DNA of 58,316 bases from a virus (Duplodnaviria > Caudoviricetes): the IMG/VR virus record IMGVR_UViG_3300043449_000381, positions 1-58,316 of that record; one strand, given 5' to 3'. The translations under genes and the position numbers were made by a program. Shown piece by piece: positions 1 through 58,316 of this stretch. The notes below the pieces were generated by a model that had not been told where the DNA came from, made no database searches, and saw nothing but the letters and a program-made list of their open reading frames with translations. Position 1 is the stretch's first letter, and the number at the start of each line of letters is the position of its first letter.

Positions 1-991
1 GATCCGGCTGACATATCTCGCACAGAGATGCCAGTTCTCCAGCAAACTCCGCAAGTTCCATACTACCGATAGAACCTGATGTATCGATAGGCACGATGAT
101 CTCGCCCACCGTCTCGCTGATTGTTGTTGGCATGTAATCATCATCAGCCAAGCGACGACGATTGAACCTGCGCCATGTCAACTCATCAGCACCACGCACG
201 AAACTTGTCACGAACTGCGACAACTCCTCCCTCCAATTGACCGAACCCTCCACCATCTCCGACACGCTACGGGGCAGCGTAACGCCCATGCGACCTGCGA
301 GGATGCTGCCCTCATGGATCGCCTCGTTGATGTCCTCGGACAATTCCTTCAGCGCCTCGTCATCCATCTGCTCAACATTGTCGAAATCATGCTCGTCCAT
401 GCCGCTCAGATCGAATGTCTCGTTGCCGATAGTTACCGACTCTTCACCTGAAGAACCCTTATCTCGCTGCGGCTCACCCTTGGGTAGCGGGTTGCCACGC
501 CCACCACTTCCAGCTTGATCCTTGGGCTGACCAGTCTTGAGATAGTCATACACCTCACGCACCGACCAGCCAATGAACCGCTCGTCATACAACCCACCCT
601 CGGGCAGACGGCACAGATTCTTGTCCTTGATCGCCATGATGATCGCGTTAGCCACATAGTCCGCAGCAGCGTTAGCCAGTCGCGGGTCTGCTTTCCACAG
701 ATCAGTATGGCGAGGCAGGTGCTTCAGGATTACATGTAAATTCTCATGTAACACTAGACCGGCCACCTCCAGATCGTCCAAGGTGGACATGAACCGCGCA
801 CCGTACCGCTTGTTGTAACCATCGGTGTATGCGGTAGGACAACTATCAATGATGGAAGACTCACCCATCATGATCACCCCTGCGTACAGACAAGTCTCAG
901 GGTGCTGAATCAGACGCATATGCGCCTTCTTCAGTTTGTTCATCAGCACTTCGTAATCGAGTGCGTCTTGGACTGCGTTTGCTAATTGCAT
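1..991 (-). CDS. HExxH metallopeptidase-like + VWA domain protein (DUF2201-like), runs off window start
   Basis: Not in the ORF track because it is truncated. Manual translation from ATG at 991: MQLANAVQDALDY...PTAYTDG...LHENLH... and near position 60 IIVPIDTSGSIG (MIDAS DxSGS). Directly downstream of the AAA ATPase. Confidence 0.8.
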   Translation of the reverse strand, partial: MQLANAVQDALDYEVLMNKLKKAHMRLIQHPETCLYAGVIMMGESSIIDSCPTAYTDGYNKRYGARFMSTLDDLEVAGLVLHENLHVILKHLPRHTDLWKADPRLANAAADYVANAIIMAIKDKNLCRLPEGGLYDERFIGWSVREVYDYLKTGQPKDQAGSGGRGNPLPKGEPQRDKGSSGEESVTIGNETFDLSGMDEHDFDNVEQMDDEALKELSEDINEAIHEGSILAGRMGVTLPRSVSEMVEGSVNWREELSQFVTSFVRGADELTWRRFNRRRLADDDYMPTTISETVGEIIVPIDTSGSIGSMELAEFAGELASLCEICQPD

Positions 992-1006
992 GATCCCCTC
1001 CAGTTA

Positions 1007-2134
1007 TTAAGACAGCATGTCGATGTTCTTGCTCGCCCACTGCTTGACCTGCTCGTTGTTCTTCGCCAGTCGCACGGTGCGCTTGTCCTTCATCAGCATA
1101 TAAAAGAATATGCCTTTGCTCTCGCTCGACGGGATGCGATCCACGAACTGCATGAACGATGACAACTCATCCTGCGTCGTGATTGTGTCCACGGCATTGA
1201 ACATCATAAGGAACAGCGCGGCGGGTTTGTCGGGCATCGCCACAGTCATCGGATTCTTGATGACCTCGGCAACATCGATCAACTCTTTCTCCATCGTGAT
1301 GAACGCCATCAACGCCTCAGCCGCAGAGACACCAATCGTGCCAGCCAACGCTGCCTTGAACATGTTCTTGCTGACCTTCTTCTCGTTGCGCACCACCACA
1401 TCACACAGCGCCAACGAACGGGGACTGACGAACGACAGCACAGAGTTACCCGGCTTGAAGATGTACGGATTATCTTCTTGCCCACCATCAAGGTATGACG
1501 CAAGGCAGCGCGGCTCCATCGCAACCCATGCCCTGATCGAACGGGCGATACCCTTCTCAGTCGCCCACGGCAACCACTTGAACATGTTGGGCTTGCGTAC
1601 CTTGAGGATCATCACCCGGTTACCTGAATGGGCGAGCATGCTGTCACCCACACCATCGGACTGATTGTTGCTCGTGCCAAGGACCACCGACCCATCAGGC
1701 AGACCACGATCACCCGCCATACGCTCCAGCATCAGGCGAGTAAACAATACCTGAAGCAGCTTGGGCGCTTTCAGCACCTCGTCGAGCATGATGATCTTGG
1801 GCTTGGGGCTATCGAGCTTGAACAACTCGCTCGCGTAATACTCCAGCCGTTTCGTCTCATGCACAGGGATGTGCATACCGGTATCGCCCAAGTCCTTGAG
1901 CGGACAATCGACATAGATGTAATCATATTTGTCGTTGGGATACTCAGTCGTGTCCCGCGTGCTACGCCATTGATCACCGTTCAGTTTGGCAATCTCTGCC
2001 AACACCGAAGACTTGCCTACGCCCGGCTCGCTTTGCAGGATCGGGGTGATTGTCTCGCCGTACAGCATGATTGCCTCGGGCAACTCGTTGATCTCGACCT
2101 GCACCTCAAGGGACATTGCGTTCTTGTTAGCCAT
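1007..2134 (-). CDS. MoxR-like AAA+ ATPase
   Basis: Walker A SEPGVGKS, Walker B IIMLDE, GTSN sensor, SPRS motif; adjacent VWA protein. Confidence 0.85.
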   Translation of the reverse strand: MANKNAMSLEVQVEINELPEAIMLYGETITPILQSEPGVGKSSVLAEIAKLNGDQWRSTRDTTEYPNDKYDYIYVDCPLKDLGDTGMHIPVHETKRLEYYASELFKLDSPKPKIIMLDEVLKAPKLLQVLFTRLMLERMAGDRGLPDGSVVLGTSNNQSDGVGDSMLAHSGNRVMILKVRKPNMFKWLPWATEKGIARSIRAWVAMEPRCLASYLDGGQEDNPYIFKPGNSVLSFVSPRSLALCDVVVRNEKKVSKNMFKAALAGTIGVSAAEALMAFITMEKELIDVAEVIKNPMTVAMPDKPAALFLMMFNAVDTITTQDELSSFMQFVDRIPSSESKGIFFYMLMKDKRTVRLAKNNEQVKQWASKNIDMLS

Positions 2135-2154
2135 TGCGTTTCTCCTAGTTAATG

Positions 2155-2172
2155 TTTCTTCGATTGATGAAA
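2155..2172. promoter_or_regulatory. 18-bp palindromic operator-like site, copy 1 of 6
   Basis: TTTCTTCGATTGATGAAA just upstream of the ATPase RBS. Confidence 0.65.
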
Positions 2173-2179
2173 TTAAAAC

Positions 2180-3094
2180 TCAAACACCTGATCTCGGGCG
2201 GAACTTAGCGAGGATGTCGTCAATGTCATTCTTGACTGTCTCTCGCACAGCCACGGACTCTTTGAGCATGTCCACATTCAGCCCACGCAGCGTAGACTCC
2301 AGCGCCTGTCGTGCTTCCTCCAATGGCTGGTTGTTTGTCAGATTGAAAGACTTGAATGTCTCGCAATACTCCAGCGCCTTTGTGATTGTCGTGTCGTAAA
2401 TCTTGCGCTTCTTGAACTTGATCTCCCCGTTCTTGTCGGTTGTCTCGTCCACCCCACAGCAATGACTGATGCTCGTCATCACATTGATGAACTGCTCGGC
2501 TTGCTTGTGCATGATGTTGTCGATGATCGTCTGCGCTTGCTTACTGTAGTTGTTAAACAAATCATCAGCCAAGTCTTGAGCGATAGCGCAGCGGAAGTCG
2601 CCCAGCGGTATCTCGCTGGTGTATAACTCGACACGGAACTTGTTGCGGATCAGCGCAGCGTCGGGATAGTTGTTTCGGTCAAACATATCTCCTTGAATGA
2701 ACGCCATGTTCGCCACGATGCTCGGATACTTGGCAACGAACGCATCGGCAAGGTCGTCGAACGCTTGCTTGTGCAGCTTGAACTCGGCGGTGAACTTGGG
2801 CAGATCAACGAACGGCAGCACGGACTGTGACCCGCTCCAGTCGTAAGCGCGGCGCTTGATCCAGTTGTATATGGTCTGCCGATAGTTGAGAACTTTCTTG
2901 TGGTCGGGATCGTTAGCCAGCAGGTGCTCGATGAACCGTCCGCTGTCCTTGCTCGCTTTCTTGCTCGCGGTCACTTCCTCGGACACGGTGCGGTTCTGCT
3001 TGGTCGCCGTCCACACATGCACATCGACTGTGACAAGTATTGATGAAGTGGCGAGGGACACGATGTGCTGCGGCTTTTTCAATTGCGTTTCCAT
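2180..3094 (-). CDS. DUF3150-like hypothetical protein
   Basis: 304-aa ORF with AGGAG RBS; helical, FDRNNYP motif; usual neighbour of phage AAA/VWA pairs (from recall). Confidence 0.55.
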   Translation of the reverse strand: METQLKKPQHIVSLATSSILVTVDVHVWTATKQNRTVSEEVTASKKASKDSGRFIEHLLANDPDHKKVLNYRQTIYNWIKRRAYDWSGSQSVLPFVDLPKFTAEFKLHKQAFDDLADAFVAKYPSIVANMAFIQGDMFDRNNYPDAALIRNKFRVELYTSEIPLGDFRCAIAQDLADDLFNNYSKQAQTIIDNIMHKQAEQFINVMTSISHCCGVDETTDKNGEIKFKKRKIYDTTITKALEYCETFKSFNLTNNQPLEEARQALESTLRGLNVDMLKESVAVRETVKNDIDDILAKFRPRSGV

Positions 3095-3113
3095 GACTAT
3101 CTCCTAATTAAAG

Positions 3114-3131
3114 TTTCATCGATTGATGAAA
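3114..3131. promoter_or_regulatory. 18-bp palindromic operator-like site, copy 2
   Basis: TTTCATCGATTGATGAAA between the promoter and RBS of 2180..3094. Confidence 0.65.
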
Positions 3132-3177
3132 TGCTATTCAAGTGAACTACTCGGTTACTTCTCGACCTACAAACACC

Positions 3178-3206
3178 ATCATACAGGAACTTGACATATA
3201 GGTCAA
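3178..3206 (-). promoter_or_regulatory. sigma70-type promoter
   Basis: Minus strand TTGACC-17 nt-TATGAT; the -35 lies inside a TTGAC-N6-GTCAA inverted repeat (3191-3206). Confidence 0.75.
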
Positions 3207-3210
3207 TACG

Positions 3211-3390
3211 TCAACTTGTCTTTCTGTCCAACCTTTCAAACCATTTAACTACCTCCCCATCCATGTCCTTGTTCATCCTGTCGAGCAATCTGCTTATCAC
3301 GTGCTGGGCGTGGTATTTCCCCAGCCGTTCGCCCAGCTTGAACGACACCAACATGCACAACCCCATGAACAACCCAATCTCGATACTCAT
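3211..3390 (-). CDS. small hypothetical protein with hydrophobic N-terminus
   Basis: Manual translation MSIEIGLFMGLCMLVSFKLGE...; GGAGG RBS. Confidence 0.6.
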   Translation of the reverse strand: MSIEIGLFMGLCMLVSFKLGERLGKYHAQHVISRLLDRMNKDMDGEVVKWFERLDRKTS

Positions 3391-3464
3391 GTCACACCTC
3401 CAATGAGAACATCAACAACACAAAAAAGTAGAACGCGGTCAGTCCTACCATCACCCATACAACA

Positions 3465-3644
3465 TCAATCAGTCGTTGCATCACGCTGCCTCTTTTCAAA
3501 GATGCCGGTCACTTCCATCTCGCCATTCGCGGAGATAATGTCAAACTCATCTTGCATCTTCTGCTCCGCGTCCTCGGCATCCTCTGCCTCGACCGTGACC
3601 GTCTGCCAGTAAGTGGCGATCACCATGCCCGTGTACGTTTTCAT
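3465..3644 (-). CDS. small acidic hypothetical protein
   Basis: MKTYTGMVIATYWQTVTVEAEDAEDA...; GGAGG RBS; overlaps the upstream stop. Confidence 0.65.
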   Translation of the reverse strand: MKTYTGMVIATYWQTVTVEAEDAEDAEQKMQDEFDIISANGEMEVTGIFEKRQRDATTD

Positions 3645-3775
3645 TTCAGTTCCTCCGCAATTTGCCAAGTGATCTTGGCTTCAGGGTTCAGTCGTTGCCT
3701 CTCAGCCCAATACGGCACAGCCCACGCAAGATTAGTTTCAACCACGATCAGCTTGCCTTTCACAAATATCCGCAT
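3641..3775 (-). CDS. small hypothetical protein
   Basis: Manual translation MRIFVKGKLIVVETNLAWAVPYW...; GGAGG RBS; fills the gap in a tightly packed operon. Confidence 0.6.
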   Translation of the reverse strand: MRIFVKGKLIVVETNLAWAVPYWAERQRLNPEAKITWQIAEELK

Positions 3776-3776
3776 C

Positions 3777-3980
3777 TCACACCTCCTCGATATTAGTAAC
3801 CACAAAACCTTCGCTGATAGTGCAACCTACGATGAGCGGTTCTCCATCCATGTAATAAAAAATCTGCTCATCATCGGTATCGTTGTAACCATCCCAACTT
3901 TTTAACGCCACCTTGACTGTAAAAATGCGATCTGCTTCATCACTCCAATAGCCCGTTACTGTTTTATATTCGTATTTCAT
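3777..3980 (-). CDS. small hypothetical protein
   Basis: 67-aa ORF MKYEYKTVTGYW..., GGAGG RBS. Confidence 0.65.
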   Translation of the reverse strand: MKYEYKTVTGYWSDEADRIFTVKVALKSWDGYNDTDDEQIFYYMDGEPLIVGCTISEGFVVTNIEEV

Positions 3981-3981
3981 C

Positions 3982-4158
3982 TCACACCTCCTTAATGATT
4001 GATAACATTCTTATTTCATAATCTGTGGTTGTTATCCCATTGTGCAGGTCGCCCTGCTTGCACAGGTGCATGTCCTTGTCCGCTACCTGCTCGTCAAAGT
4101 ACGCACCCACCACATCGCCGTCAGCCAACAACAAATGCACAAACATCGGCTCACTCAT
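3982..4158 (-). CDS. small hypothetical protein
   Basis: Manual translation MSEPMFVHLLLADGDVVGAYFDE...; stop abuts the next start. Confidence 0.55.
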   Translation of the reverse strand: MSEPMFVHLLLADGDVVGAYFDEQVADKDMHLCKQGDLHNGITTTDYEIRMLSIIKEV

Positions 4159-4198
4159 GTCACCCCCCGTTTCTTTATGCGAACGCTTTCGCGTTCAA

Positions 4199-4216
4199 CT
4201 TCATCAGTTGAAGAAA
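4199..4216. promoter_or_regulatory. 18-bp palindromic operator-like site, copy 3
   Basis: CTTCATCAGTTGAAGAAA in an intergenic gap. Confidence 0.6.
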
Positions 4217-4227
4217 TCTTAAATGGT

Positions 4228-4401
4228 TCAGAACGGTGCAGCTTCTGGTTCTGGTCGCTTGGGTTTCTCGGTGTCGATGATCCTCGATCCGACCTTGCTG
4301 TTGTAGAACAGGGCAGCGCAGTAAGTCTCTGCTCCAAGTCGGGTCGTGAAAGACCGTTCAAGAGATTTTTTCTTTGGTATTGCCTCGACGCGGTAGCGCA
4401 T
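4228..4401 (-). CDS. small hypothetical protein
   Basis: Manual translation MRYRVEAIPKKKSLERSF...; TGATG coupling to the upstream gene. Confidence 0.55.
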   Translation of the reverse strand: MRYRVEAIPKKKSLERSFTTRLGAETYCAALFYNSKVGSRIIDTEKPKRPEPEAAPF

Positions 4402-4736
4402 CACTCAACTCCCTTCTGCGCCCACAACATGGCGTGTTTAATAGTGTCCAGCACTGAAGTTGGCGGGTTTATCCCCGCGTCGGTCAACATCTCGCACAGT
4501 TTTTCTATGTCGCCGCGCATGAGGTTGATCAAGTGGAATGCGTCCGCTAAATCGTCACCCTCCATTCTGAACGCACCCTTGTCTCCATCCCACAGCGCGA
4601 GGAATTCCGCGAGGTTGCCGATCAACGCGCCCACATCGACATATGTGTTCTCGCCATCCAATAAAACAAAATAAGTGCTACGCAGCATCTGAATCAGTTT
4701 GTCTATCTCACTCCTCCGAATCAGTTTGTCCATCAC
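4401..4736 (-). CDS. hypothetical protein, paralog of 4733..5266
   Basis: Shares an LIRRxExDKLIxML...EFxALWxGDxGAF block with its neighbour. Confidence 0.7.
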   Translation of the reverse strand: MMDKLIRRSEIDKLIQMLRSTYFVLLDGENTYVDVGALIGNLAEFLALWDGDKGAFRMEGDDLADAFHLINLMRGDIEKLCEMLTDAGINPPTSVLDTIKHAMLWAQKGVE

Positions 4737-5266
4737 TCGTCCCCTTTCAGCAAGTCGCCCGCCTTTTTCAGCAATATAAATTTTTCTACCTCAGCCTCGG
4801 CATCCTCCACCCCTTTCAGCTTGTTCACCAACGCCACCAGCGCCGGGGTCTTGTCCTCGTCACTACTGAACGCCCCCTCGTCCCCTTCCCACAGCGCGAT
4901 AAATTCCCCTAGACACCCGATCAACTTGTCCACATCGACATGGGTGTCTCCACCATCGACCAAGGCAAAGTACGCGCCATTGAGCATTTCAATTAGTTTG
5001 TCCATCTCACCCCTCCGAATCAGTAAGTCGTTCGCCCTCTTTAGCGATACCGGCGCGACGAACTCGGTCTTGGTTGTGCGTGGGTTGAATACAAATTCTT
5101 CTACCTCAGCCTCCATTTCGCAATAGTCAGCCACGCCTGTGTCGTAACCACGCTTGAACCAATGTGCCTCGGGTTCACCATCAAACAAGTTGTCGTACAC
5201 GCCCACGGTTCGCCCGTAGTAGTAGCCCACCGCGTGGGCGTATAGTTCTTTATTAGTCATGTTCAT
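4733..5266 (-). CDS. hypothetical protein, paralog of 4401..4736
   Basis: 177-aa ORF with ATGA overlaps on both sides. Confidence 0.7.
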   Translation of the reverse strand: MNMTNKELYAHAVGYYYGRTVGVYDNLFDGEPEAHWFKRGYDTGVADYCEMEAEVEEFVFNPRTTKTEFVAPVSLKRANDLLIRRGEMDKLIEMLNGAYFALVDGGDTHVDVDKLIGCLGEFIALWEGDEGAFSSDEDKTPALVALVNKLKGVEDAEAEVEKFILLKKAGDLLKGDE

Positions 5267-5490
5267 CCCCTAAGATTTTTCTGATTGGTGTTACGCAGGA
5301 CGGACAGCGCAGCGTCAGCGGTCACTAACTGATAACCACCTTTGCCGTACTGCTGCACCACGCACCACGACATACGCTCCAGTCGGGCTTGTTCCTCGCC
5401 ACACATCAGGCAGGTCTGTCTGCCCGTTGCCCAGCGGGATGCGGGCACATTGTCGCCGCACCACATACAAAAATAATTATTACTCGCCAT
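5263..5490 (-). CDS. C4 zinc-finger protein, DksA/TraR zinc-finger-like
   Basis: CMWCGDNVPASRWATGRQTCLMC matches the CxxCGxxIPxxR...CxxC spacing. Confidence 0.6.
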   Translation of the reverse strand: MASNNYFCMWCGDNVPASRWATGRQTCLMCGEEQARLERMSWCVVQQYGKGGYQLVTADAALSVLRNTNQKNLRG

Positions 5491-5501
5491 GATTGTCTCC
5501 G

Positions 5502-5519
5502 TTTCATCAGTTGAAGAAA
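5502..5519. promoter_or_regulatory. 18-bp palindromic operator-like site, copy 4
   Basis: TTTCATCAGTTGAAGAAA abutting the RBS of 5263..5490. Confidence 0.65.
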
Positions 5520-5566
5520 TGTTACTTGGCGGCGCTTTGTGGGCGCACTCTCGACTTACAGAACCA

Positions 5567-5595
5567 ATTATACAGTAACTTTACATATTGATCAA
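5567..5595 (-). promoter_or_regulatory. sigma70-type promoter
   Basis: Minus strand TTGATC-17 nt-TATAAT. Confidence 0.8.
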
Positions 5596-6126
5596 TGGGG
5601 ATGAATGTGTTTCTGTGAGGGTCGGGGCTGTGTTCTGTTTGTTCTGCGCTGTTCTATGGGGTCAAATTTGTAAGTGCTTGATTACAAAGGGAATGTTGGA
5701 GTTTTGTTCTGTTTGTTCTATGCGCTAACTTTATCTATAGAACGCCTTAGTTGACTTATTTGGTGGTAGTGGGGTGGAGGTAAGTCATTGTTTTTATTAT
5801 ATATTTTATAAAATAATAATAATAATAATAAGAAGAAAATAGAGAGTCTGTTCTATTTGTTCTTGTTCTAGATAGGACAACGGGAAAAAGGGGTGTTTGG
5901 TCTTGCACTTGCGGCGTTGCCCTCTCGCTCCCCTTTTTTGCACGGCTCCCCCCGGCTTTACTCCGCAGAACACGGAACAACAGAACAAAATGAAAATACG
6001 CTAAGACTTTGCGCTTTTCAAACCTCAATAAAATCAAGGACTTACCTCGTTTCATACGGGGTAAACTAGGCGCATTTCTTGTTCTATAGCTAAAGTTACG
6101 AAATAGAACAAACAGAACAAAACCGA
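5596..6126. repeat. non-coding iteron-like region with AT-rich core and IHF-like sites (candidate replication origin)
   Basis: Many TGTTCT/AGAACA hexamers in both orientations; AT tract with (AAT)n at about 5790-5840; WATCAANNNNTTR matches at 5671-5683 (-) and 6032-6044 (+), near-match at 5781-5793. Confidence 0.55.
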
Positions 6127-6144
6127 CTTCATCACCTGAAGAAA
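6127..6144. promoter_or_regulatory. 18-bp palindromic operator-like site, copy 5
   Basis: CTTCATCACCTGAAGAAA. Confidence 0.6.
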
Positions 6145-6296
6145 CGCTATTTAGCGCCGCTGTGGGCATATCAGTTTCTCGATTGTTTAAATGACGGGCA
6201 ACATCGATTTCGCGATTGTTTAACTGATGGTCGCCCCTCGCCCACGCGAACATAGGCGCGCGCACAAACAGAGAACTGGCATCGCGAAGCGAGGAC

Positions 6297-6332
6297 AAAA
6301 AAAAGCCCCGCCGATCTTGCGACCGGCAGGGC
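6297..6332 (-). terminator. rho-independent terminator
   Basis: Minus strand GCCCTGCCGGTC-GCAA-GATCGGCGGGGC followed by T8, just after the stop of 6349..6978. Confidence 0.85.
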
Positions 6333-6348
6333 AGGGTGCTGCGTGGTG

Positions 6349-6978
6349 TTACTTGAGTGCGGCTTTGAAGGCTGCTACCGCTGCATTGAATTTCAACTCA
6401 GACGGCACGGTCTTATCACCCCGTGCTAGTGCTGGTTTGAATTTCTTTTTCAGCGACTTGAACGCGTTTTCCATAGTCACGCTCCAATCGTCCGGGGCGC
6501 TGCGTTTACGCGTCTCGCCTTCCTGCATCGCGTTATACGATGCGACAAGGCGATTCCAGACCTGACTGCGATTCTGCGATACCGCCGTGCGAATCTCGCC
6601 GACAATGCTATGCAGGTTCGGTTGTTTCGCCTTGATCTTGCCGAAAGCCTGTCCGGTGTAAGACATCGCATATTCAATGTCTAACCGAACAACCTGTTTT
6701 CCCTCCGGCATTTTCTCGCCGGTGATTGGGATATAAACATCCTCGCCTTCCTGCGAGTAGAGAAACGGCTTTTTCGCCTTGTTGCGATTCTCTTGCTGAC
6801 GCAGATCAACACCTACAAAAAACTCAGCCTTGGATTCGTCCGATACATCATTCGGGAATCCTGCGATGTGTTCTTTAGCTTTGAGCGCTAATTCGCTGCC
6901 GCGCTCAACATAGCTAGAAAACTCATAGCCAAAATTGCGAAGGTCAAACTGTTGCGTTGTTGCGTTGGCTTTTGCCAT
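6349..6978 (-). CDS. early hypothetical protein
   Basis: 209-aa ORF with AGGAG RBS, its own promoter and its own terminator. Confidence 0.8.
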   Translation of the reverse strand: MAKANATTQQFDLRNFGYEFSSYVERGSELALKAKEHIAGFPNDVSDESKAEFFVGVDLRQQENRNKAKKPFLYSQEGEDVYIPITGEKMPEGKQVVRLDIEYAMSYTGQAFGKIKAKQPNLHSIVGEIRTAVSQNRSQVWNRLVASYNAMQEGETRKRSAPDDWSVTMENAFKSLKKKFKPALARGDKTVPSELKFNAAVAAFKAALK

Positions 6979-7026
6979 TGTCGTTACTCCTAGTTGATCG
7001 TCCGCGTAATTGCGTCCGATGAGTGA

Positions 7027-7073
7027 ATTCTACGCGACAGCTCTTATATGTCAAGTTTCATCGCCTGAAGAAA
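7027..7073 (-). promoter_or_regulatory. sigma70-type promoter with adjacent palindromic operator (copy 6)
   Basis: Minus strand TTGACA-16 nt-TAGAAT (7054-7027); TTTCATCGCCTGAAGAAA at 7056-7073. Confidence 0.75.
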
Positions 7074-7110
7074 TCCTATTTAGCGCGACTACGCCCGCTC
7101 GCCCAGCACG

Positions 7111-7180
7111 CGCCCGACGACAAATAACTGGCATCAAAAGTTTTGGGCACAAAAAAAGGGGAGCCGAAGCTCCCCTTCCT
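7111..7180. repeat. 70-bp direct repeat, copy 1 (contains terminator)
   Basis: 66/70 identical to 7765-7834 by manual comparison. Confidence 0.9.
7151..7176 (-). terminator. rho-independent terminator
   Basis: Minus strand AGGGGAGC-TTCG-GCTCCCCT followed by a T run. Confidence 0.9.
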
Positions 7181-7192
7181 CACGCTGCGCTG

Positions 7193-7639
7193 TCACTCGC
7201 AGCGAATTTCCCATTTCTCTTTCGTTACCAACTCAGTCCCGACCAAAACCTTGCGACAGGTCGGTGAATTGTTTTTTACATAGGCCGCTACCGTGACATG
7301 GATATCATCGACCCGGTAGTGAAAATCCCGGTTCAAAGAATCCGGCCAGTCGCTGGTGCGCACTTCGCTCGTCTTGATATTCTCAAGTGCGTTGAGCACC
7401 ATTTCCAGCCGCATATCCTTGAAAGAATCCAGCTCATCCAAGTTGCAATGGACGCTGCGGGCGCTGTTGTAGAAGAAACCGCTATTCGGCTCGTCACCGA
7501 TTGCCGCAGCCAAAACTGCCCCAATCCGATTCAGTTTCCGCCGATTCGCTTGCATGTCGCGCAGGTCATTGCGCATGTGTTTCACGCTTTCACGGGCGGA
7601 TTGCAGTGCGTTGTTGTATGCGATTTTCGTTTTGGTCAT
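7193..7639 (-). CDS. early hypothetical protein
   Basis: Start set at ATG 7639 after GGAG; own promoter and terminator. Confidence 0.75.
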   Translation of the reverse strand: MTKTKIAYNNALQSARESVKHMRNDLRDMQANRRKLNRIGAVLAAAIGDEPNSGFFYNSARSVHCNLDELDSFKDMRLEMVLNALENIKTSEVRTSDWPDSLNRDFHYRVDDIHVTVAAYVKNNSPTCRKVLVGTELVTKEKWEIRCE

Positions 7640-7672
7640 GCTAGTCTCCAAAAATGTTAGTGATGCAAGAGT

Positions 7673-7729
7673 GTCGATCTGTGCTGCATCGACAGAACAA
7701 ACTTTAACTCACACCATCTAATAGGTCAA
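7673..7729 (-). promoter_or_regulatory. sigma70-type promoter plus repeated 5' leader hairpin
   Basis: TTGACC-17 nt-TAAAGT; 7673-7701 is 28/29 identical to 8312-8340. Confidence 0.7.
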
Positions 7730-7764
7730 GTTTCACGCGCCCGCTTTCGCTCACACGCAACGCA

Positions 7765-7834
7765 CGCCCGACGACAGATAACTGGCATCGGAAATTTTGG
7801 GCACAAAAAAAGGGGAGCCGAAGCTCCCCTTCCT
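7765..7834. repeat. 70-bp direct repeat, copy 2 (contains terminator 7805-7830)
   Basis: 66/70 identical to 7111-7180; same UUCG hairpin and U tract on the minus strand. Confidence 0.9.
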
Positions 7835-7835
7835 G

Positions 7836-8000
7836 TTATTCAGCTTTCAGAATGTGCATTAGTAGCAGGGCGGTGAAGAACCCGCCGGTGAAGACCATCG
7901 CTAACCACAAGTAGCCAACATCTTCGTGGCTCATGCTCAATCCCCCGTAGGTCATACCTGCTGCCATCAGGGTCAGTGCTGCTGTGAATGACTTGTCCAT
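7836..8000 (-). CDS. small two-helix membrane protein
   Basis: Manual translation MDKSFTAALTLMAAGMTYGGLSM...YLWLAMVFTGGFFTALLLMHIL; AGGAG RBS. Confidence 0.7.
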   Translation of the reverse strand: MDKSFTAALTLMAAGMTYGGLSMSHEDVGYLWLAMVFTGGFFTALLLMHILKAE

Positions 8001-8044
8001 GTTGCGTTCTCCTAGTTGTGGGGGGCATGCGCCCCCCGTTTGGT

Positions 8045-8290
8045 TTAGATGTCCAACTCGCGTTGCGGATTCCAGTACTTGTTCACCATCGCCTCGGCTG
8101 GGTAGCCTTGGATACCTTGGAACGACAGGGCGAAGATCACTATGTTGCGTGATGTCCTACCCTTGTCCTCCTTCAAAAGGTTGATTACCTTCTTGAACTT
8201 CTTGCTGCCGAGCCAGTCCTTGCAGTCGGCAATGGCTTGCGCTTGTGCTTGCTCCGGTAAGGACAGGTCATATTCGATGTTGTATGACAT
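8045..8290 (-). CDS. early hypothetical protein
   Basis: 81-aa ORF, AAGGAG RBS, first gene after the promoter at 8340-8367. Confidence 0.75.
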   Translation of the reverse strand: MSYNIEYDLSLPEQAQAQAIADCKDWLGSKKFKKVINLLKEDKGRTSRNIVIFALSFQGIQGYPAEAMVNKYWNPQRELDI

Positions 8291-8311
8291 TGCGTTTCTC
8301 CTTATGAGTTA

Positions 8312-8367
8312 GTCGATCTGTACTGCATCGACAGAACAAATTCTACCTAACCCTAGCTATAAGTCAA
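8312..8367 (-). promoter_or_regulatory. sigma70-type promoter plus repeated 5' leader hairpin
   Basis: TTGACT-16 nt-TAGAAT, preceded by TGAAAC as in the 7054 and 7729 promoters. Confidence 0.75.
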
Positions 8368-8520
8368 GTTTCAGCCCCTATTCGACCCCACTACCCCCCG
8401 ACCAACCAAACTAGAACTGGGACTCCTTGGCCGCGCTAAACACTTAACAACACACAAATAGCGCACTATTTTTTCAAAGTCAGGTATAGTCCCCACTAAT
8501 AGGTAATTACTGGAGGGTAT

Positions 8521-9024
8521 ATGGAAGGTAGAAAATTTAATCGCCTCACCGTTGTTGGGCTGCATAGCAAAGACGCAAATTACAATAAACGCTGGCTATG
8601 CCAATGTGATTGCGGTAATACCGCTGTGGTGCTCGGAGATAAGCTGCGGTCTGGAAATACACAGTCTTGTGGGTGCTATGGGAGAGAGTTGCGTGCTGCT
8701 GCGCAACATACAGCGGATATAGAACGTAGGGATTACACAAAAAAGTCATGGACCGCCATGATTGGAAGATGCACAAACCCACGTTATCCAAGCTATCCAC
8801 GTTACGGCGGTAGCGGCATAACTGTATGTGACCGATGGCGTTTTGGGGAAAATGGGGTATCTGGTTGGCTGTGTTTCTTTAGCGATATGGGGCCGAAACC
8901 AACAGGATTTTCGATTGACCGGATAGACAACGCCAAAGGTTACAGCCTCGATAATTGCAGATGGGCGTCGAGGGAACAGCAGAGTGAAAACCGAACAAAG
9001 ACGTATAGAAAACGCAGTAAGTAG
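8521..9024 (+). CDS. HNH homing endonuclease-like protein
   Basis: WLCQCDCG...TQSCGC, YGGSGITVCDRW, SIDRIDNAKGYSLDNCRWA; GGAGG RBS. Confidence 0.85.
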   Translation: MEGRKFNRLTVVGLHSKDANYNKRWLCQCDCGNTAVVLGDKLRSGNTQSCGCYGRELRAAAQHTADIERRDYTKKSWTAMIGRCTNPRYPSYPRYGGSGITVCDRWRFGENGVSGWLCFFSDMGPKPTGFSIDRIDNAKGYSLDNCRWASREQQSENRTKTYRKRSK

Positions 9025-9104
9025 ACCCCCACCCCCTCATATATACAAACACCCCCCCATGTTTGTCTGGTTCCATACCCAATTTTTTTGTATACTCCGC
9101 AAAT

Positions 9105-9698
9105 ATGCAAACTATCGTCCCTCACATTGACGAGAACATTTCGCTTCCAGCGAACGCTGCTGAAGCGTTGCCAGACTTGTCAGTGCATGAAGAGTTGGAT
9201 ATGCGAGCGCGGACTGTTAAGTTGTTGTCTGACTTGACAGGCGAGCCGATTGAGCCTACGCAAGAAGACCAAGACCAAGCCACTACGCTTGCACGGCAGA
9301 TGATGCAGGACCCGCAGTTGCGTCCTGACTTTGCCAAATATCCGAATGAGGTGATGGCCTATCTTGCAGGGATGGTTGCTCAGACCAACTGCATGCTGGT
9401 CGATGAGCTATCTGATCTGAAGCTCTACGTGGTCAACAAACTCATCTATGAAGTCGAGCATGCCAAGAGTGCAAAAGAGCGTATCTCCGCTCTGACCAAG
9501 CTTGGTGAAATCGATGGCGTAGACGCCTTCAAGAAGCGCACCGAGATGACTGTCAAAGTGCAGTCCATCGAAGAGGTTGAAAAAGAACTGCTTACCGTAC
9601 TGGATGATATCGAGTACAGCGTCGTCGAAACTCCAGCAGAAGAAGATGGGTCAGGAGACTCATTTTCGGATGAAGACGAATGCACCTCCCCCAACTGA
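9105..9698 (+). CDS. putative terminase small subunit
   Basis: Directly upstream of and overlapping terL; helical, about 197 aa; start at ATG 9105 is uncertain. Confidence 0.55.
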   Translation: MQTIVPHIDENISLPANAAEALPDLSVHEELDMRARTVKLLSDLTGEPIEPTQEDQDQATTLARQMMQDPQLRPDFAKYPNEVMAYLAGMVAQTNCMLVDELSDLKLYVVNKLIYEVEHAKSAKERISALTKLGEIDGVDAFKKRTEMTVKVQSIEEVEKELLTVLDDIEYSVVETPAEEDGSGDSFSDEDECTSPN

Positions 9699-11197
9699 CC
9701 CCACGGGACTTGGCCAAGCTCCGCGCAGCGTTGCCAACGATGCCGGAGAAGAAAAAACGCCAGACAGCTGCCCTTCTGAAGGCATATAAGGAGCAGATGG
9801 TACGCGAGGGTGCCAAATACTCCTTCCTAGACTTCGTCAAACACGTCTATCCGGGGTACAAAGTCGGCCCTCATCACAAGAAATTGGCCGAAATCTTTGA
9901 AGACATCGCCGCTGGCAAGAAAAAACGGGTGATTGTCAATATTGCACCGCGTCATGGCAAGTCAGAATTGATCAGTTACCTCGCTCCGGCGTGGTTTTTG
10001 GGCAAATATCCGCACAAAAAGGTCATTATGGCCTCACATACTGCAGATTTGGCGGTCAATTTCGGTCGTAGGGTGCGAAATCTGGTCGGATCGGACCCTT
10101 ACAAGGACGTTTTCCCGCAAGTTGAGCTGCAAGCGGACTCAAAATCGGCCTCTCGCTGGGGTACGAACTTTCAAGGCGAGTATTTTGCCATCGGTGTGGG
10201 TGGTGCGCTGGCCGGACGCGGTGCAGACCTGTTCATCATTGACGATCCACACTCCGAACAAGAGGCAAAACAGGGTCGGGCGGACGTGTTTGAGCCAGCG
10301 TGGGAGTGGTTTCAGTCTGGTCCGATACAGCGTCTGATGCCGGGGGGTGCGATCATCGTCGTGATGACCCGCTGGTCTAAATTGGACCTCACCGGCAAGA
10401 TCATCGACCACATGGTCAAAAACGACGACGCCGACGAGTGGGAGGTGGTGGAGTTTCCGGCCATACTGAACGACGAGCCGCTGTGGCCAGAGTTCTGGCC
10501 CATCGAGGAATTGATGGCCAAACGTGCCGGTATGGACCCCCGGTACTGGCAAGCACAGTATATGCAGGACCCGACCTCGGAAGAGGGTGCACTCATCAAG
10601 CGTGAGTGGTGGCAGGTCTGGGAGAAGGACGACCCGCCGCAGTGCGAGTTCACAATCATGGCCCTTGACGCTGCACAAGAAAAAACAAACAGGGCAGACT
10701 ATAATGCCTTGACAACGTGGGGCGTCTTCTTCAATGAAGAGGTAAACAACTACAATATCATCCTGCTCAATTCGATCAAGAAGCGCATGGAGTTTCCTGA
10801 TTTGAAAGAATTGGTGTTTCAGGAGTACAAAGAGTGGGAGCCTGACTCTTTCATTGTGGAGAAGAAGTCTAACGGGTCAGCGTTGTACCAAGAGATGCGG
10901 CGCATGGGTTTTCCTGTCGGTGAGTTCACACCGGGCAAGGGGCAGGACAAGATTGCACGAGTCAACTCAGTGGCTGATTTGTTCAGGTCCGGGATCGTGT
11001 GGGCACCGGACACCCGTTGGGCACGGGAGGTTGTTGAGGAGTGTAACGACTTCCCAAGCGGGTCGAATGATGACTTGGTTGACTCGACGACGCTTGCGTT
11101 GATGCGTTTCAGGCAGGGTGGTTTTATACGGCTACCGAGCGATGAACCGGACGAACCTAAGTTTTTCAAGTCACGGCGACACGCTGGATACTACTAA
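9680..11197 (+). CDS. terL: terminase large subunit
   Basis: APRHGKS Walker A, IIDDPH Walker B, MTRW coupling motif, C-terminal DDLVDS nuclease motif. Confidence 0.95.
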   Translation: MHLPQLTPRDLAKLRAALPTMPEKKKRQTAALLKAYKEQMVREGAKYSFLDFVKHVYPGYKVGPHHKKLAEIFEDIAAGKKKRVIVNIAPRHGKSELISYLAPAWFLGKYPHKKVIMASHTADLAVNFGRRVRNLVGSDPYKDVFPQVELQADSKSASRWGTNFQGEYFAIGVGGALAGRGADLFIIDDPHSEQEAKQGRADVFEPAWEWFQSGPIQRLMPGGAIIVVMTRWSKLDLTGKIIDHMVKNDDADEWEVVEFPAILNDEPLWPEFWPIEELMAKRAGMDPRYWQAQYMQDPTSEEGALIKREWWQVWEKDDPPQCEFTIMALDAAQEKTNRADYNALTTWGVFFNEEVNNYNIILLNSIKKRMEFPDLKELVFQEYKEWEPDSFIVEKKSNGSALYQEMRRMGFPVGEFTPGKGQDKIARVNSVADLFRSGIVWAPDTRWAREVVEECNDFPSGSNDDLVDSTTLALMRFRQGGFIRLPSDEPDEPKFFKSRRHAGYY

Positions 11198-11206
11198 GGA
11201 CACATC

Positions 11207-13666
11207 ATGGCAGTTGACAAAGCACTGTATCAAGCTCCGCAAGGGTTGGAGTCGCTCACTGAAGAGCCGGACATCGAGATTGAGATCGAGAACCCTGACG
11301 CTGTTGACATAAAGATGGACGGTCTTGAGGTTGAGATCAGGCCGGGTGAAGAGGGTGATTTTGGTCGGAACTTGGCCGAAGAGATGGACTCCTCGACGCT
11401 AACGACGCTGGCGTCTGAATTGCTGGCGGACTTTGACTCGGATGTCAACGCCCGGAAAGACTGGCTCAGTACCTACGTCAAGGGCCTGAAGCTGCTGGGT
11501 CTGGACTATGACGAGCGTACCGAGCCGTGGGCAGGGGCGTGTGGGGTGTACCACCCGATCCTGATGGAGAGTGCGGTCAAGTTCCAGTCCGAGACGATCA
11601 TGGAGACTTTCCCTGCGATGGGGCCGGTCAAGACGCACATCGTTGGTAAAGAGACGCCCGAGAAGAAAGACGCAGCGACGCGGGTGGCGGACGACATGAA
11701 CTACCAGCTCACCGAGGTCATGCGTGAGTACCGCCCCGAGCATGAGCGCATGCTGATTAGCTTGTGCCTGTCGGGTAACGCGTTCAAGAAAATTTACTTT
11801 GACCCCAGCCTTGGCCGTCAGACGGCGGTGTTCATCACGGCTGAGGACATCGTCGTGCCATACGGTGCGAAGAACTTGGAGGATGCCGAGCGGGTTACGC
11901 ACCGCATGCGCAAGACCAAGAACGAGCTGCGAAAGCTCCAAGTTGCTGGGTTCTACCTAGATGTAGACCTTGGCGACCCGATCCGTACGATGGATGAGGT
12001 AACAAAGCAAAAGGACACCGAGACTGGGCTGTCTGCCACGATGGATGACCGGTTCCAGCTGCTGGAGATGCACGTTGACCTTGATCTTGAGGGGTATGAG
12101 GACACGGATAAGGATGGTCCGACCGGCATCGCTCTGCCCTACGTTGTGACGATTGAGAAGGGCACGCAGACAGTACTGGCGGTGCGACGCAACTGGCTGG
12201 AGGGCGACAAACTTAAAGCCAAGCGCCAGCACTTCGTACACTATGGATACATCCCCGGCTTTGGTTTTTACTACTTCGGCTTGATTCACTTGATCGGAGG
12301 CCACGCCAAGGCTGCTACGTCGCTCATGCGTCAGCTGGTCGATGCTGGTACGCTGGCTAACTTGCCGGGGGGTTTGAAGACTCGCGGGATGCGTATCAAG
12401 GGGGATGACACTCCCATCGCTCCGGGTGAGTTTAGAGACGTGGACATCCCCTCGGGGGCCATGCGCGACAACATCCTGCCGCTGCCGTACAAGGAGCCGA
12501 GCCAAGTCTTGGTTCAGCTGATGGACAAGATTGTCGAGGATGGGCGTCGCTTTGCTGCTGTGGCTGATCTGAAGATCAGCGACACCTCCGCACAGTCGCC
12601 GGTGGGCACGACCCTTGCTGTGTTGGAGCGGATGCTAAAAGTAATGAGTGCGGTTCAGGCTCGCATCTACTACACGATGAAGCAAGAGTTCCGGCTGCTG
12701 GCGGAGATCATCAAGGACAACACCCCGGATGAGTACAGCTACGAGCCGGAGGTTGGCTCGCGCATGGCCAAGAAGTCTGACTACGACCAGACTGACATCC
12801 TGCCGGTGTCTGATCCCAACGCCTCAACCATGAGCCAACGGGTGGTGCAGTACCAAGCAGTGCTCCAGCTCTCCCAGACTGCGCCTCAGATATACGACCT
12901 GCCCGTGTTGCATCGTCAGATGATTGAGACGCTGGGGGTGAAGAACGCGGCCAAGATCGTGCCGATGCCTACGGATATGACGCCGGTTGACCCTGTGACC
13001 GAGAACATGAACGTGATGCGTGGCAAGCCGGTCAAGGCGTTCCTGTACCAAGATCATGAGGCGCACTTGGCTGTTCACATGTCTGCGATGCGCGACCCCA
13101 AGCTTGCTGCCATCATGGGCCAGAACCCACAGGCACAGGCGATCATGGCTGCGGCACAGGCGCACATCATGGAGCACGTTGCGTTCCAGTACCGCAAGGA
13201 GATCGAGAAACAGCTTGGCGCTGCGCTGCCGCCTGAGCCGGATAAGGACGGTGAGCACACCCTGCCGCCGCAGGTCGAGGTTCAGCTCTCACAGCTGGCT
13301 GCACAGGCTGCTGCCAAGCTGCTCCAGAAAGACCAAGCTGAGGCTCAGATGCAGCAAGCACAGCAGCAGATGCAGGACCCGCTGGTGCAGATGCAGCAGA
13401 AAGAGCTTCAGATCAAGGAAGCTGAAGTCCAGCGCAAGGCTACGAAAGACAAGCTGGATGCGGCTGCTCGGGCTGATGAGATCAGAATCAGAGAAGCTGA
13501 AATGAACGCCAAGCAACAGCTGGAGGGCGTGCGGCTGGGCATCGAGGTGGCGAAAGCCAAAGATACCGCTCAACGTGATGATGAGCGCGAGGGTGTACGC
13601 ATGGGAATCGATATCGCCAAATCCAAGGCGCAGATGCAGTCCAACAAGGCCAAAACTAAGGAGTAA
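11207..13666 (+). CDS. portal protein
   Basis: 819 aa directly after terL; P22-like size with a Q-rich coiled-coil C-terminus. Confidence 0.85.
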   Translation: MAVDKALYQAPQGLESLTEEPDIEIEIENPDAVDIKMDGLEVEIRPGEEGDFGRNLAEEMDSSTLTTLASELLADFDSDVNARKDWLSTYVKGLKLLGLDYDERTEPWAGACGVYHPILMESAVKFQSETIMETFPAMGPVKTHIVGKETPEKKDAATRVADDMNYQLTEVMREYRPEHERMLISLCLSGNAFKKIYFDPSLGRQTAVFITAEDIVVPYGAKNLEDAERVTHRMRKTKNELRKLQVAGFYLDVDLGDPIRTMDEVTKQKDTETGLSATMDDRFQLLEMHVDLDLEGYEDTDKDGPTGIALPYVVTIEKGTQTVLAVRRNWLEGDKLKAKRQHFVHYGYIPGFGFYYFGLIHLIGGHAKAATSLMRQLVDAGTLANLPGGLKTRGMRIKGDDTPIAPGEFRDVDIPSGAMRDNILPLPYKEPSQVLVQLMDKIVEDGRRFAAVADLKISDTSAQSPVGTTLAVLERMLKVMSAVQARIYYTMKQEFRLLAEIIKDNTPDEYSYEPEVGSRMAKKSDYDQTDILPVSDPNASTMSQRVVQYQAVLQLSQTAPQIYDLPVLHRQMIETLGVKNAAKIVPMPTDMTPVDPVTENMNVMRGKPVKAFLYQDHEAHLAVHMSAMRDPKLAAIMGQNPQAQAIMAAAQAHIMEHVAFQYRKEIEKQLGAALPPEPDKDGEHTLPPQVEVQLSQLAAQAAAKLLQKDQAEAQMQQAQQQMQDPLVQMQQKELQIKEAEVQRKATKDKLDAAARADEIRIREAEMNAKQQLEGVRLGIEVAKAKDTAQRDDEREGVRMGIDIAKSKAQMQSNKAKTKE

Positions 13667-13668
13667 CG

Positions 13669-13863
13669 ATGGACCCAACGCTCCAGTATCTCCAAGACAA
13701 GCTCTTGGAAGAGCGCAAGGAAATAGAACAGTTCATCTCGCAAGGTTCGCTCAAGGACATTGCCGAGTATGCAAAGTTGTGCGGGGTCATTCAGGGTCTG
13801 GACCGCGCACTTGGTGTTATCTCAGACCTTGCAACCCGTATGGAGCATGAAGACGATGAGTGA
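13669..13863 (+). CDS. small hypothetical protein
   Basis: 64 aa, AAGGAG RBS, between portal and GroES-like gene. Confidence 0.7.
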   Translation: MDPTLQYLQDKLLEERKEIEQFISQGSLKDIAEYAKLCGVIQGLDRALGVISDLATRMEHEDDE

Positions 13864-14236
13864 TATTGATATTGATGCAACGCAACAAGAAGCGGAGGAG
13901 AAGGCAAAGCAGCTTCCCAAACCGAAAGGCTACCGGATACTTTGTATGGTTCCTCACATCGAGGCGAAGTATGAAGGTGGACTGATCAAGGCGGAAACAA
14001 CTGTCAACCGAGAGGAGCTGACCACGCAAGTACTGTTTGTGGTTGAGCTTGGTGACATGGCCTACAGCGACACGAATCGGTTCCCAACCGGCCCGTGGTG
14101 CAAGAAAGGCGACTTTGTTCTGACCCGTACGTACGCCGGAACCCGCATGAGGATTCATGACCGGGAATTCCGCATCATCAATGATGACACCGTAGAAGCC
14201 GTGGTCGAAGACCCGCGCGGCCTTTCTCACGCATAA
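13856..14236 (+). CDS. groES: GroES/Cpn10-like co-chaperonin
   Basis: PKGYRIL...EGGLI...VVELG...CKKGDFVL..YAGT.....EFRIINDDTVEAVV matches the Cpn10 pattern; start reassigned to ATG 13856. Confidence 0.8.
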   Translation: MSDIDIDATQQEAEEKAKQLPKPKGYRILCMVPHIEAKYEGGLIKAETTVNREELTTQVLFVVELGDMAYSDTNRFPTGPWCKKGDFVLTRTYAGTRMRIHDREFRIINDDTVEAVVEDPRGLSHA

Positions 14237-14246
14237 GGAGTGATTC

Positions 14247-15203
14247 ATGCCTGAAGCCTATAAATTTCCCGACGAGATCGAGGACAAAAAAGAATCCGAG
14301 CCGGTTGATACGCCGGAAGTTGAGATCGAGATCGTCGATGACACGCCTCCAGAAGACCGGGGTAAAGAGCCGCTTCCACAAGAAATAGTTAAAGAGTTGG
14401 AGGATGACAGCCTTGACGAATATTCGGAAAAGGTAAAGAAACGCCTGTCCCAGATGAAGAAAGTCTGGCACGACGAGCGTCGGGCCAAAGAAGCTGCTGC
14501 CCGTGAGCGCGAAGAAGCGTTCCGGGTGGCTCAGACCTACATTGAAGAAAATAAGCAATTAAAACAACGACTTGGAGTTGGAGAGAAGCTCTATGTCGAA
14601 GAGGCAACAAAGGGGGCAACGGCTGAGATTGCTGCCGCTAAAGCAAGGCTGAAACAGGCTTATGAGTCCGGCGATGCTGAACTGATCGCTGATGCTCAGG
14701 AAGCCATGACTGATGCCAAGTTCAAGCTGCGCGAATATCAGTCATTTAAACCCTCTTTACATGATGAAGAAAAGGGTGTACAAACCCGAACTGAACAGGC
14801 ACAAGTCCCACGACAAGTTGTTGATCCGAAAGCAGAAGCTTGGAGACAACGTAATACTTGGTTTGGCGCGGATGAGGAGATGACAGCCCTCGCACTTGGT
14901 CTGCATGAAAAGCTTGTCCGGTCTGGTGTTGATCCTACGAGTGAGGACTACTACCGCCGAGTGGATGAAACTATGAGGAAGCGATTCCCCGAAAATTTCG
15001 AGGAAGAGCGGACTCAAACGACGGAACAGGTTGACAAACCCGCTCCGCGCAGAGCAGCTAGTGTCGTGGCTCCAGCAACGCGAAGCACCGCGCCTATGAA
15101 AGTGCGATTGACGCAAACACAGCTGGCCTTGGCTAAGAAGTGGAACCTAACGCCAGAACAGTATGCGAAAGAAGTTATCAAATTGGAGAACAACAATGGC
15201 TGA
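14247..15203 (+). CDS. putative capsid scaffolding protein
   Basis: Acidic N-terminus, long coiled coil, C-terminal LTxxQxxLAKKWNLTPEQYAK helix-turn-helix; lies between portal and capsid. Confidence 0.7.
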   Translation: MPEAYKFPDEIEDKKESEPVDTPEVEIEIVDDTPPEDRGKEPLPQEIVKELEDDSLDEYSEKVKKRLSQMKKVWHDERRAKEAAAREREEAFRVAQTYIEENKQLKQRLGVGEKLYVEEATKGATAEIAAAKARLKQAYESGDAELIADAQEAMTDAKFKLREYQSFKPSLHDEEKGVQTRTEQAQVPRQVVDPKAEAWRQRNTWFGADEEMTALALGLHEKLVRSGVDPTSEDYYRRVDETMRKRFPENFEEERTQTTEQVDKPAPRRAASVVAPATRSTAPMKVRLTQTQLALAKKWNLTPEQYAKEVIKLENNNG

Positions 15204-15657
15204 AAATCGTCTCGCTCGTGAGTTGGAAAGTAGAGAAACCACACAGCGCAAACAATCATGGGCACCGCCTAGTCTTCTTCCTGACCCGGTACCGTCTGCG
15301 GATTGGAAGTTTAGGTGGATTCGGACAAGCGTCACAGGTCAAGCTGACCCGATGAATGTCTCGGCCAAACTTCGGGAGATGTGGGTCCCTGTGAAAGCAG
15401 AAGACCACCCGGAACTGCAACTGTATAACGACCCGACGTCAACGAGCCGGTTCAAAGGCAACATTGAAGTTGGGGGATTGCTGTTGTGCAAAGCCCCACG
15501 CAACATGGTTGAGGAACGGAACTCGTACTTCGCGAACCAGACCCAATCACAGCTTGAGGCGGTGGATAACACAATGATGCGTCAAAGTGACCCCCGGATG
15601 AACACGCTCTTCAAGGAGCGTAAGTCTTCGGTGTCGTTTGGGCGCGGTACTACATAA
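15196..15657 (+). CDS. conserved head-module hypothetical protein
   Basis: MAENRLARELES..., GGAG RBS; start reassigned to 15196. Confidence 0.7.
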   Translation: MAENRLARELESRETTQRKQSWAPPSLLPDPVPSADWKFRWIRTSVTGQADPMNVSAKLREMWVPVKAEDHPELQLYNDPTSTSRFKGNIEVGGLLLCKAPRNMVEERNSYFANQTQSQLEAVDNTMMRQSDPRMNTLFKERKSSVSFGRGTT

Positions 15658-15675
15658 CCCTTTTAGGAGTTCCAC

Positions 15676-16290
15676 ATGGCATATCCGACTATCGACAAGC
15701 CTTACGGCTTTCGTCCGGTCAATTTGCTGGGCGGTCAGGTATTTGCGGGGTCAACCCGTCAGATTCCTATTGCCTCTGGCCACGCCACCAACATTTACTT
15801 TGGTGACCTCGTGGTTATGAGCGCAAACGGCTGCGTCAACAATGCGACCAGCACCACCTCGGGCAACGACTTCCTTGGCGTTTTCATGGGTTGCTCGTAT
15901 ATCAACACTCTGGGCCAGCGTACGTACTCGCAGTACTACCCGCAGACCATCAGCCAAACGGCTGATACTGCCAACGGTACTACGGCTTACATTTGCGATG
16001 ATCCTGATGTAGTAATGCGCGTCGCCGTTGTTTCCGGTACGACCGTGGTTGCACAAGCTACCCGTGCAAACTTGGTTGGCGGAAACATCGCATGGGTTGC
16101 CAATACCGGCAGTACCATCACTGGTGATTCGCAGCAAGCTGTGCTGAATTCGGCGCAAACCACTTCGACTCTTCCTATCAAGATTATCGACGTTGTGCCT
16201 GACACTGCACCGGCTGCTGGGTCGTTCGTTGAGGTTCTGGTTACTTGGAACCAAAACGTACATTTGTATCGTAGCTGGACTGGCGTATAA
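15676..16290 (+). CDS. putative capsid decoration/minor head protein
   Basis: Beta-rich T/G/A composition, immediately upstream of the major capsid gene. Confidence 0.6.
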   Translation: MAYPTIDKPYGFRPVNLLGGQVFAGSTRQIPIASGHATNIYFGDLVVMSANGCVNNATSTTSGNDFLGVFMGCSYINTLGQRTYSQYYPQTISQTADTANGTTAYICDDPDVVMRVAVVSGTTVVAQATRANLVGGNIAWVANTGSTITGDSQQAVLNSAQTTSTLPIKIIDVVPDTAPAAGSFVEVLVTWNQNVHLYRSWTGV

Positions 16291-16301
16291 GGGGCTAACA
16301 C

Positions 16302-17210
16302 ATGGCTATTTCACGCGCACAACTACTGAAAGAGCTACTCCCCGGCCTGAACGCCTTGTTCGGTCTGGAGTACAACAAGTACGGCGAAGAGCACAAGGAA
16401 ATCTACGAAACCGAGACTTCCGAGCGTTCGTTTGAAGAAGAAACCAAGCTGTCCGGTTTCTCTGCTGCGCCGGTTAAGGCGGAAGGCAATGCCATTGCTT
16501 ATGACAATGCGCAAGAAGCTTGGACCGCTCGTTACCAGCACGAAACCATTGCTCTGGGTTTCTCTATCACCGAAGAGGCGATGGAAGACAACCTGTATGA
16601 CAGCCTGTCGGCTCGTTATACCAAGGCTCTGGCCCGTGCTATGGCTTACACCAAGCAGGTTAAAGCAGCCGCAGTGCTGAACAACGGCTTCACCGCTGGT
16701 TATACCGGTGGCGACGGCAAAGTTCTGTTTGCAACTGATCACCCGCTGGTGTCTGGTGGCACGAACAGCAACACCCAGTCGACGATGGCTGATCTGAACG
16801 AGACTTCTCTGGAAGCCGCCGTTATTCAGATCGCCGGTTGGACCGACGAACGTGGTCTGCTGATCGCTGCCAAGCCGCGTAAGCTGGTTGTTCCGCCGAA
16901 CCTGATGTTCGTTGCGACCCGTCTGCTCGAAACCGAGCTGCGTGTTAGCACCAACAACAACGACATCAACGCTCTGAAGAACAACGGCTCGATCCCGGAA
17001 GGCTACAGTGTCAACCACTTCTTGACTGACACCAATGGCTACTTCCTGATGACCGACGTTCCGAATGGTCTGAAGCACTTCGTCCGCACCCCGCTGTCTA
17101 ACAGCATGGACGGCGACTTCGACACCGGTAACGTTCGTTACAAGAGCCGTGAGCGTTACAGCTTCGGCTGGTCTGATCCGTTGGGCGCTTGGGGTTCACA
17201 AGGCGCGTAA
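16302..17210 (+). CDS. major capsid protein (Mu gpT-like, HK97 fold)
   Basis: MAISRAQLLKELLPGLNALFG..., GGDGKVLFATDHP, PRKLVVPP, RERYSFGWSDP; strong codon bias; followed by a terminator. Confidence 0.9.
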   Translation: MAISRAQLLKELLPGLNALFGLEYNKYGEEHKEIYETETSERSFEEETKLSGFSAAPVKAEGNAIAYDNAQEAWTARYQHETIALGFSITEEAMEDNLYDSLSARYTKALARAMAYTKQVKAAAVLNNGFTAGYTGGDGKVLFATDHPLVSGGTNSNTQSTMADLNETSLEAAVIQIAGWTDERGLLIAAKPRKLVVPPNLMFVATRLLETELRVSTNNNDINALKNNGSIPEGYSVNHFLTDTNGYFLMTDVPNGLKHFVRTPLSNSMDGDFDTGNVRYKSRERYSFGWSDPLGAWGSQGA

Positions 17211-17216
17211 CACAGG

Positions 17217-17250
17217 CGGGGGGCGTAAAAACCCCCCGTTTTTTATTTTT
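17217..17250 (+). terminator. rho-independent terminator
   Basis: CGGGGGG-CGTAAAAA-CCCCCCG followed by a T-rich run. Confidence 0.8.
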
Positions 17251-17268
17251 GGTGTATGCTGCAAATAT

Positions 17269-17335
17269 CTGGGATTTTGACCTGTATCGACTGCCCCAGC
17301 AGACTTAGTAGAGACGATACGGGCATGTGCTACTA
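17269..17335 (+). ncRNA. pseudoknotted structured RNA candidate, positionally matching the Mu-gpT-DE motif
   Basis: Three crossing pairings: CTGGG 17269-73 with CCCAG 17295-99; CCTGTATCG 17281-89 with CGATACGGG 17315-23; TAGTAG 17306-11 with CTACTA 17330-35. Confidence 0.6.
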
Positions 17336-17350
17336 CACAAGGAATATCAA

Positions 17351-17863
17351 ATGGCTATCTCCACATTTGACGGCCCGGTACGGTCGTTAAACGGTTTCTA
17401 CTCTCAAGGTCCGGGTAACATTCTTACCCTTGGCGCTACCGTCACTCTTTCGGTTGCCACTCACGCTGGTCATACTTTGCTGGTTCCGGCAACTTGCGCA
17501 ATCACGCTGCCGACTATCGTTACGACCGCTGATCCAACTTCTGCTGGTCCCGGCTCTGACCCCAATACTCAAAGCAACATTGGCGTTGCATTTAATTTGT
17601 TCTTCAATGCTATCTCTGCTGGCGCTACGGCTCAGACCATAACCTGCGGCGGTTCGGACAAATTTGTTGGCAGCTTGGGCGTTGTATCTACCGTCTCCAA
17701 CTTTTTTGCATCCGTAACCAGCACGGTCATCACCCTGAACGCAACCACCACTGGTGGCGCTGCTCGCGGTAGCCAGATCACTTTGGTTCCGTTGGCCGCT
17801 AACCTCTGGTCTGTTAATGGCGTTCTGGTTGGTTCTGGTACTGCTGCTACGCCGTTTAGTTAA
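17351..17863 (+). CDS. virion structural protein
   Basis: MAISTFDGPVRS..., T/G/A-rich, AAGGA RBS; GC hairpin with UUCG loop follows at about 17875-17891. Confidence 0.65.
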   Translation: MAISTFDGPVRSLNGFYSQGPGNILTLGATVTLSVATHAGHTLLVPATCAITLPTIVTTADPTSAGPGSDPNTQSNIGVAFNLFFNAISAGATAQTITCGGSDKFVGSLGVVSTVSNFFASVTSTVITLNATTTGGAARGSQITLVPLAANLWSVNGVLVGSGTAATPFS

Positions 17864-17917
17864 CCAATCTTCTTGGGGGGCTTCGGCCCCCTTCACTGAA
17901 CTTCAAGGAGATTGACC

Positions 17918-18442
17918 ATGCAAACAGATGTCTATTCGGGACACTTAAACAGTTCCGGATTCTTTATCAACTACCGCTCCCGCCTCAAGGGGATCATGTA
18001 CACGTCGTCCGCGACGGCTGGTACGATCAACATGTGGGATGTGACTGCTGCACCGACGGCAGCAGCGACTGGCTATTCACAGTCGGGGTACACGGTTACC
18101 GTCACTAGCGCATCTCATGGCTTGGTTACCGGAGACAAAATCGGTATTACGTTTGCCACCAACGCTGGTGTATCGGCGACCAACGGCAACTACGTTGTTA
18201 CTGTGAGCAGCTCCAGCGTGTTTACCATTACTGATGTGAACACAAGAACCATAACTAGCACGGCGTGTACGTTCTCCAATGCTGGTGGGCGTTGGCTGAT
18301 GTCGATAGATACGGCGGCATTGACGACTTCCGGTGTTCCACAGAACCAAACCTTGCTGATTCCGGGCGAAGGAATGATCTGTATCAACGGTATCTACGGG
18401 CAGCTTACCAACCAAACTGGCGTGACCATTTTCTACGGGTGA
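17918..18442 (+). CDS. virion structural protein
   Basis: T/S-rich, VTVTSASHGLVTGD beta-repeat, C-terminal IPGEG...TIFYG. Confidence 0.6.
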   Translation: MQTDVYSGHLNSSGFFINYRSRLKGIMYTSSATAGTINMWDVTAAPTAAATGYSQSGYTVTVTSASHGLVTGDKIGITFATNAGVSATNGNYVVTVSSSSVFTITDVNTRTITSTACTFSNAGGRWLMSIDTAALTTSGVPQNQTLLIPGEGMICINGIYGQLTNQTGVTIFYG

Positions 18443-18445
18443 TTT

Positions 18446-19198
18446 GTGCAAAATCAAAAAGGCTTTGACCTTGCTGGCAAGAAACTGATGATCGGCCTAC
18501 CGGCTTATGACCATAAGGTAGGCGTGAAAATGGCTGTGTCGCTGATGCGGCTCGGCCAACAAGTCTTGGAGCATGGCATCGAGATTCAGGTCAGCAGCAT
18601 CTGCGGCTGTTCTGTTGTGTCTCGCGCCCGAAATGTAATTGCACACAATTTCCTTGAGTCGGACTGTGACCACCTGCTGTTCATCGACTCGGACATGACC
18701 TTTGATCCGAAAGACGTTCTGCGTCTGTTGGCTTGGAATCAGACCCGTGGCATTGTGGCCGGTGCGTACGAAGCCCGTAAAGAGGGCAAGGTCTACATCC
18801 TGTCGCTTGACGGTGGCAACGGTGTTGACGGTGCGCAGAACTCGATTGCGATGGATGGTTGGGGTCTGGTCAAAGCCTATCGTGTAGCAACTGGTTTCAT
18901 GATGATCCAGCGTCAGGTGTTTGAAAAGCTTCGCGCCGCTCACCCGGAGTGGAAGCACCCGGACAACCTTGAAGACCGCATGCTGTACAGCTTCTTTGAC
19001 TTCAAGGTAACGCCGACGGGTTACGTTGGCGAGGACTTCTTGTTCTGCGACCGCGCTCGTGAGGTTGGTACAGATATCTGGGTTGACCCGACGATCAAGC
19101 TGGGTCACATGGGTATCCACGAGTACCAGAGCGACTTTGGCAAAGATGTGCTGTATCCGTCAATGGAGGCAGCGAAAACCATGAGCACGGCGGCATAA
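18446..19198 (+). CDS. GT-A fold glycosyltransferase
   Basis: SRARN, HLLFIDSD (DxD), ATGFMMI, GEDFLFC, LGH motifs. Confidence 0.8.
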   Translation: MQNQKGFDLAGKKLMIGLPAYDHKVGVKMAVSLMRLGQQVLEHGIEIQVSSICGCSVVSRARNVIAHNFLESDCDHLLFIDSDMTFDPKDVLRLLAWNQTRGIVAGAYEARKEGKVYILSLDGGNGVDGAQNSIAMDGWGLVKAYRVATGFMMIQRQVFEKLRAAHPEWKHPDNLEDRMLYSFFDFKVTPTGYVGEDFLFCDRAREVGTDIWVDPTIKLGHMGIHEYQSDFGKDVLYPSMEAAKTMSTAA

Positions 19199-19452
19199 TG
19201 GCTAAGACACCTGCATGGCAACGCAAAGAAGGCAAAAATCCTGCTGGTGGTTTGAACGCCAAAGGGAGAGCCTCCTACAATGCAGCCAATCCGGGCAAGC
19301 CGGGACTGAAACGTCCACAACCGGAAGGCGGAGCACGGAAGAAGTCGTTCTGCGCCCGTATGAGCGGGATGAAGAAGAAGCTGACTTCATCGAAGACAGC
19401 GAACGATCCGAATAGCCGCATCAACAAAAGCCTCCGGGCTTGGAACTGCTGA
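19198..19452 (+). CDS. small basic protein (DUF6321-like)
   Basis: GGLNAKGRASY...RKKSFCARM...SRINKSLRAWNC; family recalled, not searched. Confidence 0.6.
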   Translation: MAKTPAWQRKEGKNPAGGLNAKGRASYNAANPGKPGLKRPQPEGGARKKSFCARMSGMKKKLTSSKTANDPNSRINKSLRAWNC

Positions 19453-19459
19453 GGATATT

Positions 19460-20614
19460 ATGCCTAGCAAATCGGCCAAACAACATCGCTTCATGGAGGC
19501 GATAGCTCATAACCCCGCTTTCGCTAAGAAAGCTGGCGTACCTCAATCTGTCGGTAAAGAATTCGCCGCTGCCGACAAAGGCAAGAAGTTTGTTCGCGGC
19601 GGCATCAACAAGCAGGACACGCATCACGGCAAGATTGATATGCCGTTCAACAAACTGAACCGGTACGCCGGAATGAAATCTGGAGGTTTTATGAAAAAGA
19701 AAGTCCGTAAGTTTAACGAAGGGGATCGTGTATATGCGGAAGATGCCGGTATCACTGGTCGTGGTGATGAAAAAGTTGAAGATCAGTACCGCGATAGCAC
19801 CGGTGCAGGTGCTGATACCTACGCTGAACCCCAGAAATCTGTAAAAACAGACGAGGGTCCCCAAGGCAAATTGGAAGACCTGAAAACACCAGCAAAAGCT
19901 AAACCCAAAAAAGACAAATTTGTCAGTAATAAAGGTGGGGCAGCTACTGGTGCTCCCGCTCGTGGGCAAATTGCGCGTCTGGCCGAAAAGTCTCGTTCCA
20001 TGACCGACGAGCAAAAAGAAGAAGCTGGTAAGCGTACCGGTATGGCGCTCGCTTCGTTTGCTGCTGGTCCTGCTGCTGGTCGTGTTGGTCAGGGATTGAT
20101 GGCTGCACGTCGTATTCGTCAAGCCCGTGAAGCAATGAAAGCTGGTGAAGCTACGCCTCGTGGTTTTGAAAAGATGTCGCTGTCCGAGCGTGCCGCAGCA
20201 ACCGGTGGTATGAAAAAAGGTGGCAACGTCAAACGGTTTGCCAAAGGCGGCATGACCAAAGGCGGGGACAAAAAACTGCCTACGGGCAAACAGATGGGGA
20301 ATCTAAACATGAAAGCTGGCGGAATGAAAGAATCCAAGGCGATGGTTGGCAAGGAAGTGGCCTTTATGAAGAAAAAGGGCGCTCCCAAGTCAATGATTCG
20401 GCACGAAGCTGCTGAGATGGGCGCGATGAAAAAAGGCGGTATGGCCAAGTACGCTCGTGGCGGTGGTATTGAGTCTCGTGGCAAAACCAAAGGCACGATC
20501 ATCAAGATGGCGGCTGGTGGTCTGGCTGGTGGTCACAAGTCGGCTGACGGTATTGCTCAACGGGGCAAGACCAAGGCCATGCAGGTCAAAATGAACAAAG
20601 GCGGGTACTGCTAA
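19460..20614 (+). CDS. K/G/M-rich protein with ten [MFY]xxGG repeats
   Basis: MPSKSAKQHRFM start; FVRGG, MKSGG, MKKGG x2, FAKGG, MTKGG, MKAGG, YARGG, MAAGG, MNKGG. Confidence 0.75.
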   Translation: MPSKSAKQHRFMEAIAHNPAFAKKAGVPQSVGKEFAAADKGKKFVRGGINKQDTHHGKIDMPFNKLNRYAGMKSGGFMKKKVRKFNEGDRVYAEDAGITGRGDEKVEDQYRDSTGAGADTYAEPQKSVKTDEGPQGKLEDLKTPAKAKPKKDKFVSNKGGAATGAPARGQIARLAEKSRSMTDEQKEEAGKRTGMALASFAAGPAAGRVGQGLMAARRIRQAREAMKAGEATPRGFEKMSLSERAAATGGMKKGGNVKRFAKGGMTKGGDKKLPTGKQMGNLNMKAGGMKESKAMVGKEVAFMKKKGAPKSMIRHEAAEMGAMKKGGMAKYARGGGIESRGKTKGTIIKMAAGGLAGGHKSADGIAQRGKTKAMQVKMNKGGYC

Positions 20615-20896
20615 ATGCGCCCCTCACGCGGAATGGGGGCAATCGCCCCCTCCAAGATGCCGAAGGCTAGAACCATCAGGCGGAAAGACAATCCGCAGGA
20701 TGTGACTGTGTACGCCGAAGGCGGCAAGGTGAGCCGCGTGAATGAAGCTGGCAACTACACCAAACCGGGCATGCGCAAGTCGTTGTTCAACCGAATCAAA
20801 TCGGGCGGCAAGGGTGGTGATCCGGGGCAGTGGTCTGCGCGTAAAGCACAGATGCTGGCGTTGCAGTACAAGAAGTCTGGCGGGGGGTATAAGTGA
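20615..20896 (+). CDS. basic protein, DUF5872 N-terminal-half-like
   Basis: YTKP...GGKGGDPGQWSARKAQML...YKKSGGGY. Confidence 0.6.
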   Translation: MRPSRGMGAIAPSKMPKARTIRRKDNPQDVTVYAEGGKVSRVNEAGNYTKPGMRKSLFNRIKSGGKGGDPGQWSARKAQMLALQYKKSGGGYK

Positions 20897-21150
20897 GTGG
20901 ACTCGCCAAACCGCAAGCCAGCCTCAAAGCGTGGACACAGCAAAAGTGGCGCACGAAAAGCGGCAAACCCTCTACGCAAGGGAGCAAAGCAACGGGAGAG
21001 CGTTACCTCCCCGAAGCCGCCATCAAAGCACTCTCCCCGCAAGAGTACGCCGCCAGCACCCGTGCCAAACGAGCCGGTAAAGCAGCAGGAAAACAGTTTG
21101 TACCGCAACCTAAAGGCGTGGCTAAGAAAACTGCTGCGTATAGGAAATAA
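20893..21150 (+). CDS. basic protein, DUF5872 C-terminal-half-like
   Basis: QASLKAWTQQKW...ERYLP...LSPQEY...KQFV; GTGA overlap with the upstream ORF. Confidence 0.6.
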   Translation: MSGLAKPQASLKAWTQQKWRTKSGKPSTQGSKATGERYLPEAAIKALSPQEYAASTRAKRAGKAAGKQFVPQPKGVAKKTAAYRK

Positions 21151-21153
21151 GTA

Positions 21154-21894
21154 ATGGCTACGTTACCGTTCAAGACAACTGATACGTACGACTTCAACCT
21201 AGACCTGAACAATCTGGTTGAAGAAGCCTTTGAGCGCTGCGGACAAGAGCTGCGCTCAGGTTACGACATGCGTACGGCACGGCGGTCGCTGAACCTGATG
21301 ACGATGGAATGGGCCAACCGTGGTATCAACCTGTGGACGGTGGAGCAGGGTGAAATTACGCTGGAATACACCGATCCGCCTACGATTACGTACAACTTGC
21401 CGGTAGATACGGTTGATTTATTGGATCACGTGATCCGCACGGGTACAGGGCAGAATCAGACTGACATCAACATCAGTCGGATCAGTGAGTCTACCTACGC
21501 CATGATCCCCAATAAAAACGCTACTGGACGCCCGATCCAAGTGTGGATTCAGCGTTTGTCGGGTGCGCGGGATGCTGCGGGCGATTTGGTTCATCCCAAA
21601 ATCCATGTCTGGCCGACGCCGGATAGCAGCCAGACTTACACGTTTGTCTATTGGCGGCTGCGCCGTATTCAGGATGCCGGTAACGGTATCAACGGCCAAG
21701 ATGTCCCTTTCCGATTTTTGCCGTGCATGGTGGCGGGTTTGGCTTTTCACCTGTCCATGAAATTGCCGGGGGTTGACCCGAGCCGGATCGGAATGCTTAA
21801 AGCTGAGTATGCGGAGCAGTGGGAGTTGGCAGCTACGGAGGACCGGGAAAAGGCCCCGGATCGGTTTGTACCGCGTGAACAGTTTATTGGATAA
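21154..21894 (+). CDS. putative head-tail adaptor/structural protein
   Basis: ARRSLN...WANRG, WPTPD, PFRFLPCMVAGLA motifs typical of podovirus adaptors; late operon. Confidence 0.55.
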   Translation: MATLPFKTTDTYDFNLDLNNLVEEAFERCGQELRSGYDMRTARRSLNLMTMEWANRGINLWTVEQGEITLEYTDPPTITYNLPVDTVDLLDHVIRTGTGQNQTDINISRISESTYAMIPNKNATGRPIQVWIQRLSGARDAAGDLVHPKIHVWPTPDSSQTYTFVYWRLRRIQDAGNGINGQDVPFRFLPCMVAGLAFHLSMKLPGVDPSRIGMLKAEYAEQWELAATEDREKAPDRFVPREQFIG

Positions 21895-21896
21895 CC

Positions 21897-22322
21897 ATGC
21901 CAAACAGATTCTCGTCTGGCAAAAATGCAATTGCGGAGTGCGACCGGTGCGGATTTCGGTACAAGCTCAAGCAGTTGAAGAATTTGATCATCAAGACCAA
22001 AAATGTAAACATTATGGTCTGTCCCACATGTTGGGAGCCTGACCAGCCGCAGTTGTCGTTGGGTCTGTATCCGGTCAATGATCCACAGGCAGTTCGTAAC
22101 CCAAGGCCGGATGTGAGCTATGTAACCTCGGGTAACAGCGGGTTGCAGATTGCACTTAGTGGCGACGGGCCTTTGGGTAGCGGTACACCAGAGGGCGGTA
22201 GTAGAATCATCCAGTGGGGCTGGAATCCGGTGGGTGGTGCAAGAGGCATCGACGCAGGGTTCACGCCAAACAATTTGGCGTTTACGATTGCGATTGGCAG
22301 CGTAACAGTAGTGACTTCATAG
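21897..22322 (+). CDS. CxxC-CxxC zinc-binding hypothetical protein
   Basis: CDRC...CPTC, PQAVRNPRP. Confidence 0.65.
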   Translation: MPNRFSSGKNAIAECDRCGFRYKLKQLKNLIIKTKNVNIMVCPTCWEPDQPQLSLGLYPVNDPQAVRNPRPDVSYVTSGNSGLQIALSGDGPLGSGTPEGGSRIIQWGWNPVGGARGIDAGFTPNNLAFTIAIGSVTVVTS

Positions 22323-22331
22323 GAGTAGAAA

Positions 22332-22484
22332 ATGGATACCAAACAGGTCAAAAAAATTGCAGACAAAGAAGTCAAACTGCATGAGAAGCGTCTGCACGGC
22401 ATGAAAAAAGGCGGCGTGACCAGCATGGCTATGCGCAAGGTTGGTCGCAACATGGCGCGTGTGAATAACCAGCGGAGCCGATAA
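22332..22484 (+). CDS. 50-aa basic protein with MKKGG motif
   Basis: Manual translation MDTKQVKKIADKEVKLHEKRLHGMKKGGVTS...; AGGAG RBS; TAATG coupling. Confidence 0.7.
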   Translation: MDTKQVKKIADKEVKLHEKRLHGMKKGGVTSMAMRKVGRNMARVNNQRSR

Positions 22485-22681
22485 TGAACTCCAACGACAA
22501 GTTTGACTTCTTCCCGGCTGATACTGCCAACCCGATTGGCAAGTACACGCAGCCGCGTCCCAACACCAACGCTATGCCTCCGGGTGCTGGTTATCCTGAC
22601 ACAGCCAAGACCTCTGGTATTGTGGTTCGTGGCGGTAAAGCTCAGACCAAAGGCAAAATGGCCCGTGGGCCGATGGGCTAA
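22484..22681 (+). CDS. small basic hypothetical protein
   Basis: 65 aa ending GIVVRGGKAQTKGKMARGPMG. Confidence 0.65.
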   Translation: MNSNDKFDFFPADTANPIGKYTQPRPNTNAMPPGAGYPDTAKTSGIVVRGGKAQTKGKMARGPMG

Positions 22682-22683
22682 AC

Positions 22684-23403
22684 ATGAACTACAGTACGCT
22701 GTTCACAACGATCAAGGGTTACCTTGAGAACGACTTTCCATCTGTAGCCTTTTCGGATACGGATGGCTCAAGCACGTCCACCTTTACCAGTCCTGAGCAG
22801 ATCAACACGTTCATCACTCAGGCTGAACAGCGTATTTTCAACACAGTTCAGTTCCCGTCCCTGCGTAAAAACGTAACCGGAACCACTTCCGCAAACAACA
22901 AATATCTGTCCTGCCCTGAAGACTTTTTGGCGGTGTACTCAATGGCCGTCATTGATGACGATGGGGCATATTCGTATTTGTTGAATAAAGATGTGAACTT
23001 CATACGTGAGGCGTATCCAACCCCAACGGATACAGGCATACCTGCGTACTACGCCCTGTTTGGGCCGACCGTATCTTCTTCGCTAGTTATCAGTAATGAG
23101 TTGTCTTTCCTGCTTGGCCCGACCCCCGATGCTATTTACTCTGTGGAACTGCATTATTTCTACTACCCAGAGAGCATCACAACTGCATCCAGCGGCCAAA
23201 GCTGGCTGGGTGATAATTTTGATAGCGTGTTGCTTTATGGCTCGCTCGTAGAAGGCTACACTTTCATGAAGGGTGAGGCTGACTTGATCACCGCCTACAA
23301 CACCAAGTACATGGAAGCAATGTCGATGGCCAAGCGTCTGGGCGACGGCATGGAGCGTCAAGACGCGTACCGCAGCGGTCAGTACCGCCAGAAGGTGACC
23401 TGA
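22684..23403 (+). CDS. putative head-tail adaptor protein
   Basis: MNYSTL...FITQAEQRI, LGPTPD, LLYGSLVEGY pattern. Confidence 0.6.
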   Translation: MNYSTLFTTIKGYLENDFPSVAFSDTDGSSTSTFTSPEQINTFITQAEQRIFNTVQFPSLRKNVTGTTSANNKYLSCPEDFLAVYSMAVIDDDGAYSYLLNKDVNFIREAYPTPTDTGIPAYYALFGPTVSSSLVISNELSFLLGPTPDAIYSVELHYFYYPESITTASSGQSWLGDNFDSVLLYGSLVEGYTFMKGEADLITAYNTKYMEAMSMAKRLGDGMERQDAYRSGQYRQKVT

Positions 23404-23840
23404 TGGCTTTCACCGGCAACTACGCCACCAACACCTACAAGAACGGGCTGAATACCGCTACGTTCAATCTTGGCACGGGCACGACGCAGGTATTTAAGAT
23501 CGCGCTGTACACAAATACGGCTACTTTGGACGCAACCACCACGGCGTATGACGCTACCGGTGAAGTGTCTGCTACGGGTTACACGGCGGGTGGTGAAACG
23601 CTAACGGTCAGCCAAGTGCCAACGGTTGGTGCATCTGGTACGACTTCATATTACTCGTTCTCCAACGTCAGCTGGTCTGGTTCGTTCACAGCGCGTGGCG
23701 CGTTGATTTACAAGTACGACGGTTCTGACAACCCAGCCATGATCGTGTTGGACTTTGGTAACGACAAGACCTCGACCGGCACGTTCCAAGTGCAGTTCCC
23801 GACCGCAGATAACACAAACGCAATCGTGAGGATATCGTGA
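23403..23840 (+). CDS. tail/fibre-base structural protein
   Basis: FKIALYT...GEVSATGYTAGG; paralog of 24040..24531. Confidence 0.6.
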   Translation: MAFTGNYATNTYKNGLNTATFNLGTGTTQVFKIALYTNTATLDATTTAYDATGEVSATGYTAGGETLTVSQVPTVGASGTTSYYSFSNVSWSGSFTARGALIYKYDGSDNPAMIVLDFGNDKTSTGTFQVQFPTADNTNAIVRIS

Positions 23841-24028
23841 TCGTAACGACCACCAAAGGCGAGATGGATGAGTCCCTGCTGGAGAAGCGTGAAGGTTCTG
23901 TAGACAACGACAACGAATTGACCACTTGGGTTGAGTATTGGCTTGATGGCGAGATGGTCCATCGTTCGGCGCATGTGACGCTGAAGAAGCCTGTTAATTT
24001 TGGCGGCGAAACCGCCGTCTTTGGTTAA
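23837..24028 (+). CDS. small hypothetical protein
   Basis: 63 aa, WVEYWLDGEMVHRS; GTGA coupling. Confidence 0.65.
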   Translation: MIVTTTKGEMDESLLEKREGSVDNDNELTTWVEYWLDGEMVHRSAHVTLKKPVNFGGETAVFG

Positions 24029-24039
24029 GGAGAATTTAA

Positions 24040-24531
24040 GTGGCAAACACCCAATCAATGTGCACGAGCTTTATGAGTGAGCTTATGCTTGGTCAACACC
24101 AGCTCGGCACTTCAACCATTGTGTCTCGTGGTAGCTTGACTGCCCCAGCTACAGACACGCTTAAAGCGGCTTTGTATTTGGCATCAGCAACAATGAACGC
24201 TTCCGCCACTGTTTACACGCCGACTGGTGAAGTATCTGGTACTGGTTATACGGCTGGCGGCGTTACGGTAACGAATGCCACGGCTCCAACTTCAACTAAC
24301 ACTTCAGCAACTGCTGGCGTAGCGTTTTTTACTCCTTCAGCTTCAATTACCTATACCACAGTAACATTGTCTACGGCTTTTGACGCAATGTTGTTGTACA
24401 ACTCAACCCAAAGTAACAAGGCTATCAGTGTCCACACGTTTGGTGCACAGACCATCACGGCGGGTACATTTACACTGACCATGCCGACCAACGACACCAC
24501 GAACGCGCTGCTGCGTCTCTCGACCACCTAA
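24040..24531 (+). CDS. tail/fibre-base structural protein
   Basis: LKAALY...GEVSGTGYTAGG; paralog of 23403..23840. Confidence 0.6.
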   Translation: MANTQSMCTSFMSELMLGQHQLGTSTIVSRGSLTAPATDTLKAALYLASATMNASATVYTPTGEVSGTGYTAGGVTVTNATAPTSTNTSATAGVAFFTPSASITYTTVTLSTAFDAMLLYNSTQSNKAISVHTFGAQTITAGTFTLTMPTNDTTNALLRLSTT

Positions 24532-24558
24532 TTGGAGCGCGGCACTGCCGCGTAAATT

Positions 24559-25089
24559 ATGTTCGGGACATCCGCATTTGCACAAGCGCCGTTTGCGTCA
24601 TTAGGCGATGTAGCAGTCACTGTTGCTCTTACAGGAAATGCGGCTAGTGGTGCTGTAGGTGTAGTTGTTGGCGGTCAACCGTTAACTGGTGTTGTAGCAA
24701 GTGGCGCGGTAGGTACGGTTGCGTTTATAAAAGCGTTTGCGCTAAGTGGTGTTGATGCAGTAGGTGCGGTAGGTTCAGTAGTAACCAGCCAGCCAGAAAC
24801 TGGCGACTCGGCAATAGGTTTAGTAGGCGCAGTTGGCGTTTCAGTTGAGCTTGTTTTGACTGGTGTTGGTGGTTCTGGAGCAGTCAATACGCCTATTGGT
24901 GGTCAACCTATAACTGGGGTGTTTGCAACAGGCAGCGTTGGATCAGTTGTTGCGGTGTACTGGAAGTTAATTGATGACTCACAGAATGCAGATTGGCAAC
25001 TGTTTGATAGCACAACAAGTGCCGGTTGGAATGAGATTACTAGTGATGTGGCGGCTGGTTGGACGTTAGTCGATACCACTTATCCGTAA
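24559..25089 (+). CDS. G/V/A-repeat structural protein
   Basis: MFGTSAFAQAPFA start, repeated LTGxxAxGAVG units, W-spaced C-terminus. Confidence 0.6.
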   Translation: MFGTSAFAQAPFASLGDVAVTVALTGNAASGAVGVVVGGQPLTGVVASGAVGTVAFIKAFALSGVDAVGAVGSVVTSQPETGDSAIGLVGAVGVSVELVLTGVGGSGAVNTPIGGQPITGVFATGSVGSVVAVYWKLIDDSQNADWQLFDSTTSAGWNEITSDVAAGWTLVDTTYP

Positions 25090-25098
25090 GGGCAAAAC

Positions 25099-25578
25099 AT
25101 GGCTTTGATTCTTGCAGACCGAGTAAAGGATTCGACGACTACGTCGAGTACAGGCACGGTCACGCTCAGTGGAACTGCCCCAACCGGATATCAAAACTTT
25201 TCGGTTATTGGTAACGGCAACACGACTTACTACACCATTGCCCACCAGACTGCGGCTGAATGGGAAGTAGGTATTGGAACGTACGCAACGTCTGGGCCAA
25301 CGCTTGCCAGAACGACGGTTTTGTCTTCCAGCAACTCCGGCAGCTTGGTCAATTTTAGTGCTGGAACCAAAGACGTATTTGTATCCGCTCCGGCTGAAAC
25401 GTACGTTCAGGGTCTTGGCGGCGGAACCAGCACTCAGGCAATCATTTTGAACGGCACGACAGCTTCGGTATCTGGCACGATTGCTACTGGGACAAATGGA
25501 CATTCTGTTGGGCCGATCACAATAGCAAGTGGTGTGTCGATTACCGTGGCATCTGGTCAGCGTTGGCTGGTGCTGTAA
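25099..25578 (+). CDS. tail fibre subunit
   Basis: MALILADRVK..., WEVGIGT, C-terminal HSVGPITIASG...W. Confidence 0.6.
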   Translation: MALILADRVKDSTTTSSTGTVTLSGTAPTGYQNFSVIGNGNTTYYTIAHQTAAEWEVGIGTYATSGPTLARTTVLSSSNSGSLVNFSAGTKDVFVSAPAETYVQGLGGGTSTQAIILNGTTASVSGTIATGTNGHSVGPITIASGVSITVASGQRWLVL

Positions 25579-25593
25579 AACTAAGGACAGGCT

Positions 25594-26538
25594 ATGTCAG
25601 TCACATACTCAACCAATCTAGCACTGAACATTATCGGTGACGGCACAGAAGCCGGAACATGGGGCGGTCTTACCAACACCAACATTGGCACATTGCTGGA
25701 ACAGGCAATCAGCGGGTACTACACCAACGCCCTGACTGGAACGTCGTCGTCCTTGACCATGACTTCTGGCGCAAGCGCCATTCCGCGCAATATGTATCTT
25801 GAGCTGACCGGAACGCTGTCGGCCACCCATACGCTTACCATTCCGACCAACTCCAAGCTGTACTTTATCTACAACAACACCAAGCAAGTAATTGCGTTGT
25901 CTTCGTTGGTCCGTGCAAGTAACGTCGTTACGGCTACGACATCGTCTTCAATTACTGGTTTGATCCAACCCGGCGATAGCATAACAATAGCCAGCGTAAC
26001 CACTAGTGCTTTCAACGGCACTTTTACCGTGTCTACGGTTCCATCTAGCACAACATTTACTTACGCTCAAAGCGGCGCTAATGACACTGCAACGATTGGC
26101 TCTGGAACAACCACAGCTTCTGGATTTAGCGTAACCCTGACTACAGGTAGCGGAACGACAACAGCGGTTCCGCCTAGACTTAAATCTTTGCTGGTTGTGG
26201 ACAATAGCGGCAATGTCAATACGGCAGTGAATGCTGGCGCGACACTGTCAAACGACACTGCTACGGCAACAAACTTGTACCCGCTGTTTGCAGATGCTAC
26301 GTCTGGCTCGGCCAATACCATCTACACCAGCAATTCTAACTATCTGTACAAGCCCAGCACTGGCGAGTTGTCTGCAAAACAAGTTACAGCTTCCAACGGA
26401 TTCTTTGTCAACAGTAACGCTGTAAATGCTAACTACACTGTGGCTACTAACTACAACGCGCATTCTGTTGGTCCGATTACCATTTCTTCAGGCATAACTG
26501 TCACAGTAGCTAGTGGCGCTGTCTGGATTGTTCTTTAA
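25594..26538 (+). CDS. tail fibre subunit
   Basis: GTWGGLTN N-terminus, T/S-rich, same HSVGPITI...W C-terminus. Confidence 0.6.
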   Translation: MSVTYSTNLALNIIGDGTEAGTWGGLTNTNIGTLLEQAISGYYTNALTGTSSSLTMTSGASAIPRNMYLELTGTLSATHTLTIPTNSKLYFIYNNTKQVIALSSLVRASNVVTATTSSSITGLIQPGDSITIASVTTSAFNGTFTVSTVPSSTTFTYAQSGANDTATIGSGTTTASGFSVTLTTGSGTTTAVPPRLKSLLVVDNSGNVNTAVNAGATLSNDTATATNLYPLFADATSGSANTIYTSNSNYLYKPSTGELSAKQVTASNGFFVNSNAVNANYTVATNYNAHSVGPITISSGITVTVASGAVWIVL

Positions 26539-26547
26539 GGAGTCCTC

Positions 26548-27204
26548 ATGTCTTCGATTGTTGTTTCAGGCGACACCAGCGGTGCAATCACTATTGCTGC
26601 TCCAGCGGTGTCTGGCACTAACACGCTGACGCTTCCTGCGGCTACGGATACGCTTGTCGGTAAAGCCACTACGGATACGCTGACCAATAAAAGTATTGTT
26701 GCCACGCAATTAACCGGAACGATTGCGGCGGCAAGGCTCCCCGCCGGATCAGTTTTGCAAGTTGTTAGCGCAACATTGACATCAACGGTTTCATTGTCAG
26801 GCGCGGCCTATCAAGATGTTACGGGGTTATCGGTTTCAATAACTCCAATAAGCGCATCAAACAAAGTCCTTGTATTTGGATTTTTTAATGGCGCGTCAGC
26901 TGATATTTCTTATTTTAGACTTGTTCGTGGCTCTACTGCGATTTGTATTGGAGATGCTGCTGGGACTAGAGTGCAAGCTACTGGAGGTGGTTGGGGTACG
27001 GGTAGTAACGGGACATGGGACCCAGCCACTTTGCCTTTTTCATTTTTAGATAGCCCAGCAACTACGTCAGCAACAACTTACAAATTGCAATTAGGCGCAA
27101 ACTCTGCAATTGCTTACTATGTCAATAGAGGTCCAAATGATGCTGATAGTGCAAATTCTGGCCGATCTGCTTCGACAATAACTGTGATGGAGATTGCGGG
27201 ATGA
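26548..27204 (+). CDS. tail fibre/receptor-binding subunit
   Basis: TLTLP, TLTNK, GSVLQVV...DSPATTSATTYK...STITVMEIAG fibre-tip pattern. Confidence 0.65.
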   Translation: MSSIVVSGDTSGAITIAAPAVSGTNTLTLPAATDTLVGKATTDTLTNKSIVATQLTGTIAAARLPAGSVLQVVSATLTSTVSLSGAAYQDVTGLSVSITPISASNKVLVFGFFNGASADISYFRLVRGSTAICIGDAAGTRVQATGGGWGTGSNGTWDPATLPFSFLDSPATTSATTYKLQLGANSAIAYYVNRGPNDADSANSGRSASTITVMEIAG

Positions 27205-27509
27205 TTAACTACTCTTTGATTCTTACAACTAATTACAGCGGTAAGCAATGGTTGCTGACCGGAAATTCATACGAAGGTCTTGAATGGCGCGACGAATCTG
27301 CAAAGCCAACGCAAGCAGAACTTGATTCGCAATGGGATGCTATTCAAACAAACGTGAATCAAAACAAATACAAACAACAACGTGCTGCCGAATACCCTGA
27401 TGTTAGAGATTATCTTGATGGCATAGTCAAAGGTGACCAAGCACAAGTGCAAGCGTACATTGACGCATGCCTTGCTGTTAAAGCCAAGTACCCGAAAGGA
27501 TCAGCATGA
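27201..27509 (+). CDS. putative fibre assembly chaperone
   Basis: KPTQAEL...YKQQRAAEYP...VKAKYPK; follows a fibre gene. Confidence 0.55.
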   Translation: MINYSLILTTNYSGKQWLLTGNSYEGLEWRDESAKPTQAELDSQWDAIQTNVNQNKYKQQRAAEYPDVRDYLDGIVKGDQAQVQAYIDACLAVKAKYPKGSA

Positions 27510-28255
27510 GTACCATATCCGCAGGAACCACATCTGGAACTACGCTGGTCGCCACAGGCGATACGGCTGGTACGCTCGTCTTCAAGACCAACGACACCGG
27601 GTCTGGTGGCACGACTGCCATGACCATTAATACCTCACAAAACGTGGGGATTGGCACGAGTTCGCCATCAAGTCCTTTAAATGTTGTATCTGCCTCGTCA
27701 AGTTTAGCAATAGCCATCAATGGGCGTTCTTCAGACGGCTTGGGGGCTATGTATTTTTATGCGAATAATGGGTCTACTCAATACGCAACAATAACAACAT
27801 CTGCAACTGAATTTAGATTGTCTTCTGTTCCAGCCGCCGCTGTTCAAACTTTTTACACCAATGGCGCAGAACGTATGCGTATCGACTCCTCCGGTGTGCT
27901 GTCGTTTAACTCAGGCTATGGCTCAGTTGCTGCGGCTTACGGTTGCAGGGCGTGGGTAAACTTTAATGGCACGGGAACAGTTGCTATCCGAGCAAGTGCA
28001 AACGTATCTAGCATTACTGATAATGGCACTGGTGACTACACAATCAATTTGACAACTGCAATGCCTGACATAAATTACAACGTCATTGGCAATGCTTCAA
28101 ATGGTACAAACTGGACATATGGGCCAGCACCATTTATATCATCGCCATCATTGGCAGAAGTTGCGCCAACTACGTCAGCGGTTCGTTTGGTTGTTGGAAG
28201 CAACGCGGGGTCTTTTCTTGATGCCAAGTATGTTTGTTATGCAATATTCCGCTAA
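27506..28255 (+). CDS. tail fibre subunit
   Basis: NVGIGTSSP, ERMRIDSSG, RAWVNFNG, NVSSITDNGTGDY motifs. Confidence 0.7.
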   Translation: MSTISAGTTSGTTLVATGDTAGTLVFKTNDTGSGGTTAMTINTSQNVGIGTSSPSSPLNVVSASSSLAIAINGRSSDGLGAMYFYANNGSTQYATITTSATEFRLSSVPAAAVQTFYTNGAERMRIDSSGVLSFNSGYGSVAAAYGCRAWVNFNGTGTVAIRASANVSSITDNGTGDYTINLTTAMPDINYNVIGNASNGTNWTYGPAPFISSPSLAEVAPTTSAVRLVVGSNAGSFLDAKYVCYAIFR

Positions 28256-28264
28256 AGGACAACC

Positions 28265-28453
28265 ATGAACCAACGAATTATTTACCCGACTGATGACGGT
28301 GTTGCCATCATTATTCCTACGCTTGAGTGCGGCCTGAGCATCGAAGAGATTGCAGCCAAAGACGTACCTGCTGGCAAACCATTCAAGATTGTGGATGTGG
28401 CTGACATTCCAACTGACAGGACATTTCGTAACGCATGGGAGTACGCAGAATGA
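28265..28453 (+). CDS. putative fibre assembly protein
   Basis: IAAKDVP...IPTDRTFRNAW. Confidence 0.55.
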   Translation: MNQRIIYPTDDGVAIIIPTLECGLSIEEIAAKDVPAGKPFKIVDVADIPTDRTFRNAWEYAE

Positions 28454-28677
28454 TTACGATCAATTTTGACAAAGCAAAGGCGATCACTAAAGATCGACTT
28501 CGTGCTGAACGTGCGCCACTACTAGCAGCGCAGGATGTTGCATATCAACGCGCTTTAGAGGCTAGTGCAGATACTTCTGCAATCGTGGCTGAAAAGCAAA
28601 GGTTGCGTGATGTAACGCAGCTTGCAGACGCAGCGACATCTCTTGATGAACTTAAAACATTGAAGGTGCAAGCATGA
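28450..28677 (+). CDS. putative fibre assembly chaperone
   Basis: LRAERAPLL...KQRLRD; start reassigned to ATG 28450. Confidence 0.55.
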   Translation: MITINFDKAKAITKDRLRAERAPLLAAQDVAYQRALEASADTSAIVAEKQRLRDVTQLADAATSLDELKTLKVQA

Positions 28678-28835
28678 CAAACAGAATCGAAGTAAACGTG
28701 CAAACCGGCTTAGTGACTACGATTGAATACACCGCTGAAGAACAAGCTACCCATGACGCTGCTGTCGCACAGCAAGAAGCCGATGCACTAGCACTCGCAC
28801 AGCAAGCACCCGCTGAACAAGGAACGCAATCATGA
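28674..28835 (+). CDS. small hypothetical protein
   Basis: Manual translation MTNRIEVNVQTGLVTTIEYTAEE...; ATGA overlaps on both sides. Confidence 0.65.
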   Translation: MTNRIEVNVQTGLVTTIEYTAEEQATHDAAVAQQEADALALAQQAPAEQGTQS

Positions 28836-29506
28836 CAATGACTCTTGACGGTAGCGCGGGCACTACTTTCCCCGCAGGTGGCGTTGGCAATCCTACGAGT
28901 ACGGTTGTCGGCATTTCTGATACTCAGACGCTGACTAACAAGACGTTGACTAGCCCGACGATCAGCAGTCCGACGATCAGCAGCCCGACCATTAGCGGCA
29001 CTCCGGTGATGAGCGCAACTTTGCTCACTTCTGGAACTGCGGTTGCATCTACTAGCGGCACAAGCATAGATTTTACTGGGCTACCGTCGTGGGTAAAAAG
29101 AATTGTTGTAATGTTTAACGCCGTCAGTCTTAGTGGTAATTCGACATTCAGAATTCAACTTGGTACTGGTGCAACTCCGACCTACACTACTTCGGGGTAT
29201 GTAACTTTTGGCGTTACGTTTTCAGCTTCGGGACTTGGCGCAGGAACAGATACGGGTGGCTTTCCAATAGGACAAAACCAAACGGCGGCTGGAGTTACCA
29301 CTTACGGCGGTAATTGCATGATTACAAACGTAACTGGAAACACTTGGTCTTACATGGCTATGTGCGGCGGCTCATCTGTTACAAACGGTGGTCTGCTTGG
29401 AGGTGGATCAGTTCCTCTTGGCGCAGTTCTAACGGCTGTTAGGGTAACAACCATTAACGGCACAGATACTTTTGATGCTGGCTCTATCAACATTCAATAC
29501 GAGTGA
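28832..29506 (+). CDS. tail fibre subunit
   Basis: TQTLTNKTL, (SPTIS)x3, IDFTGLPSWVKRI...FDAGSINIQYE. Confidence 0.65.
   Translation: MTMTLDGSAGTTFPAGGVGNPTSTVVGISDTQTLTNKTLTSPTISSPTISSPTISGTPVMSATLLTSGTAVASTSGTSIDFTGLPSWVKRIVVMFNAVSLSGNSTFRIQLGTGATPTYTTSGYVTFGVTFSASGLGAGTDTGGFPIGQNQTAAGVTTYGGNCMITNVTGNTWSYMAMCGGSSVTNGGLLGGGSVPLGAVLTAVRVTTINGTDTFDAGSINIQYE
28952..28996 (+). repeat. 3 x 15-bp in-frame tandem repeat (SPTIS-like)
   Basis: agcccgacgatcagc / agtccgacgatcagc / agcccgaccattagc. Confidence 0.85.
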
Positions 29507-29508
29507 TT

Positions 29509-29667
29509 ATGGAACCTGATCTGGAAGCAAAGTTTATGACGCATGAGGCGGTCTGCGCCGAACGCTGGAAAGAAACCATCCTTCGTATCAAACGAATAGA
29601 GTCAATAGGTCTTTCCTGTGCTGGCGCGATCATCTTGTTGTTGCTGCATCTGGTGACTAAGTCATGA
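29509..29667 (+). CDS. small coiled-coil plus single-TM protein (lysis region)
   Basis: Manual translation MEPDLEAKFMTHEAVCAERW...GAIILLLLHLVTKS. Confidence 0.65.
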   Translation: MEPDLEAKFMTHEAVCAERWKETILRIKRIESIGLSCAGAIILLLLHLVTKS

Positions 29668-29933
29668 ACTGGCAAGATGTAATGAAGGCCGTGATACCCA
29701 TCGTGGTGGCTGCGCTTGCGTGGTTGCTGGGTCAGGTATCCGAGTTTTCAACGCGACTGACAAAAATTGAAGGGTCAATGCCAGCTCTGATCACGCCAGC
29801 TGGAACGCCTACTGACAGTCCTTTATCTGCCGAAGCTCGGCACAAGTTGAAGGAGGAACTTTACAAGGACATCCATGACCTGCAAGTGCGGGTCAAACTG
29901 ATGGAAGAACGCGCGAGGATTTATGCGAAATGA
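29664..29933 (+). CDS. N-terminal TM protein (lysis region)
   Basis: AVIPIVVAALAWLL followed by a coiled coil. Confidence 0.65.
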   Translation: MNWQDVMKAVIPIVVAALAWLLGQVSEFSTRLTKIEGSMPALITPAGTPTDSPLSAEARHKLKEELYKDIHDLQVRVKLMEERARIYAK

Positions 29934-30463
29934 TAGACCCGATTACCATTGGAGCCGCATTTGCCCTAGCTAAGACGTCCGTTGGCTTCGTCAAGGAAGC
30001 CATCAATCTTGGCCATGAAATCAAGGACTGTTATGACGATCTGTCAAAGTTCTTTAAGGCGCAGGGTCAGATAGAAAAAGCAGCAAAAGAAGTAGAAGTA
30101 CTCAAGTCTCAACCAAAGTCGGAAGACCCGAAAGAGGCTGCAAAGCAAGAGTCTGCACTAAGCCAAGCATTCACCATCGTGATGCAGCGCAAGCAGATGA
30201 AGGAGTTTGAGCGCGAGTTGCGCGACATGTTTACGCTCAAGGGCGAATTGGATTTGTACCACGAACTATGCGCTGAACGTAACCGCATAGCAGGTGAGCA
30301 GGACGAGGCACACAGAGAAGCAATACGCAAGGCAAGGCTGGCAAAGGATAGGGCGGAAAGAAAGAAGCAGGAGCAGGAAGAGCTGCTGATGACCGTGGGT
30401 ATTTTTGTGGTTCTCGGCATCGGCGGCATCATCATTTTTGTAGCAACTTACGTCAGGATTTGA
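29930..30463 (+). CDS. coiled-coil protein with C-terminal TM
   Basis: MIDPITIGAAF start, C-terminal hydrophobic helix. Confidence 0.65.
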   Translation: MIDPITIGAAFALAKTSVGFVKEAINLGHEIKDCYDDLSKFFKAQGQIEKAAKEVEVLKSQPKSEDPKEAAKQESALSQAFTIVMQRKQMKEFERELRDMFTLKGELDLYHELCAERNRIAGEQDEAHREAIRKARLAKDRAERKKQEQEELLMTVGIFVVLGIGGIIIFVATYVRI

Positions 30464-30464
30464 C

Positions 30465-30857
30465 ATGTTCCCACTCGGCGCAATACTCGATATCGGTAGC
30501 AAGATTCTTGACAAAGTGTTCCCAGACCCAGCGGCGGCAGAAGCAGCCAAGCTGAAATTGCTGGAAATGCAACAGAACGGTGAGTTGGCGCTGTTGAATG
30601 CTGAGGTAAGTGAACAGCACGAACTGACTGACAGGCTGAAGGCCGACATGGGTTCTGACTCGTGGATGTCTAAGAACATCCGCCCGATGACTCTGGTCTT
30701 CATCCTTGTTACTTACACCGTGTTCGGGATGATGTCGGCGTGGGATATCGAAGTGAACAAGGAGTACGTGCAGTTGCTGGGTCAGTGGGGCATGCTGATC
30801 ATGAGCTTTTATTTCGGCGGACGCACCCTTGAGAAGATCATGGGAGTCAAGAAATGA
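30465..30857 (+). CDS. putative holin (3TM, GTA-type holin-like)
   Basis: DSWMSKNIRP, two hydrophobic helices, FYFGGR; directly before the endolysin. Confidence 0.7.
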   Translation: MFPLGAILDIGSKILDKVFPDPAAAEAAKLKLLEMQQNGELALLNAEVSEQHELTDRLKADMGSDSWMSKNIRPMTLVFILVTYTVFGMMSAWDIEVNKEYVQLLGQWGMLIMSFYFGGRTLEKIMGVKK

Positions 30858-31366
30858 AAGAGAACTTTGAGAAGGCGCTGGCCGCAGTTCTGCACCATGA
30901 AGGCGGCTTCGTGAACCATCCGGCTGATCCGGGCGGCATGACCAACCTTGGCTGCACCAAGAAGGTTTGGGAAGAATTCGTTGGGCATCCTGTGGATGAG
31001 AAAGCAATGCGGGCGTTGACCCCGGCGGATGTAGCGCCCCTGTACAAACGTGCGTACTGGGACAAAATCAAAGGCGACGATCTTCCTGCTGGAGTAGACT
31101 ATGCTGTTTTTGACGCATCCATTAATTCCGGTCCCGGTCGGGCTGCGAAGTGGCTTCAAGAGTGTGTCGGGGCAACGCCAGACGGGGCAATCGGTCCCGG
31201 TACTTTGCAAGCTGTTGCAGCCCACGATCCAGCTGAAATCATCGATCTGTACCAAGCCAAACGGCTCCGGGTCTTGAAGGCGCTGACCACTTGGGATACC
31301 TTCGGTAAGGGTTGGGAGCGTCGTGTGCTTGAGGTCGAGAAGGCCGCAGAAACCATGCTGGCGTAA
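30854..31366 (+). CDS. endolysin, glycoside hydrolase family 108 with peptidoglycan-binding domain
   Basis: HEGGFVNHPADPGGMTNLG, FDASINSG, DGAIGPGT, FGKGWERR. Confidence 0.9.
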   Translation: MKENFEKALAAVLHHEGGFVNHPADPGGMTNLGCTKKVWEEFVGHPVDEKAMRALTPADVAPLYKRAYWDKIKGDDLPAGVDYAVFDASINSGPGRAAKWLQECVGATPDGAIGPGTLQAVAAHDPAEIIDLYQAKRLRVLKALTTWDTFGKGWERRVLEVEKAAETMLA

Positions 31367-31375
31367 GGAAAAGCT

Positions 31376-33481
31376 ATGCCGTTGCAAAAACTACAGTTTC
31401 GACCGGGCATCAACCGTGAGGGTACAAACTACTCCAACGAGGGCGGCTGGTACGCTTCGGACAAGATTCGGTTTCGTTCCGGCTACCCGGAGAAATTAGG
31501 CGGTTGGACCAACATCACTTCTTCAGGAAGCACCTACTACGGTATGGCGCGTATCCTGTGGAACTGGGCAACCAACGCCGGAGCCAACCTAATTGGCCTT
31601 GGCACTTCTCAGAAGCTGTACGTCTACGGCACTCCAACCTACCACGACATTACTCCACTGCGTGAAACTCAGGCGCTGACAAACCCGTTTGCAACGACTA
31701 ATGGCAGCAAACTTGTTACGGTTACCGATACCACGCATGGCGCAAATGCCGGGACGTATGTCAATTTTACTGGCGCTTCCGCTGTTGGTGGGCTGACGCT
31801 AAATGGCGACTTTCAAATCCTTACCACTACTGCCAACACTTACACTATCTCCAGCCCAACCGCAGCCACCAGCACCGTTGCTTCCGGCGGTGGGTCAGTC
31901 ACTGCCGAGTACGACATTAACGTAACTGATGTAGCTGCCTATACGACAGGTTGGGGTGACCCGCCTTGGGGTCAGAGCGTTTGGGGTGGAGGTATTGCAA
32001 CCGTTCTTGGGCCAAGTATGAAGTTGTGGTCTATCGACAATTACGGCCAAGACATGCTTGCAGCTCCAAGAAACGGAGCTATTTACTACTGGACTCAAAA
32101 TACATCGACTTGGGCTAGGGCGGTAACGCTTACCAGTCTTGCTACTACAGCCGATGCGGTTAAAGGGCCGTTTGTCCCAACACAAACGTATCAAATATTG
32201 ACCTCGGGCATTAGCCGTTTTGCTATTGCTATGGGTTCAAATTCGTACGACCCCAGCAGCTCTAGCACCACATTTGACCCGATGCTGGTTCGGTGGTCTG
32301 ATCAAGAGAACGCCTACGACTGGGTTCCCAGCGCAACCAACCAAGCAGGTGAGCAACGTCTATCTAATGGCTCCTACATCATGACTGCCCGTGCCTCACG
32401 GCAGGAAATACTGATCTGGACTGACGCAGCGTTTTTTAGCATGCAGTACCTTGGACCGCCATACGTCTGGGGCTTTAACTTGCTCATGGATAACACATCC
32501 ATTGCAAGCCCAGAGGCAGCGATCACAGTCAATAACATCACGTTCTGGATGGGTGTAGATAAATTCTACATGTACTCTGGTAGGGTAGAGACGCTACCCT
32601 GCGCCCTGCGTCAATACGTATTCAACAATATCAACCGCTCATTACTTGGGATAGTTGTGGCCGGGACAAACGAAGGTTTCAACGAAGTCTGGTGGCACTA
32701 CCCGTCGTTCAATAGCCAGTACAACGACAGCTATGTTATCTATAACTACCTTGAGCGTATCTGGTACTACGGCTCGTTGAGCCGCGCTACTTGGCTTGAT
32801 AGCCCATTGCAGGAATACCCGATGGGTGCGTTCAGCGTTCAGAATTCCTATCTGAACCAAGCCATGACCGCTACGCAAACAACCATTATTTTGTTGGATG
32901 CCTCGACCTACCCACTATCTGGAACGGTAACTATAGACTCAGAGCAGATTACCTATACCAGCGTGTCTGGCAACACTTTGATGGGCTGTGTTCGTGGCGT
33001 CAACAGCACCACTGCGGCAACGCATCTTGCGTACTCTGCTGTAACTTACAAAGTGCCAAATCAAATTATGTACCACGAGTACGGCGTTGACGATAACTCC
33101 GGCTCTGCGCCTGTAGCTATTGATGCCTACATTCAATCGTCTGACTTTGACATTGGCGATGGGCATAACTTTGGTTTTGTGTGGCGCGTTTTGCCTGACT
33201 TGACGTTTAATGGCTCAGTTTCAGATCAACCGATGGCAACAATGGTCTTGAAACCCCGCGTTAACTCAGGGACTGCGTACGGCGCACCTGATCCAAGCGA
33301 TATTCAAAGCGGCGATAACTTTGTAACGCAACGGTACTATAACGTCGAGACGTTCACTGGTCAGGTCTACACCCGTCTGCGCGGTAGGCAGATGGCGTTC
33401 CGGATTGAGTCCGATACTACCGGCGTGAACTGGCAGCTGGGTACGCCAAGAATCGACATCAGACCTGATGGCAGACGTTGA
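31376..33481 (+). CDS. tail nozzle/head-stabilisation protein (P22 gp10 / T7 gp12-like)
   Basis: MPLQKLQFRPGINRE start, VRWSDQE, beta-propeller-like W/Y pattern, ends DGRR. Confidence 0.7.
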   Translation: MPLQKLQFRPGINREGTNYSNEGGWYASDKIRFRSGYPEKLGGWTNITSSGSTYYGMARILWNWATNAGANLIGLGTSQKLYVYGTPTYHDITPLRETQALTNPFATTNGSKLVTVTDTTHGANAGTYVNFTGASAVGGLTLNGDFQILTTTANTYTISSPTAATSTVASGGGSVTAEYDINVTDVAAYTTGWGDPPWGQSVWGGGIATVLGPSMKLWSIDNYGQDMLAAPRNGAIYYWTQNTSTWARAVTLTSLATTADAVKGPFVPTQTYQILTSGISRFAIAMGSNSYDPSSSSTTFDPMLVRWSDQENAYDWVPSATNQAGEQRLSNGSYIMTARASRQEILIWTDAAFFSMQYLGPPYVWGFNLLMDNTSIASPEAAITVNNITFWMGVDKFYMYSGRVETLPCALRQYVFNNINRSLLGIVVAGTNEGFNEVWWHYPSFNSQYNDSYVIYNYLERIWYYGSLSRATWLDSPLQEYPMGAFSVQNSYLNQAMTATQTTIILLDASTYPLSGTVTIDSEQITYTSVSGNTLMGCVRGVNSTTAATHLAYSAVTYKVPNQIMYHEYGVDDNSGSAPVAIDAYIQSSDFDIGDGHNFGFVWRVLPDLTFNGSVSDQPMATMVLKPRVNSGTAYGAPDPSDIQSGDNFVTQRYYNVETFTGQVYTRLRGRQMAFRIESDTTGVNWQLGTPRIDIRPDGRR

Positions 33482-33484
33482 CCT

Positions 33485-34366
33485 ATGGCAACCATCATCA
33501 CCAACTATCTTCGACCGCCAAAGGCTCCTAACCTTGCGGTGGCAACGACTGAGTACGAACAGCGCTATCAAGATCAGCTGAACAACCAGCTGCGTATCTA
33601 CTTCAACGAGCTGGACAACGCACTACGCGGCTTGCTTGGCTCTGATGGTGCGGGCGGTAAATTTATCCGGTTTCCGTACGGTTCATTTCAAGATGGAACA
33701 AGTCAGACTGCTCCCGCAAACACAGCACAGGTCATGCGGTTTGATACAACCAATTACAACAATGTAGTAAGTCTTGGTTCACATACGGCTGTCTTTACCG
33801 GAACGATTGATAACGGCACACCACCCGGTGCTGGCACGGTGCTTACCGTCTCGGCTGTAACTTCTGGCACGATCTACCTTGGCATGACTTTGACCGGCGG
33901 CGCAATCACGGCGGGTACGAAGGTGGTGTCTCAAACCTCTGGTACGGCTGGAGGTGTTGGTGCGTATGTGGTCAGCGTATCGCAAGAAAGAACTAGCCTG
34001 ACAATCACCGGAACCATTCAATCTAAAATTGCGGTGGAGAACCCCGGCATCTATAACCTACAGTTCAACGCACAATTTCAAAACGTAAACGCAGCAGACA
34101 AGATTGCTTCTGTGTGGTTAAAAAAAGTAGGAACGGATGTGGTGGGGTCTAACCGATTTGTGACCGTTCCGTTGGGAACCCAGAATACGGTTGCCGGTTG
34201 GAGTTATATGGTGTCGTTAGACGCTGCCGAATACGTAGAATTGTGGTGGTCAACTAACAGTACGGACATAAGTTTGGCTTTTGCTGCCGCTGGAACTAGC
34301 CCAACCCGACCAACTACCGCATCCGTCATAGCCACGCTGTCCTTTGTGTCAGCGTTACCCGCATGA
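33485..34366 (+). CDS. virion structural protein
   Basis: PNL...Y...QLRIYF N-terminus, C1q/fibre-like C-terminus GIYNLQF...YVELWW. Confidence 0.55.
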   Translation: MATIITNYLRPPKAPNLAVATTEYEQRYQDQLNNQLRIYFNELDNALRGLLGSDGAGGKFIRFPYGSFQDGTSQTAPANTAQVMRFDTTNYNNVVSLGSHTAVFTGTIDNGTPPGAGTVLTVSAVTSGTIYLGMTLTGGAITAGTKVVSQTSGTAGGVGAYVVSVSQERTSLTITGTIQSKIAVENPGIYNLQFNAQFQNVNAADKIASVWLKKVGTDVVGSNRFVTVPLGTQNTVAGWSYMVSLDAAEYVELWWSTNSTDISLAFAAAGTSPTRPTTASVIATLSFVSALPA

Positions 34367-34400
34367 TATTATTGACAAAATTCGCCGTTTGGAGGCTGTT

Positions 34401-36008
34401 ATGCAGCAAGTAGCCCAAGGTTTGGCCTCGCTCGGGCGGGGCAACGACAAGATGCTCGTCCACATGACCCCCGGTGAAGTACGGGGGCTTCAAGGTTTGG
34501 CGATGGCCCACGGCGGCTCCCTCACCATCAACCCGCATACCGGTCTGCCGGAAGCTGGCTTCCTGAGTTCCCTCCTGCCAATGGCGCTGGGTGCTGGTGC
34601 AATGATGATCCCGGGGATGCAGCCTTGGGGCGCGGCTATGTTGGTTGGTGGTGGGTACGCGCTATCTTCGGGCAGTCTTGCGAAGGGTCTGCAAGCTGGT
34701 CTTGGCGCGTATGGCGGTGCGGGTCTGGGCAACGCGCTGGCCGGGTTTGGTGAAGCAGGTTCTGAAAGTATTTTAGCTAATAGTCCTGCTTTGGGTATGG
34801 AACAAGCTGCGCAGCAGCAAGCGCAAGAGCAAGCAATTCGGCAAGCGCAAGAAACAGCAGCCAAACAAGCACTGGAAAGTACGGGTGCGAGCACTGCCGG
34901 ATTTTCTCCCGCCGAAACCCAAATAAATGCTCAAATAGCAGGAAATTACGGGTACACACCCCCCGCATCTATCGCGCCCGTTGCAGCCCCGGTTAATTCC
35001 ACGCCTTTAAACATTGAGGGCGTTGCGGCTGGTGCTTCGCCTACTTATCAGGCTCCAACAATAACGCCAACGAGCCGGTTTGATCAAATGATTTCGGGGG
35101 CACAAAATGCCGTTGCCCGTCCAATGGACTTCCTTCAAACCAAGGGCGTACCGACTGCACTAGCTTCTGCTGCTGCACCGATGGTATCCAACACTCTGTC
35201 AGGAATGATACAACCCCAAGGGATCAAGGGGATTATGCCGCAAGGCACATCGCAACCCAACTTCCCAAATTATGGTTTTCAGCAAACCCGCAATCCGAAC
35301 TGGGGCCAGCCGGGTGAGCCGTATTACATCCAGAGATATGCTTCTATGGCAGCTGGTGGTCAAGTGCCGTCGCCGTCATTGCCGCTCGACCTGAGCCAGA
35401 ACTACCCCGGTTCCAACATTACCAAGTCTTCCTACGCCACCCTGCCTTCAACCCAGCCACAAGAAATAATGGACGGCTACGGCCCAAAGATCAACCCGTT
35501 CACGGGTGCAGAGGGCATGGCGGCTGGCGGGTTAGCTGACTTCAAGATGTACCCGGACAAGAACGAAACAAGCGGTGTTGAAGATTTGTCCCCCACCCAG
35601 CTGGAAGCAGCGGCAGAATCGGATGATCCGACCATGCAAGGTCTGGCGCTCTTGGAGCGGGATCGCCGCAAGGGTTCGGGCACTAAGGGTTACAAGCGCC
35701 GTGAGTTTGCCGAGGGTGGTATGGCTGCGATGCCTGAGTATGCGGCTGGTGGCAAGCTGCTGCGCGGTCCGGGAGACGGTATGTCCGACGACATTCCTGC
35801 CGTGATCAAGGGGGCAAAACCCCAACGCGCCGCGCTGGCCGATGGTGAATTTGTGATTCCGGCTGACGTTGTGTCTCACCTTGGCAACGGCTCGACCGAA
35901 GCAGGTGCAAAACGCTTGTACAGTATGATGGACAAAGTGCGTCACGCGAGAACTGGTAACAAAAAACAAGGTCGTCAAATTAACGCGGAGCGGTTCTTAC
36001 CGGCATGA
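34401..36008 (+). CDS. internal virion/ejection-type protein
   Basis: GRGNDKMLVHMTPGE, TINPHTGLPEA, GPGDGMSDDIPA, LADGEFVIPADVV; GGAGG RBS before ATG 34401; [MFY]AxGG motifs. Confidence 0.65.
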   Translation: MQQVAQGLASLGRGNDKMLVHMTPGEVRGLQGLAMAHGGSLTINPHTGLPEAGFLSSLLPMALGAGAMMIPGMQPWGAAMLVGGGYALSSGSLAKGLQAGLGAYGGAGLGNALAGFGEAGSESILANSPALGMEQAAQQQAQEQAIRQAQETAAKQALESTGASTAGFSPAETQINAQIAGNYGYTPPASIAPVAAPVNSTPLNIEGVAAGASPTYQAPTITPTSRFDQMISGAQNAVARPMDFLQTKGVPTALASAAAPMVSNTLSGMIQPQGIKGIMPQGTSQPNFPNYGFQQTRNPNWGQPGEPYYIQRYASMAAGGQVPSPSLPLDLSQNYPGSNITKSSYATLPSTQPQEIMDGYGPKINPFTGAEGMAAGGLADFKMYPDKNETSGVEDLSPTQLEAAAESDDPTMQGLALLERDRRKGSGTKGYKRREFAEGGMAAMPEYAAGGKLLRGPGDGMSDDIPAVIKGAKPQRAALADGEFVIPADVVSHLGNGSTEAGAKRLYSMMDKVRHARTGNKKQGRQINAERFLPA

Positions 36009-36409
36009 AAATCGAATACGTACCTATCGAATGGGTGAACCGAACTTGGCCTATGGTTGAGAAGTTTGTAGCAGCCGCTTTGGAACATGCTCAGGGCGAC
36101 TACACCATAGAACAAGTAAAGACGTTGGTAACGCAGGGTGCGTGGATGTTGCTGGTTGCAGTAGATGGTAGCGAAATCAAAGGCGCGGCGACGATCAATT
36201 TCTACAACCGCCCAAATGATCGCGTGGGGTTTATCAGCACGATAGGCGGTCGGTTGATCAGTAGCCCGGACACGTTTGAGCAGTTGAAAGCGTTTGCGTT
36301 ATCGCAGGGTGCAACGGTAATCGAAGGTGCTGCACGGGAATCAATTGCAAGACTGTGGACGCGATACGGATTCACAGAAAAATACAGAATTGTGGGAGTC
36401 AAATTATGA
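36005..36409 (+). CDS. GNAT-fold acyltransferase-like protein
   Basis: 134 aa alpha/beta, FISTIGG, EGAARESIARLWTRYGF; position as for T7 gp13-like genes. Confidence 0.5.
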   Translation: MKIEYVPIEWVNRTWPMVEKFVAAALEHAQGDYTIEQVKTLVTQGAWMLLVAVDGSEIKGAATINFYNRPNDRVGFISTIGGRLISSPDTFEQLKAFALSQGATVIEGAARESIARLWTRYGFTEKYRIVGVKL

Positions 36410-37437
36410 GTCGTTACTCACGTCGTACGCTCTATGCAATGGGCGAGCCGCTTGGTGAATGCGTCACCCGTAAAGAGGGTGGCCGCGTCATTTATGGTGG
36501 TGGTGACCCTGCTCCGCAGCAACAGTCCCAACCGACTCAAACCACAACGTACCAAACCAACATTCCAGAGTACGCCAAGCCGTACATGGAAGATGTTATG
36601 GGCAAAGCAAAAGCCCTGACGGATATTAATGCCAACCCGTATCAGTCTTATGGCGGTCAACGTAATGCCGACTTTAGTCAAATGCAACAACAAGCGTTTG
36701 GCAACATTGGTGGTATGGGGCCAGCTGCTCAAATTGGGCAGGGTACAGCATTAGCAGGTGGAGCAGGTCTTGGTGGTCTGATGGCGGGTGGAAACTACGC
36801 CCAGCAAGCAACTGACCCCAACGCAATTTCCTCCTACATGTCGCCGTACATGCAGAACGTGGTGGACTATCAAAAGTCTCAAGCTCTGCGTGACTTCCAA
36901 ATGGCGCAGCCAATGCGTAACGCGACGGCAACTTCCCGAGGCGCGTTTGGTGGAACTCGTCAAGCGTTGGTTGACGCCGAAGCACAACGCGCTCTGAATA
37001 CGCAGCTCCAAGGTATCGCTGCGACGGGCGCTCAGAATGCTTTCCAAAATGCTCAACAAGCACAGCAGTTTGGCGCTAACCTTGGACTGCAAGGTCTGGG
37101 TCTAGCAGGGCAGCAAGCCGCCACGTTAGGTCAGCTTGGCCAGACTCAGTACGGTCAGCAGATGGGTATCAACCAAGCACAGCTGCAAGCTGGTGCGCAA
37201 CAGCAAGCGATGGAACAGCAAAAGCTCAATCAACAGTATCAGGATTGGGCTAACCAAATGAACTACCCGTACAAGCAGCTGGGCTTCATGTCCGATATTC
37301 TGCGCGGTGCGGGACAGCTTTCTACCACCGCTGGTAAACAAATGTATGAACCCCCGCCAAGTGTCTCCGGTCAGATTGCCGGTCTTGGGTTGGGTGTGGG
37401 CAGTCTGCTCGGTGGACTCAAAGGATTCGGGGGATAA
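36406..37437 (+). CDS. DNA ejection (transfer) protein
   Basis: Q/G/A-rich, YMSPYMQNV, GAFGGTR, C-terminal G/L hydrophobic tail. Confidence 0.6.
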   Translation: MSRYSRRTLYAMGEPLGECVTRKEGGRVIYGGGDPAPQQQSQPTQTTTYQTNIPEYAKPYMEDVMGKAKALTDINANPYQSYGGQRNADFSQMQQQAFGNIGGMGPAAQIGQGTALAGGAGLGGLMAGGNYAQQATDPNAISSYMSPYMQNVVDYQKSQALRDFQMAQPMRNATATSRGAFGGTRQALVDAEAQRALNTQLQGIAATGAQNAFQNAQQAQQFGANLGLQGLGLAGQQAATLGQLGQTQYGQQMGINQAQLQAGAQQQAMEQQKLNQQYQDWANQMNYPYKQLGFMSDILRGAGQLSTTAGKQMYEPPPSVSGQIAGLGLGVGSLLGGLKGFGG

Positions 37438-37440
37438 GCA

Positions 37441-39234
37441 ATGGCTAACGCGAATGCAAAGTATCTGGCTGGCCCCGGTGGTCGGTTTGACTTGGCTGAT
37501 CCAGACACTAAACGGATGGTGCAAGCGGTGTCGGCTAACCCGGCAATCGCTCCACAGTACAACGCCTCCCTTGCGGAAATCTTCCAGCTACAGAAGATGC
37601 TGGAGCGCATCTCAACGCCGATGCCCGCCCCGCAGACAACGACTGTCTACGATGACCTGAAAAACGCTGCGCTGCAACAAGCCTCCAGCGGGATGCTGGG
37701 CGAGCCTCCGGCCATGATGGGGCAGCAACAGCCGATGCAAGAACCCCCGATGCAAGCTGCTCAAGGCGGGTTGATGGGTTTGCCTGTACATAACTTCCGC
37801 CATGAGAACTATGCTGGTGGAGGGATCGTTGCGTTTAACGGCGAGGATAATGATCAAGAAGTAAAAGCCGAAAAAGAAACTTCGCCGTTCCTCCAAGGTA
37901 TACGTAATCTCCTTTTTAGTTCGCCAGAAAAGCAAGGCGAGGCGCTTGCACGACAAGCGCAATACAACGAGCAGCTGCGGCAAAACAAATTGCGTCCGGG
38001 GTATTTTGAACGTATGACACCATCCGAACGCACCCGTCGGCAAACAGAATACGATGCCATTCAAGCCGCTAGTAACCCGGCAGGATATGCTGAAGCTGGT
38101 GAGCAACGCGGTCTTGGAGCTGTATCACCCGGTGCTACCCCAACCATTACTCCTGATATTGCGGGCGCTGGTGCAACTCCGACCGGTGGTCCGGTGCGCC
38201 CTGTTCGACCCGCTGGGCTTGCTACTCCCCCTGCCCCTGCCCAACCCGCTGAACCTTCTGAGGGTGAAAAACTTATGAAGGCGGCACAGGCTGCAAGAGA
38301 GGCTCGTGTACAGGAAGCCAAACCGCAAGATCGCGCTGCCTACAGGTCTGAAATTGAACAAGAGTACAAAGCCGCTGGTATTGGTGGGGCTGACAAGGCT
38401 GAGAAAGAACGTATTACCGAGCAACGCGCTCGTGCAAAAGAGCAGTACGGCAAGAGCATTGACCTTGCTGGATTTATGGCTGGTATGAAGATGGCCGCTG
38501 CTGCCTCTCGGCGCGGTGCTACGTTCCTTGGTTCAGCTGCTGAAGGCGGCAGTGAGTTCGGTGCGCAGTACGGCAAAGCGATGGAACAGATGGCAGCTAT
38601 GCAGACCAAGCTGGATGACAAGGAGACAAACCTTGCTCGTCTGGAAGAGGCTCGCAAGATGGGTATCATCGACAAAACGGATGCCCGTCTCAAAGAAGCT
38701 CGTGCAGAGTATAAAGAGGCACAGAACCAAGCACTTAACTTGCAAGAAAAGGGTGCTGATCTGATTTACGGTAAGGAAGTACAAGAAAAAATTGCCAAAC
38801 TGGACCGCGAAAGCCGTGAAAGAGTAGCCAATCTTCAAGTGGCGGCAACCCGTGCAGGACAATACAACGCCTTCCGTGATCTTATGGGTCGTTTGGACAA
38901 AGTGCCAAAAGAACAACACGCGGAAATTATTGCTCAATTTGAAAAAGCGTCAGGTGCTGTGGGTGCTGGCTTTGCAGCAGAAAGGCGTTTAGAAGGCGTC
39001 ACCGCTGCAAGAGAACAGGGGTACTTGAAAGACAAGAATTACCAAAGAAATGGTCAGTTGCTAACCACATTACGTTCTGTTCAGAGTCCAACCAAAGAAA
39101 ATCAAAAAATGATTGAACAGTTGGAAGCAGAACAACGACGGATTAAAGATTCGTATGGTGGTGGGGGCGCGGGAGCAAACACTGCCTACACGGCTGGTGA
39201 TACTGAGCTACTGAAAAAATATGGGCTTCAATAA
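37441..39234 (+). CDS. internal virion/ejection protein
   Basis: 597 aa, helical, YAGGGIVAF motif; lies between ejection genes. Confidence 0.55.
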   Translation: MANANAKYLAGPGGRFDLADPDTKRMVQAVSANPAIAPQYNASLAEIFQLQKMLERISTPMPAPQTTTVYDDLKNAALQQASSGMLGEPPAMMGQQQPMQEPPMQAAQGGLMGLPVHNFRHENYAGGGIVAFNGEDNDQEVKAEKETSPFLQGIRNLLFSSPEKQGEALARQAQYNEQLRQNKLRPGYFERMTPSERTRRQTEYDAIQAASNPAGYAEAGEQRGLGAVSPGATPTITPDIAGAGATPTGGPVRPVRPAGLATPPAPAQPAEPSEGEKLMKAAQAAREARVQEAKPQDRAAYRSEIEQEYKAAGIGGADKAEKERITEQRARAKEQYGKSIDLAGFMAGMKMAAAASRRGATFLGSAAEGGSEFGAQYGKAMEQMAAMQTKLDDKETNLARLEEARKMGIIDKTDARLKEARAEYKEAQNQALNLQEKGADLIYGKEVQEKIAKLDRESRERVANLQVAATRAGQYNAFRDLMGRLDKVPKEQHAEIIAQFEKASGAVGAGFAAERRLEGVTAAREQGYLKDKNYQRNGQLLTTLRSVQSPTKENQKMIEQLEAEQRRIKDSYGGGGAGANTAYTAGDTELLKKYGLQ

Positions 39235-42200
39235 TGGCAACCATAGAGCAGTTGATCGGTGCGCTAAAGCAAGCGGATGCTGCGGGTAATACTGAAGATG
39301 CACAGCGCATCGCAGACATTATCAAGCGGCAACGCGGCGCTGCGCCTGAACCCGCGCCCAAAGAACAGGCTGGGTTCTTTTCGTCACTGCTCAAGGGTGC
39401 TACTGAGCTAGGTGAGGCTCCCGCCGCTGCACGATTTGCCGCAGCCAAGACGCCTGAAGAGCAAGCCAAGGCTCGTGCAGAACTGACCAAACCGCCTGAA
39501 GAAGCAACAACGTCGTTTAGCGATGTCATCAGCGGTAAGGGAAAGTTCACTGACTGGGTCAAACAAGTAGCTGGCTCCAGTGCTGGTGCGCTGGCCGCTC
39601 CTGCGGCTGCTGCGGGTGCTACGCTTCTTACCCCTGCTGCCCCCCTTGCTCCTATTGTTGGCGGTGCAACATTGGTCGGTCAATACTTGACCGGTGCTTT
39701 GGGTCGGCAAGCGCAAGAGCAGCAACGTGCTATCCAAGAGGGTCGCACCCCTGAAGAAACTTCTGTCGCAAAGGCAGGACTAGCTGCCGCTGGTGAAACT
39801 GCGCTTGATGTTTTTGGTTTTAAATTTTTCAAGCCGGTGTTCAAAACTTTCCCGGTGGTCGGAGGATTGTTTGGCGAAGGTGGTGAGCAGCTCACCAAGA
39901 AAACAGTCAACCAACTCACCGATGCCTTTGAGAAGGGCAAGATCAACTACAAGGGTGGGGTTGCCTACGGTGTGGGCAAGGGCGTGGCGTTTGAGATTCC
40001 CCAAGAGATTGCTCAGACCGCGCTGGAGCGTTGGCAAGCTGGTCTGTCCCTGACGGATGAGGAAGCGCGGCACGAGTATGTCGAGGCCGGGGCTGGTGCG
40101 CTGCTGCTTGGTGGTACGTTGGGCGGTGCGTCAGGCGGGATCAAGACTGCTACGGATAAAGCCGTAGCCGAGCGTGTATTAGCAAACAAGGCTGAGCGTG
40201 AACAACGACGACTGGCCGAGCAAGAAGCGGAGGCAGCTGGTGAACAAGCGGTTACGCCACCTGAAGCAGCACTTGCTGATCAAGCTGTACAGCCTTCTGT
40301 ATCGGCTCCCACTACTGAAACGGTGGAGAGGGAAACTGTTCCTGCTGATACTGAAGGGGTAACTTGGGATAATTTAAAGCCCGGTCAATCCGTTACGTTG
40401 TATCGAGGCGAAGGTAAAGAGCAAACCCAAGACGGAGAATGGTGGACAACTGACAAGGCTCAAGCTGAAAAATTTGGCGAGGTAACGGAAGTAACACTGC
40501 CCGCTGAAGTTATTGCGGCTAACGCAGCTAGAGGACATGGCGGTGCTCAAGAATTTGTATTTCCAACCAAAGGAAAACGCCCATCTGATTTAGCAAAACC
40601 CCAAACTCAGGCCGAACAGCCCCAAGTTAGGGAAAAGATTGAGACGCCTACAACACCTGACGAATATCTGTCAGAGATTGCACGGCTGGAACGAGAGCAG
40701 CCAAGGAATGCTGGCCATGCCTCAAACATAAAAAAGAAGATAGAGAAGTACCGCACTGCGTATGAGCAACTGACAAACCGCGACGCAGACGACGCGCTGA
40801 TCGATCAGGCTGCTGCGAAAGGAGCTGCTGATGCAACCCAACTTGGAACTGCTACAGAAACTGTCGCTGGAGGACCTGCAACAGGCGTTGCTCCTACTGT
40901 ACAAGGACAGCAAGCCCCAGCAGGGGGCGTTAGTGGCGTTACAGGACCCGGAGTGGGAGGTCCTAGCGAAGTTACTGCAAAACCTACTGCAAGAAAAAGC
41001 GCAGTCAGTGCTCCACTGACCCCCGAAGAAGCCGCTGATCTGGTTGATCAAGAGGCTGACGCTGCCGAAGCCGCTGCCAAACCCCGCGCCCCTGTAGTTG
41101 AAAAAGAAAAGGGCGAAGAGCGCGGCGCGTCTGCTAGGCAAACAGTTGCCGACATAGCAGAGTCGGTGAGGACAATCCGTGATCAACAGCGCGGGGTGCA
41201 GCCGATAACCAAGGCTAAATTCAACGACAACCTTGACTATCTGGTCGATGTCGCTGAAGACCCCAATAGCACAGATTCAGAGCGCGGCACAGCACAGTCC
41301 GCGCTAAAGCAACTTGCGCTGCCTGAAGCAGAAGTCAATGCCGCTAGAGAGCGCGTTCAAAATCTAAAGCAGCGCCAGAGCGAACTGATCGGTGACGCAG
41401 CTGAGGTCGAAAAACTACAGAAGCGAATTGACACGCTTAACCTGTATCTGCAAAGAGCACGGGCTGAGTACAACGACGCTAAAAGTCTAGACGAAGACAC
41501 CACGACCCTTGAGGATGAAGTCTCCAGTATCGAGGCTGATCTTGCTGGCGCACAGAAACAGTTAAAAGAAAATATAAAGCGGGTTAAATCCGAAAAAGCG
41601 AAAGCGATGCGCAGCCCCACTCGGCGCGAAGGTCCGACGCTTGGTGTAGCCAAGGTTCAGGAAATCGTCAACCGGGTAAAGTCGTTCTGGAAAGGCGCAC
41701 CGGATACACGGGTTGTTGCCAGCATTGAGGACTTGCCGTCCAACCTGCGTAGCTTCTTGGAAACCGCTGAAGCAACCGACGTTCCGGGCATTTTTGATCC
41801 GCGCTCCAAGCGGGTGTATTTGATTGCCGACAACATCGCCACCGAAGAGGCAGCGGTGTATACGCTTGTGCATGAGGCGGTGGGGCACTACGGTCTGCGC
41901 GAGGTACTGGGCGATAAGTACGACGCCACCATGAACAATGCTTACCTGAACCCGGCTATCAAGGCAGCAGCCGATGCGCTGATGAAAGCTGATCCGTCGC
42001 TGAGTAAGCAAGAAGCGGTTGAGGAAGTCATTGCTGAGAAGGCTGTGGACGAGTACGCCACAAGCCCCGCGATACGCAACATTGTTGACCGGATCGCCAA
42101 CGCCATCCGTGCCTTCATCCGCAAAATCAGTGGGGGCAAGGCATACCCTGACTTGAGCGACGCCGAGATTCGCAGCATCGTTGGTGCAGCGCAGAACTTT

Positions 42201-45200
42201 GTGACCACGGGTAAGGGGGCATCAGCCAGCGGGGTGGAGACGACAAGCACCCCTGCCATGCGCAGCCCGATCCGTCCACCCAAGGCCGCACCGACTACGA
42301 CTCAAGCACCGGCCTTGCGCAGCGTTACGCCTGAAGCTGCTATGGCTGAGTTTGAAGCCGACATGGATAGAATATCGAGCAAGTCTCGTGGCGTAGCTGC
42401 CGCTGCTAAATTCATGCGCACCAATGAAGGCTACGAATGGTTGGTCAAGAAGTTTCAGAATGATCGTGTTGCGGTGAAGAACTTGCAAGATGGTCTGCGC
42501 CGTGCTGGCAAACTGCTGATTGGTGAAAAGAACTTCAACAATCTGTATGACATTCTTACCCTGTCACAGGGTAACGCCTACCATGCAATGAATCAGTATG
42601 CGTTCCAAGACATGAAGGCGCTTGAGGATGGGATTCAAGCCTACATGAAGAAATCGGGGCTGGAGTATCAAAAGGCTCTTGCCCGTTTGCATTTGTACAT
42701 GATCGCGCTGCATGAACCAGAGCGTCGTATGGTCAAGTATTTGCGCACTGTACCGTTGAAACCCGCAGCTGCTGACCGACGTGCCGCAATTTACAAAGAG
42801 CTTGCGCAGAATAAAGACCTCGTCACTAACGGTGAAGCGGCCAAGCTTCGCAAAGAGCTTGAGGCATTGGTTGCTGCCAACAAAGACCCCGAAGGTATCA
42901 GCCCGGAAGGCTACAACTACCGAACGACGGACATCAACGCGCCTGAATACAACGTGATCGGCGGGTATGACGCTACCTCCATCAAGGCGTTTAAAGATAC
43001 TTACGACGCTGACCCGAATAAAAAAGAACTTAGCGCCATCTTGAAAGCACTTCAAGCGGTGCAGAAAGACACGATTGAGCTTAACGAGCAAGCAAATTAT
43101 TGGACAAAACCAGTCAACAACCTGACGACGTTTTATGGCTACGAGAACTACGTGCCGTTCAAGGGTAAGCCGGGAAGCAAGGAAGAAAAAGCCTACGACA
43201 AAGATTATTTTGACGACCCGAGCAACCCTCGACTCAGCGGTGACTTGAACCGTGGCGAAGCTGCTATGGAAGGACGTCTGTCAAACTCCGATAACCCGTT
43301 GCTACAGACACTGGCTGATGCTGCTTCTGCATCCATGCGCGTTGGGCGTAAGGACATTGTCCCGGCCATCAGAAACTTGATTGAGCAGAAATACATTCGC
43401 GGGAAAGTAGGCGAAAAGATACCGTTTGAAGAGCGCATGAAAATACGCGACTTCAGCCCATTTCAAGGTGAAGGCAAGTATCTTCTGTACAACGCTGACG
43501 GCTCGATGCAGTTGATTGAAGTGCAAGATCGTCGATTGAATGAAGGCATCAAGCGTGGCTTCCGCGCTGCACAACCTTTTGTGCAGATGGTGAACTCCAT
43601 CACTAGCGGCGTGGGGCAGCTGCATACCCGTTACAACCCTGCGTTTGGCCCGATGAACTTTGTGCGTGACATATTGACCAACGCCTTCACGCTTGGGGCA
43701 GAGCTTGGACCACGGGAAGCCGCTCGGTTTCTCGGCGCTGTTACATCCAGAGTGGTGATGGATCGTGGCTTGCCCAAAGCCTTGAAGGTGGCAAAGCTGT
43801 ATCAGGAAGGCAAAGTTGATGAGATCAACAAACTTGCCGCGTCTGACAAGATGGTAAGTGACATCATTGACTACCTAAAGTATGGCGGTCGGGTGTCGTA
43901 CATCAAGGGTCTTGCCGTGCAGGGGCAGATGGATGAACTGACTCGCAGCTTGGACAAGGGCAAGATCGCGCAGACCAAAGAAAGCGTGGACAAGTGGGTT
44001 GACATTTGGACCGACATGTTTGAATTGACAAGCCGGGCCGCTGCGTTTGGTATTGCTAGAGACAATGCCTTGGCAAAAAGCGTTGCCAGCTTCAAGAAAG
44101 AAAACGGCCGCGAACCCGATACAAAAGAACTAGCAACCCTTACGGACAAGGCCAATATCGAAGGCACGTCCTACGCCAAGAACCTCGCCAACTTTGAACA
44201 GGTCGGTGAGTGGGGTCGGGCAATGGGTGCAGCGTTCATGTTCTTCCGTCCCGCCGCCACAGGTGCAGCGCGGGCGCTGGATGCTTTGTTCCCCGGTCTG
44301 CCCGGACCACTGGCAAAATTTATTGGGCAGGATGTTGATTCCCTGATTGCTCGATTGCCTGAAAGTGTGCGTAACGATCCCGAAGCGGTCAAAGAGTTCA
44401 AGAAATCATTTGAGCAAGAGCAGAAATATGCCCGGCAGATGGTCTACGGATTGCTCGGGGCCGGAGCCACGGCTTATCTCATGGCTTGGATGATGGCCGA
44501 CGACGACGAGCAGGGCCGTAATAGAGTCGCCATTGATGACATGTCTCGATGGACGCGTTACGCTCGTCTGCCAATTGGCGACAGCTTCATGCAGATACCG
44601 TGGGGCTTTGGTTTTGGTTCGTTTGCCGCTGCGGGTGCGCAGGTGATGGCCGCAGTCGTGGGCAAATCAAACCTTGCGGATATGGGTGGCAACCTCGTCA
44701 CTATCGGGCTTGACTCCTTCGTGCCGATTCCGTTCTCGCGTATGAACCCGCTGGACAACTTCGCTGCGTGGGCAATCGATTCGACTGCACCGTCGCTTGC
44801 ACGTCCGTTCATCGAGTACGTGATGAACGTCGATAGTCTTGGCCGTGAGATATACAACAACCGGCAGTCAAGGGTGGGCGATGCTTACACCGGTGGAGAC
44901 AACATCCCTGAGTTGTACAAGTCCACGACCAAGTGGCTGGCAAACCTGACCAACGGTGGCATCGACTGGAGTCCCAACACGCTGTACTTCTTTGCCAATA
45001 ATTACCTTGACGGAGTTACGCGCATCGCTCAAAACGGCACGAACATTGGGATGACGCTCACGGGGCAAAAGGATTTTGATCCCAAGACTGACCTGATATT
45101 CCTTGACAGCTTCATTGGCAAAAAGTCCAACTTCGATGCTCGGGAGTTCGTGCGGGTCGAGAACGAGATCAAGGAAAAGTCGCGTCGCCTCAAGATGTTT

Positions 45201-45449
45201 GAGAACAATCCTGAGCAGCTTGCCCGCTACATCACGGCAAACCCGATGGACATGACGTTAGTTGACCTATACAACGAGGACATCAACGGGCTGATCAAGG
45301 ACTTGCGCACACAGGCAAATGACATACGGCAGATGCAGTTCCTGACGCCAAAAGAGAAAAAGGCGGTTCTTGACGGCCTGATCCTGTCGCAAAACTTTGT
45401 CAAGCGCGGCCTGATTGATACCTACAAGTTCTACGGGGTTGAGCCTTAA
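39234..45449 (+). CDS. large polyvalent virion protein (zincin-like MPTase, possible ART-like domain, LPD38-like C-terminus)
   Basis: 2071 aa; LVHEAVGHYGL...EEVIAE; TLYRG...WWTTD...EFVF; YNPAFGPMNFVRD; C-terminal IPWGFGFG...GREIY. Confidence 0.7.
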   Translation: MATIEQLIGALKQADAAGNTEDAQRIADIIKRQRGAAPEPAPKEQAGFFSSLLKGATELGEAPAAARFAAAKTPEEQAKARAELTKPPEEATTSFSDVISGKGKFTDWVKQVAGSSAGALAAPAAAAGATLLTPAAPLAPIVGGATLVGQYLTGALGRQAQEQQRAIQEGRTPEETSVAKAGLAAAGETALDVFGFKFFKPVFKTFPVVGGLFGEGGEQLTKKTVNQLTDAFEKGKINYKGGVAYGVGKGVAFEIPQEIAQTALERWQAGLSLTDEEARHEYVEAGAGALLLGGTLGGASGGIKTATDKAVAERVLANKAEREQRRLAEQEAEAAGEQAVTPPEAALADQAVQPSVSAPTTETVERETVPADTEGVTWDNLKPGQSVTLYRGEGKEQTQDGEWWTTDKAQAEKFGEVTEVTLPAEVIAANAARGHGGAQEFVFPTKGKRPSDLAKPQTQAEQPQVREKIETPTTPDEYLSEIARLEREQPRNAGHASNIKKKIEKYRTAYEQLTNRDADDALIDQAAAKGAADATQLGTATETVAGGPATGVAPTVQGQQAPAGGVSGVTGPGVGGPSEVTAKPTARKSAVSAPLTPEEAADLVDQEADAAEAAAKPRAPVVEKEKGEERGASARQTVADIAESVRTIRDQQRGVQPITKAKFNDNLDYLVDVAEDPNSTDSERGTAQSALKQLALPEAEVNAARERVQNLKQRQSELIGDAAEVEKLQKRIDTLNLYLQRARAEYNDAKSLDEDTTTLEDEVSSIEADLAGAQKQLKENIKRVKSEKAKAMRSPTRREGPTLGVAKVQEIVNRVKSFWKGAPDTRVVASIEDLPSNLRSFLETAEATDVPGIFDPRSKRVYLIADNIATEEAAVYTLVHEAVGHYGLREVLGDKYDATMNNAYLNPAIKAAADALMKADPSLSKQEAVEEVIAEKAVDEYATSPAIRNIVDRIANAIRAFIRKISGGKAYPDLSDAEIRSIVGAAQNFVTTGKGASASGVETTSTPAMRSPIRPPKAAPTTTQAPALRSVTPEAAMAEFEADMDRISSKSRGVAAAAKFMRTNEGYEWLVKKFQNDRVAVKNLQDGLRRAGKLLIGEKNFNNLYDILTLSQGNAYHAMNQYAFQDMKALEDGIQAYMKKSGLEYQKALARLHLYMIALHEPERRMVKYLRTVPLKPAAADRRAAIYKELAQNKDLVTNGEAAKLRKELEALVAANKDPEGISPEGYNYRTTDINAPEYNVIGGYDATSIKAFKDTYDADPNKKELSAILKALQAVQKDTIELNEQANYWTKPVNNLTTFYGYENYVPFKGKPGSKEEKAYDKDYFDDPSNPRLSGDLNRGEAAMEGRLSNSDNPLLQTLADAASASMRVGRKDIVPAIRNLIEQKYIRGKVGEKIPFEERMKIRDFSPFQGEGKYLLYNADGSMQLIEVQDRRLNEGIKRGFRAAQPFVQMVNSITSGVGQLHTRYNPAFGPMNFVRDILTNAFTLGAELGPREAARFLGAVTSRVVMDRGLPKALKVAKLYQEGKVDEINKLAASDKMVSDIIDYLKYGGRVSYIKGLAVQGQMDELTRSLDKGKIAQTKESVDKWVDIWTDMFELTSRAAAFGIARDNALAKSVASFKKENGREPDTKELATLTDKANIEGTSYAKNLANFEQVGEWGRAMGAAFMFFRPAATGAARALDALFPGLPGPLAKFIGQDVDSLIARLPESVRNDPEAVKEFKKSFEQEQKYARQMVYGLLGAGATAYLMAWMMADDDEQGRNRVAIDDMSRWTRYARLPIGDSFMQIPWGFGFGSFAAAGAQVMAAVVGKSNLADMGGNLVTIGLDSFVPIPFSRMNPLDNFAAWAIDSTAPSLARPFIEYVMNVDSLGREIYNNRQSRVGDAYTGGDNIPELYKSTTKWLANLTNGGIDWSPNTLYFFANNYLDGVTRIAQNGTNIGMTLTGQKDFDPKTDLIFLDSFIGKKSNFDAREFVRVENEIKEKSRRLKMFENNPEQLARYITANPMDMTLVDLYNEDINGLIKDLRTQANDIRQMQFLTPKEKKAVLDGLILSQNFVKRGLIDTYKFYGVEP

Positions 45450-45640
45450 CGGACGCGCCAAACACGTACGCCAAGGCAACCATCAGTCTGTGTGGCAAAA
45501 CACCGCACTTTGATCTTAGCTGCCTTGGCCCGTGTATCGATGATGTAGATCAGCTGCGCTGGTCTGAGGGTTGGGATGAAGAAGCTATCCCCCACCGTCA
45601 TGCCCTCAAACGGTAGCAGCCATTCAGGTTCCTGAATCAT
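45446..45640 (-). CDS. small hypothetical protein
   Basis: PFEGMTVGDSFFIP...GVRVWRV; start reassigned to ATG 45640. Confidence 0.65.
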   Translation of the reverse strand: MIQEPEWLLPFEGMTVGDSFFIPTLRPAQLIYIIDTRAKAAKIKVRCFATQTDGCLGVRVWRVR

Positions 45641-48446
45641 TGTCCAGTATCTCGGCAGGTATGTCGCCGGGGAATCCGTAGACTTGGATGGTGCTCGTGC
45701 TTGCTGCCATGCCAGCCTTCCAGCCCTTTGACAGACGCTGCTTGATCTCAACAAACTTCACGTCACGCTTTTTCAGCTCCAGCTCAAAGCGTTGTGTACT
45801 CAGGCGGTGCTTCTGTAAATACTCCGAGAATATCTTCTTGGAGACATACGTCATCTGATTGTGAACTTCCACACGGGCCACTAGCGCGGTGCGCGGCTCC
45901 TGCACAATCTTGTCGCCGTTGAGGATCAGCATGCCGGTATGGTGCTGGTTGAGGAATTCACCGAGCAGGTTGGAGTAGTCAAAGCTGATCTTCTTGGCTG
46001 TGCCATGCCTGACCGACAGTATCGAGAGAACCACGGCATCGTATATCCGCTCAAGATCAAGCTTGACAATAGCCGCTTCGTTGATCAATTCCCCCGCTGC
46101 CATCGTGACGCCGATCAGGTTGTGGTAGAACCGGAAGGTCGTATCGTCAGTGAAGTCCTTCTTGAACCGCGTCTGCCACTCCTCACCCCGCGCTAAGATA
46201 TGTGCGTTACCGGCCTTGTAGACTTGACGGATGAAGTCAGGGAATGCCCAGCCGTAATTAGTCCTGAACACGTCGAAAATCCGCTCGCCCATCGACGGAT
46301 CACGCTCCAGTATCTCCGGCTTGGTCAAAGAAAACTCCACGACCCGCGCTGATTCCCCGTCAGGGTTTGCCTTTGCCGACTTCAGGATGCTCATCACTTC
46401 TTCGTTGGTGGTCAGCATGGCAATCAAGGACGCCGACACTTCCATCGTGCGCTCGGCATTGACCGAAGACTGCATCCTGACCTTTGCCTTGCCGTGCGAC
46501 ACCCGGTGAATCAGGTGCGCTAACTGCTCGGCATCCTTGTTTGTAACCTCGTCCAAGCCAAACATCAGGTTGTGCAGTCCAAGGCAGCGTTGCAGTAGTG
46601 CGTTGTCGGTCGAATCAAATACGCACAGTTCCTTTGGGTTGGCGAACGTGCTCAGTCCTGCATACATCGCGCCCGTCTTGCCTGATCCCGGCTCGGCAGC
46701 AAAGGAGATCGTCACCCCGCTAGTCGAAGTCAGGTGCATCAGCGGCGAAGCGAAAGCGCAGAGCATGGCGAAAGCATGTATTTCAAGACTCGGACTGTTG
46801 AGCAGTTGGGCCGCTTCCTTCCATTTGTCATACGACCCGGCGGGCTTGAACAGCTTGCCAAGTTCCTTGACGTAGGGAGAGATCGCGGTCTTCACCACTG
46901 TGCCGTCGCGCCGGTATTCTTGGTCGCCCAGCACAAACCCGTTGTAGTCCTCAGTCCAGCCAAACTGCATCCGCATTTGTTCAGCGGATTTGGTCTGTTG
47001 TAAATATTGTCCCCATTTCACGACATATCCTTTCAGGTGGTTAATTGCGTTCGGTTCATACAAGACACCATTTGCCGACATCGCCTTGGACAACTCATCC
47101 GGTGAGTACGCATTCTTCATTGGTACAAGAAACTCGCGGGGAGCGTCATGCGGTAAGACATTCTTCATCAATAAGCAGTCACCATCCAGCGGGCTGTACA
47201 TCCGCTTGATCGCAAACACATCACTTGCCACCAGCTTGATCGGGTCATCCTGTATCTTCTTGCCTTCCTTGGTTGTCTTGGGTGCGGGCATGAAGTAGAT
47301 ACCGCCGTTGACACCCCTTACATATGGCCAGAGGAATTGCGGAAACTCTGGGATTGCCGTCGGGTCCGCGTCTTCCCGTACTGTGTCCGTATTGGGTTTC
47401 TCTTGCGCAGGGATGACTTTGAGGCGTCGGGCAAGTTTGAGAGGGTTGGTGATATGCCCCTTGTGGGGACATCCTTCGCATCGCTCAGGGTGGTGAGCGG
47501 CGAACGTGTTGCAGCTTGTGACTGAGTCAAACGTAAGAGCTTTTTTATATGCGCTATCATAGTTATAGTCCTTGTGGCCCTCAGATACCCACCGAATTGC
47601 ATCCTCCATGTCATCACATTTGGAAGCGAGGGAAAGCATCCCCGCCCACGTATCGTAGTCAAGCGTCTTGGCATTTAGCAGTGCATACTTGACCTGTGCG
47701 CAACCTTCGTCGTTGACACTCGCTTCGCCAAGAATCTCAAACCGCGTTTCAAAGTTGTCGAGCTTCTTCAGGTGCAGCGTATCGTCATCCAAGCCTTTCG
47801 GTATGCTAGCGAATATGTCCGCAAGCGTGTCTTGGGTTGACGGTGCGATGGCAAGCAACTGCTGACAGAACGCATCAAAGCTATGCACAGTGATCTCTTC
47901 GTCCAACAGTTTCGTCGGACTCGGAGGATCAGTCTTGTAGTTGAGCGTACCCGGACTGCGCATGAGCCGCGCTGCGTCAGCCGTTACTACAGGATCAATC
48001 GCTATATAGTCTAGGCATAGCTTCTTGAAGCGTTCGGCCTGTGGCTTCCATTCAGATGTGGGGATGTCCCTATCGAAAATCCAATAGGCATGAACCCCCG
48101 TGCCCGAATCCAAGCGCACAGGTTGCGGCAGCGTTTGCGTCTTGACAAAGTTGTCCAGTGCATCAAGCGCGGCTTCCTTCGTCGTGTATGGTTTTTCAGG
48201 CCCAACGTCTAGATCGATAAAGAACGATCTGAAGAAAACTGAGTCCTCACCCTTCCTGCTAAACCCCTCAAAAGTACCCGGTGTTACGAAAATATTTACG
48301 TCTGAAGCTTTCAGCTTCTCAATGATGTTAAGTAAGTCGTCGAACGTCTCGGCAAAACGATTTGTGGTCTTTCCTGTTTTTGTTATTCCGCTTGCACAGT
48401 AAACGCCCTGCGTAGGCAATGCTTTCTCATAGAATTGTTTTATCAT
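45624..48446 (-). CDS. primase-helicase (AEP/RepB-like primase + DUF927-like helicase)
   Basis: FFIDLD, SGTGVHAYW, ARLMRSPGT, C..CxxC cluster, QFGW, EPGSGKT Walker A, LDE Walker B. Confidence 0.85.
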   Translation of the reverse strand: MIKQFYEKALPTQGVYCASGITKTGKTTNRFAETFDDLLNIIEKLKASDVNIFVTPGTFEGFSRKGEDSVFFRSFFIDLDVGPEKPYTTKEAALDALDNFVKTQTLPQPVRLDSGTGVHAYWIFDRDIPTSEWKPQAERFKKLCLDYIAIDPVVTADAARLMRSPGTLNYKTDPPSPTKLLDEEITVHSFDAFCQQLLAIAPSTQDTLADIFASIPKGLDDDTLHLKKLDNFETRFEILGEASVNDEGCAQVKYALLNAKTLDYDTWAGMLSLASKCDDMEDAIRWVSEGHKDYNYDSAYKKALTFDSVTSCNTFAAHHPERCEGCPHKGHITNPLKLARRLKVIPAQEKPNTDTVREDADPTAIPEFPQFLWPYVRGVNGGIYFMPAPKTTKEGKKIQDDPIKLVASDVFAIKRMYSPLDGDCLLMKNVLPHDAPREFLVPMKNAYSPDELSKAMSANGVLYEPNAINHLKGYVVKWGQYLQQTKSAEQMRMQFGWTEDYNGFVLGDQEYRRDGTVVKTAISPYVKELGKLFKPAGSYDKWKEAAQLLNSPSLEIHAFAMLCAFASPLMHLTSTSGVTISFAAEPGSGKTGAMYAGLSTFANPKELCVFDSTDNALLQRCLGLHNLMFGLDEVTNKDAEQLAHLIHRVSHGKAKVRMQSSVNAERTMEVSASLIAMLTTNEEVMSILKSAKANPDGESARVVEFSLTKPEILERDPSMGERIFDVFRTNYGWAFPDFIRQVYKAGNAHILARGEEWQTRFKKDFTDDTTFRFYHNLIGVTMAAGELINEAAIVKLDLERIYDAVVLSILSVRHGTAKKISFDYSNLLGEFLNQHHTGMLILNGDKIVQEPRTALVARVEVHNQMTYVSKKIFSEYLQKHRLSTQRFELELKKRDVKFVEIKQRLSKGWKAGMAASTSTIQVYGFPGDIPAEILDNDSGT

Positions 48447-48503
48447 GTCCGCAGAGACTAAAATGGCGAGGTCGCCCTCGCCAGTTGATCGTGCGAGGAT
48501 CGA

Positions 48504-48815
48504 TCAGATTTCCATACCGATCATGCCCTCGATGTATTTCTTGCTTGCCGCAAAGTTCTTGGCAGGGAGCACACCCTTCTCAATGTCTTCAGACACAAGC
48601 TTGATGAACGCCTCTACCACCTTGCGGTTCTTGTACCGAATCTTTGCGCCACGGAACCACGAGTAGACCGCCATGCGCGACACCTGCACCGCCTTGGCAA
48701 CATAAGCTGCGGGTAGGTTAGCCTTGACACATATCTTGGCTAGGTCATATCCCAGTCCATCGTTGCCTTCTTGATACAGGCCGAGCAAAAACTTATCACT
48801 GTAATTCCGTGGCAT
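48504..48815 (-). CDS. helix-turn-helix DNA-binding protein
   Basis: AAYVAKAVQVSRMAVYSWFRG, XRE/Cro-like HTH. Confidence 0.7.
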   Translation of the reverse strand: MPRNYSDKFLLGLYQEGNDGLGYDLAKICVKANLPAAYVAKAVQVSRMAVYSWFRGAKIRYKNRKVVEAFIKLVSEDIEKGVLPAKNFAASKKYIEGMIGMEI

Positions 48816-48827
48816 TACTGTCTCCGA

Positions 48828-49670
48828 TTATTTTTTCTTGGACCACTTCTTAACGATGTCCGAAACGTCTGCCGCACCATCCGCTGGCGCAGCGTTAGTC
48901 TCGCGCAGAACCGGCTCTTCGACTTCTTGCGGTGCAGCAACTTCTGCCACGCTGTCAGTCTGATACACGGTCATCTTCACGGCGCTCTCAGCTGCGGCTG
49001 ATTTGGCCTGTGCCATAACCTTGGGAGTATCTTCAGCCGAGACTGCACCGACAGGCGAGAACATCACCTTGGGTGCGGTAGCCTTGGTGTCGAACTGCAT
49101 CTTGGTGACGACACGCCCTGCGCTGATGTTGTTATTGGCAAGCATCTGAATATAGGGGCGGAACGGCCAGCGCCCATTGTCTTCATCGCCAAAACAAGAC
49201 GTAGCCGGAAGCACCAGCTGCATCACATCACCGCCCGGATCACCCGGCAGGACAACCGCCGTGCGCCACGACATACGGCAAGCCGCGCCGATACCACCCT
49301 GACCTGTGCCCTTGACGCTCTTGGGGCAGGTTGCGCAGGACGCGGCGACCGGGTTGTTGACATCCTCATCGGGAGTCTTGGAGTTGCTCGACCAGCAAGC
49401 CGGAGAAATCTTGGCTCCTTCTTGGTACGCGCCTTCGTAATAGGTGCGCGACGGGTCATGTGCCATCTTGACGAAAATGACGTTCATGTGCCGGTCTTCA
49501 ATCGAACCGACTTCCTTGCCGCCAACCATCTTGCGGAACACGCCGCCTTTGATGGAGATACGCTTGCTGCCACCACTGCGACCACCCGCTACTGCAAGGG
49601 TGTCTTCGTCCAGTCCAGTGCCGACGAGGGCGGGATTGTTTTGGATCAGTACTGCGAGTTCATTGCTCAT
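48828..49670 (-). CDS. putative single-stranded DNA-binding protein
   Basis: RISIKGGVF, PACWS...CATCP, flexible acidic tail; position in the replication module. Confidence 0.5.
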   Translation of the reverse strand: MSNELAVLIQNNPALVGTGLDEDTLAVAGGRSGGSKRISIKGGVFRKMVGGKEVGSIEDRHMNVIFVKMAHDPSRTYYEGAYQEGAKISPACWSSNSKTPDEDVNNPVAASCATCPKSVKGTGQGGIGAACRMSWRTAVVLPGDPGGDVMQLVLPATSCFGDEDNGRWPFRPYIQMLANNNISAGRVVTKMQFDTKATAPKVMFSPVGAVSAEDTPKVMAQAKSAAAESAVKMTVYQTDSVAEVAAPQEVEEPVLRETNAAPADGAADVSDIVKKWSKKK

Positions 49671-49690
49671 TATTTGCCTCACTAGGTTGA

Positions 49691-50089
49691 CTAACTATCA
49701 CTTGTTGGTTTACGAACTGTGATTGCAAACTCCCGCATCACATTCACTCCGGGCGGCAGTCCATCGTTCTGATGCTCTGCCATGTACTGCTTGAAGTTAC
49801 CTTGGTGGATACGACGCTCGCGGAAGTCATAGTCCTTGTTCTCATGCTCAAACTTGCGGAAGTTATCCCAGTCATTGCAGAAGAACCGTTCGTTCAACTT
49901 ACGGATCACTGTACCGTTCTTGGTATTGATACTGTTCGCGTTTACTTCGTTGCAGACTGTCAGAAGACTCATTTCCAACTGCGTCATCTGTGCCTTCAAC
50001 TCTGTATCTTCGGCTTCGTACTTGCGCTCAAGGTCTTCTCGCGCTTTCCGCAGACTCAGATACGCCGATACTATGTCCTCAACATTCAT
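49691..50089 (-). CDS. conserved replication-module hypothetical protein
   Basis: N-terminal coiled coil, DWDNF, LPPGV...ITVRK. Confidence 0.65.
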   Translation of the reverse strand: MNVEDIVSAYLSLRKAREDLERKYEAEDTELKAQMTQLEMSLLTVCNEVNANSINTKNGTVIRKLNERFFCNDWDNFRKFEHENKDYDFRERRIHQGNFKQYMAEHQNDGLPPGVNVMREFAITVRKPTSDS

Positions 50090-51660
50090 TTACCCCCCAG
50101 TCCTATTTCCTGTTTATATAGATCAACCAGCTTCTGATGCTGATCAACCTTCCCTTGCAGCATGGCGTACATCTTGTGCTCAACTTCTGAACCTTCAAGA
50201 TGCACGACAGTCATGCTGTTCTTCTGCCCTATCCTGTCAATGCGTGCTATGCACTGAAGGTAGGTTTCTACACTCATCACTGGGGACCAAAACACAATGG
50301 TATCCGCAGCGGTGAACGTAATTCCGTGTGATGCAGATTGCGGTTGTACTACTAGAATTTTTGGGTCGGTGTTGCTTTGAAAACGCTGGATGATGTCGGT
50401 GCGTTGCTTGGCGCTAACGTCACCTTTGATCACCTCACACGTGTATCCCTCTTTCGCTACGTACTTGGCCACAACCTCAATGGTGTGGATGTAGGGGACG
50501 AATACTACAACTTTGTTCGACGTCTCATCAAGCGTTTCTTTCAATGCTTGCAAGCGCGGCGATACATCGAACTCAACAATGTTTCGCTCATCGGTGTAGA
50601 CCGCACCGCCCGATATCTGTAGTAACTTACTCAAGTTTGACGCTGCGTTGACTGCACTGATCTGCTGGCCAGCTGCTTCAATCAACATCTGATTTTTTAA
50701 CTTGCGATAGTACATACCCACTTGTGGTGTCAACGGCACATCTCTTGTTTGATACATGACCTCGGGCAGGTCGAGACACTCTTTCTTTGTGTAGCGGATC
50801 GCAGGTTGCAGTGCGTAGTGAACGTCCTGCTTGGAGTTTGGTTTGGGTAACCACCGGAATTTGCTTACCTGAGCCATGACCTTGTCGCGCCACGCAGTCA
50901 TCGTCTTCGTTGTGCGGTGCGGCGAAACAAGTCTGGCTAACCCGTAGGCATCCATCGGTGACTGCGATGCAGGTGTACCGGTCAGCATCCATAAGCGCGT
51001 CGAGGGTTGCAGTATCCGCGCAAGAACACGCCAACGCTTTGTGCTCACAGTCTTGTAAGCGTTAGCCTCATCGACCACGATCAGGTCAAAGTTTGCCTTC
51101 TCTATCTCTTCACGGACAACGCCCACGCCATCAAAGTTGATGATCACAAACTCGTATGCGCCCTCTATGACCTTGGCACGTTTTGACCGTGAGCCGTAGG
51201 CGACCCCTGCCGTGCGGTGCATCGCGGTCTTGAAGATGTCGGCTTGCCATGCCGAGTACATGATTGACAGCGGACAGATGACCAGCACACGCTTGACCAA
51301 CCCTAGCTTCATCAGGTAGTCAGCTGCCCATATCACAGATGATGTCTTGCCTGTACCCGCCTCGTTGAAACAGAAAGCGCGGCGACGCAGACTCAAGAAT
51401 GACGCAGTGGTCTTTTGATGTTCAAACGGTGTGTAGATACCTGACCAAGAATAATCACGCAGCATCGGTGATGGTAGCGTGGTGTCGGTGTCTAGAACTT
51501 TTGCGAGGAACGCTGCCTCGTCGTAACCCCAATAGACAACTAACTCTTTATTGTCGTTTGATTGGTTGATGACTTCGGATTTTGCAACGCCCAACAAAAC
51601 TCTGTCAGCATCATCGGCTGGCATCGTGACTCGTAGCGCAGTGTTTTCAATTATTTGCAT
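50086..51660 (-). CDS. SNF2-like superfamily 2 helicase
   Basis: EAGTGKT, VVDEA, LTGTP, SHGITF, QCIARIDRIGQ. Confidence 0.9.
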   Translation of the reverse strand: MQIIENTALRVTMPADDADRVLLGVAKSEVINQSNDNKELVVYWGYDEAAFLAKVLDTDTTLPSPMLRDYSWSGIYTPFEHQKTTASFLSLRRRAFCFNEAGTGKTSSVIWAADYLMKLGLVKRVLVICPLSIMYSAWQADIFKTAMHRTAGVAYGSRSKRAKVIEGAYEFVIINFDGVGVVREEIEKANFDLIVVDEANAYKTVSTKRWRVLARILQPSTRLWMLTGTPASQSPMDAYGLARLVSPHRTTKTMTAWRDKVMAQVSKFRWLPKPNSKQDVHYALQPAIRYTKKECLDLPEVMYQTRDVPLTPQVGMYYRKLKNQMLIEAAGQQISAVNAASNLSKLLQISGGAVYTDERNIVEFDVSPRLQALKETLDETSNKVVVFVPYIHTIEVVAKYVAKEGYTCEVIKGDVSAKQRTDIIQRFQSNTDPKILVVQPQSASHGITFTAADTIVFWSPVMSVETYLQCIARIDRIGQKNSMTVVHLEGSEVEHKMYAMLQGKVDQHQKLVDLYKQEIGLGGK

Positions 51661-51681
51661 ACTCTATCTGACTGGTTAGTT

Positions 51682-51846
51682 GACTGAAATGCCCCTTACG
51701 GGGGCAAGTCGTCTATGGCCTACGTTAAAGAAGGAGGGAAAACGCATCCATAGATGACACGGTTTGGCGCTAAAAACGCAACGAAAAACGCCGGGAGATT
51801 GAGGAGGTGATCTCCTTGCCTACCCACTCATGCCTGACGGTGGCTC
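51682..51846. ncRNA. multi-hairpin structured intergenic element, strand uncertain
   Basis: Four consecutive stems: TGCCCC/GGGGCA, GTCGTCTATGG/CCATAGATGAC, GGCG/CGCC, GGAGAT/ATCTCC. Confidence 0.5.
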
Positions 51847-52101
51847 TCACTTCATCGCTCCACTCGACTTGCGAGGGAAGGAACGATTCTTGTGTGGCGA
51901 CTCCAGCCGAACACCGTCCGAGTTGGAACCCCCCTTGGACAGCGCCTTGACATGGGCAACATCCTTACCCTTGCGGCTCACACCTTTGGCGTCTAGCTTG
52001 CGTCGGGCACGTTGGCGCTCCATGCGGTCTGACAGTTCACCGCGCTCTTTCTGCTGTTGATACTCTTTTTTATACGGCCGTGGTTTGTTGACGTATGGCA
52101 T
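51847..52101 (-). CDS. small HNH-like protein
   Basis: GKDVAHVKALSKGGSN...NRS. Confidence 0.6.
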   Translation of the reverse strand: MPYVNKPRPYKKEYQQQKERGELSDRMERQRARRKLDAKGVSRKGKDVAHVKALSKGGSNSDGVRLESPHKNRSFPRKSSGAMK

Positions 52102-52102
52102 A

Positions 52103-52771
52103 TCATTTTCCTCTGTGAAATTCGCAGCTGTCTACGGGACACCACCCACACAACGGCGTAGGGTTTGCTTGCCAAGTGCCCGACTCAAACGAATTCTGTA
52201 AACGCATCAGGTGTTCTTTGAAACTGTCCCACAGCTTGGCCTCATCTTCGCGTTTGAACTCGTCATTGATGAAGCTGTTGTGCATGACAAATAACAGGCC
52301 AGCTTTTACTTTGACCAGCTCGGGGAAGTGTGCAAACGCCATGAGCGCCATCAACTTCAACTGATTCATGTCCGGGTAGCGGTTGCTGCCCGTCTTGTAA
52401 TCTACGATGTATCCATGATCCTGATCGATCACCATCAAGTCTGCGATCCCTCGCACCCAGTACTCCTGCGCTCCGAACGAACAGGGTTTCAGGTCGTTAG
52501 TCAGCGCCATGCGGTGCTCAGGGTAACGCTCACCCTCAATCTGTAGCAACGCGTCAAGCAGCGGCTTGAACTGCTCGTAATTTTTCTTGAGCGGTGTGCC
52601 GTCCCGCACATAGTCCTCTAGCGCGGCGTGTACTTCTGTGCCGTAACGCATCTGCTTGGTTACGCTCTTGGTGTAACGCTTGAGGACTTTGACCTCGTGA
52701 TACTGCTTTGGACAATTGATATAGTCCTTGAGGCTGGAGTAAGACCACTTGGTAGATAGACTGGGATTCAC
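52103..52771 (-). CDS. Cas4/RecB-like PD-(D/E)XK exonuclease
   Basis: SYSSL...CP, GIADL, VDYKTG, QLxL, CGWCP..C; start set at GTG 52771 after AAGGA. Confidence 0.85.
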   Translation of the reverse strand: MNPSLSTKWSYSSLKDYINCPKQYHEVKVLKRYTKSVTKQMRYGTEVHAALEDYVRDGTPLKKNYEQFKPLLDALLQIEGERYPEHRMALTNDLKPCSFGAQEYWVRGIADLMVIDQDHGYIVDYKTGSNRYPDMNQLKLMALMAFAHFPELVKVKAGLLFVMHNSFINDEFKREDEAKLWDSFKEHLMRLQNSFESGTWQANPTPLCGWCPVDSCEFHRGK

Positions 52772-52787
52772 TGGGTATCCTTTTTGG

Positions 52788-54647
52788 TCAGCATTCACCA
52801 TAAGAATACGCATATTTAGCCTCGCAAGCAACCGGCAAACCGACCGCCCAGTCCGGTGGTACAGACATTACTTCAGTCACAAAACTGACCGCTTCCTCTA
52901 CCTCATCGTCCGGCACAACGAGCACCGCTGCGTCATGCACTGTCAACACAGGTCTATACTTCGCCCGTAATTTCAACATCTGTTCGCCAACGATAATTCT
53001 AGCTAGGGCTTGCACTACGTTCTCCACAATCGTGCCGCCCCATATCGACACAGGACCCTTGCGGGAAGTGTACGACCACTTGTAATTATCTAATGTCAGA
53101 CCGGAATACCGGATATGCAAACCATTTGGCAAGCGAACCCCTTCCGGGTAGACCGACAGCACTTTGTGCTTATCAATATAGAACGCACGTTTCTCTACCG
53201 GCCACGCGGAGAGCGGCGTCAGTATTTTCTCGCACTCGCTCCACAACTCCACGATCTTGTCGTTCGTCGCACGGTACAGATCAACAATCTCTTTGCATCG
53301 CTCCTCGGTCAGGTCAGCGCCGGGTGGTTGCGTCTTCAGCGTATGCCGTAGCTTCGGCGCCCCAGTGCCGTAGCCAAGACCAAGGATGCAGGTCTTGCCC
53401 ACGAATCGTTCCACGGGGTTTGCCTTGCTGATGGGCTGCTCGTATATCTTCGATGCGAACGTCGAGTAAACATCTTCACCATCAGCAAACTGCTTGACCA
53501 AATCATCCTGCCCAGCAAGCCATGCGAGCACCCGCGCTTCAATCTGCGAAGAGTCACAGTTGATGACTGTGTACCCGTCAGGTGCAGTGACCGCGTTCTT
53601 GAGTGTCTTCTTTTTCTTGTCTCGGCTTGGCAGGTTTTGAAAATTCACCTTGTCAGAGCCAGCCCATCGTCCTGTGTGTGCGCCGTAATACTTCAGCGGG
53701 ATAGGCAAATTACCCCGGTTACGTTTGCCCACATCAATGAACCGCTCGATGCGTGACTCCTCAATCGTGGACTTAGTGCCAAGCCTGACCGCGCACAGAT
53801 GCTGGATGAATGTGTCCTCGTGCTCTGTCAGCGCAATGAAACCCTCGTCGTTCTTGGCAAGCGCGTAGGTCGGCTTGCCCGTGGTGACGCTATCTTTCAT
53901 CGGCACTTCGATGCCGAATGACTCTAGAAGCTGCGCGAATTGTGGATTGCTGGCTAGTTTTTTCCTTACCTCTTCCTCGGTCGCGCACTTCAGCTTGTCT
54001 TTCAAGCTGCCCAGCAGCTGTAGCTTCTCTGCTCGAATCTCCTCCAACCGCTCCACCAACAGCGCGTCGTCCACCTTGAGCACCGGGTGCGTGAACATGC
54101 GCAGTGTCAAGTCGATCAACTCCAACTCCGACTCGGGAAAATCCTTGGTCAGTATGTTGAACAGATCATAGGTCAGCGCCACGTCGTTCTTGCAGTACTC
54201 GCCATACCGTGCAAGTTCTTCAGGCGTGAAGTCTTCCCGCTTCTTGTTGACCGCAGCAACAACTTCTTCGCCCTTCAGACCAATCTCGTAACGCTTGGCA
54301 AGCGATGCCAGTGACCCCCCTGCCTCCACGCCATGCACAGCGCGAGCCATGCACAGCGTGTCAAGGTACATCGCTGGAGATATGTTGAAGAACCACTTGA
54401 GGATCGCCCCGTCAAACATCGTGTTGTGACACAGCAGCGCGGAGTCGCGCCACTCGTATGTCAGCAGATGTTTGTGCAGTTCTTCCTTCGGACCGGAGAA
54501 CCATGAGACTTCACCGTCATCCACCTTGATGCCGACACCGATCACCTCAAAGCGCGGATCACGGATGTACTCCTCGGTGGTTTGGTTCTTGAACCCCAAA
54601 TCCTTGTCGGTGTAGTACGTCTCAAAGTCTAGCGTGATAAGGCTCAC
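52788..54647 (-). CDS. polA: family A DNA polymerase with 3'-5' exonuclease
   Basis: LDFET, HNTMFD, YCKND exonuclease motifs; HTGR, NFQNLP, DSSQIEAR (A), RFVGKTCILGLGYG (B), VHD (C). Confidence 0.92.
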   Translation of the reverse strand: MSLITLDFETYYTDKDLGFKNQTTEEYIRDPRFEVIGVGIKVDDGEVSWFSGPKEELHKHLLTYEWRDSALLCHNTMFDGAILKWFFNISPAMYLDTLCMARAVHGVEAGGSLASLAKRYEIGLKGEEVVAAVNKKREDFTPEELARYGEYCKNDVALTYDLFNILTKDFPESELELIDLTLRMFTHPVLKVDDALLVERLEEIRAEKLQLLGSLKDKLKCATEEEVRKKLASNPQFAQLLESFGIEVPMKDSVTTGKPTYALAKNDEGFIALTEHEDTFIQHLCAVRLGTKSTIEESRIERFIDVGKRNRGNLPIPLKYYGAHTGRWAGSDKVNFQNLPSRDKKKKTLKNAVTAPDGYTVINCDSSQIEARVLAWLAGQDDLVKQFADGEDVYSTFASKIYEQPISKANPVERFVGKTCILGLGYGTGAPKLRHTLKTQPPGADLTEERCKEIVDLYRATNDKIVELWSECEKILTPLSAWPVEKRAFYIDKHKVLSVYPEGVRLPNGLHIRYSGLTLDNYKWSYTSRKGPVSIWGGTIVENVVQALARIIVGEQMLKLRAKYRPVLTVHDAAVLVVPDDEVEEAVSFVTEVMSVPPDWAVGLPVACEAKYAYSYGEC

Positions 54648-54820
54648 TGATCTAGTACCTTCTGTAGTTCGTGCATGCAGAATATGCGGATAGCGCGGGC
54701 GCATACGATGATCTCGTCAGCCTTGTCACAGGCAGTCTGCCAGTCATGCTTGAGCATTGCGTCATGCGCTTCGCGTTGCAGCTTTTGAATCTTAATGATG
54801 TTCTCGCCGTAGTCGATCAT
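54644..54820 (-). CDS. small hypothetical protein
   Basis: MIDYGENIIKIQKL...; overlap-coupled on both sides. Confidence 0.6.
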   Translation of the reverse strand: MIDYGENIIKIQKLQREAHDAMLKHDWQTACDKADEIIVCARAIRIFCMHELQKVLDQ

Positions 54821-55101
54821 TTGCTTTTCCGTTCCCATTTTTTGTGCCATTGCGTAAGAATATAAAACAACAAATCGTGCAGTATGTCCCAGTACCACCG
54901 CCGCATTTGCGCCCAAAAATACCGGACGTTGCGCTGGGTCAGGTTTGTTTTGAGATTGCTGTGCAAGATAGCAATGTCGTATGCAGCAGGTGCTGCGCCG
55001 GAATGGATCGTGCCGTCATCAGCCACAAACCACCAGTCGTTATATTTCCATATAACGCCAACACATTTTCTCCCGGTGTGGTCCATAACAAACGGCTTCA
55101 T
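54817..55101 (-). CDS. hypothetical protein
   Basis: 94-aa ORF in a tightly coupled operon. Confidence 0.55.
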   Translation of the reverse strand: MKPFVMDHTGRKCVGVIWKYNDWWFVADDGTIHSGAAPAAYDIAILHSNLKTNLTQRNVRYFWAQMRRWYWDILHDLLFYILTQWHKKWERKSK

Positions 55102-55256
55102 GTGAGTACCAATTTAATTATGTTGAAGATCATGAACAGGGCGATGCACATGAACACGCCTAGCGCAATCCCCATGCTCATGCCACGCCTGTACGCCTTC
55201 TCAGTGTAGCGCAACCGTATTTCGTTCTTGCGGTGGAAGTCAGGAATCCACTGCAT
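55098..55256 (-). CDS. small single-TM protein
   Basis: Manual translation MQWIPDFHRKNE...GIALGVFMCIALFMIFNIIKLVLT. Confidence 0.6.
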   Translation of the reverse strand: MQWIPDFHRKNEIRLRYTEKAYRRGMSMGIALGVFMCIALFMIFNIIKLVLT

Positions 55257-55630
55257 CACGCTTCCTCTCCTTCAAGTTGATAACAAGACATCACTTCGGC
55301 CATAGTAACAAGACCGCGAATATATTGATCCCCGCCGGTGTAATAGAAACGCAGAGTGCCAAATTTTTCTTTCACTTGTTGAGCAACAACTTGCGGCACA
55401 AAGTCGGGGATTTGAACATTGTTCGGATTATTTTTTAGCAATAGTTCCCGCTGCTCATTTGTCGTATCAATATGATGTTGGATGCACTTGCATAGATTGT
55501 TGACGATATCGTACCAACCATCGCCGTGTGCAAAACCCCAACACATTGCTGTAGTTTGCGCACTAGCATTTCGATTGACGAAAATTTTAGGGTACGCTTC
55601 ACACAGTTTTTTATCTAGCATCTCGTTCAT
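55256..55630 (-). CDS. conserved phage hypothetical protein
   Basis: GDGWY...QVKEKFGTLRFY motif. Confidence 0.7.
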   Translation of the reverse strand: MNEMLDKKLCEAYPKIFVNRNASAQTTAMCWGFAHGDGWYDIVNNLCKCIQHHIDTTNEQRELLLKNNPNNVQIPDFVPQVVAQQVKEKFGTLRFYYTGGDQYIRGLVTMAEVMSCYQLEGEEA

Positions 55631-55971
55631 TCTTTCCCCCTTGCTCGGATAGCGTTGGCGCATTTTTGCTGTATATCCCATTCCCCGCCAGTTTCTTCTT
55701 GCACTTCACACACCCTCGCACACGCCTCGCGCTCATCAAGCACGGCACTCTTCGGCACATAGCCTAGCTTCTCCAGCAGCGCGGGTTCGATCAGCATCTG
55801 ATTCTGCTGCAACTGTGGCGGCTCGGCGTACAGGGCAAAGGTTCGCGTGTCAGACTTCTTTCCCATCGTCACCGTTTCGTACACACCAAAGATGAAGCCT
55901 TGCAGTTCGTTCGGGTCGCAGTAGATCACCGGCAGCTTGGCTTCCTGCTGTGCTTTAAGTAGTGGGTCCAT
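55627..55971 (-). CDS. hypothetical protein
   Basis: EREACARVC...CANAIRARG motif common in phage accessory ORFs. Confidence 0.65.
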   Translation of the reverse strand: MDPLLKAQQEAKLPVIYCDPNELQGFIFGVYETVTMGKKSDTRTFALYAEPPQLQQNQMLIEPALLEKLGYVPKSAVLDEREACARVCEVQEETGGEWDIQQKCANAIRARGKE

Positions 55972-56374
55972 TACTTTTCTCCATTAGTTTGGCTTCTTTC
56001 TGCAACTGCTTTGCTAGATACTGCGCAAAATGCAAATCAATACGGTCATCGGGACCTACCAAACGCATAGTACGAGGATCGTAGTCAGTAAGTATGCTGC
56101 GAACCGACAACCCCCAACCAATAGAATGGTTGTAACAAAGACATGGTGACTCATCTTCCCGATGTTCGTACCCATAAATAATTGTTTTTACGCGATACTT
56201 TTCGTCGTTGTCCCCCTTGCCGCAAATCTCGCAGGTGCGGTTAGTTGATTTACGTATGTGTTGTTTGTATAGCGCATCAATTTCTTTCGCCAACTTCAAG
56301 ATTTTGGCTCGTACTTCTGCATGAGCATGGGGTCTTGATGTGTCGTGCATAAAGCTGAACGCGTCTTCAACCAT
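55955..56374 (-). CDS. hypothetical protein, possibly zinc-binding
   Basis: CEIC...CLCYNH. Confidence 0.55.
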   Translation of the reverse strand: MVEDAFSFMHDTSRPHAHAEVRAKILKLAKEIDALYKQHIRKSTNRTCEICGKGDNDEKYRVKTIIYGYEHREDESPCLCYNHSIGWGLSVRSILTDYDPRTMRLVGPDDRIDLHFAQYLAKQLQKEAKLMEKSNGPTT

Positions 56375-56624
56375 GATGTATCGTTTCGCCTAACGGAATT
56401 CCTTTTGAAGTCAAAGCTAACGGTATAAATCGCAGCCCAGCTTTGTGGAATGCTGCTGCTTCTATCTCCAGCTTTTTGGTGTTGATGATCTGCACCGCAA
56501 GCTTTGCAACAGCTGACGCCCTATGCGGGTCGCTCAACCCGTTGCGTAGTAAATCAAACTCTTCAAACAAAGCTTCACAAAGTCCTGCGCTAGTTTTCTT
56601 GGTAACTTTAATTGCTGCTTTCAT
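56367..56624 (-). CDS. hypothetical protein
   Basis: LFEEFDLLR...RASAVAKLAVQII helical motif; GGAGG RBS. Confidence 0.6.
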   Translation of the reverse strand: MKAAIKVTKKTSAGLCEALFEEFDLLRNGLSDPHRASAVAKLAVQIINTKKLEIEAAAFHKAGLRFIPLALTSKGIPLGETIHHG

Positions 56625-56943
56625 TGTTCTTCCTCCATTCTTCCATGAGTGTTTCTACTTGGCTCTTGAGCAAATAATTCTCTTGGGTTAGTTGGTGATT
56701 CTTTGCGTACAAATTCGCCTCCTCTTTCTGCTTCTCCTTCAGGTCTTTAATTTCTTGGTTCATCTGAAAGTTCTCTGCGTACAACTTTGCAATCACTGCT
56801 CTGTTGTCCTTGTCCCGCTCTGCTACCACCTTTACGAATTGTGCAACTGCGTCAACTAAGCTATTGAGTTGGACACTAATAGTTTTGGCTTCATGCCAAA
56901 TGTAGTCTTCGGTGACGCCTTTATTGATAATCTCTTCGTTCAT
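56608..56943 (-). CDS. coiled-coil hypothetical protein
   Basis: 111-aa ORF, AGGAG RBS. Confidence 0.6.
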   Translation of the reverse strand: MNEEIINKGVTEDYIWHEAKTISVQLNSLVDAVAQFVKVVAERDKDNRAVIAKLYAENFQMNQEIKDLKEKQKEEANLYAKNHQLTQENYLLKSQVETLMEEWRKNNESSN

Positions 56944-57218
56944 TGTTTTGCTCCTTCAGTTTTTTCGATTGCATGACGTAGTTGTTCTCTTACCATCAGT
57001 GATGTGCAATCATCCCTAAACTGCTCCGGCAACTCACGCCAACACATTTCTGCATACGGCTTACCTTTTATGTGTGTGGTGTAGTAAAGAGATCGACAGT
57101 AACGCCAGAGATCACGCACATGGTTTAAATGGACATCAACATTGGCAGGGTATTGCTTTTGTCGCACCATCCATTTTTGCTGTTGCAGCTGTCCGCACGT
57201 CGGACATTCAGTATTCAT
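56940..57218 (-). CDS. hypothetical protein
   Basis: 92-aa ORF, CPTCG N-terminus. Confidence 0.55.
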   Translation of the reverse strand: MNTECPTCGQLQQQKWMVRQKQYPANVDVHLNHVRDLWRYCRSLYYTTHIKGKPYAEMCWRELPEQFRDDCTSLMVREQLRHAIEKTEGAKQ

Positions 57219-57630
57219 AGTTCACCGTCTCCTCATTGGTCCGCAAAAGTCGTGCGCCGTTCTCGTAGTGGAAATTGCGGGCCCTCTCGGTCTTCGGACT
57301 CATGGTCACGATGCGCTTGATAGGGGAGCCTTGCACACGGGCCATTTCCAAGTACTCGCGGACCAGCTTGCTTCCTGCGCCTTTGCGATAGGACCAGATG
57401 CTGTACAAGATCGCGTTGTCTAAACATATCCTGCTTGGCGGTTCCATCAGTTCCTCCTCCGTGGCGGGTATTGTTTTGTGGAATGCGATGCACAGGATCG
57501 CCCCCAACTGTTTGTCTTCGATCAGCGCCCACACATCACGCGTGTACCCCAGTCGATCCTCGGGCTTGATGTTTGGACGCACAGGGTCTTCCAGCAAGAT
57601 AGGGTCAGGTTTTTGTAGTTGGACTAGCAT
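57208..57630 (-). CDS. GNAT-like acetyltransferase-fold protein
   Basis: YSIWSYRKGAGSKLV (acetyl-CoA loop-like), TMSP...ARNFHYENGA. Confidence 0.55.
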   Translation of the reverse strand: MLVQLQKPDPILLEDPVRPNIKPEDRLGYTRDVWALIEDKQLGAILCIAFHKTIPATEEELMEPPSRICLDNAILYSIWSYRKGAGSKLVREYLEMARVQGSPIKRIVTMSPKTERARNFHYENGARLLRTNEETVNYEY

Positions 57631-57920
57631 GTGTTGTTCTCCCTCAACTTGGCGTCGATCTTGTCAAACAGTGTGCGTGTGTAACCCTTGATCGGTCCTT
57701 CGTATGGCCCAACGATTTCTTTGATCTGATCATCGGTCAGGCTTTTCCATTCGCGCTTTGCGTCCAACGCTTTGTTTGCCATCTCAAGCGCATTTTTCAA
57801 CCTGTGCAGTTCGCGCTCTACCTCTTTCAGTTTTTCAATTGCAGCAAATGTTTTCTCGTTCATGTGTTCTTCCGGTATCCATTGCATGATCTGTCTCTTT
57901 CTCCATCCGTTAGCTGGCAT
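57624..57920 (-). CDS. hypothetical protein
   Basis: GWRKRQI, REWKSLTDDQI, IDAKLRENN motifs; start uncertain. Confidence 0.55.
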   Translation of the reverse strand: MPANGWRKRQIMQWIPEEHMNEKTFAAIEKLKEVERELHRLKNALEMANKALDAKREWKSLTDDQIKEIVGPYEGPIKGYTRTLFDKIDAKLRENNTC

Positions 57921-58095
57921 CTTGTTGCCACTTGCCATCGGCATCGCGCCGTCCATCAATCGGCCAGTAGTGCTTGCAATCCTCCGGATCAAACTGCGCC
58001 CACACTTGATACGGGCGTCTCGGTGTAGCGGTGTGTCTGTAGCAAGAGTCCTTCTTGTCGCACCCAGCGCCGGGACACATGGTGATGTCAGGCAT
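57910..58095 (-). CDS. small Cys-rich protein
   Basis: MPDITMCPGAGCDKKDSCYRH...C; AAGGAG RBS. Confidence 0.65.
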   Translation of the reverse strand: MPDITMCPGAGCDKKDSCYRHTATPRRPYQVWAQFDPEDCKHYWPIDGRRDADGKWQQDAS

Positions 58096-58279
58096 CTTTC
58101 TTCTCCTTAGCTTCCATCTCTCGGATATCCATCGCAGCATCAGCCACGCCGTGCCAGTCACGCTGGCGTATCTTGAGTTGCAAGTACGCAATCATCACTT
58201 CAATTTCTGATACTTGCCTCATGTCTGCTCCGTCACCGCCTCCGACACCAGTGGATTCTGTGTAGATTTTGTAAGTCAT
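58088..58279 (-). CDS. small hypothetical protein
   Basis: YLQLK...DWHGVADAAMDIRE. Confidence 0.6.
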   Translation of the reverse strand: MTYKIYTESTGVGGGDGADMRQVSEIEVMIAYLQLKIRQRDWHGVADAAMDIREMEAKEKKDA

Positions 58280-58316
58280 GCTCCCCCCTTCCGTCGTTCC
58301 AGTTCTTCTATCCGCT

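What the first reader, a model, noticed from the sequence alone, without database searches (positions are those of the whole stretch)
51661..51846. Structured intergenic RNA displaying anti-Shine-Dalgarno (16S 3' end mimic) loops upstream of the SNF2 helicase
Seen: the only sizeable gap in the replication operon folds into four adjacent hairpins. On the operon (minus) strand one hairpin contains GATCACCTCCT (51812-51802) with CACCTCCTCA in the loop, and a second loop reads TTCCCTCCTTCT. Known: GAUCACCUCCU is the conserved 3' tail of bacterial 16S rRNA. Inference: on the minus strand it could pair with and mask Shine-Dalgarno sites (a translation-silencing sRNA). On the plus strand the loops show AGGAGG/GGA and could sponge ribosomes or CsrA/RsmA. 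G-U pairs give mixed strand evidence. The helicase start itself has no strong SD, so a cis translational role is also possible.
Basis: partly seen in the sequence, partly recalled or inferred. Interest (0 to 1): 0.7.

Follow-up and report, generated by a model that had tools for sequence, protein, structure and literature searches.

The report
Conserved pseudoknotted RNA in phage operons
The gap before the phage helicase gene holds one copy of a widespread, previously uncatalogued folded RNA with a pseudoknot and an exposed loop resembling the ribosome's anti-Shine-Dalgarno sequence; its job is still unknown.

Summary
Window 51691-51844 (minus, operon strand) is one member of a large family of about 125-200-nt structured RNAs in uncultured freshwater phages.

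- **Fold:** P1 hairpin whose loop pairs downstream (pseudoknot, PK), variable P2, long P3 hairpin, P4 hairpin.
- **Support:** On 85 sequences PK is paired in 100% of cells and P3 in 96%, with compensatory changes; 0 of 500 shuffles reach this.
- **Strand:** Frequent G-U pairs fix the strand as the operon strand.
- **Catalogue status:** No Rfam 15 family matches.
- **Anti-SD-like loop:** The P3 loop UCUCCUU is a family feature (CUCC in 32 of 45 non-redundant P3 tips, 7.1 expected). The exact 11-nt 16S match in P2 is peculiar to this window.
- **Context:** One copy per genome. It lies before different genes: helicase, gp157-like, a 292-aa protein, tRNA-Met plus terminase. A near-consensus sigma-70 promoter lies just upstream in 13 of 44.
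- **Cis SD masking:** No special complementarity to the helicase ribosome-binding site.

My best reading is a cis-acting regulatory leader with a conserved sensor core and a variable output part (confidence 0.4). Rivals are a trans-acting anti-SD small RNA, a put/EAR-like antiterminator and a ribozyme. The function is untested.

The parts
51691..51844 (-). Whole structured RNA element (P1 5' strand to P4 3' strand); the covariance-model match spans 51673-51854
   Evidence: Model R1 matches the window once, 90.4 bits, E 2.1e-26; structure read
51818..51844 (-). P1 hairpin: GCCACC (51844-51839) with GGUAGGC (51824-51818, one bulged A), enclosing the 14-nt loop GUCA-GGCAUG-AGUG (51838-51825). A before the GG, and AGUG, are invariant in alignment A2
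   Evidence: P1 is 73% paired on 85 sequences with compensatory changes in 6 of 6 pairs
51829..51834 (-). Pseudoknot 5' strand GGCAUG, inside the P1 loop
   Evidence: 6 of 6 pairs in the window and in 21 related loci; 100% of cells paired, 4 of 6 pairs compensatory
51794..51815 (-). P2a hairpin GGAGAU / AUCUCC with loop CACCUCCUCA. It carries the 11-nt identity to the 16S 3' tail (51812-51802). Lineage-specific, not conserved
   Evidence: the P2 region is variable; CUCC is not enriched in P2
51766..51792 (-). P2b hairpin GGCGUU / AGCGCC with a U-rich loop; a variable region of the family
51756..51764 (-). Invariant AAC (51764-51762) followed by the pseudoknot 3' strand CGUGUC (51761-51756)
51712..51754 (-). 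P3 long hairpin: UCUAUGG / CCAUAGA and UGCGUU / AACGUA
   Evidence: the outer P3 helix is 96% paired with 7 of 7 pairs compensatory
51727..51740 (-). P3 apical loop UUCCCUCCUUCUUU, the conserved anti-SD-like motif (family consensus about UCUCCUU)
   Evidence: CUCC in 32 of 45 non-redundant P3 tips (7.1 expected, 0 of 300 shuffles). UCUCC in 21, CUCCU in 20, and GGAG in 0 of 45
51706..51711 (-). Linker CGACUU (family pattern C/G-G-A/U-C-U/A)
51691..51705 (-). P4 hairpin GCCCC-CGUAA-GGGGC (GNRA-like loop). In the window it is followed by AUUUCAGU, a poor U-tract
   Evidence: P4 forms in 24 of 41 non-redundant members, with loops CGUAA (12) and AAAGA (6); 9 of the 24 have a U-rich tail
51658..51690 (-). 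30-nt tail with a weak ribosome-binding site (CAGAUAGAGU) and the helicase ATG (51660-51658)
51847..52101 (-). Upstream gene: 84-aa very basic protein (phrog_4590, no Pfam hit). Its stop codon lies 2 nt before P1
50086..51660 (-). Downstream gene: SNF2-family helicase, 524 aa
48464..48483 (-). Terminator-like hairpin (8 bp, 6 G-C, then UUUU) 3.2 kb downstream in the same operon, just before the DUF927 primase-helicase gene. It bears on the antitermination reading only
   Evidence: a consensus scan, not evidence of function

Best explanation
The gap encodes one member of a previously uncatalogued family of about 125-200-nt structured RNAs of uncultured freshwater phages. It is transcribed on the operon strand as part of the mRNA or as its 5' leader.

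**Shown**
- A P1 hairpin whose loop (R-U-N-A-GGNNNG-AGUG) pairs with a downstream strand that follows an invariant AAC, giving an H-type pseudoknot.
- A variable G/C-rich P2.
- A long P3 hairpin that displays an unpaired UCUCCUU motif.
- A P4 hairpin with a GNRA-like loop.
- One copy per genome, lying before different genes in different phages.

**Inferred**
- The conserved pseudoknot core is a docking or sensor platform for a conserved trans factor: a small molecule, a protein or the transcribing polymerase.
- What follows it is a variable output part: P4 alone, a true terminator hairpin, or directly the ribosome-binding site.
- Binding therefore decides whether transcription or translation proceeds into the downstream module, here the helicase-to-primase genes.
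- The exposed anti-SD-like loop is kept free to contact a purine-rich partner that is not yet identified.
For: **Structure and strand**
- On the 18-sequence alignment A2, PK is 100% paired with 4 of 6 pairs compensatory. P3 is 96.6% paired with 7 of 7 compensatory. 0 of 500 shuffles reach the observed values, and slid partners give 34-41% paired against 82%.
- On 85 sequences the figures are PK 100%, P3 96.1%, P1 73.4% and P4 78.8%, again with 0 of 500 shuffles.
- The pseudoknot has G-U at two positions in 64 and 63 of 85 sequences.

**Family size**
- Model R1 finds it in the window and 21 of 80 helicase loci, all at E no worse than 1.8e-15; 17 of those 21 loci, and the window, were used to build the model.
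- It finds it in the independent locus L133 (68.7 bits).
- It finds it in 108 of 115 loci pulled out by a pseudoknot-only DNA pattern.

**Not coding**
- 6 of 41 non-redundant cores have a stop-free sense frame, and lengths fall in all three classes modulo 3.

**Leader-like position**
- A sigma-70-like promoter matching at least 9 of 12 positions ends 11-38 nt before the pseudoknot in 13 of 44 non-redundant members, against 2.2% of 880 control windows.
- The helicase start lies 25-94 nt after P3 in 32 of 35 non-redundant helicase-context members.

**Variable output part**
- P4 forms in 24 of 41, and 9 of those have a U-rich tail.
- Strong hairpin-plus-U-run structures replace P4 in L032, L036 and L041. 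L226-type members go straight from P3 to the RBS.

**Independence of the downstream gene**
- The next gene is the helicase in 70 of 115.
- Otherwise it is a gp157/Gam-like gene, a 292-aa protein, or tRNA-Met followed by terS and terL.

**Loop kept free**
- P3 tips are slightly less complementary to their own L1, P2 and P4 than to those of other members.
- GGAG occurs in 0 of 45 P3 tips.
Against: - No ligand, protein or switch is identified. I found no conserved alternative pairing between the core and the output part; the linker after P3 does not covary with the pseudoknot 3' strand (inspection).
- The downstream genes share no metabolic theme, as riboswitch regulons usually do.
- In the window and in 31 of 44 members there is no promoter-like site upstream, so the element often sits inside an operon rather than at its head.
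- In members whose -10 box ends 11 nt before the pseudoknot (L215, L286, L298), a start 7 nt after the -10 box would cut off the P1 5' strand.
- No expression data exist for any member.
- The pattern-derived loci are biased to one pseudoknot sequence, so their pseudoknot covariation comes only from the helicase-derived set.
Confidence: 0.4

Rival explanations
1. It is a trans-acting small RNA. The pseudoknot scaffold displays an anti-SD-like seed (UCUCCUU) that pairs with Shine-Dalgarno sites of host or phage mRNAs and silences them.
For: - The CU-rich motif is conserved, predicted unpaired in 26 of 37 CUCC occurrences, and kept free of internal partners.
- There is one copy per genome: 4 of 4 records searched, and the window.
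- Some members look like stand-alone genes. L036 and L041 have a promoter matching 9 and 11 of 12 positions upstream and a strong hairpin plus U-run downstream.
- In the window the P3 loop pairs strongly (-16 to -22 kcal/mol) with G-rich ribosome-binding sites of other phage genes, for example the starts at 58279, 57630 and 50089.
- From recall, not from any call: C/U-rich loops that target SDs are known in CyaR, RsaE/RoxS and RNAIII.
Against: - Most members have neither promoter nor terminator. A promoter is present in 13 of 44, and a U-rich tail in 9 of 24 with P4.
- The window has none of either, so an sRNA would have to be cut out of the operon mRNA.
- Complementarity to SDs is generic for any CU-rich loop and gives no specific target.
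- A 10-nucleotide invariant pseudoknot core is not needed for a seed-pairing sRNA.
- No RNA data exist.
Confidence: 0.2
2. It is a processive antiterminator or anti-pausing RNA. The nascent RNA binds the elongating host polymerase and lets it read through terminators in the long operon. It would work like HK022 put or the Bacillus EAR element.
For: - Its position does not depend on the identity of the next gene, but it always lies co-directional inside or at the head of long operons for replication, recombination or packaging.
- It is promoter-proximal in 13 of 44 members.
- Terminator-like hairpins follow directly in L018, L024, L032, L036 and L041.
- In the window a good terminator-like hairpin lies 3.2 kb downstream, before the primase gene.
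- put acts on terminators at least 10 kb away, and putR lies about 270 nt from its transcription start (PMC9378689, passages).
Against: - It is not a put relative. put is about 70 nt with two stem-loops and two copies per genome. This element is about 125-200 nt, has a pseudoknot, and occurs once per genome.
- Terminator calls here are consensus matches only.
- The scan found no enrichment of terminators in 45-58 kb: 11 found against 13.7 expected.
Confidence: 0.15
3. It is a self-cleaving ribozyme or another RNA-processing or stabilising module. It would cut or protect the polycistronic mRNA at a module boundary.
For: - It has a small set of invariant nucleotides at junctions (A, AGUG, AAC) plus a pseudoknot and a GNRA-like loop.
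- Its distribution among close relatives is patchy, and its intergenic position moves. It lies before the helicase in the window, after it in L225 and L250, and before tRNA-Met and terS in L305 and L227.
- It neighbours a tRNA gene in 3 loci.
- From recall: small ribozymes in phages show this kind of gene-independent placement.
Against: - No known ribozyme family matches, even at E up to 10.
- No cleavage site can be named.
- Nothing here tests catalysis.
Confidence: 0.13
4. It is a DNA-level feature, such as a replication origin or the footprint of a mobile insertion, and the RNA fold is incidental.
For: - It is single-copy and lies next to replication genes in most members.
- The tail before the helicase ATG resembles the stop-codon region of the empty-site relative L001, which hints at an insertion.
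Against: - Compensatory changes preserve pairing on one strand only, with many G-U pairs. This fits RNA, or at best one DNA strand.
- It is not at a GC-skew extreme of the window.
- No iterons were seen.
Confidence: 0.05
5. It is a plus-strand RNA that shows AGGAGG/GGA loops and sponges ribosomes or CsrA.
For: The plus strand has AGGAGG and GGA in the complementary loops.
Against: - The plus-strand fold is not better than shuffles (z -1.10).
- On the plus strand the two G-U pairs of the pseudoknot become C-A in 64 and 63 of 85 members.
- All flanking genes, and the promoter-like sites in relatives, are on the other strand.
Confidence: 0.02

Closest known systems
HK022 put RNA (nascent-RNA processive antiterminator)
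   Same: It is a phage-encoded folded RNA placed after a promoter or inside an early operon, on the same strand as the genes. It acts without regard to which genes follow (PMC9378689, passages read).
   Different: put is about 70 nt with two stem-loops and a triplex, has no pseudoknot, and has two copies per genome. This element is about 125-200 nt, has an H-type pseudoknot and four helices, occurs once per genome, and shows no sequence likeness. Its function is untested.
H-type pseudoknot riboswitches (SAM-II, preQ1-II/III, and similar)
   Same: A hairpin loop pairs with a downstream strand preceded by an A-rich linker. The element sits in a 5' leader close to a start codon, and the part after the conserved core varies.
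   Different: No Rfam riboswitch model matches. The pseudoknot 3' strand is not the SD. The downstream genes have no common metabolic theme. The comparison of architecture is from recall.
P1/P7 c4 and P4 CI antisense RNAs
   Same: These are structured phage RNAs encoded upstream in the same operon as their targets, with loops complementary to ribosome-binding regions downstream (recalled).
   Different: The Rfam scans list no c4 match. Here the loop is not specifically complementary to the downstream RBS. The fold is different.
T4 gene 32 leader pseudoknot
   Same: It is a pseudoknot in the leader of a phage replication gene that nucleates binding of a regulatory protein. The gene 32 case is mentioned in PMC10690425 (passage); the rest is recalled.
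   Different: That element belongs to one gene and its own product. This one precedes several unrelated genes.
C/U-rich-loop small RNAs that target SD sites (CyaR, RsaE/RoxS, RNAIII)
   Same: An exposed C/U-rich loop is complementary to SD sequences (recalled).
   Different: Those are host sRNAs with simple hairpins, their own promoters and their own terminators. This one has a conserved pseudoknot core and mostly lacks both.
IMG/VR catalogue of candidate structured RNAs (DNAVirus_X; PMC10690425)
   Same: It draws on the same data source and covers the same kind of object: 8495 unnamed candidates from IMG/VR intergenic regions (passages).
   Different: The main text does not mention helicase or SNF2 (0 occurrences). 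The candidates average 67 nt. Whether one of them overlaps this motif is in supplements that I could not see.

Membership tests
Any Rfam 15 family | Covariance-model match at or near the family's gathering score | tested here: not met
   There are 0 matches at gathering score in the whole window. At E up to 10 in 51500-52000 there is only a chance CRISPR-DR36 fragment of 12.9 bits. Nothing lies on the element in 8 plus 7 related loci at E up to 1 and 0.1.
HK022 put RNA | About 70 nt, two stem-loops, no pseudoknot, two copies per genome downstream of the early promoters | tested here: not met
   The model match is 124-202 nt (the two 91-92-nt matches lack P3) and is pseudoknotted. There is one copy in each of 4 of 4 records searched and in the window. 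The put features are from passages of PMC9378689.
HK022 put RNA | Suppresses termination by binding the polymerase beta' zinc-binding domain | not testable with these tools
   This needs transcription assays.
Riboswitch | Conserved aptamer with covariation, lying in a 5' leader | tested here: met
   The core is conserved and covaries. It lies 25-94 nt before the start codon in 32 of 35 helicase-context members.
Riboswitch | Mutually exclusive expression platform that overlaps the aptamer | tested here: inconclusive
   Inspection found no conserved alternative pairing. I made no systematic search.
Riboswitch | Ligand binding, and a regulon with a common theme | tested here: not met
   The downstream genes are a helicase, a gp157-like gene, a 292-aa unknown, and tRNA-Met with terminase. 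Ligand binding cannot be tested here.
Intrinsic terminator (for P4) | G+C-rich hairpin directly followed by a U-tract | tested here: not met
   In the window P4 is followed by AUUUCAGU, and the scan does not list it. Across the family 9 of 24 formed P4 hairpins have a U-rich tail.
16S rRNA 3'-tail mimic | Conserved copy of the anti-SD core (CCUCC / CUCCUU) shown single-stranded | tested here: met
   In P3 tips CUCC occurs in 32 of 45, CUCCU in 20, UCCUU in 17 and CCUCC in 7, each with at most 1 shuffle as high. 26 of 37 CUCC occurrences are unpaired in the P3 fold.
16S rRNA 3'-tail mimic | Conservation of the longer GAUCACCUCCU identity | tested here: not met
   It occurs only in the window's P2a hairpin. 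P2 differs in the closest relatives, and CUCC is not enriched in P2.
Cis anti-SD sequestrator of the downstream gene | Loop complementary to its own RBS more than to others | tested here: not met
   Own RBS gives -8.25 kcal/mol, other members' RBS -8.47 and shuffled tips -8.33. 3616 of 5000 permutations are as good (n = 35). The window's helicase RBS gives -7.0 against a mean of -7.33 over 1059 candidate starts.
CsrB/RsmZ-type GGA sponge (plus strand) | Repeated GGA in loops of a transcribed, folded RNA | tested here: not met
   The plus-strand fold has z -1.10, and pairing breaks on that strand.

The most novel reading that the evidence does not exclude
The element would be a new class of phage RNA that presents a copy of the ribosome's anti-Shine-Dalgarno sequence on a rigid pseudoknot scaffold. 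It would capture SD-containing RNA, or a factor that normally reads the 16S tail, and so reprogramme translation during infection. Equally unexcluded is that the invariant pseudoknot core is a new riboswitch aptamer or a new self-cleaving ribozyme class carried by hundreds of freshwater phages.
Probability: 0.2. Interest if true: 0.85.

Novelty: new variant of a known kind. Interest (0 to 1): 0.64.

Why it matters
Phage non-coding RNAs are far less charted than phage proteins. This one is abundant: at least 108 verified copies came from a single narrow DNA pattern in IMG/VR, on top of the 21 found through the helicase. It is strongly supported by compensatory changes and is absent from Rfam 15. 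It sits at the entry to replication, recombination or packaging modules, which is where a phage would place a timing switch.

Its conserved single-stranded UCUCCUU loop is the same sequence the ribosome uses to find mRNAs. That gives a concrete, testable handle on the mechanism. If it proves to be a sensor, an antiterminator or a ribozyme, it adds a new class and a compact regulatory part. If it proves to be an SD-capturing RNA, it would be a new way for a virus to interfere with translation.

Tried and rejected
**Known families.** I scanned Rfam at the gathering score and at loose thresholds, on the window and on 15 related loci. Nothing lies on the element.

**Cultured phages.**
- blastn of the window region against 50,697 phage records gave no match.
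- blastn of the L018 element at E up to 10 gave two chance-level short hits.
- Model R1 matched 0 of the 4 nearest cultured phages: Rollin, Xp15, RHph_TM3_14A and HHU4. The tool warns that an empty answer shows little.

**First DNA pattern.** The first pattern, with free pseudoknot letters, was too loose. Only 3 of 118 stretches had complementary letters, and only 1 (L133) was real.

**Partners for the P3 loop.** I tested the element's own RBS, L1, P2, J3/4 with P4, and the 5' flank. No cognate excess appeared.

**Coding.** A small protein gene is rejected.

**P4 as a terminator.** It is not one in general.

**Linker pairing.** The linker after P3 does not covary with the pseudoknot 3' strand (inspection).

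**tRNA-like reading.** ARAGORN finds no tRNA in the window.

**RNA evidence.** No RNA holder was listed by the look-up of sequencing runs.

A wrong regular expression was fixed. An energy artefact was fixed.

**Count correction.** My notebook says 109 model matches among the pattern loci. The recount is 108 of 115.

**Literature.**
- Searches found no description of this motif.
- I read only passages of PMC10690425 and PMC9378689. For all other papers I saw search listings only.
- Supplements are closed, and those of PMC10690425 may list an overlapping unnamed candidate.
Full report
**1. What is there**

The window is a 58.3-kb virus record, 92% complete by CheckV. The finding lies in a minus-strand replication block with this gene order:

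| Feature | Window coordinates |
|---|---|
| Family-A DNA polymerase | 52788-54704 |
| PD-(D/E)XK exonuclease | 52103-52831 |
| 84-aa basic protein (phrog_4590) | 51847-52101 |
| The 186-nt gap | 51661-51846 |
| SNF2 helicase | 50086-51660 |
| gp157/Gam-like protein | 49691-50089 |
| Two proteins of unknown family | 48504-49682 |
| DUF927 primase-helicase | 45624-48446 |

The minus strand folds better than shuffles: z -2.34, with 6 of 200 as good. The plus strand does not: z -1.10, with 26 of 200.

**2. Relatives show a real, conserved fold**

- The helicase has 595 confirmed relatives among IMG/VR contigs, of which the best 80 were kept.
- The order exonuclease, 84-aa gene, helicase is conserved. 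The space between the last two is not. Of 75 loci with both genes, 40 have at most 32 nt or an overlap, 3 have 62-80 nt and 32 have 131 nt or more.
- The long gaps share two blocks: R-U-N-A-GGNNNG-AGUG, and further on AAC-CNNNYC. The six variable letters of one block pair with those of the other in the window and in 21 loci (6 of 6 pairs each). Many letter combinations occur, for example GGCAUG/CGUGUC, GGCGUG/CGCGCC, GACGCA/UGCGUC, GGUAAG/CUUACC and GGUACG/CGUACC.
- The first block is the loop of a hairpin (P1) whose stem also covaries, so the pairing is a pseudoknot (PK).
- On an 18-sequence MAFFT alignment, PK is paired in 100% of cells with 4 of 6 pairs compensatory. The outer P3 helix is paired in 96.6% with 7 of 7 compensatory. 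0 of 500 shuffles reach the observed values, and sliding the partners by 1-3 columns drops pairing from 82% to 34-41%.

**3. Family size**

- A covariance model (R1) matches the window once (51673-51854, minus strand, 90.4 bits) and 21 of the 80 loci.
- It matches the independent locus L133 at 68.7 bits, in the same gene context.
- A DNA pattern that fixes only one common pseudoknot sequence pulled 115 stretches out of IMG/VR. Of these, 108 match R1 at E up to 0.01.
- On 85 aligned matches PK is 100% paired, P3 96.1%, P1 73.4% (a subgroup uses a register shifted by one) and P4 78.8%, again with 0 of 500 shuffles.
- The alignment was fitted to the model and the pattern fixes the pseudoknot letters. 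The independent weight therefore lies in P1, P3 and P4, and in the helicase-derived pseudoknot variants.
- The pseudoknot carries G-U at two positions in 64 and 63 of 85 sequences. The fold therefore exists only on the operon strand.
- No Rfam 15 family matches.
- The element is not coding.

**4. Anatomy in the window (minus strand)**

| Part | Coordinates | Sequence |
|---|---|---|
| P1 | 51844-51839 with 51824-51818 | GCCACC / GGUAGGC |
| P1 loop | 51838-51825 | GUCA-GGCAUG-AGUG |
| P2a | 51815-51794 | loop CACCUCCUCA |
| P2b | 51792-51766 | GGCGUU / AGCGCC |
| AAC and PK 3' strand | 51764-51756 | AAC-CGUGUC |
| P3 | 51754-51712 | loop UUCCCUCCUUCUUU at 51740-51727 |
| Linker | 51711-51706 | CGACUU |
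| P4 | 51705-51691 | GCCCC-CGUAA-GGGGC |
| Tail to the helicase ATG | 51690-51661 | 30 nt |

**5. The anti-SD idea**

The P3 tip carries a conserved motif. The counts below are among 45 non-redundant P3 tips.

| Motif | Observed of 45 | Expected | Shuffles as high |
|---|---|---|---|
| CUCC | 32 | 7.1 | 0 of 300 |
| UCUCC | 21 | 2.0 | 0 of 500 |
| CUCCU | 20 | 2.1 | 0 of 500 |
| UCCUU | 17 | 2.2 | 0 of 500 |
| GGAG (the complement) | 0 | 2.9 | not applicable |

- 26 of 37 CUCC occurrences are unpaired in the P3 fold.
- The first loop, with its 11-nt identity to the 16S tail, lies in P2. That region varies even among the nearest relatives, and CUCC is not enriched there (8 of 46 against 4.6 expected).
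- Cis masking finds no support. P3 tips pair with their own helicase RBS no better than with other members' RBS or than shuffled tips do. In the window the helicase RBS scores -7.0 against a mean of -7.33 over all candidate starts.
- No internal partner shows a cognate excess. If anything, cognate pairs are weaker. This fits a loop kept free for an outside partner.

**6. Context**

- The next gene is a helicase homologue in 70 of 115 pattern loci.
- In L225 and L250 the element lies after the helicase and before the gp157-like gene. In L226-type loci it lies before a 292-aa protein of no known family.
- In L305, L227, L221 and L269 it lies before a non-coding stretch, followed by Sf6-type small terminase and large terminase; a tRNA-Met lies in that stretch in L305, L221 and L269. 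In L227 an RNA-polymerase alpha-CTD-like gene lies just upstream.
- There is one copy per genome in 4 of 4 records searched, 3 of them complete.
- A sigma-70-like promoter matching at least 9 of 12 positions ends 11-38 nt before the pseudoknot in 13 of 44 non-redundant members, against 2.2% of 880 control windows. The window has none.
- P4 is not a general terminator. It forms in 24 of 41 members, and 9 of those have a U-rich tail. In L032, L036 and L041 a strong hairpin plus U-run takes its place.
- In the window a terminator-like hairpin lies before the primase gene.

**7. Reading**

What is shown is a new, abundant, pseudoknotted phage RNA on the sense strand with a conserved exposed anti-SD-like loop. 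How it works is inferred.

I favour a cis-acting leader with a conserved docking core and a variable output part (0.4). The core is invariant while what follows it differs: nothing, P4, a terminator, or the RBS directly. The element hugs the next start codon or follows a promoter.

The rivals are as follows.
- A trans-acting anti-SD small RNA (0.2).
- A put/EAR-like antiterminator (0.15).
- A ribozyme or processing module (0.13).
- A DNA-level feature (0.05).
- The plus-strand sponge (0.02).

None of these is tested by expression data; no RNA run is on hand for it.

**8. Novelty**

- There is no Rfam match.
- Literature searches turned up no description.
- A catalogue of 8495 unnamed IMG/VR candidates exists (PMC10690425, passages). 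Its main text never mentions helicase or SNF2, but its supplements, which I could not open, may hold an overlapping model.
- I rate the element a new family within known kinds of structured phage RNA.

Noticed in passing
L044:2704-2819(+); also L221, L259, L270, L279, L293, L296, L297, L298: A second recurring non-coding element, ACACGCAUG...(40-100 nt)...CAGCCGUGU, occurs in 9 loci. It lies just after the pseudoknot RNA, or alone in L044's gap before the helicase. L298 has a T-arm-like GGGGGUUCGACUCCCCC inside it. ARAGORN finds no tRNA there. Rfam gives only a weak tmRNA 3'-end match.
   Followed up: partly
L305:2414-2488(+), L221:3006-3080(-), L269:3808-3882(-): A tRNA-Met (CAU) gene lies 280-600 nt downstream of the element, ahead of Sf6-type small terminase and large terminase genes.
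   Followed up: partly
window 51847-52101 (-): The 84-aa basic protein upstream of the element reads by eye like a minimal HNH-type motif (DVAHVKALSKGGSN...N) with an arginine-rich stretch. It has no Pfam hit and matches phrog_4590, of unknown function. It is conserved in relatives with and without the RNA.
   Followed up: no
window 51661-51690 (-) compared with L001:2985-3000: The tail before the helicase ATG in element-bearing loci (such as ..UCAGUAAAGGAUAGU AUG) resembles the 84-aa gene's last codons plus stop and RBS in the empty-site relative L001 (..GAAGUAGAGGACAGU AUG). This may be the footprint of an insertion. It fits the patchy distribution and shifting position of the element.
   Followed up: partly
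window 48464-48483 (-): A good terminator-like hairpin (8 bp, then UUUU) lies in the 57-nt gap just before the DUF927 primase-helicase gene, inside the same operon.
   Followed up: no
L227:1645-2136(-): A phage gene with an RNA-polymerase alpha C-terminal domain (Pfam RNA_pol_A_CTD, E 2.5e-13) lies directly upstream of the element at the head of the packaging genes.
   Followed up: no
L029, L035, L039, L042 and about 30 more helicase loci without the element: Relatives that lack the RNA have a strong SD (AAGGAGCAAAC, then GUG) before the helicase. Element-bearing ones have weaker sites (AGGA, AGGU, AAGA; the window has AGAUAGAG) and an AUG start. The two groups are separate clades, so the link may only reflect descent.
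   Followed up: partly
window 39234-45449 (+) and 2-991 (-): A 2071-aa protein carries an LPD38 domain (large polyvalent protein). A DUF2201 metallopeptidase-like gene lies at the window's left end.
   Followed up: no
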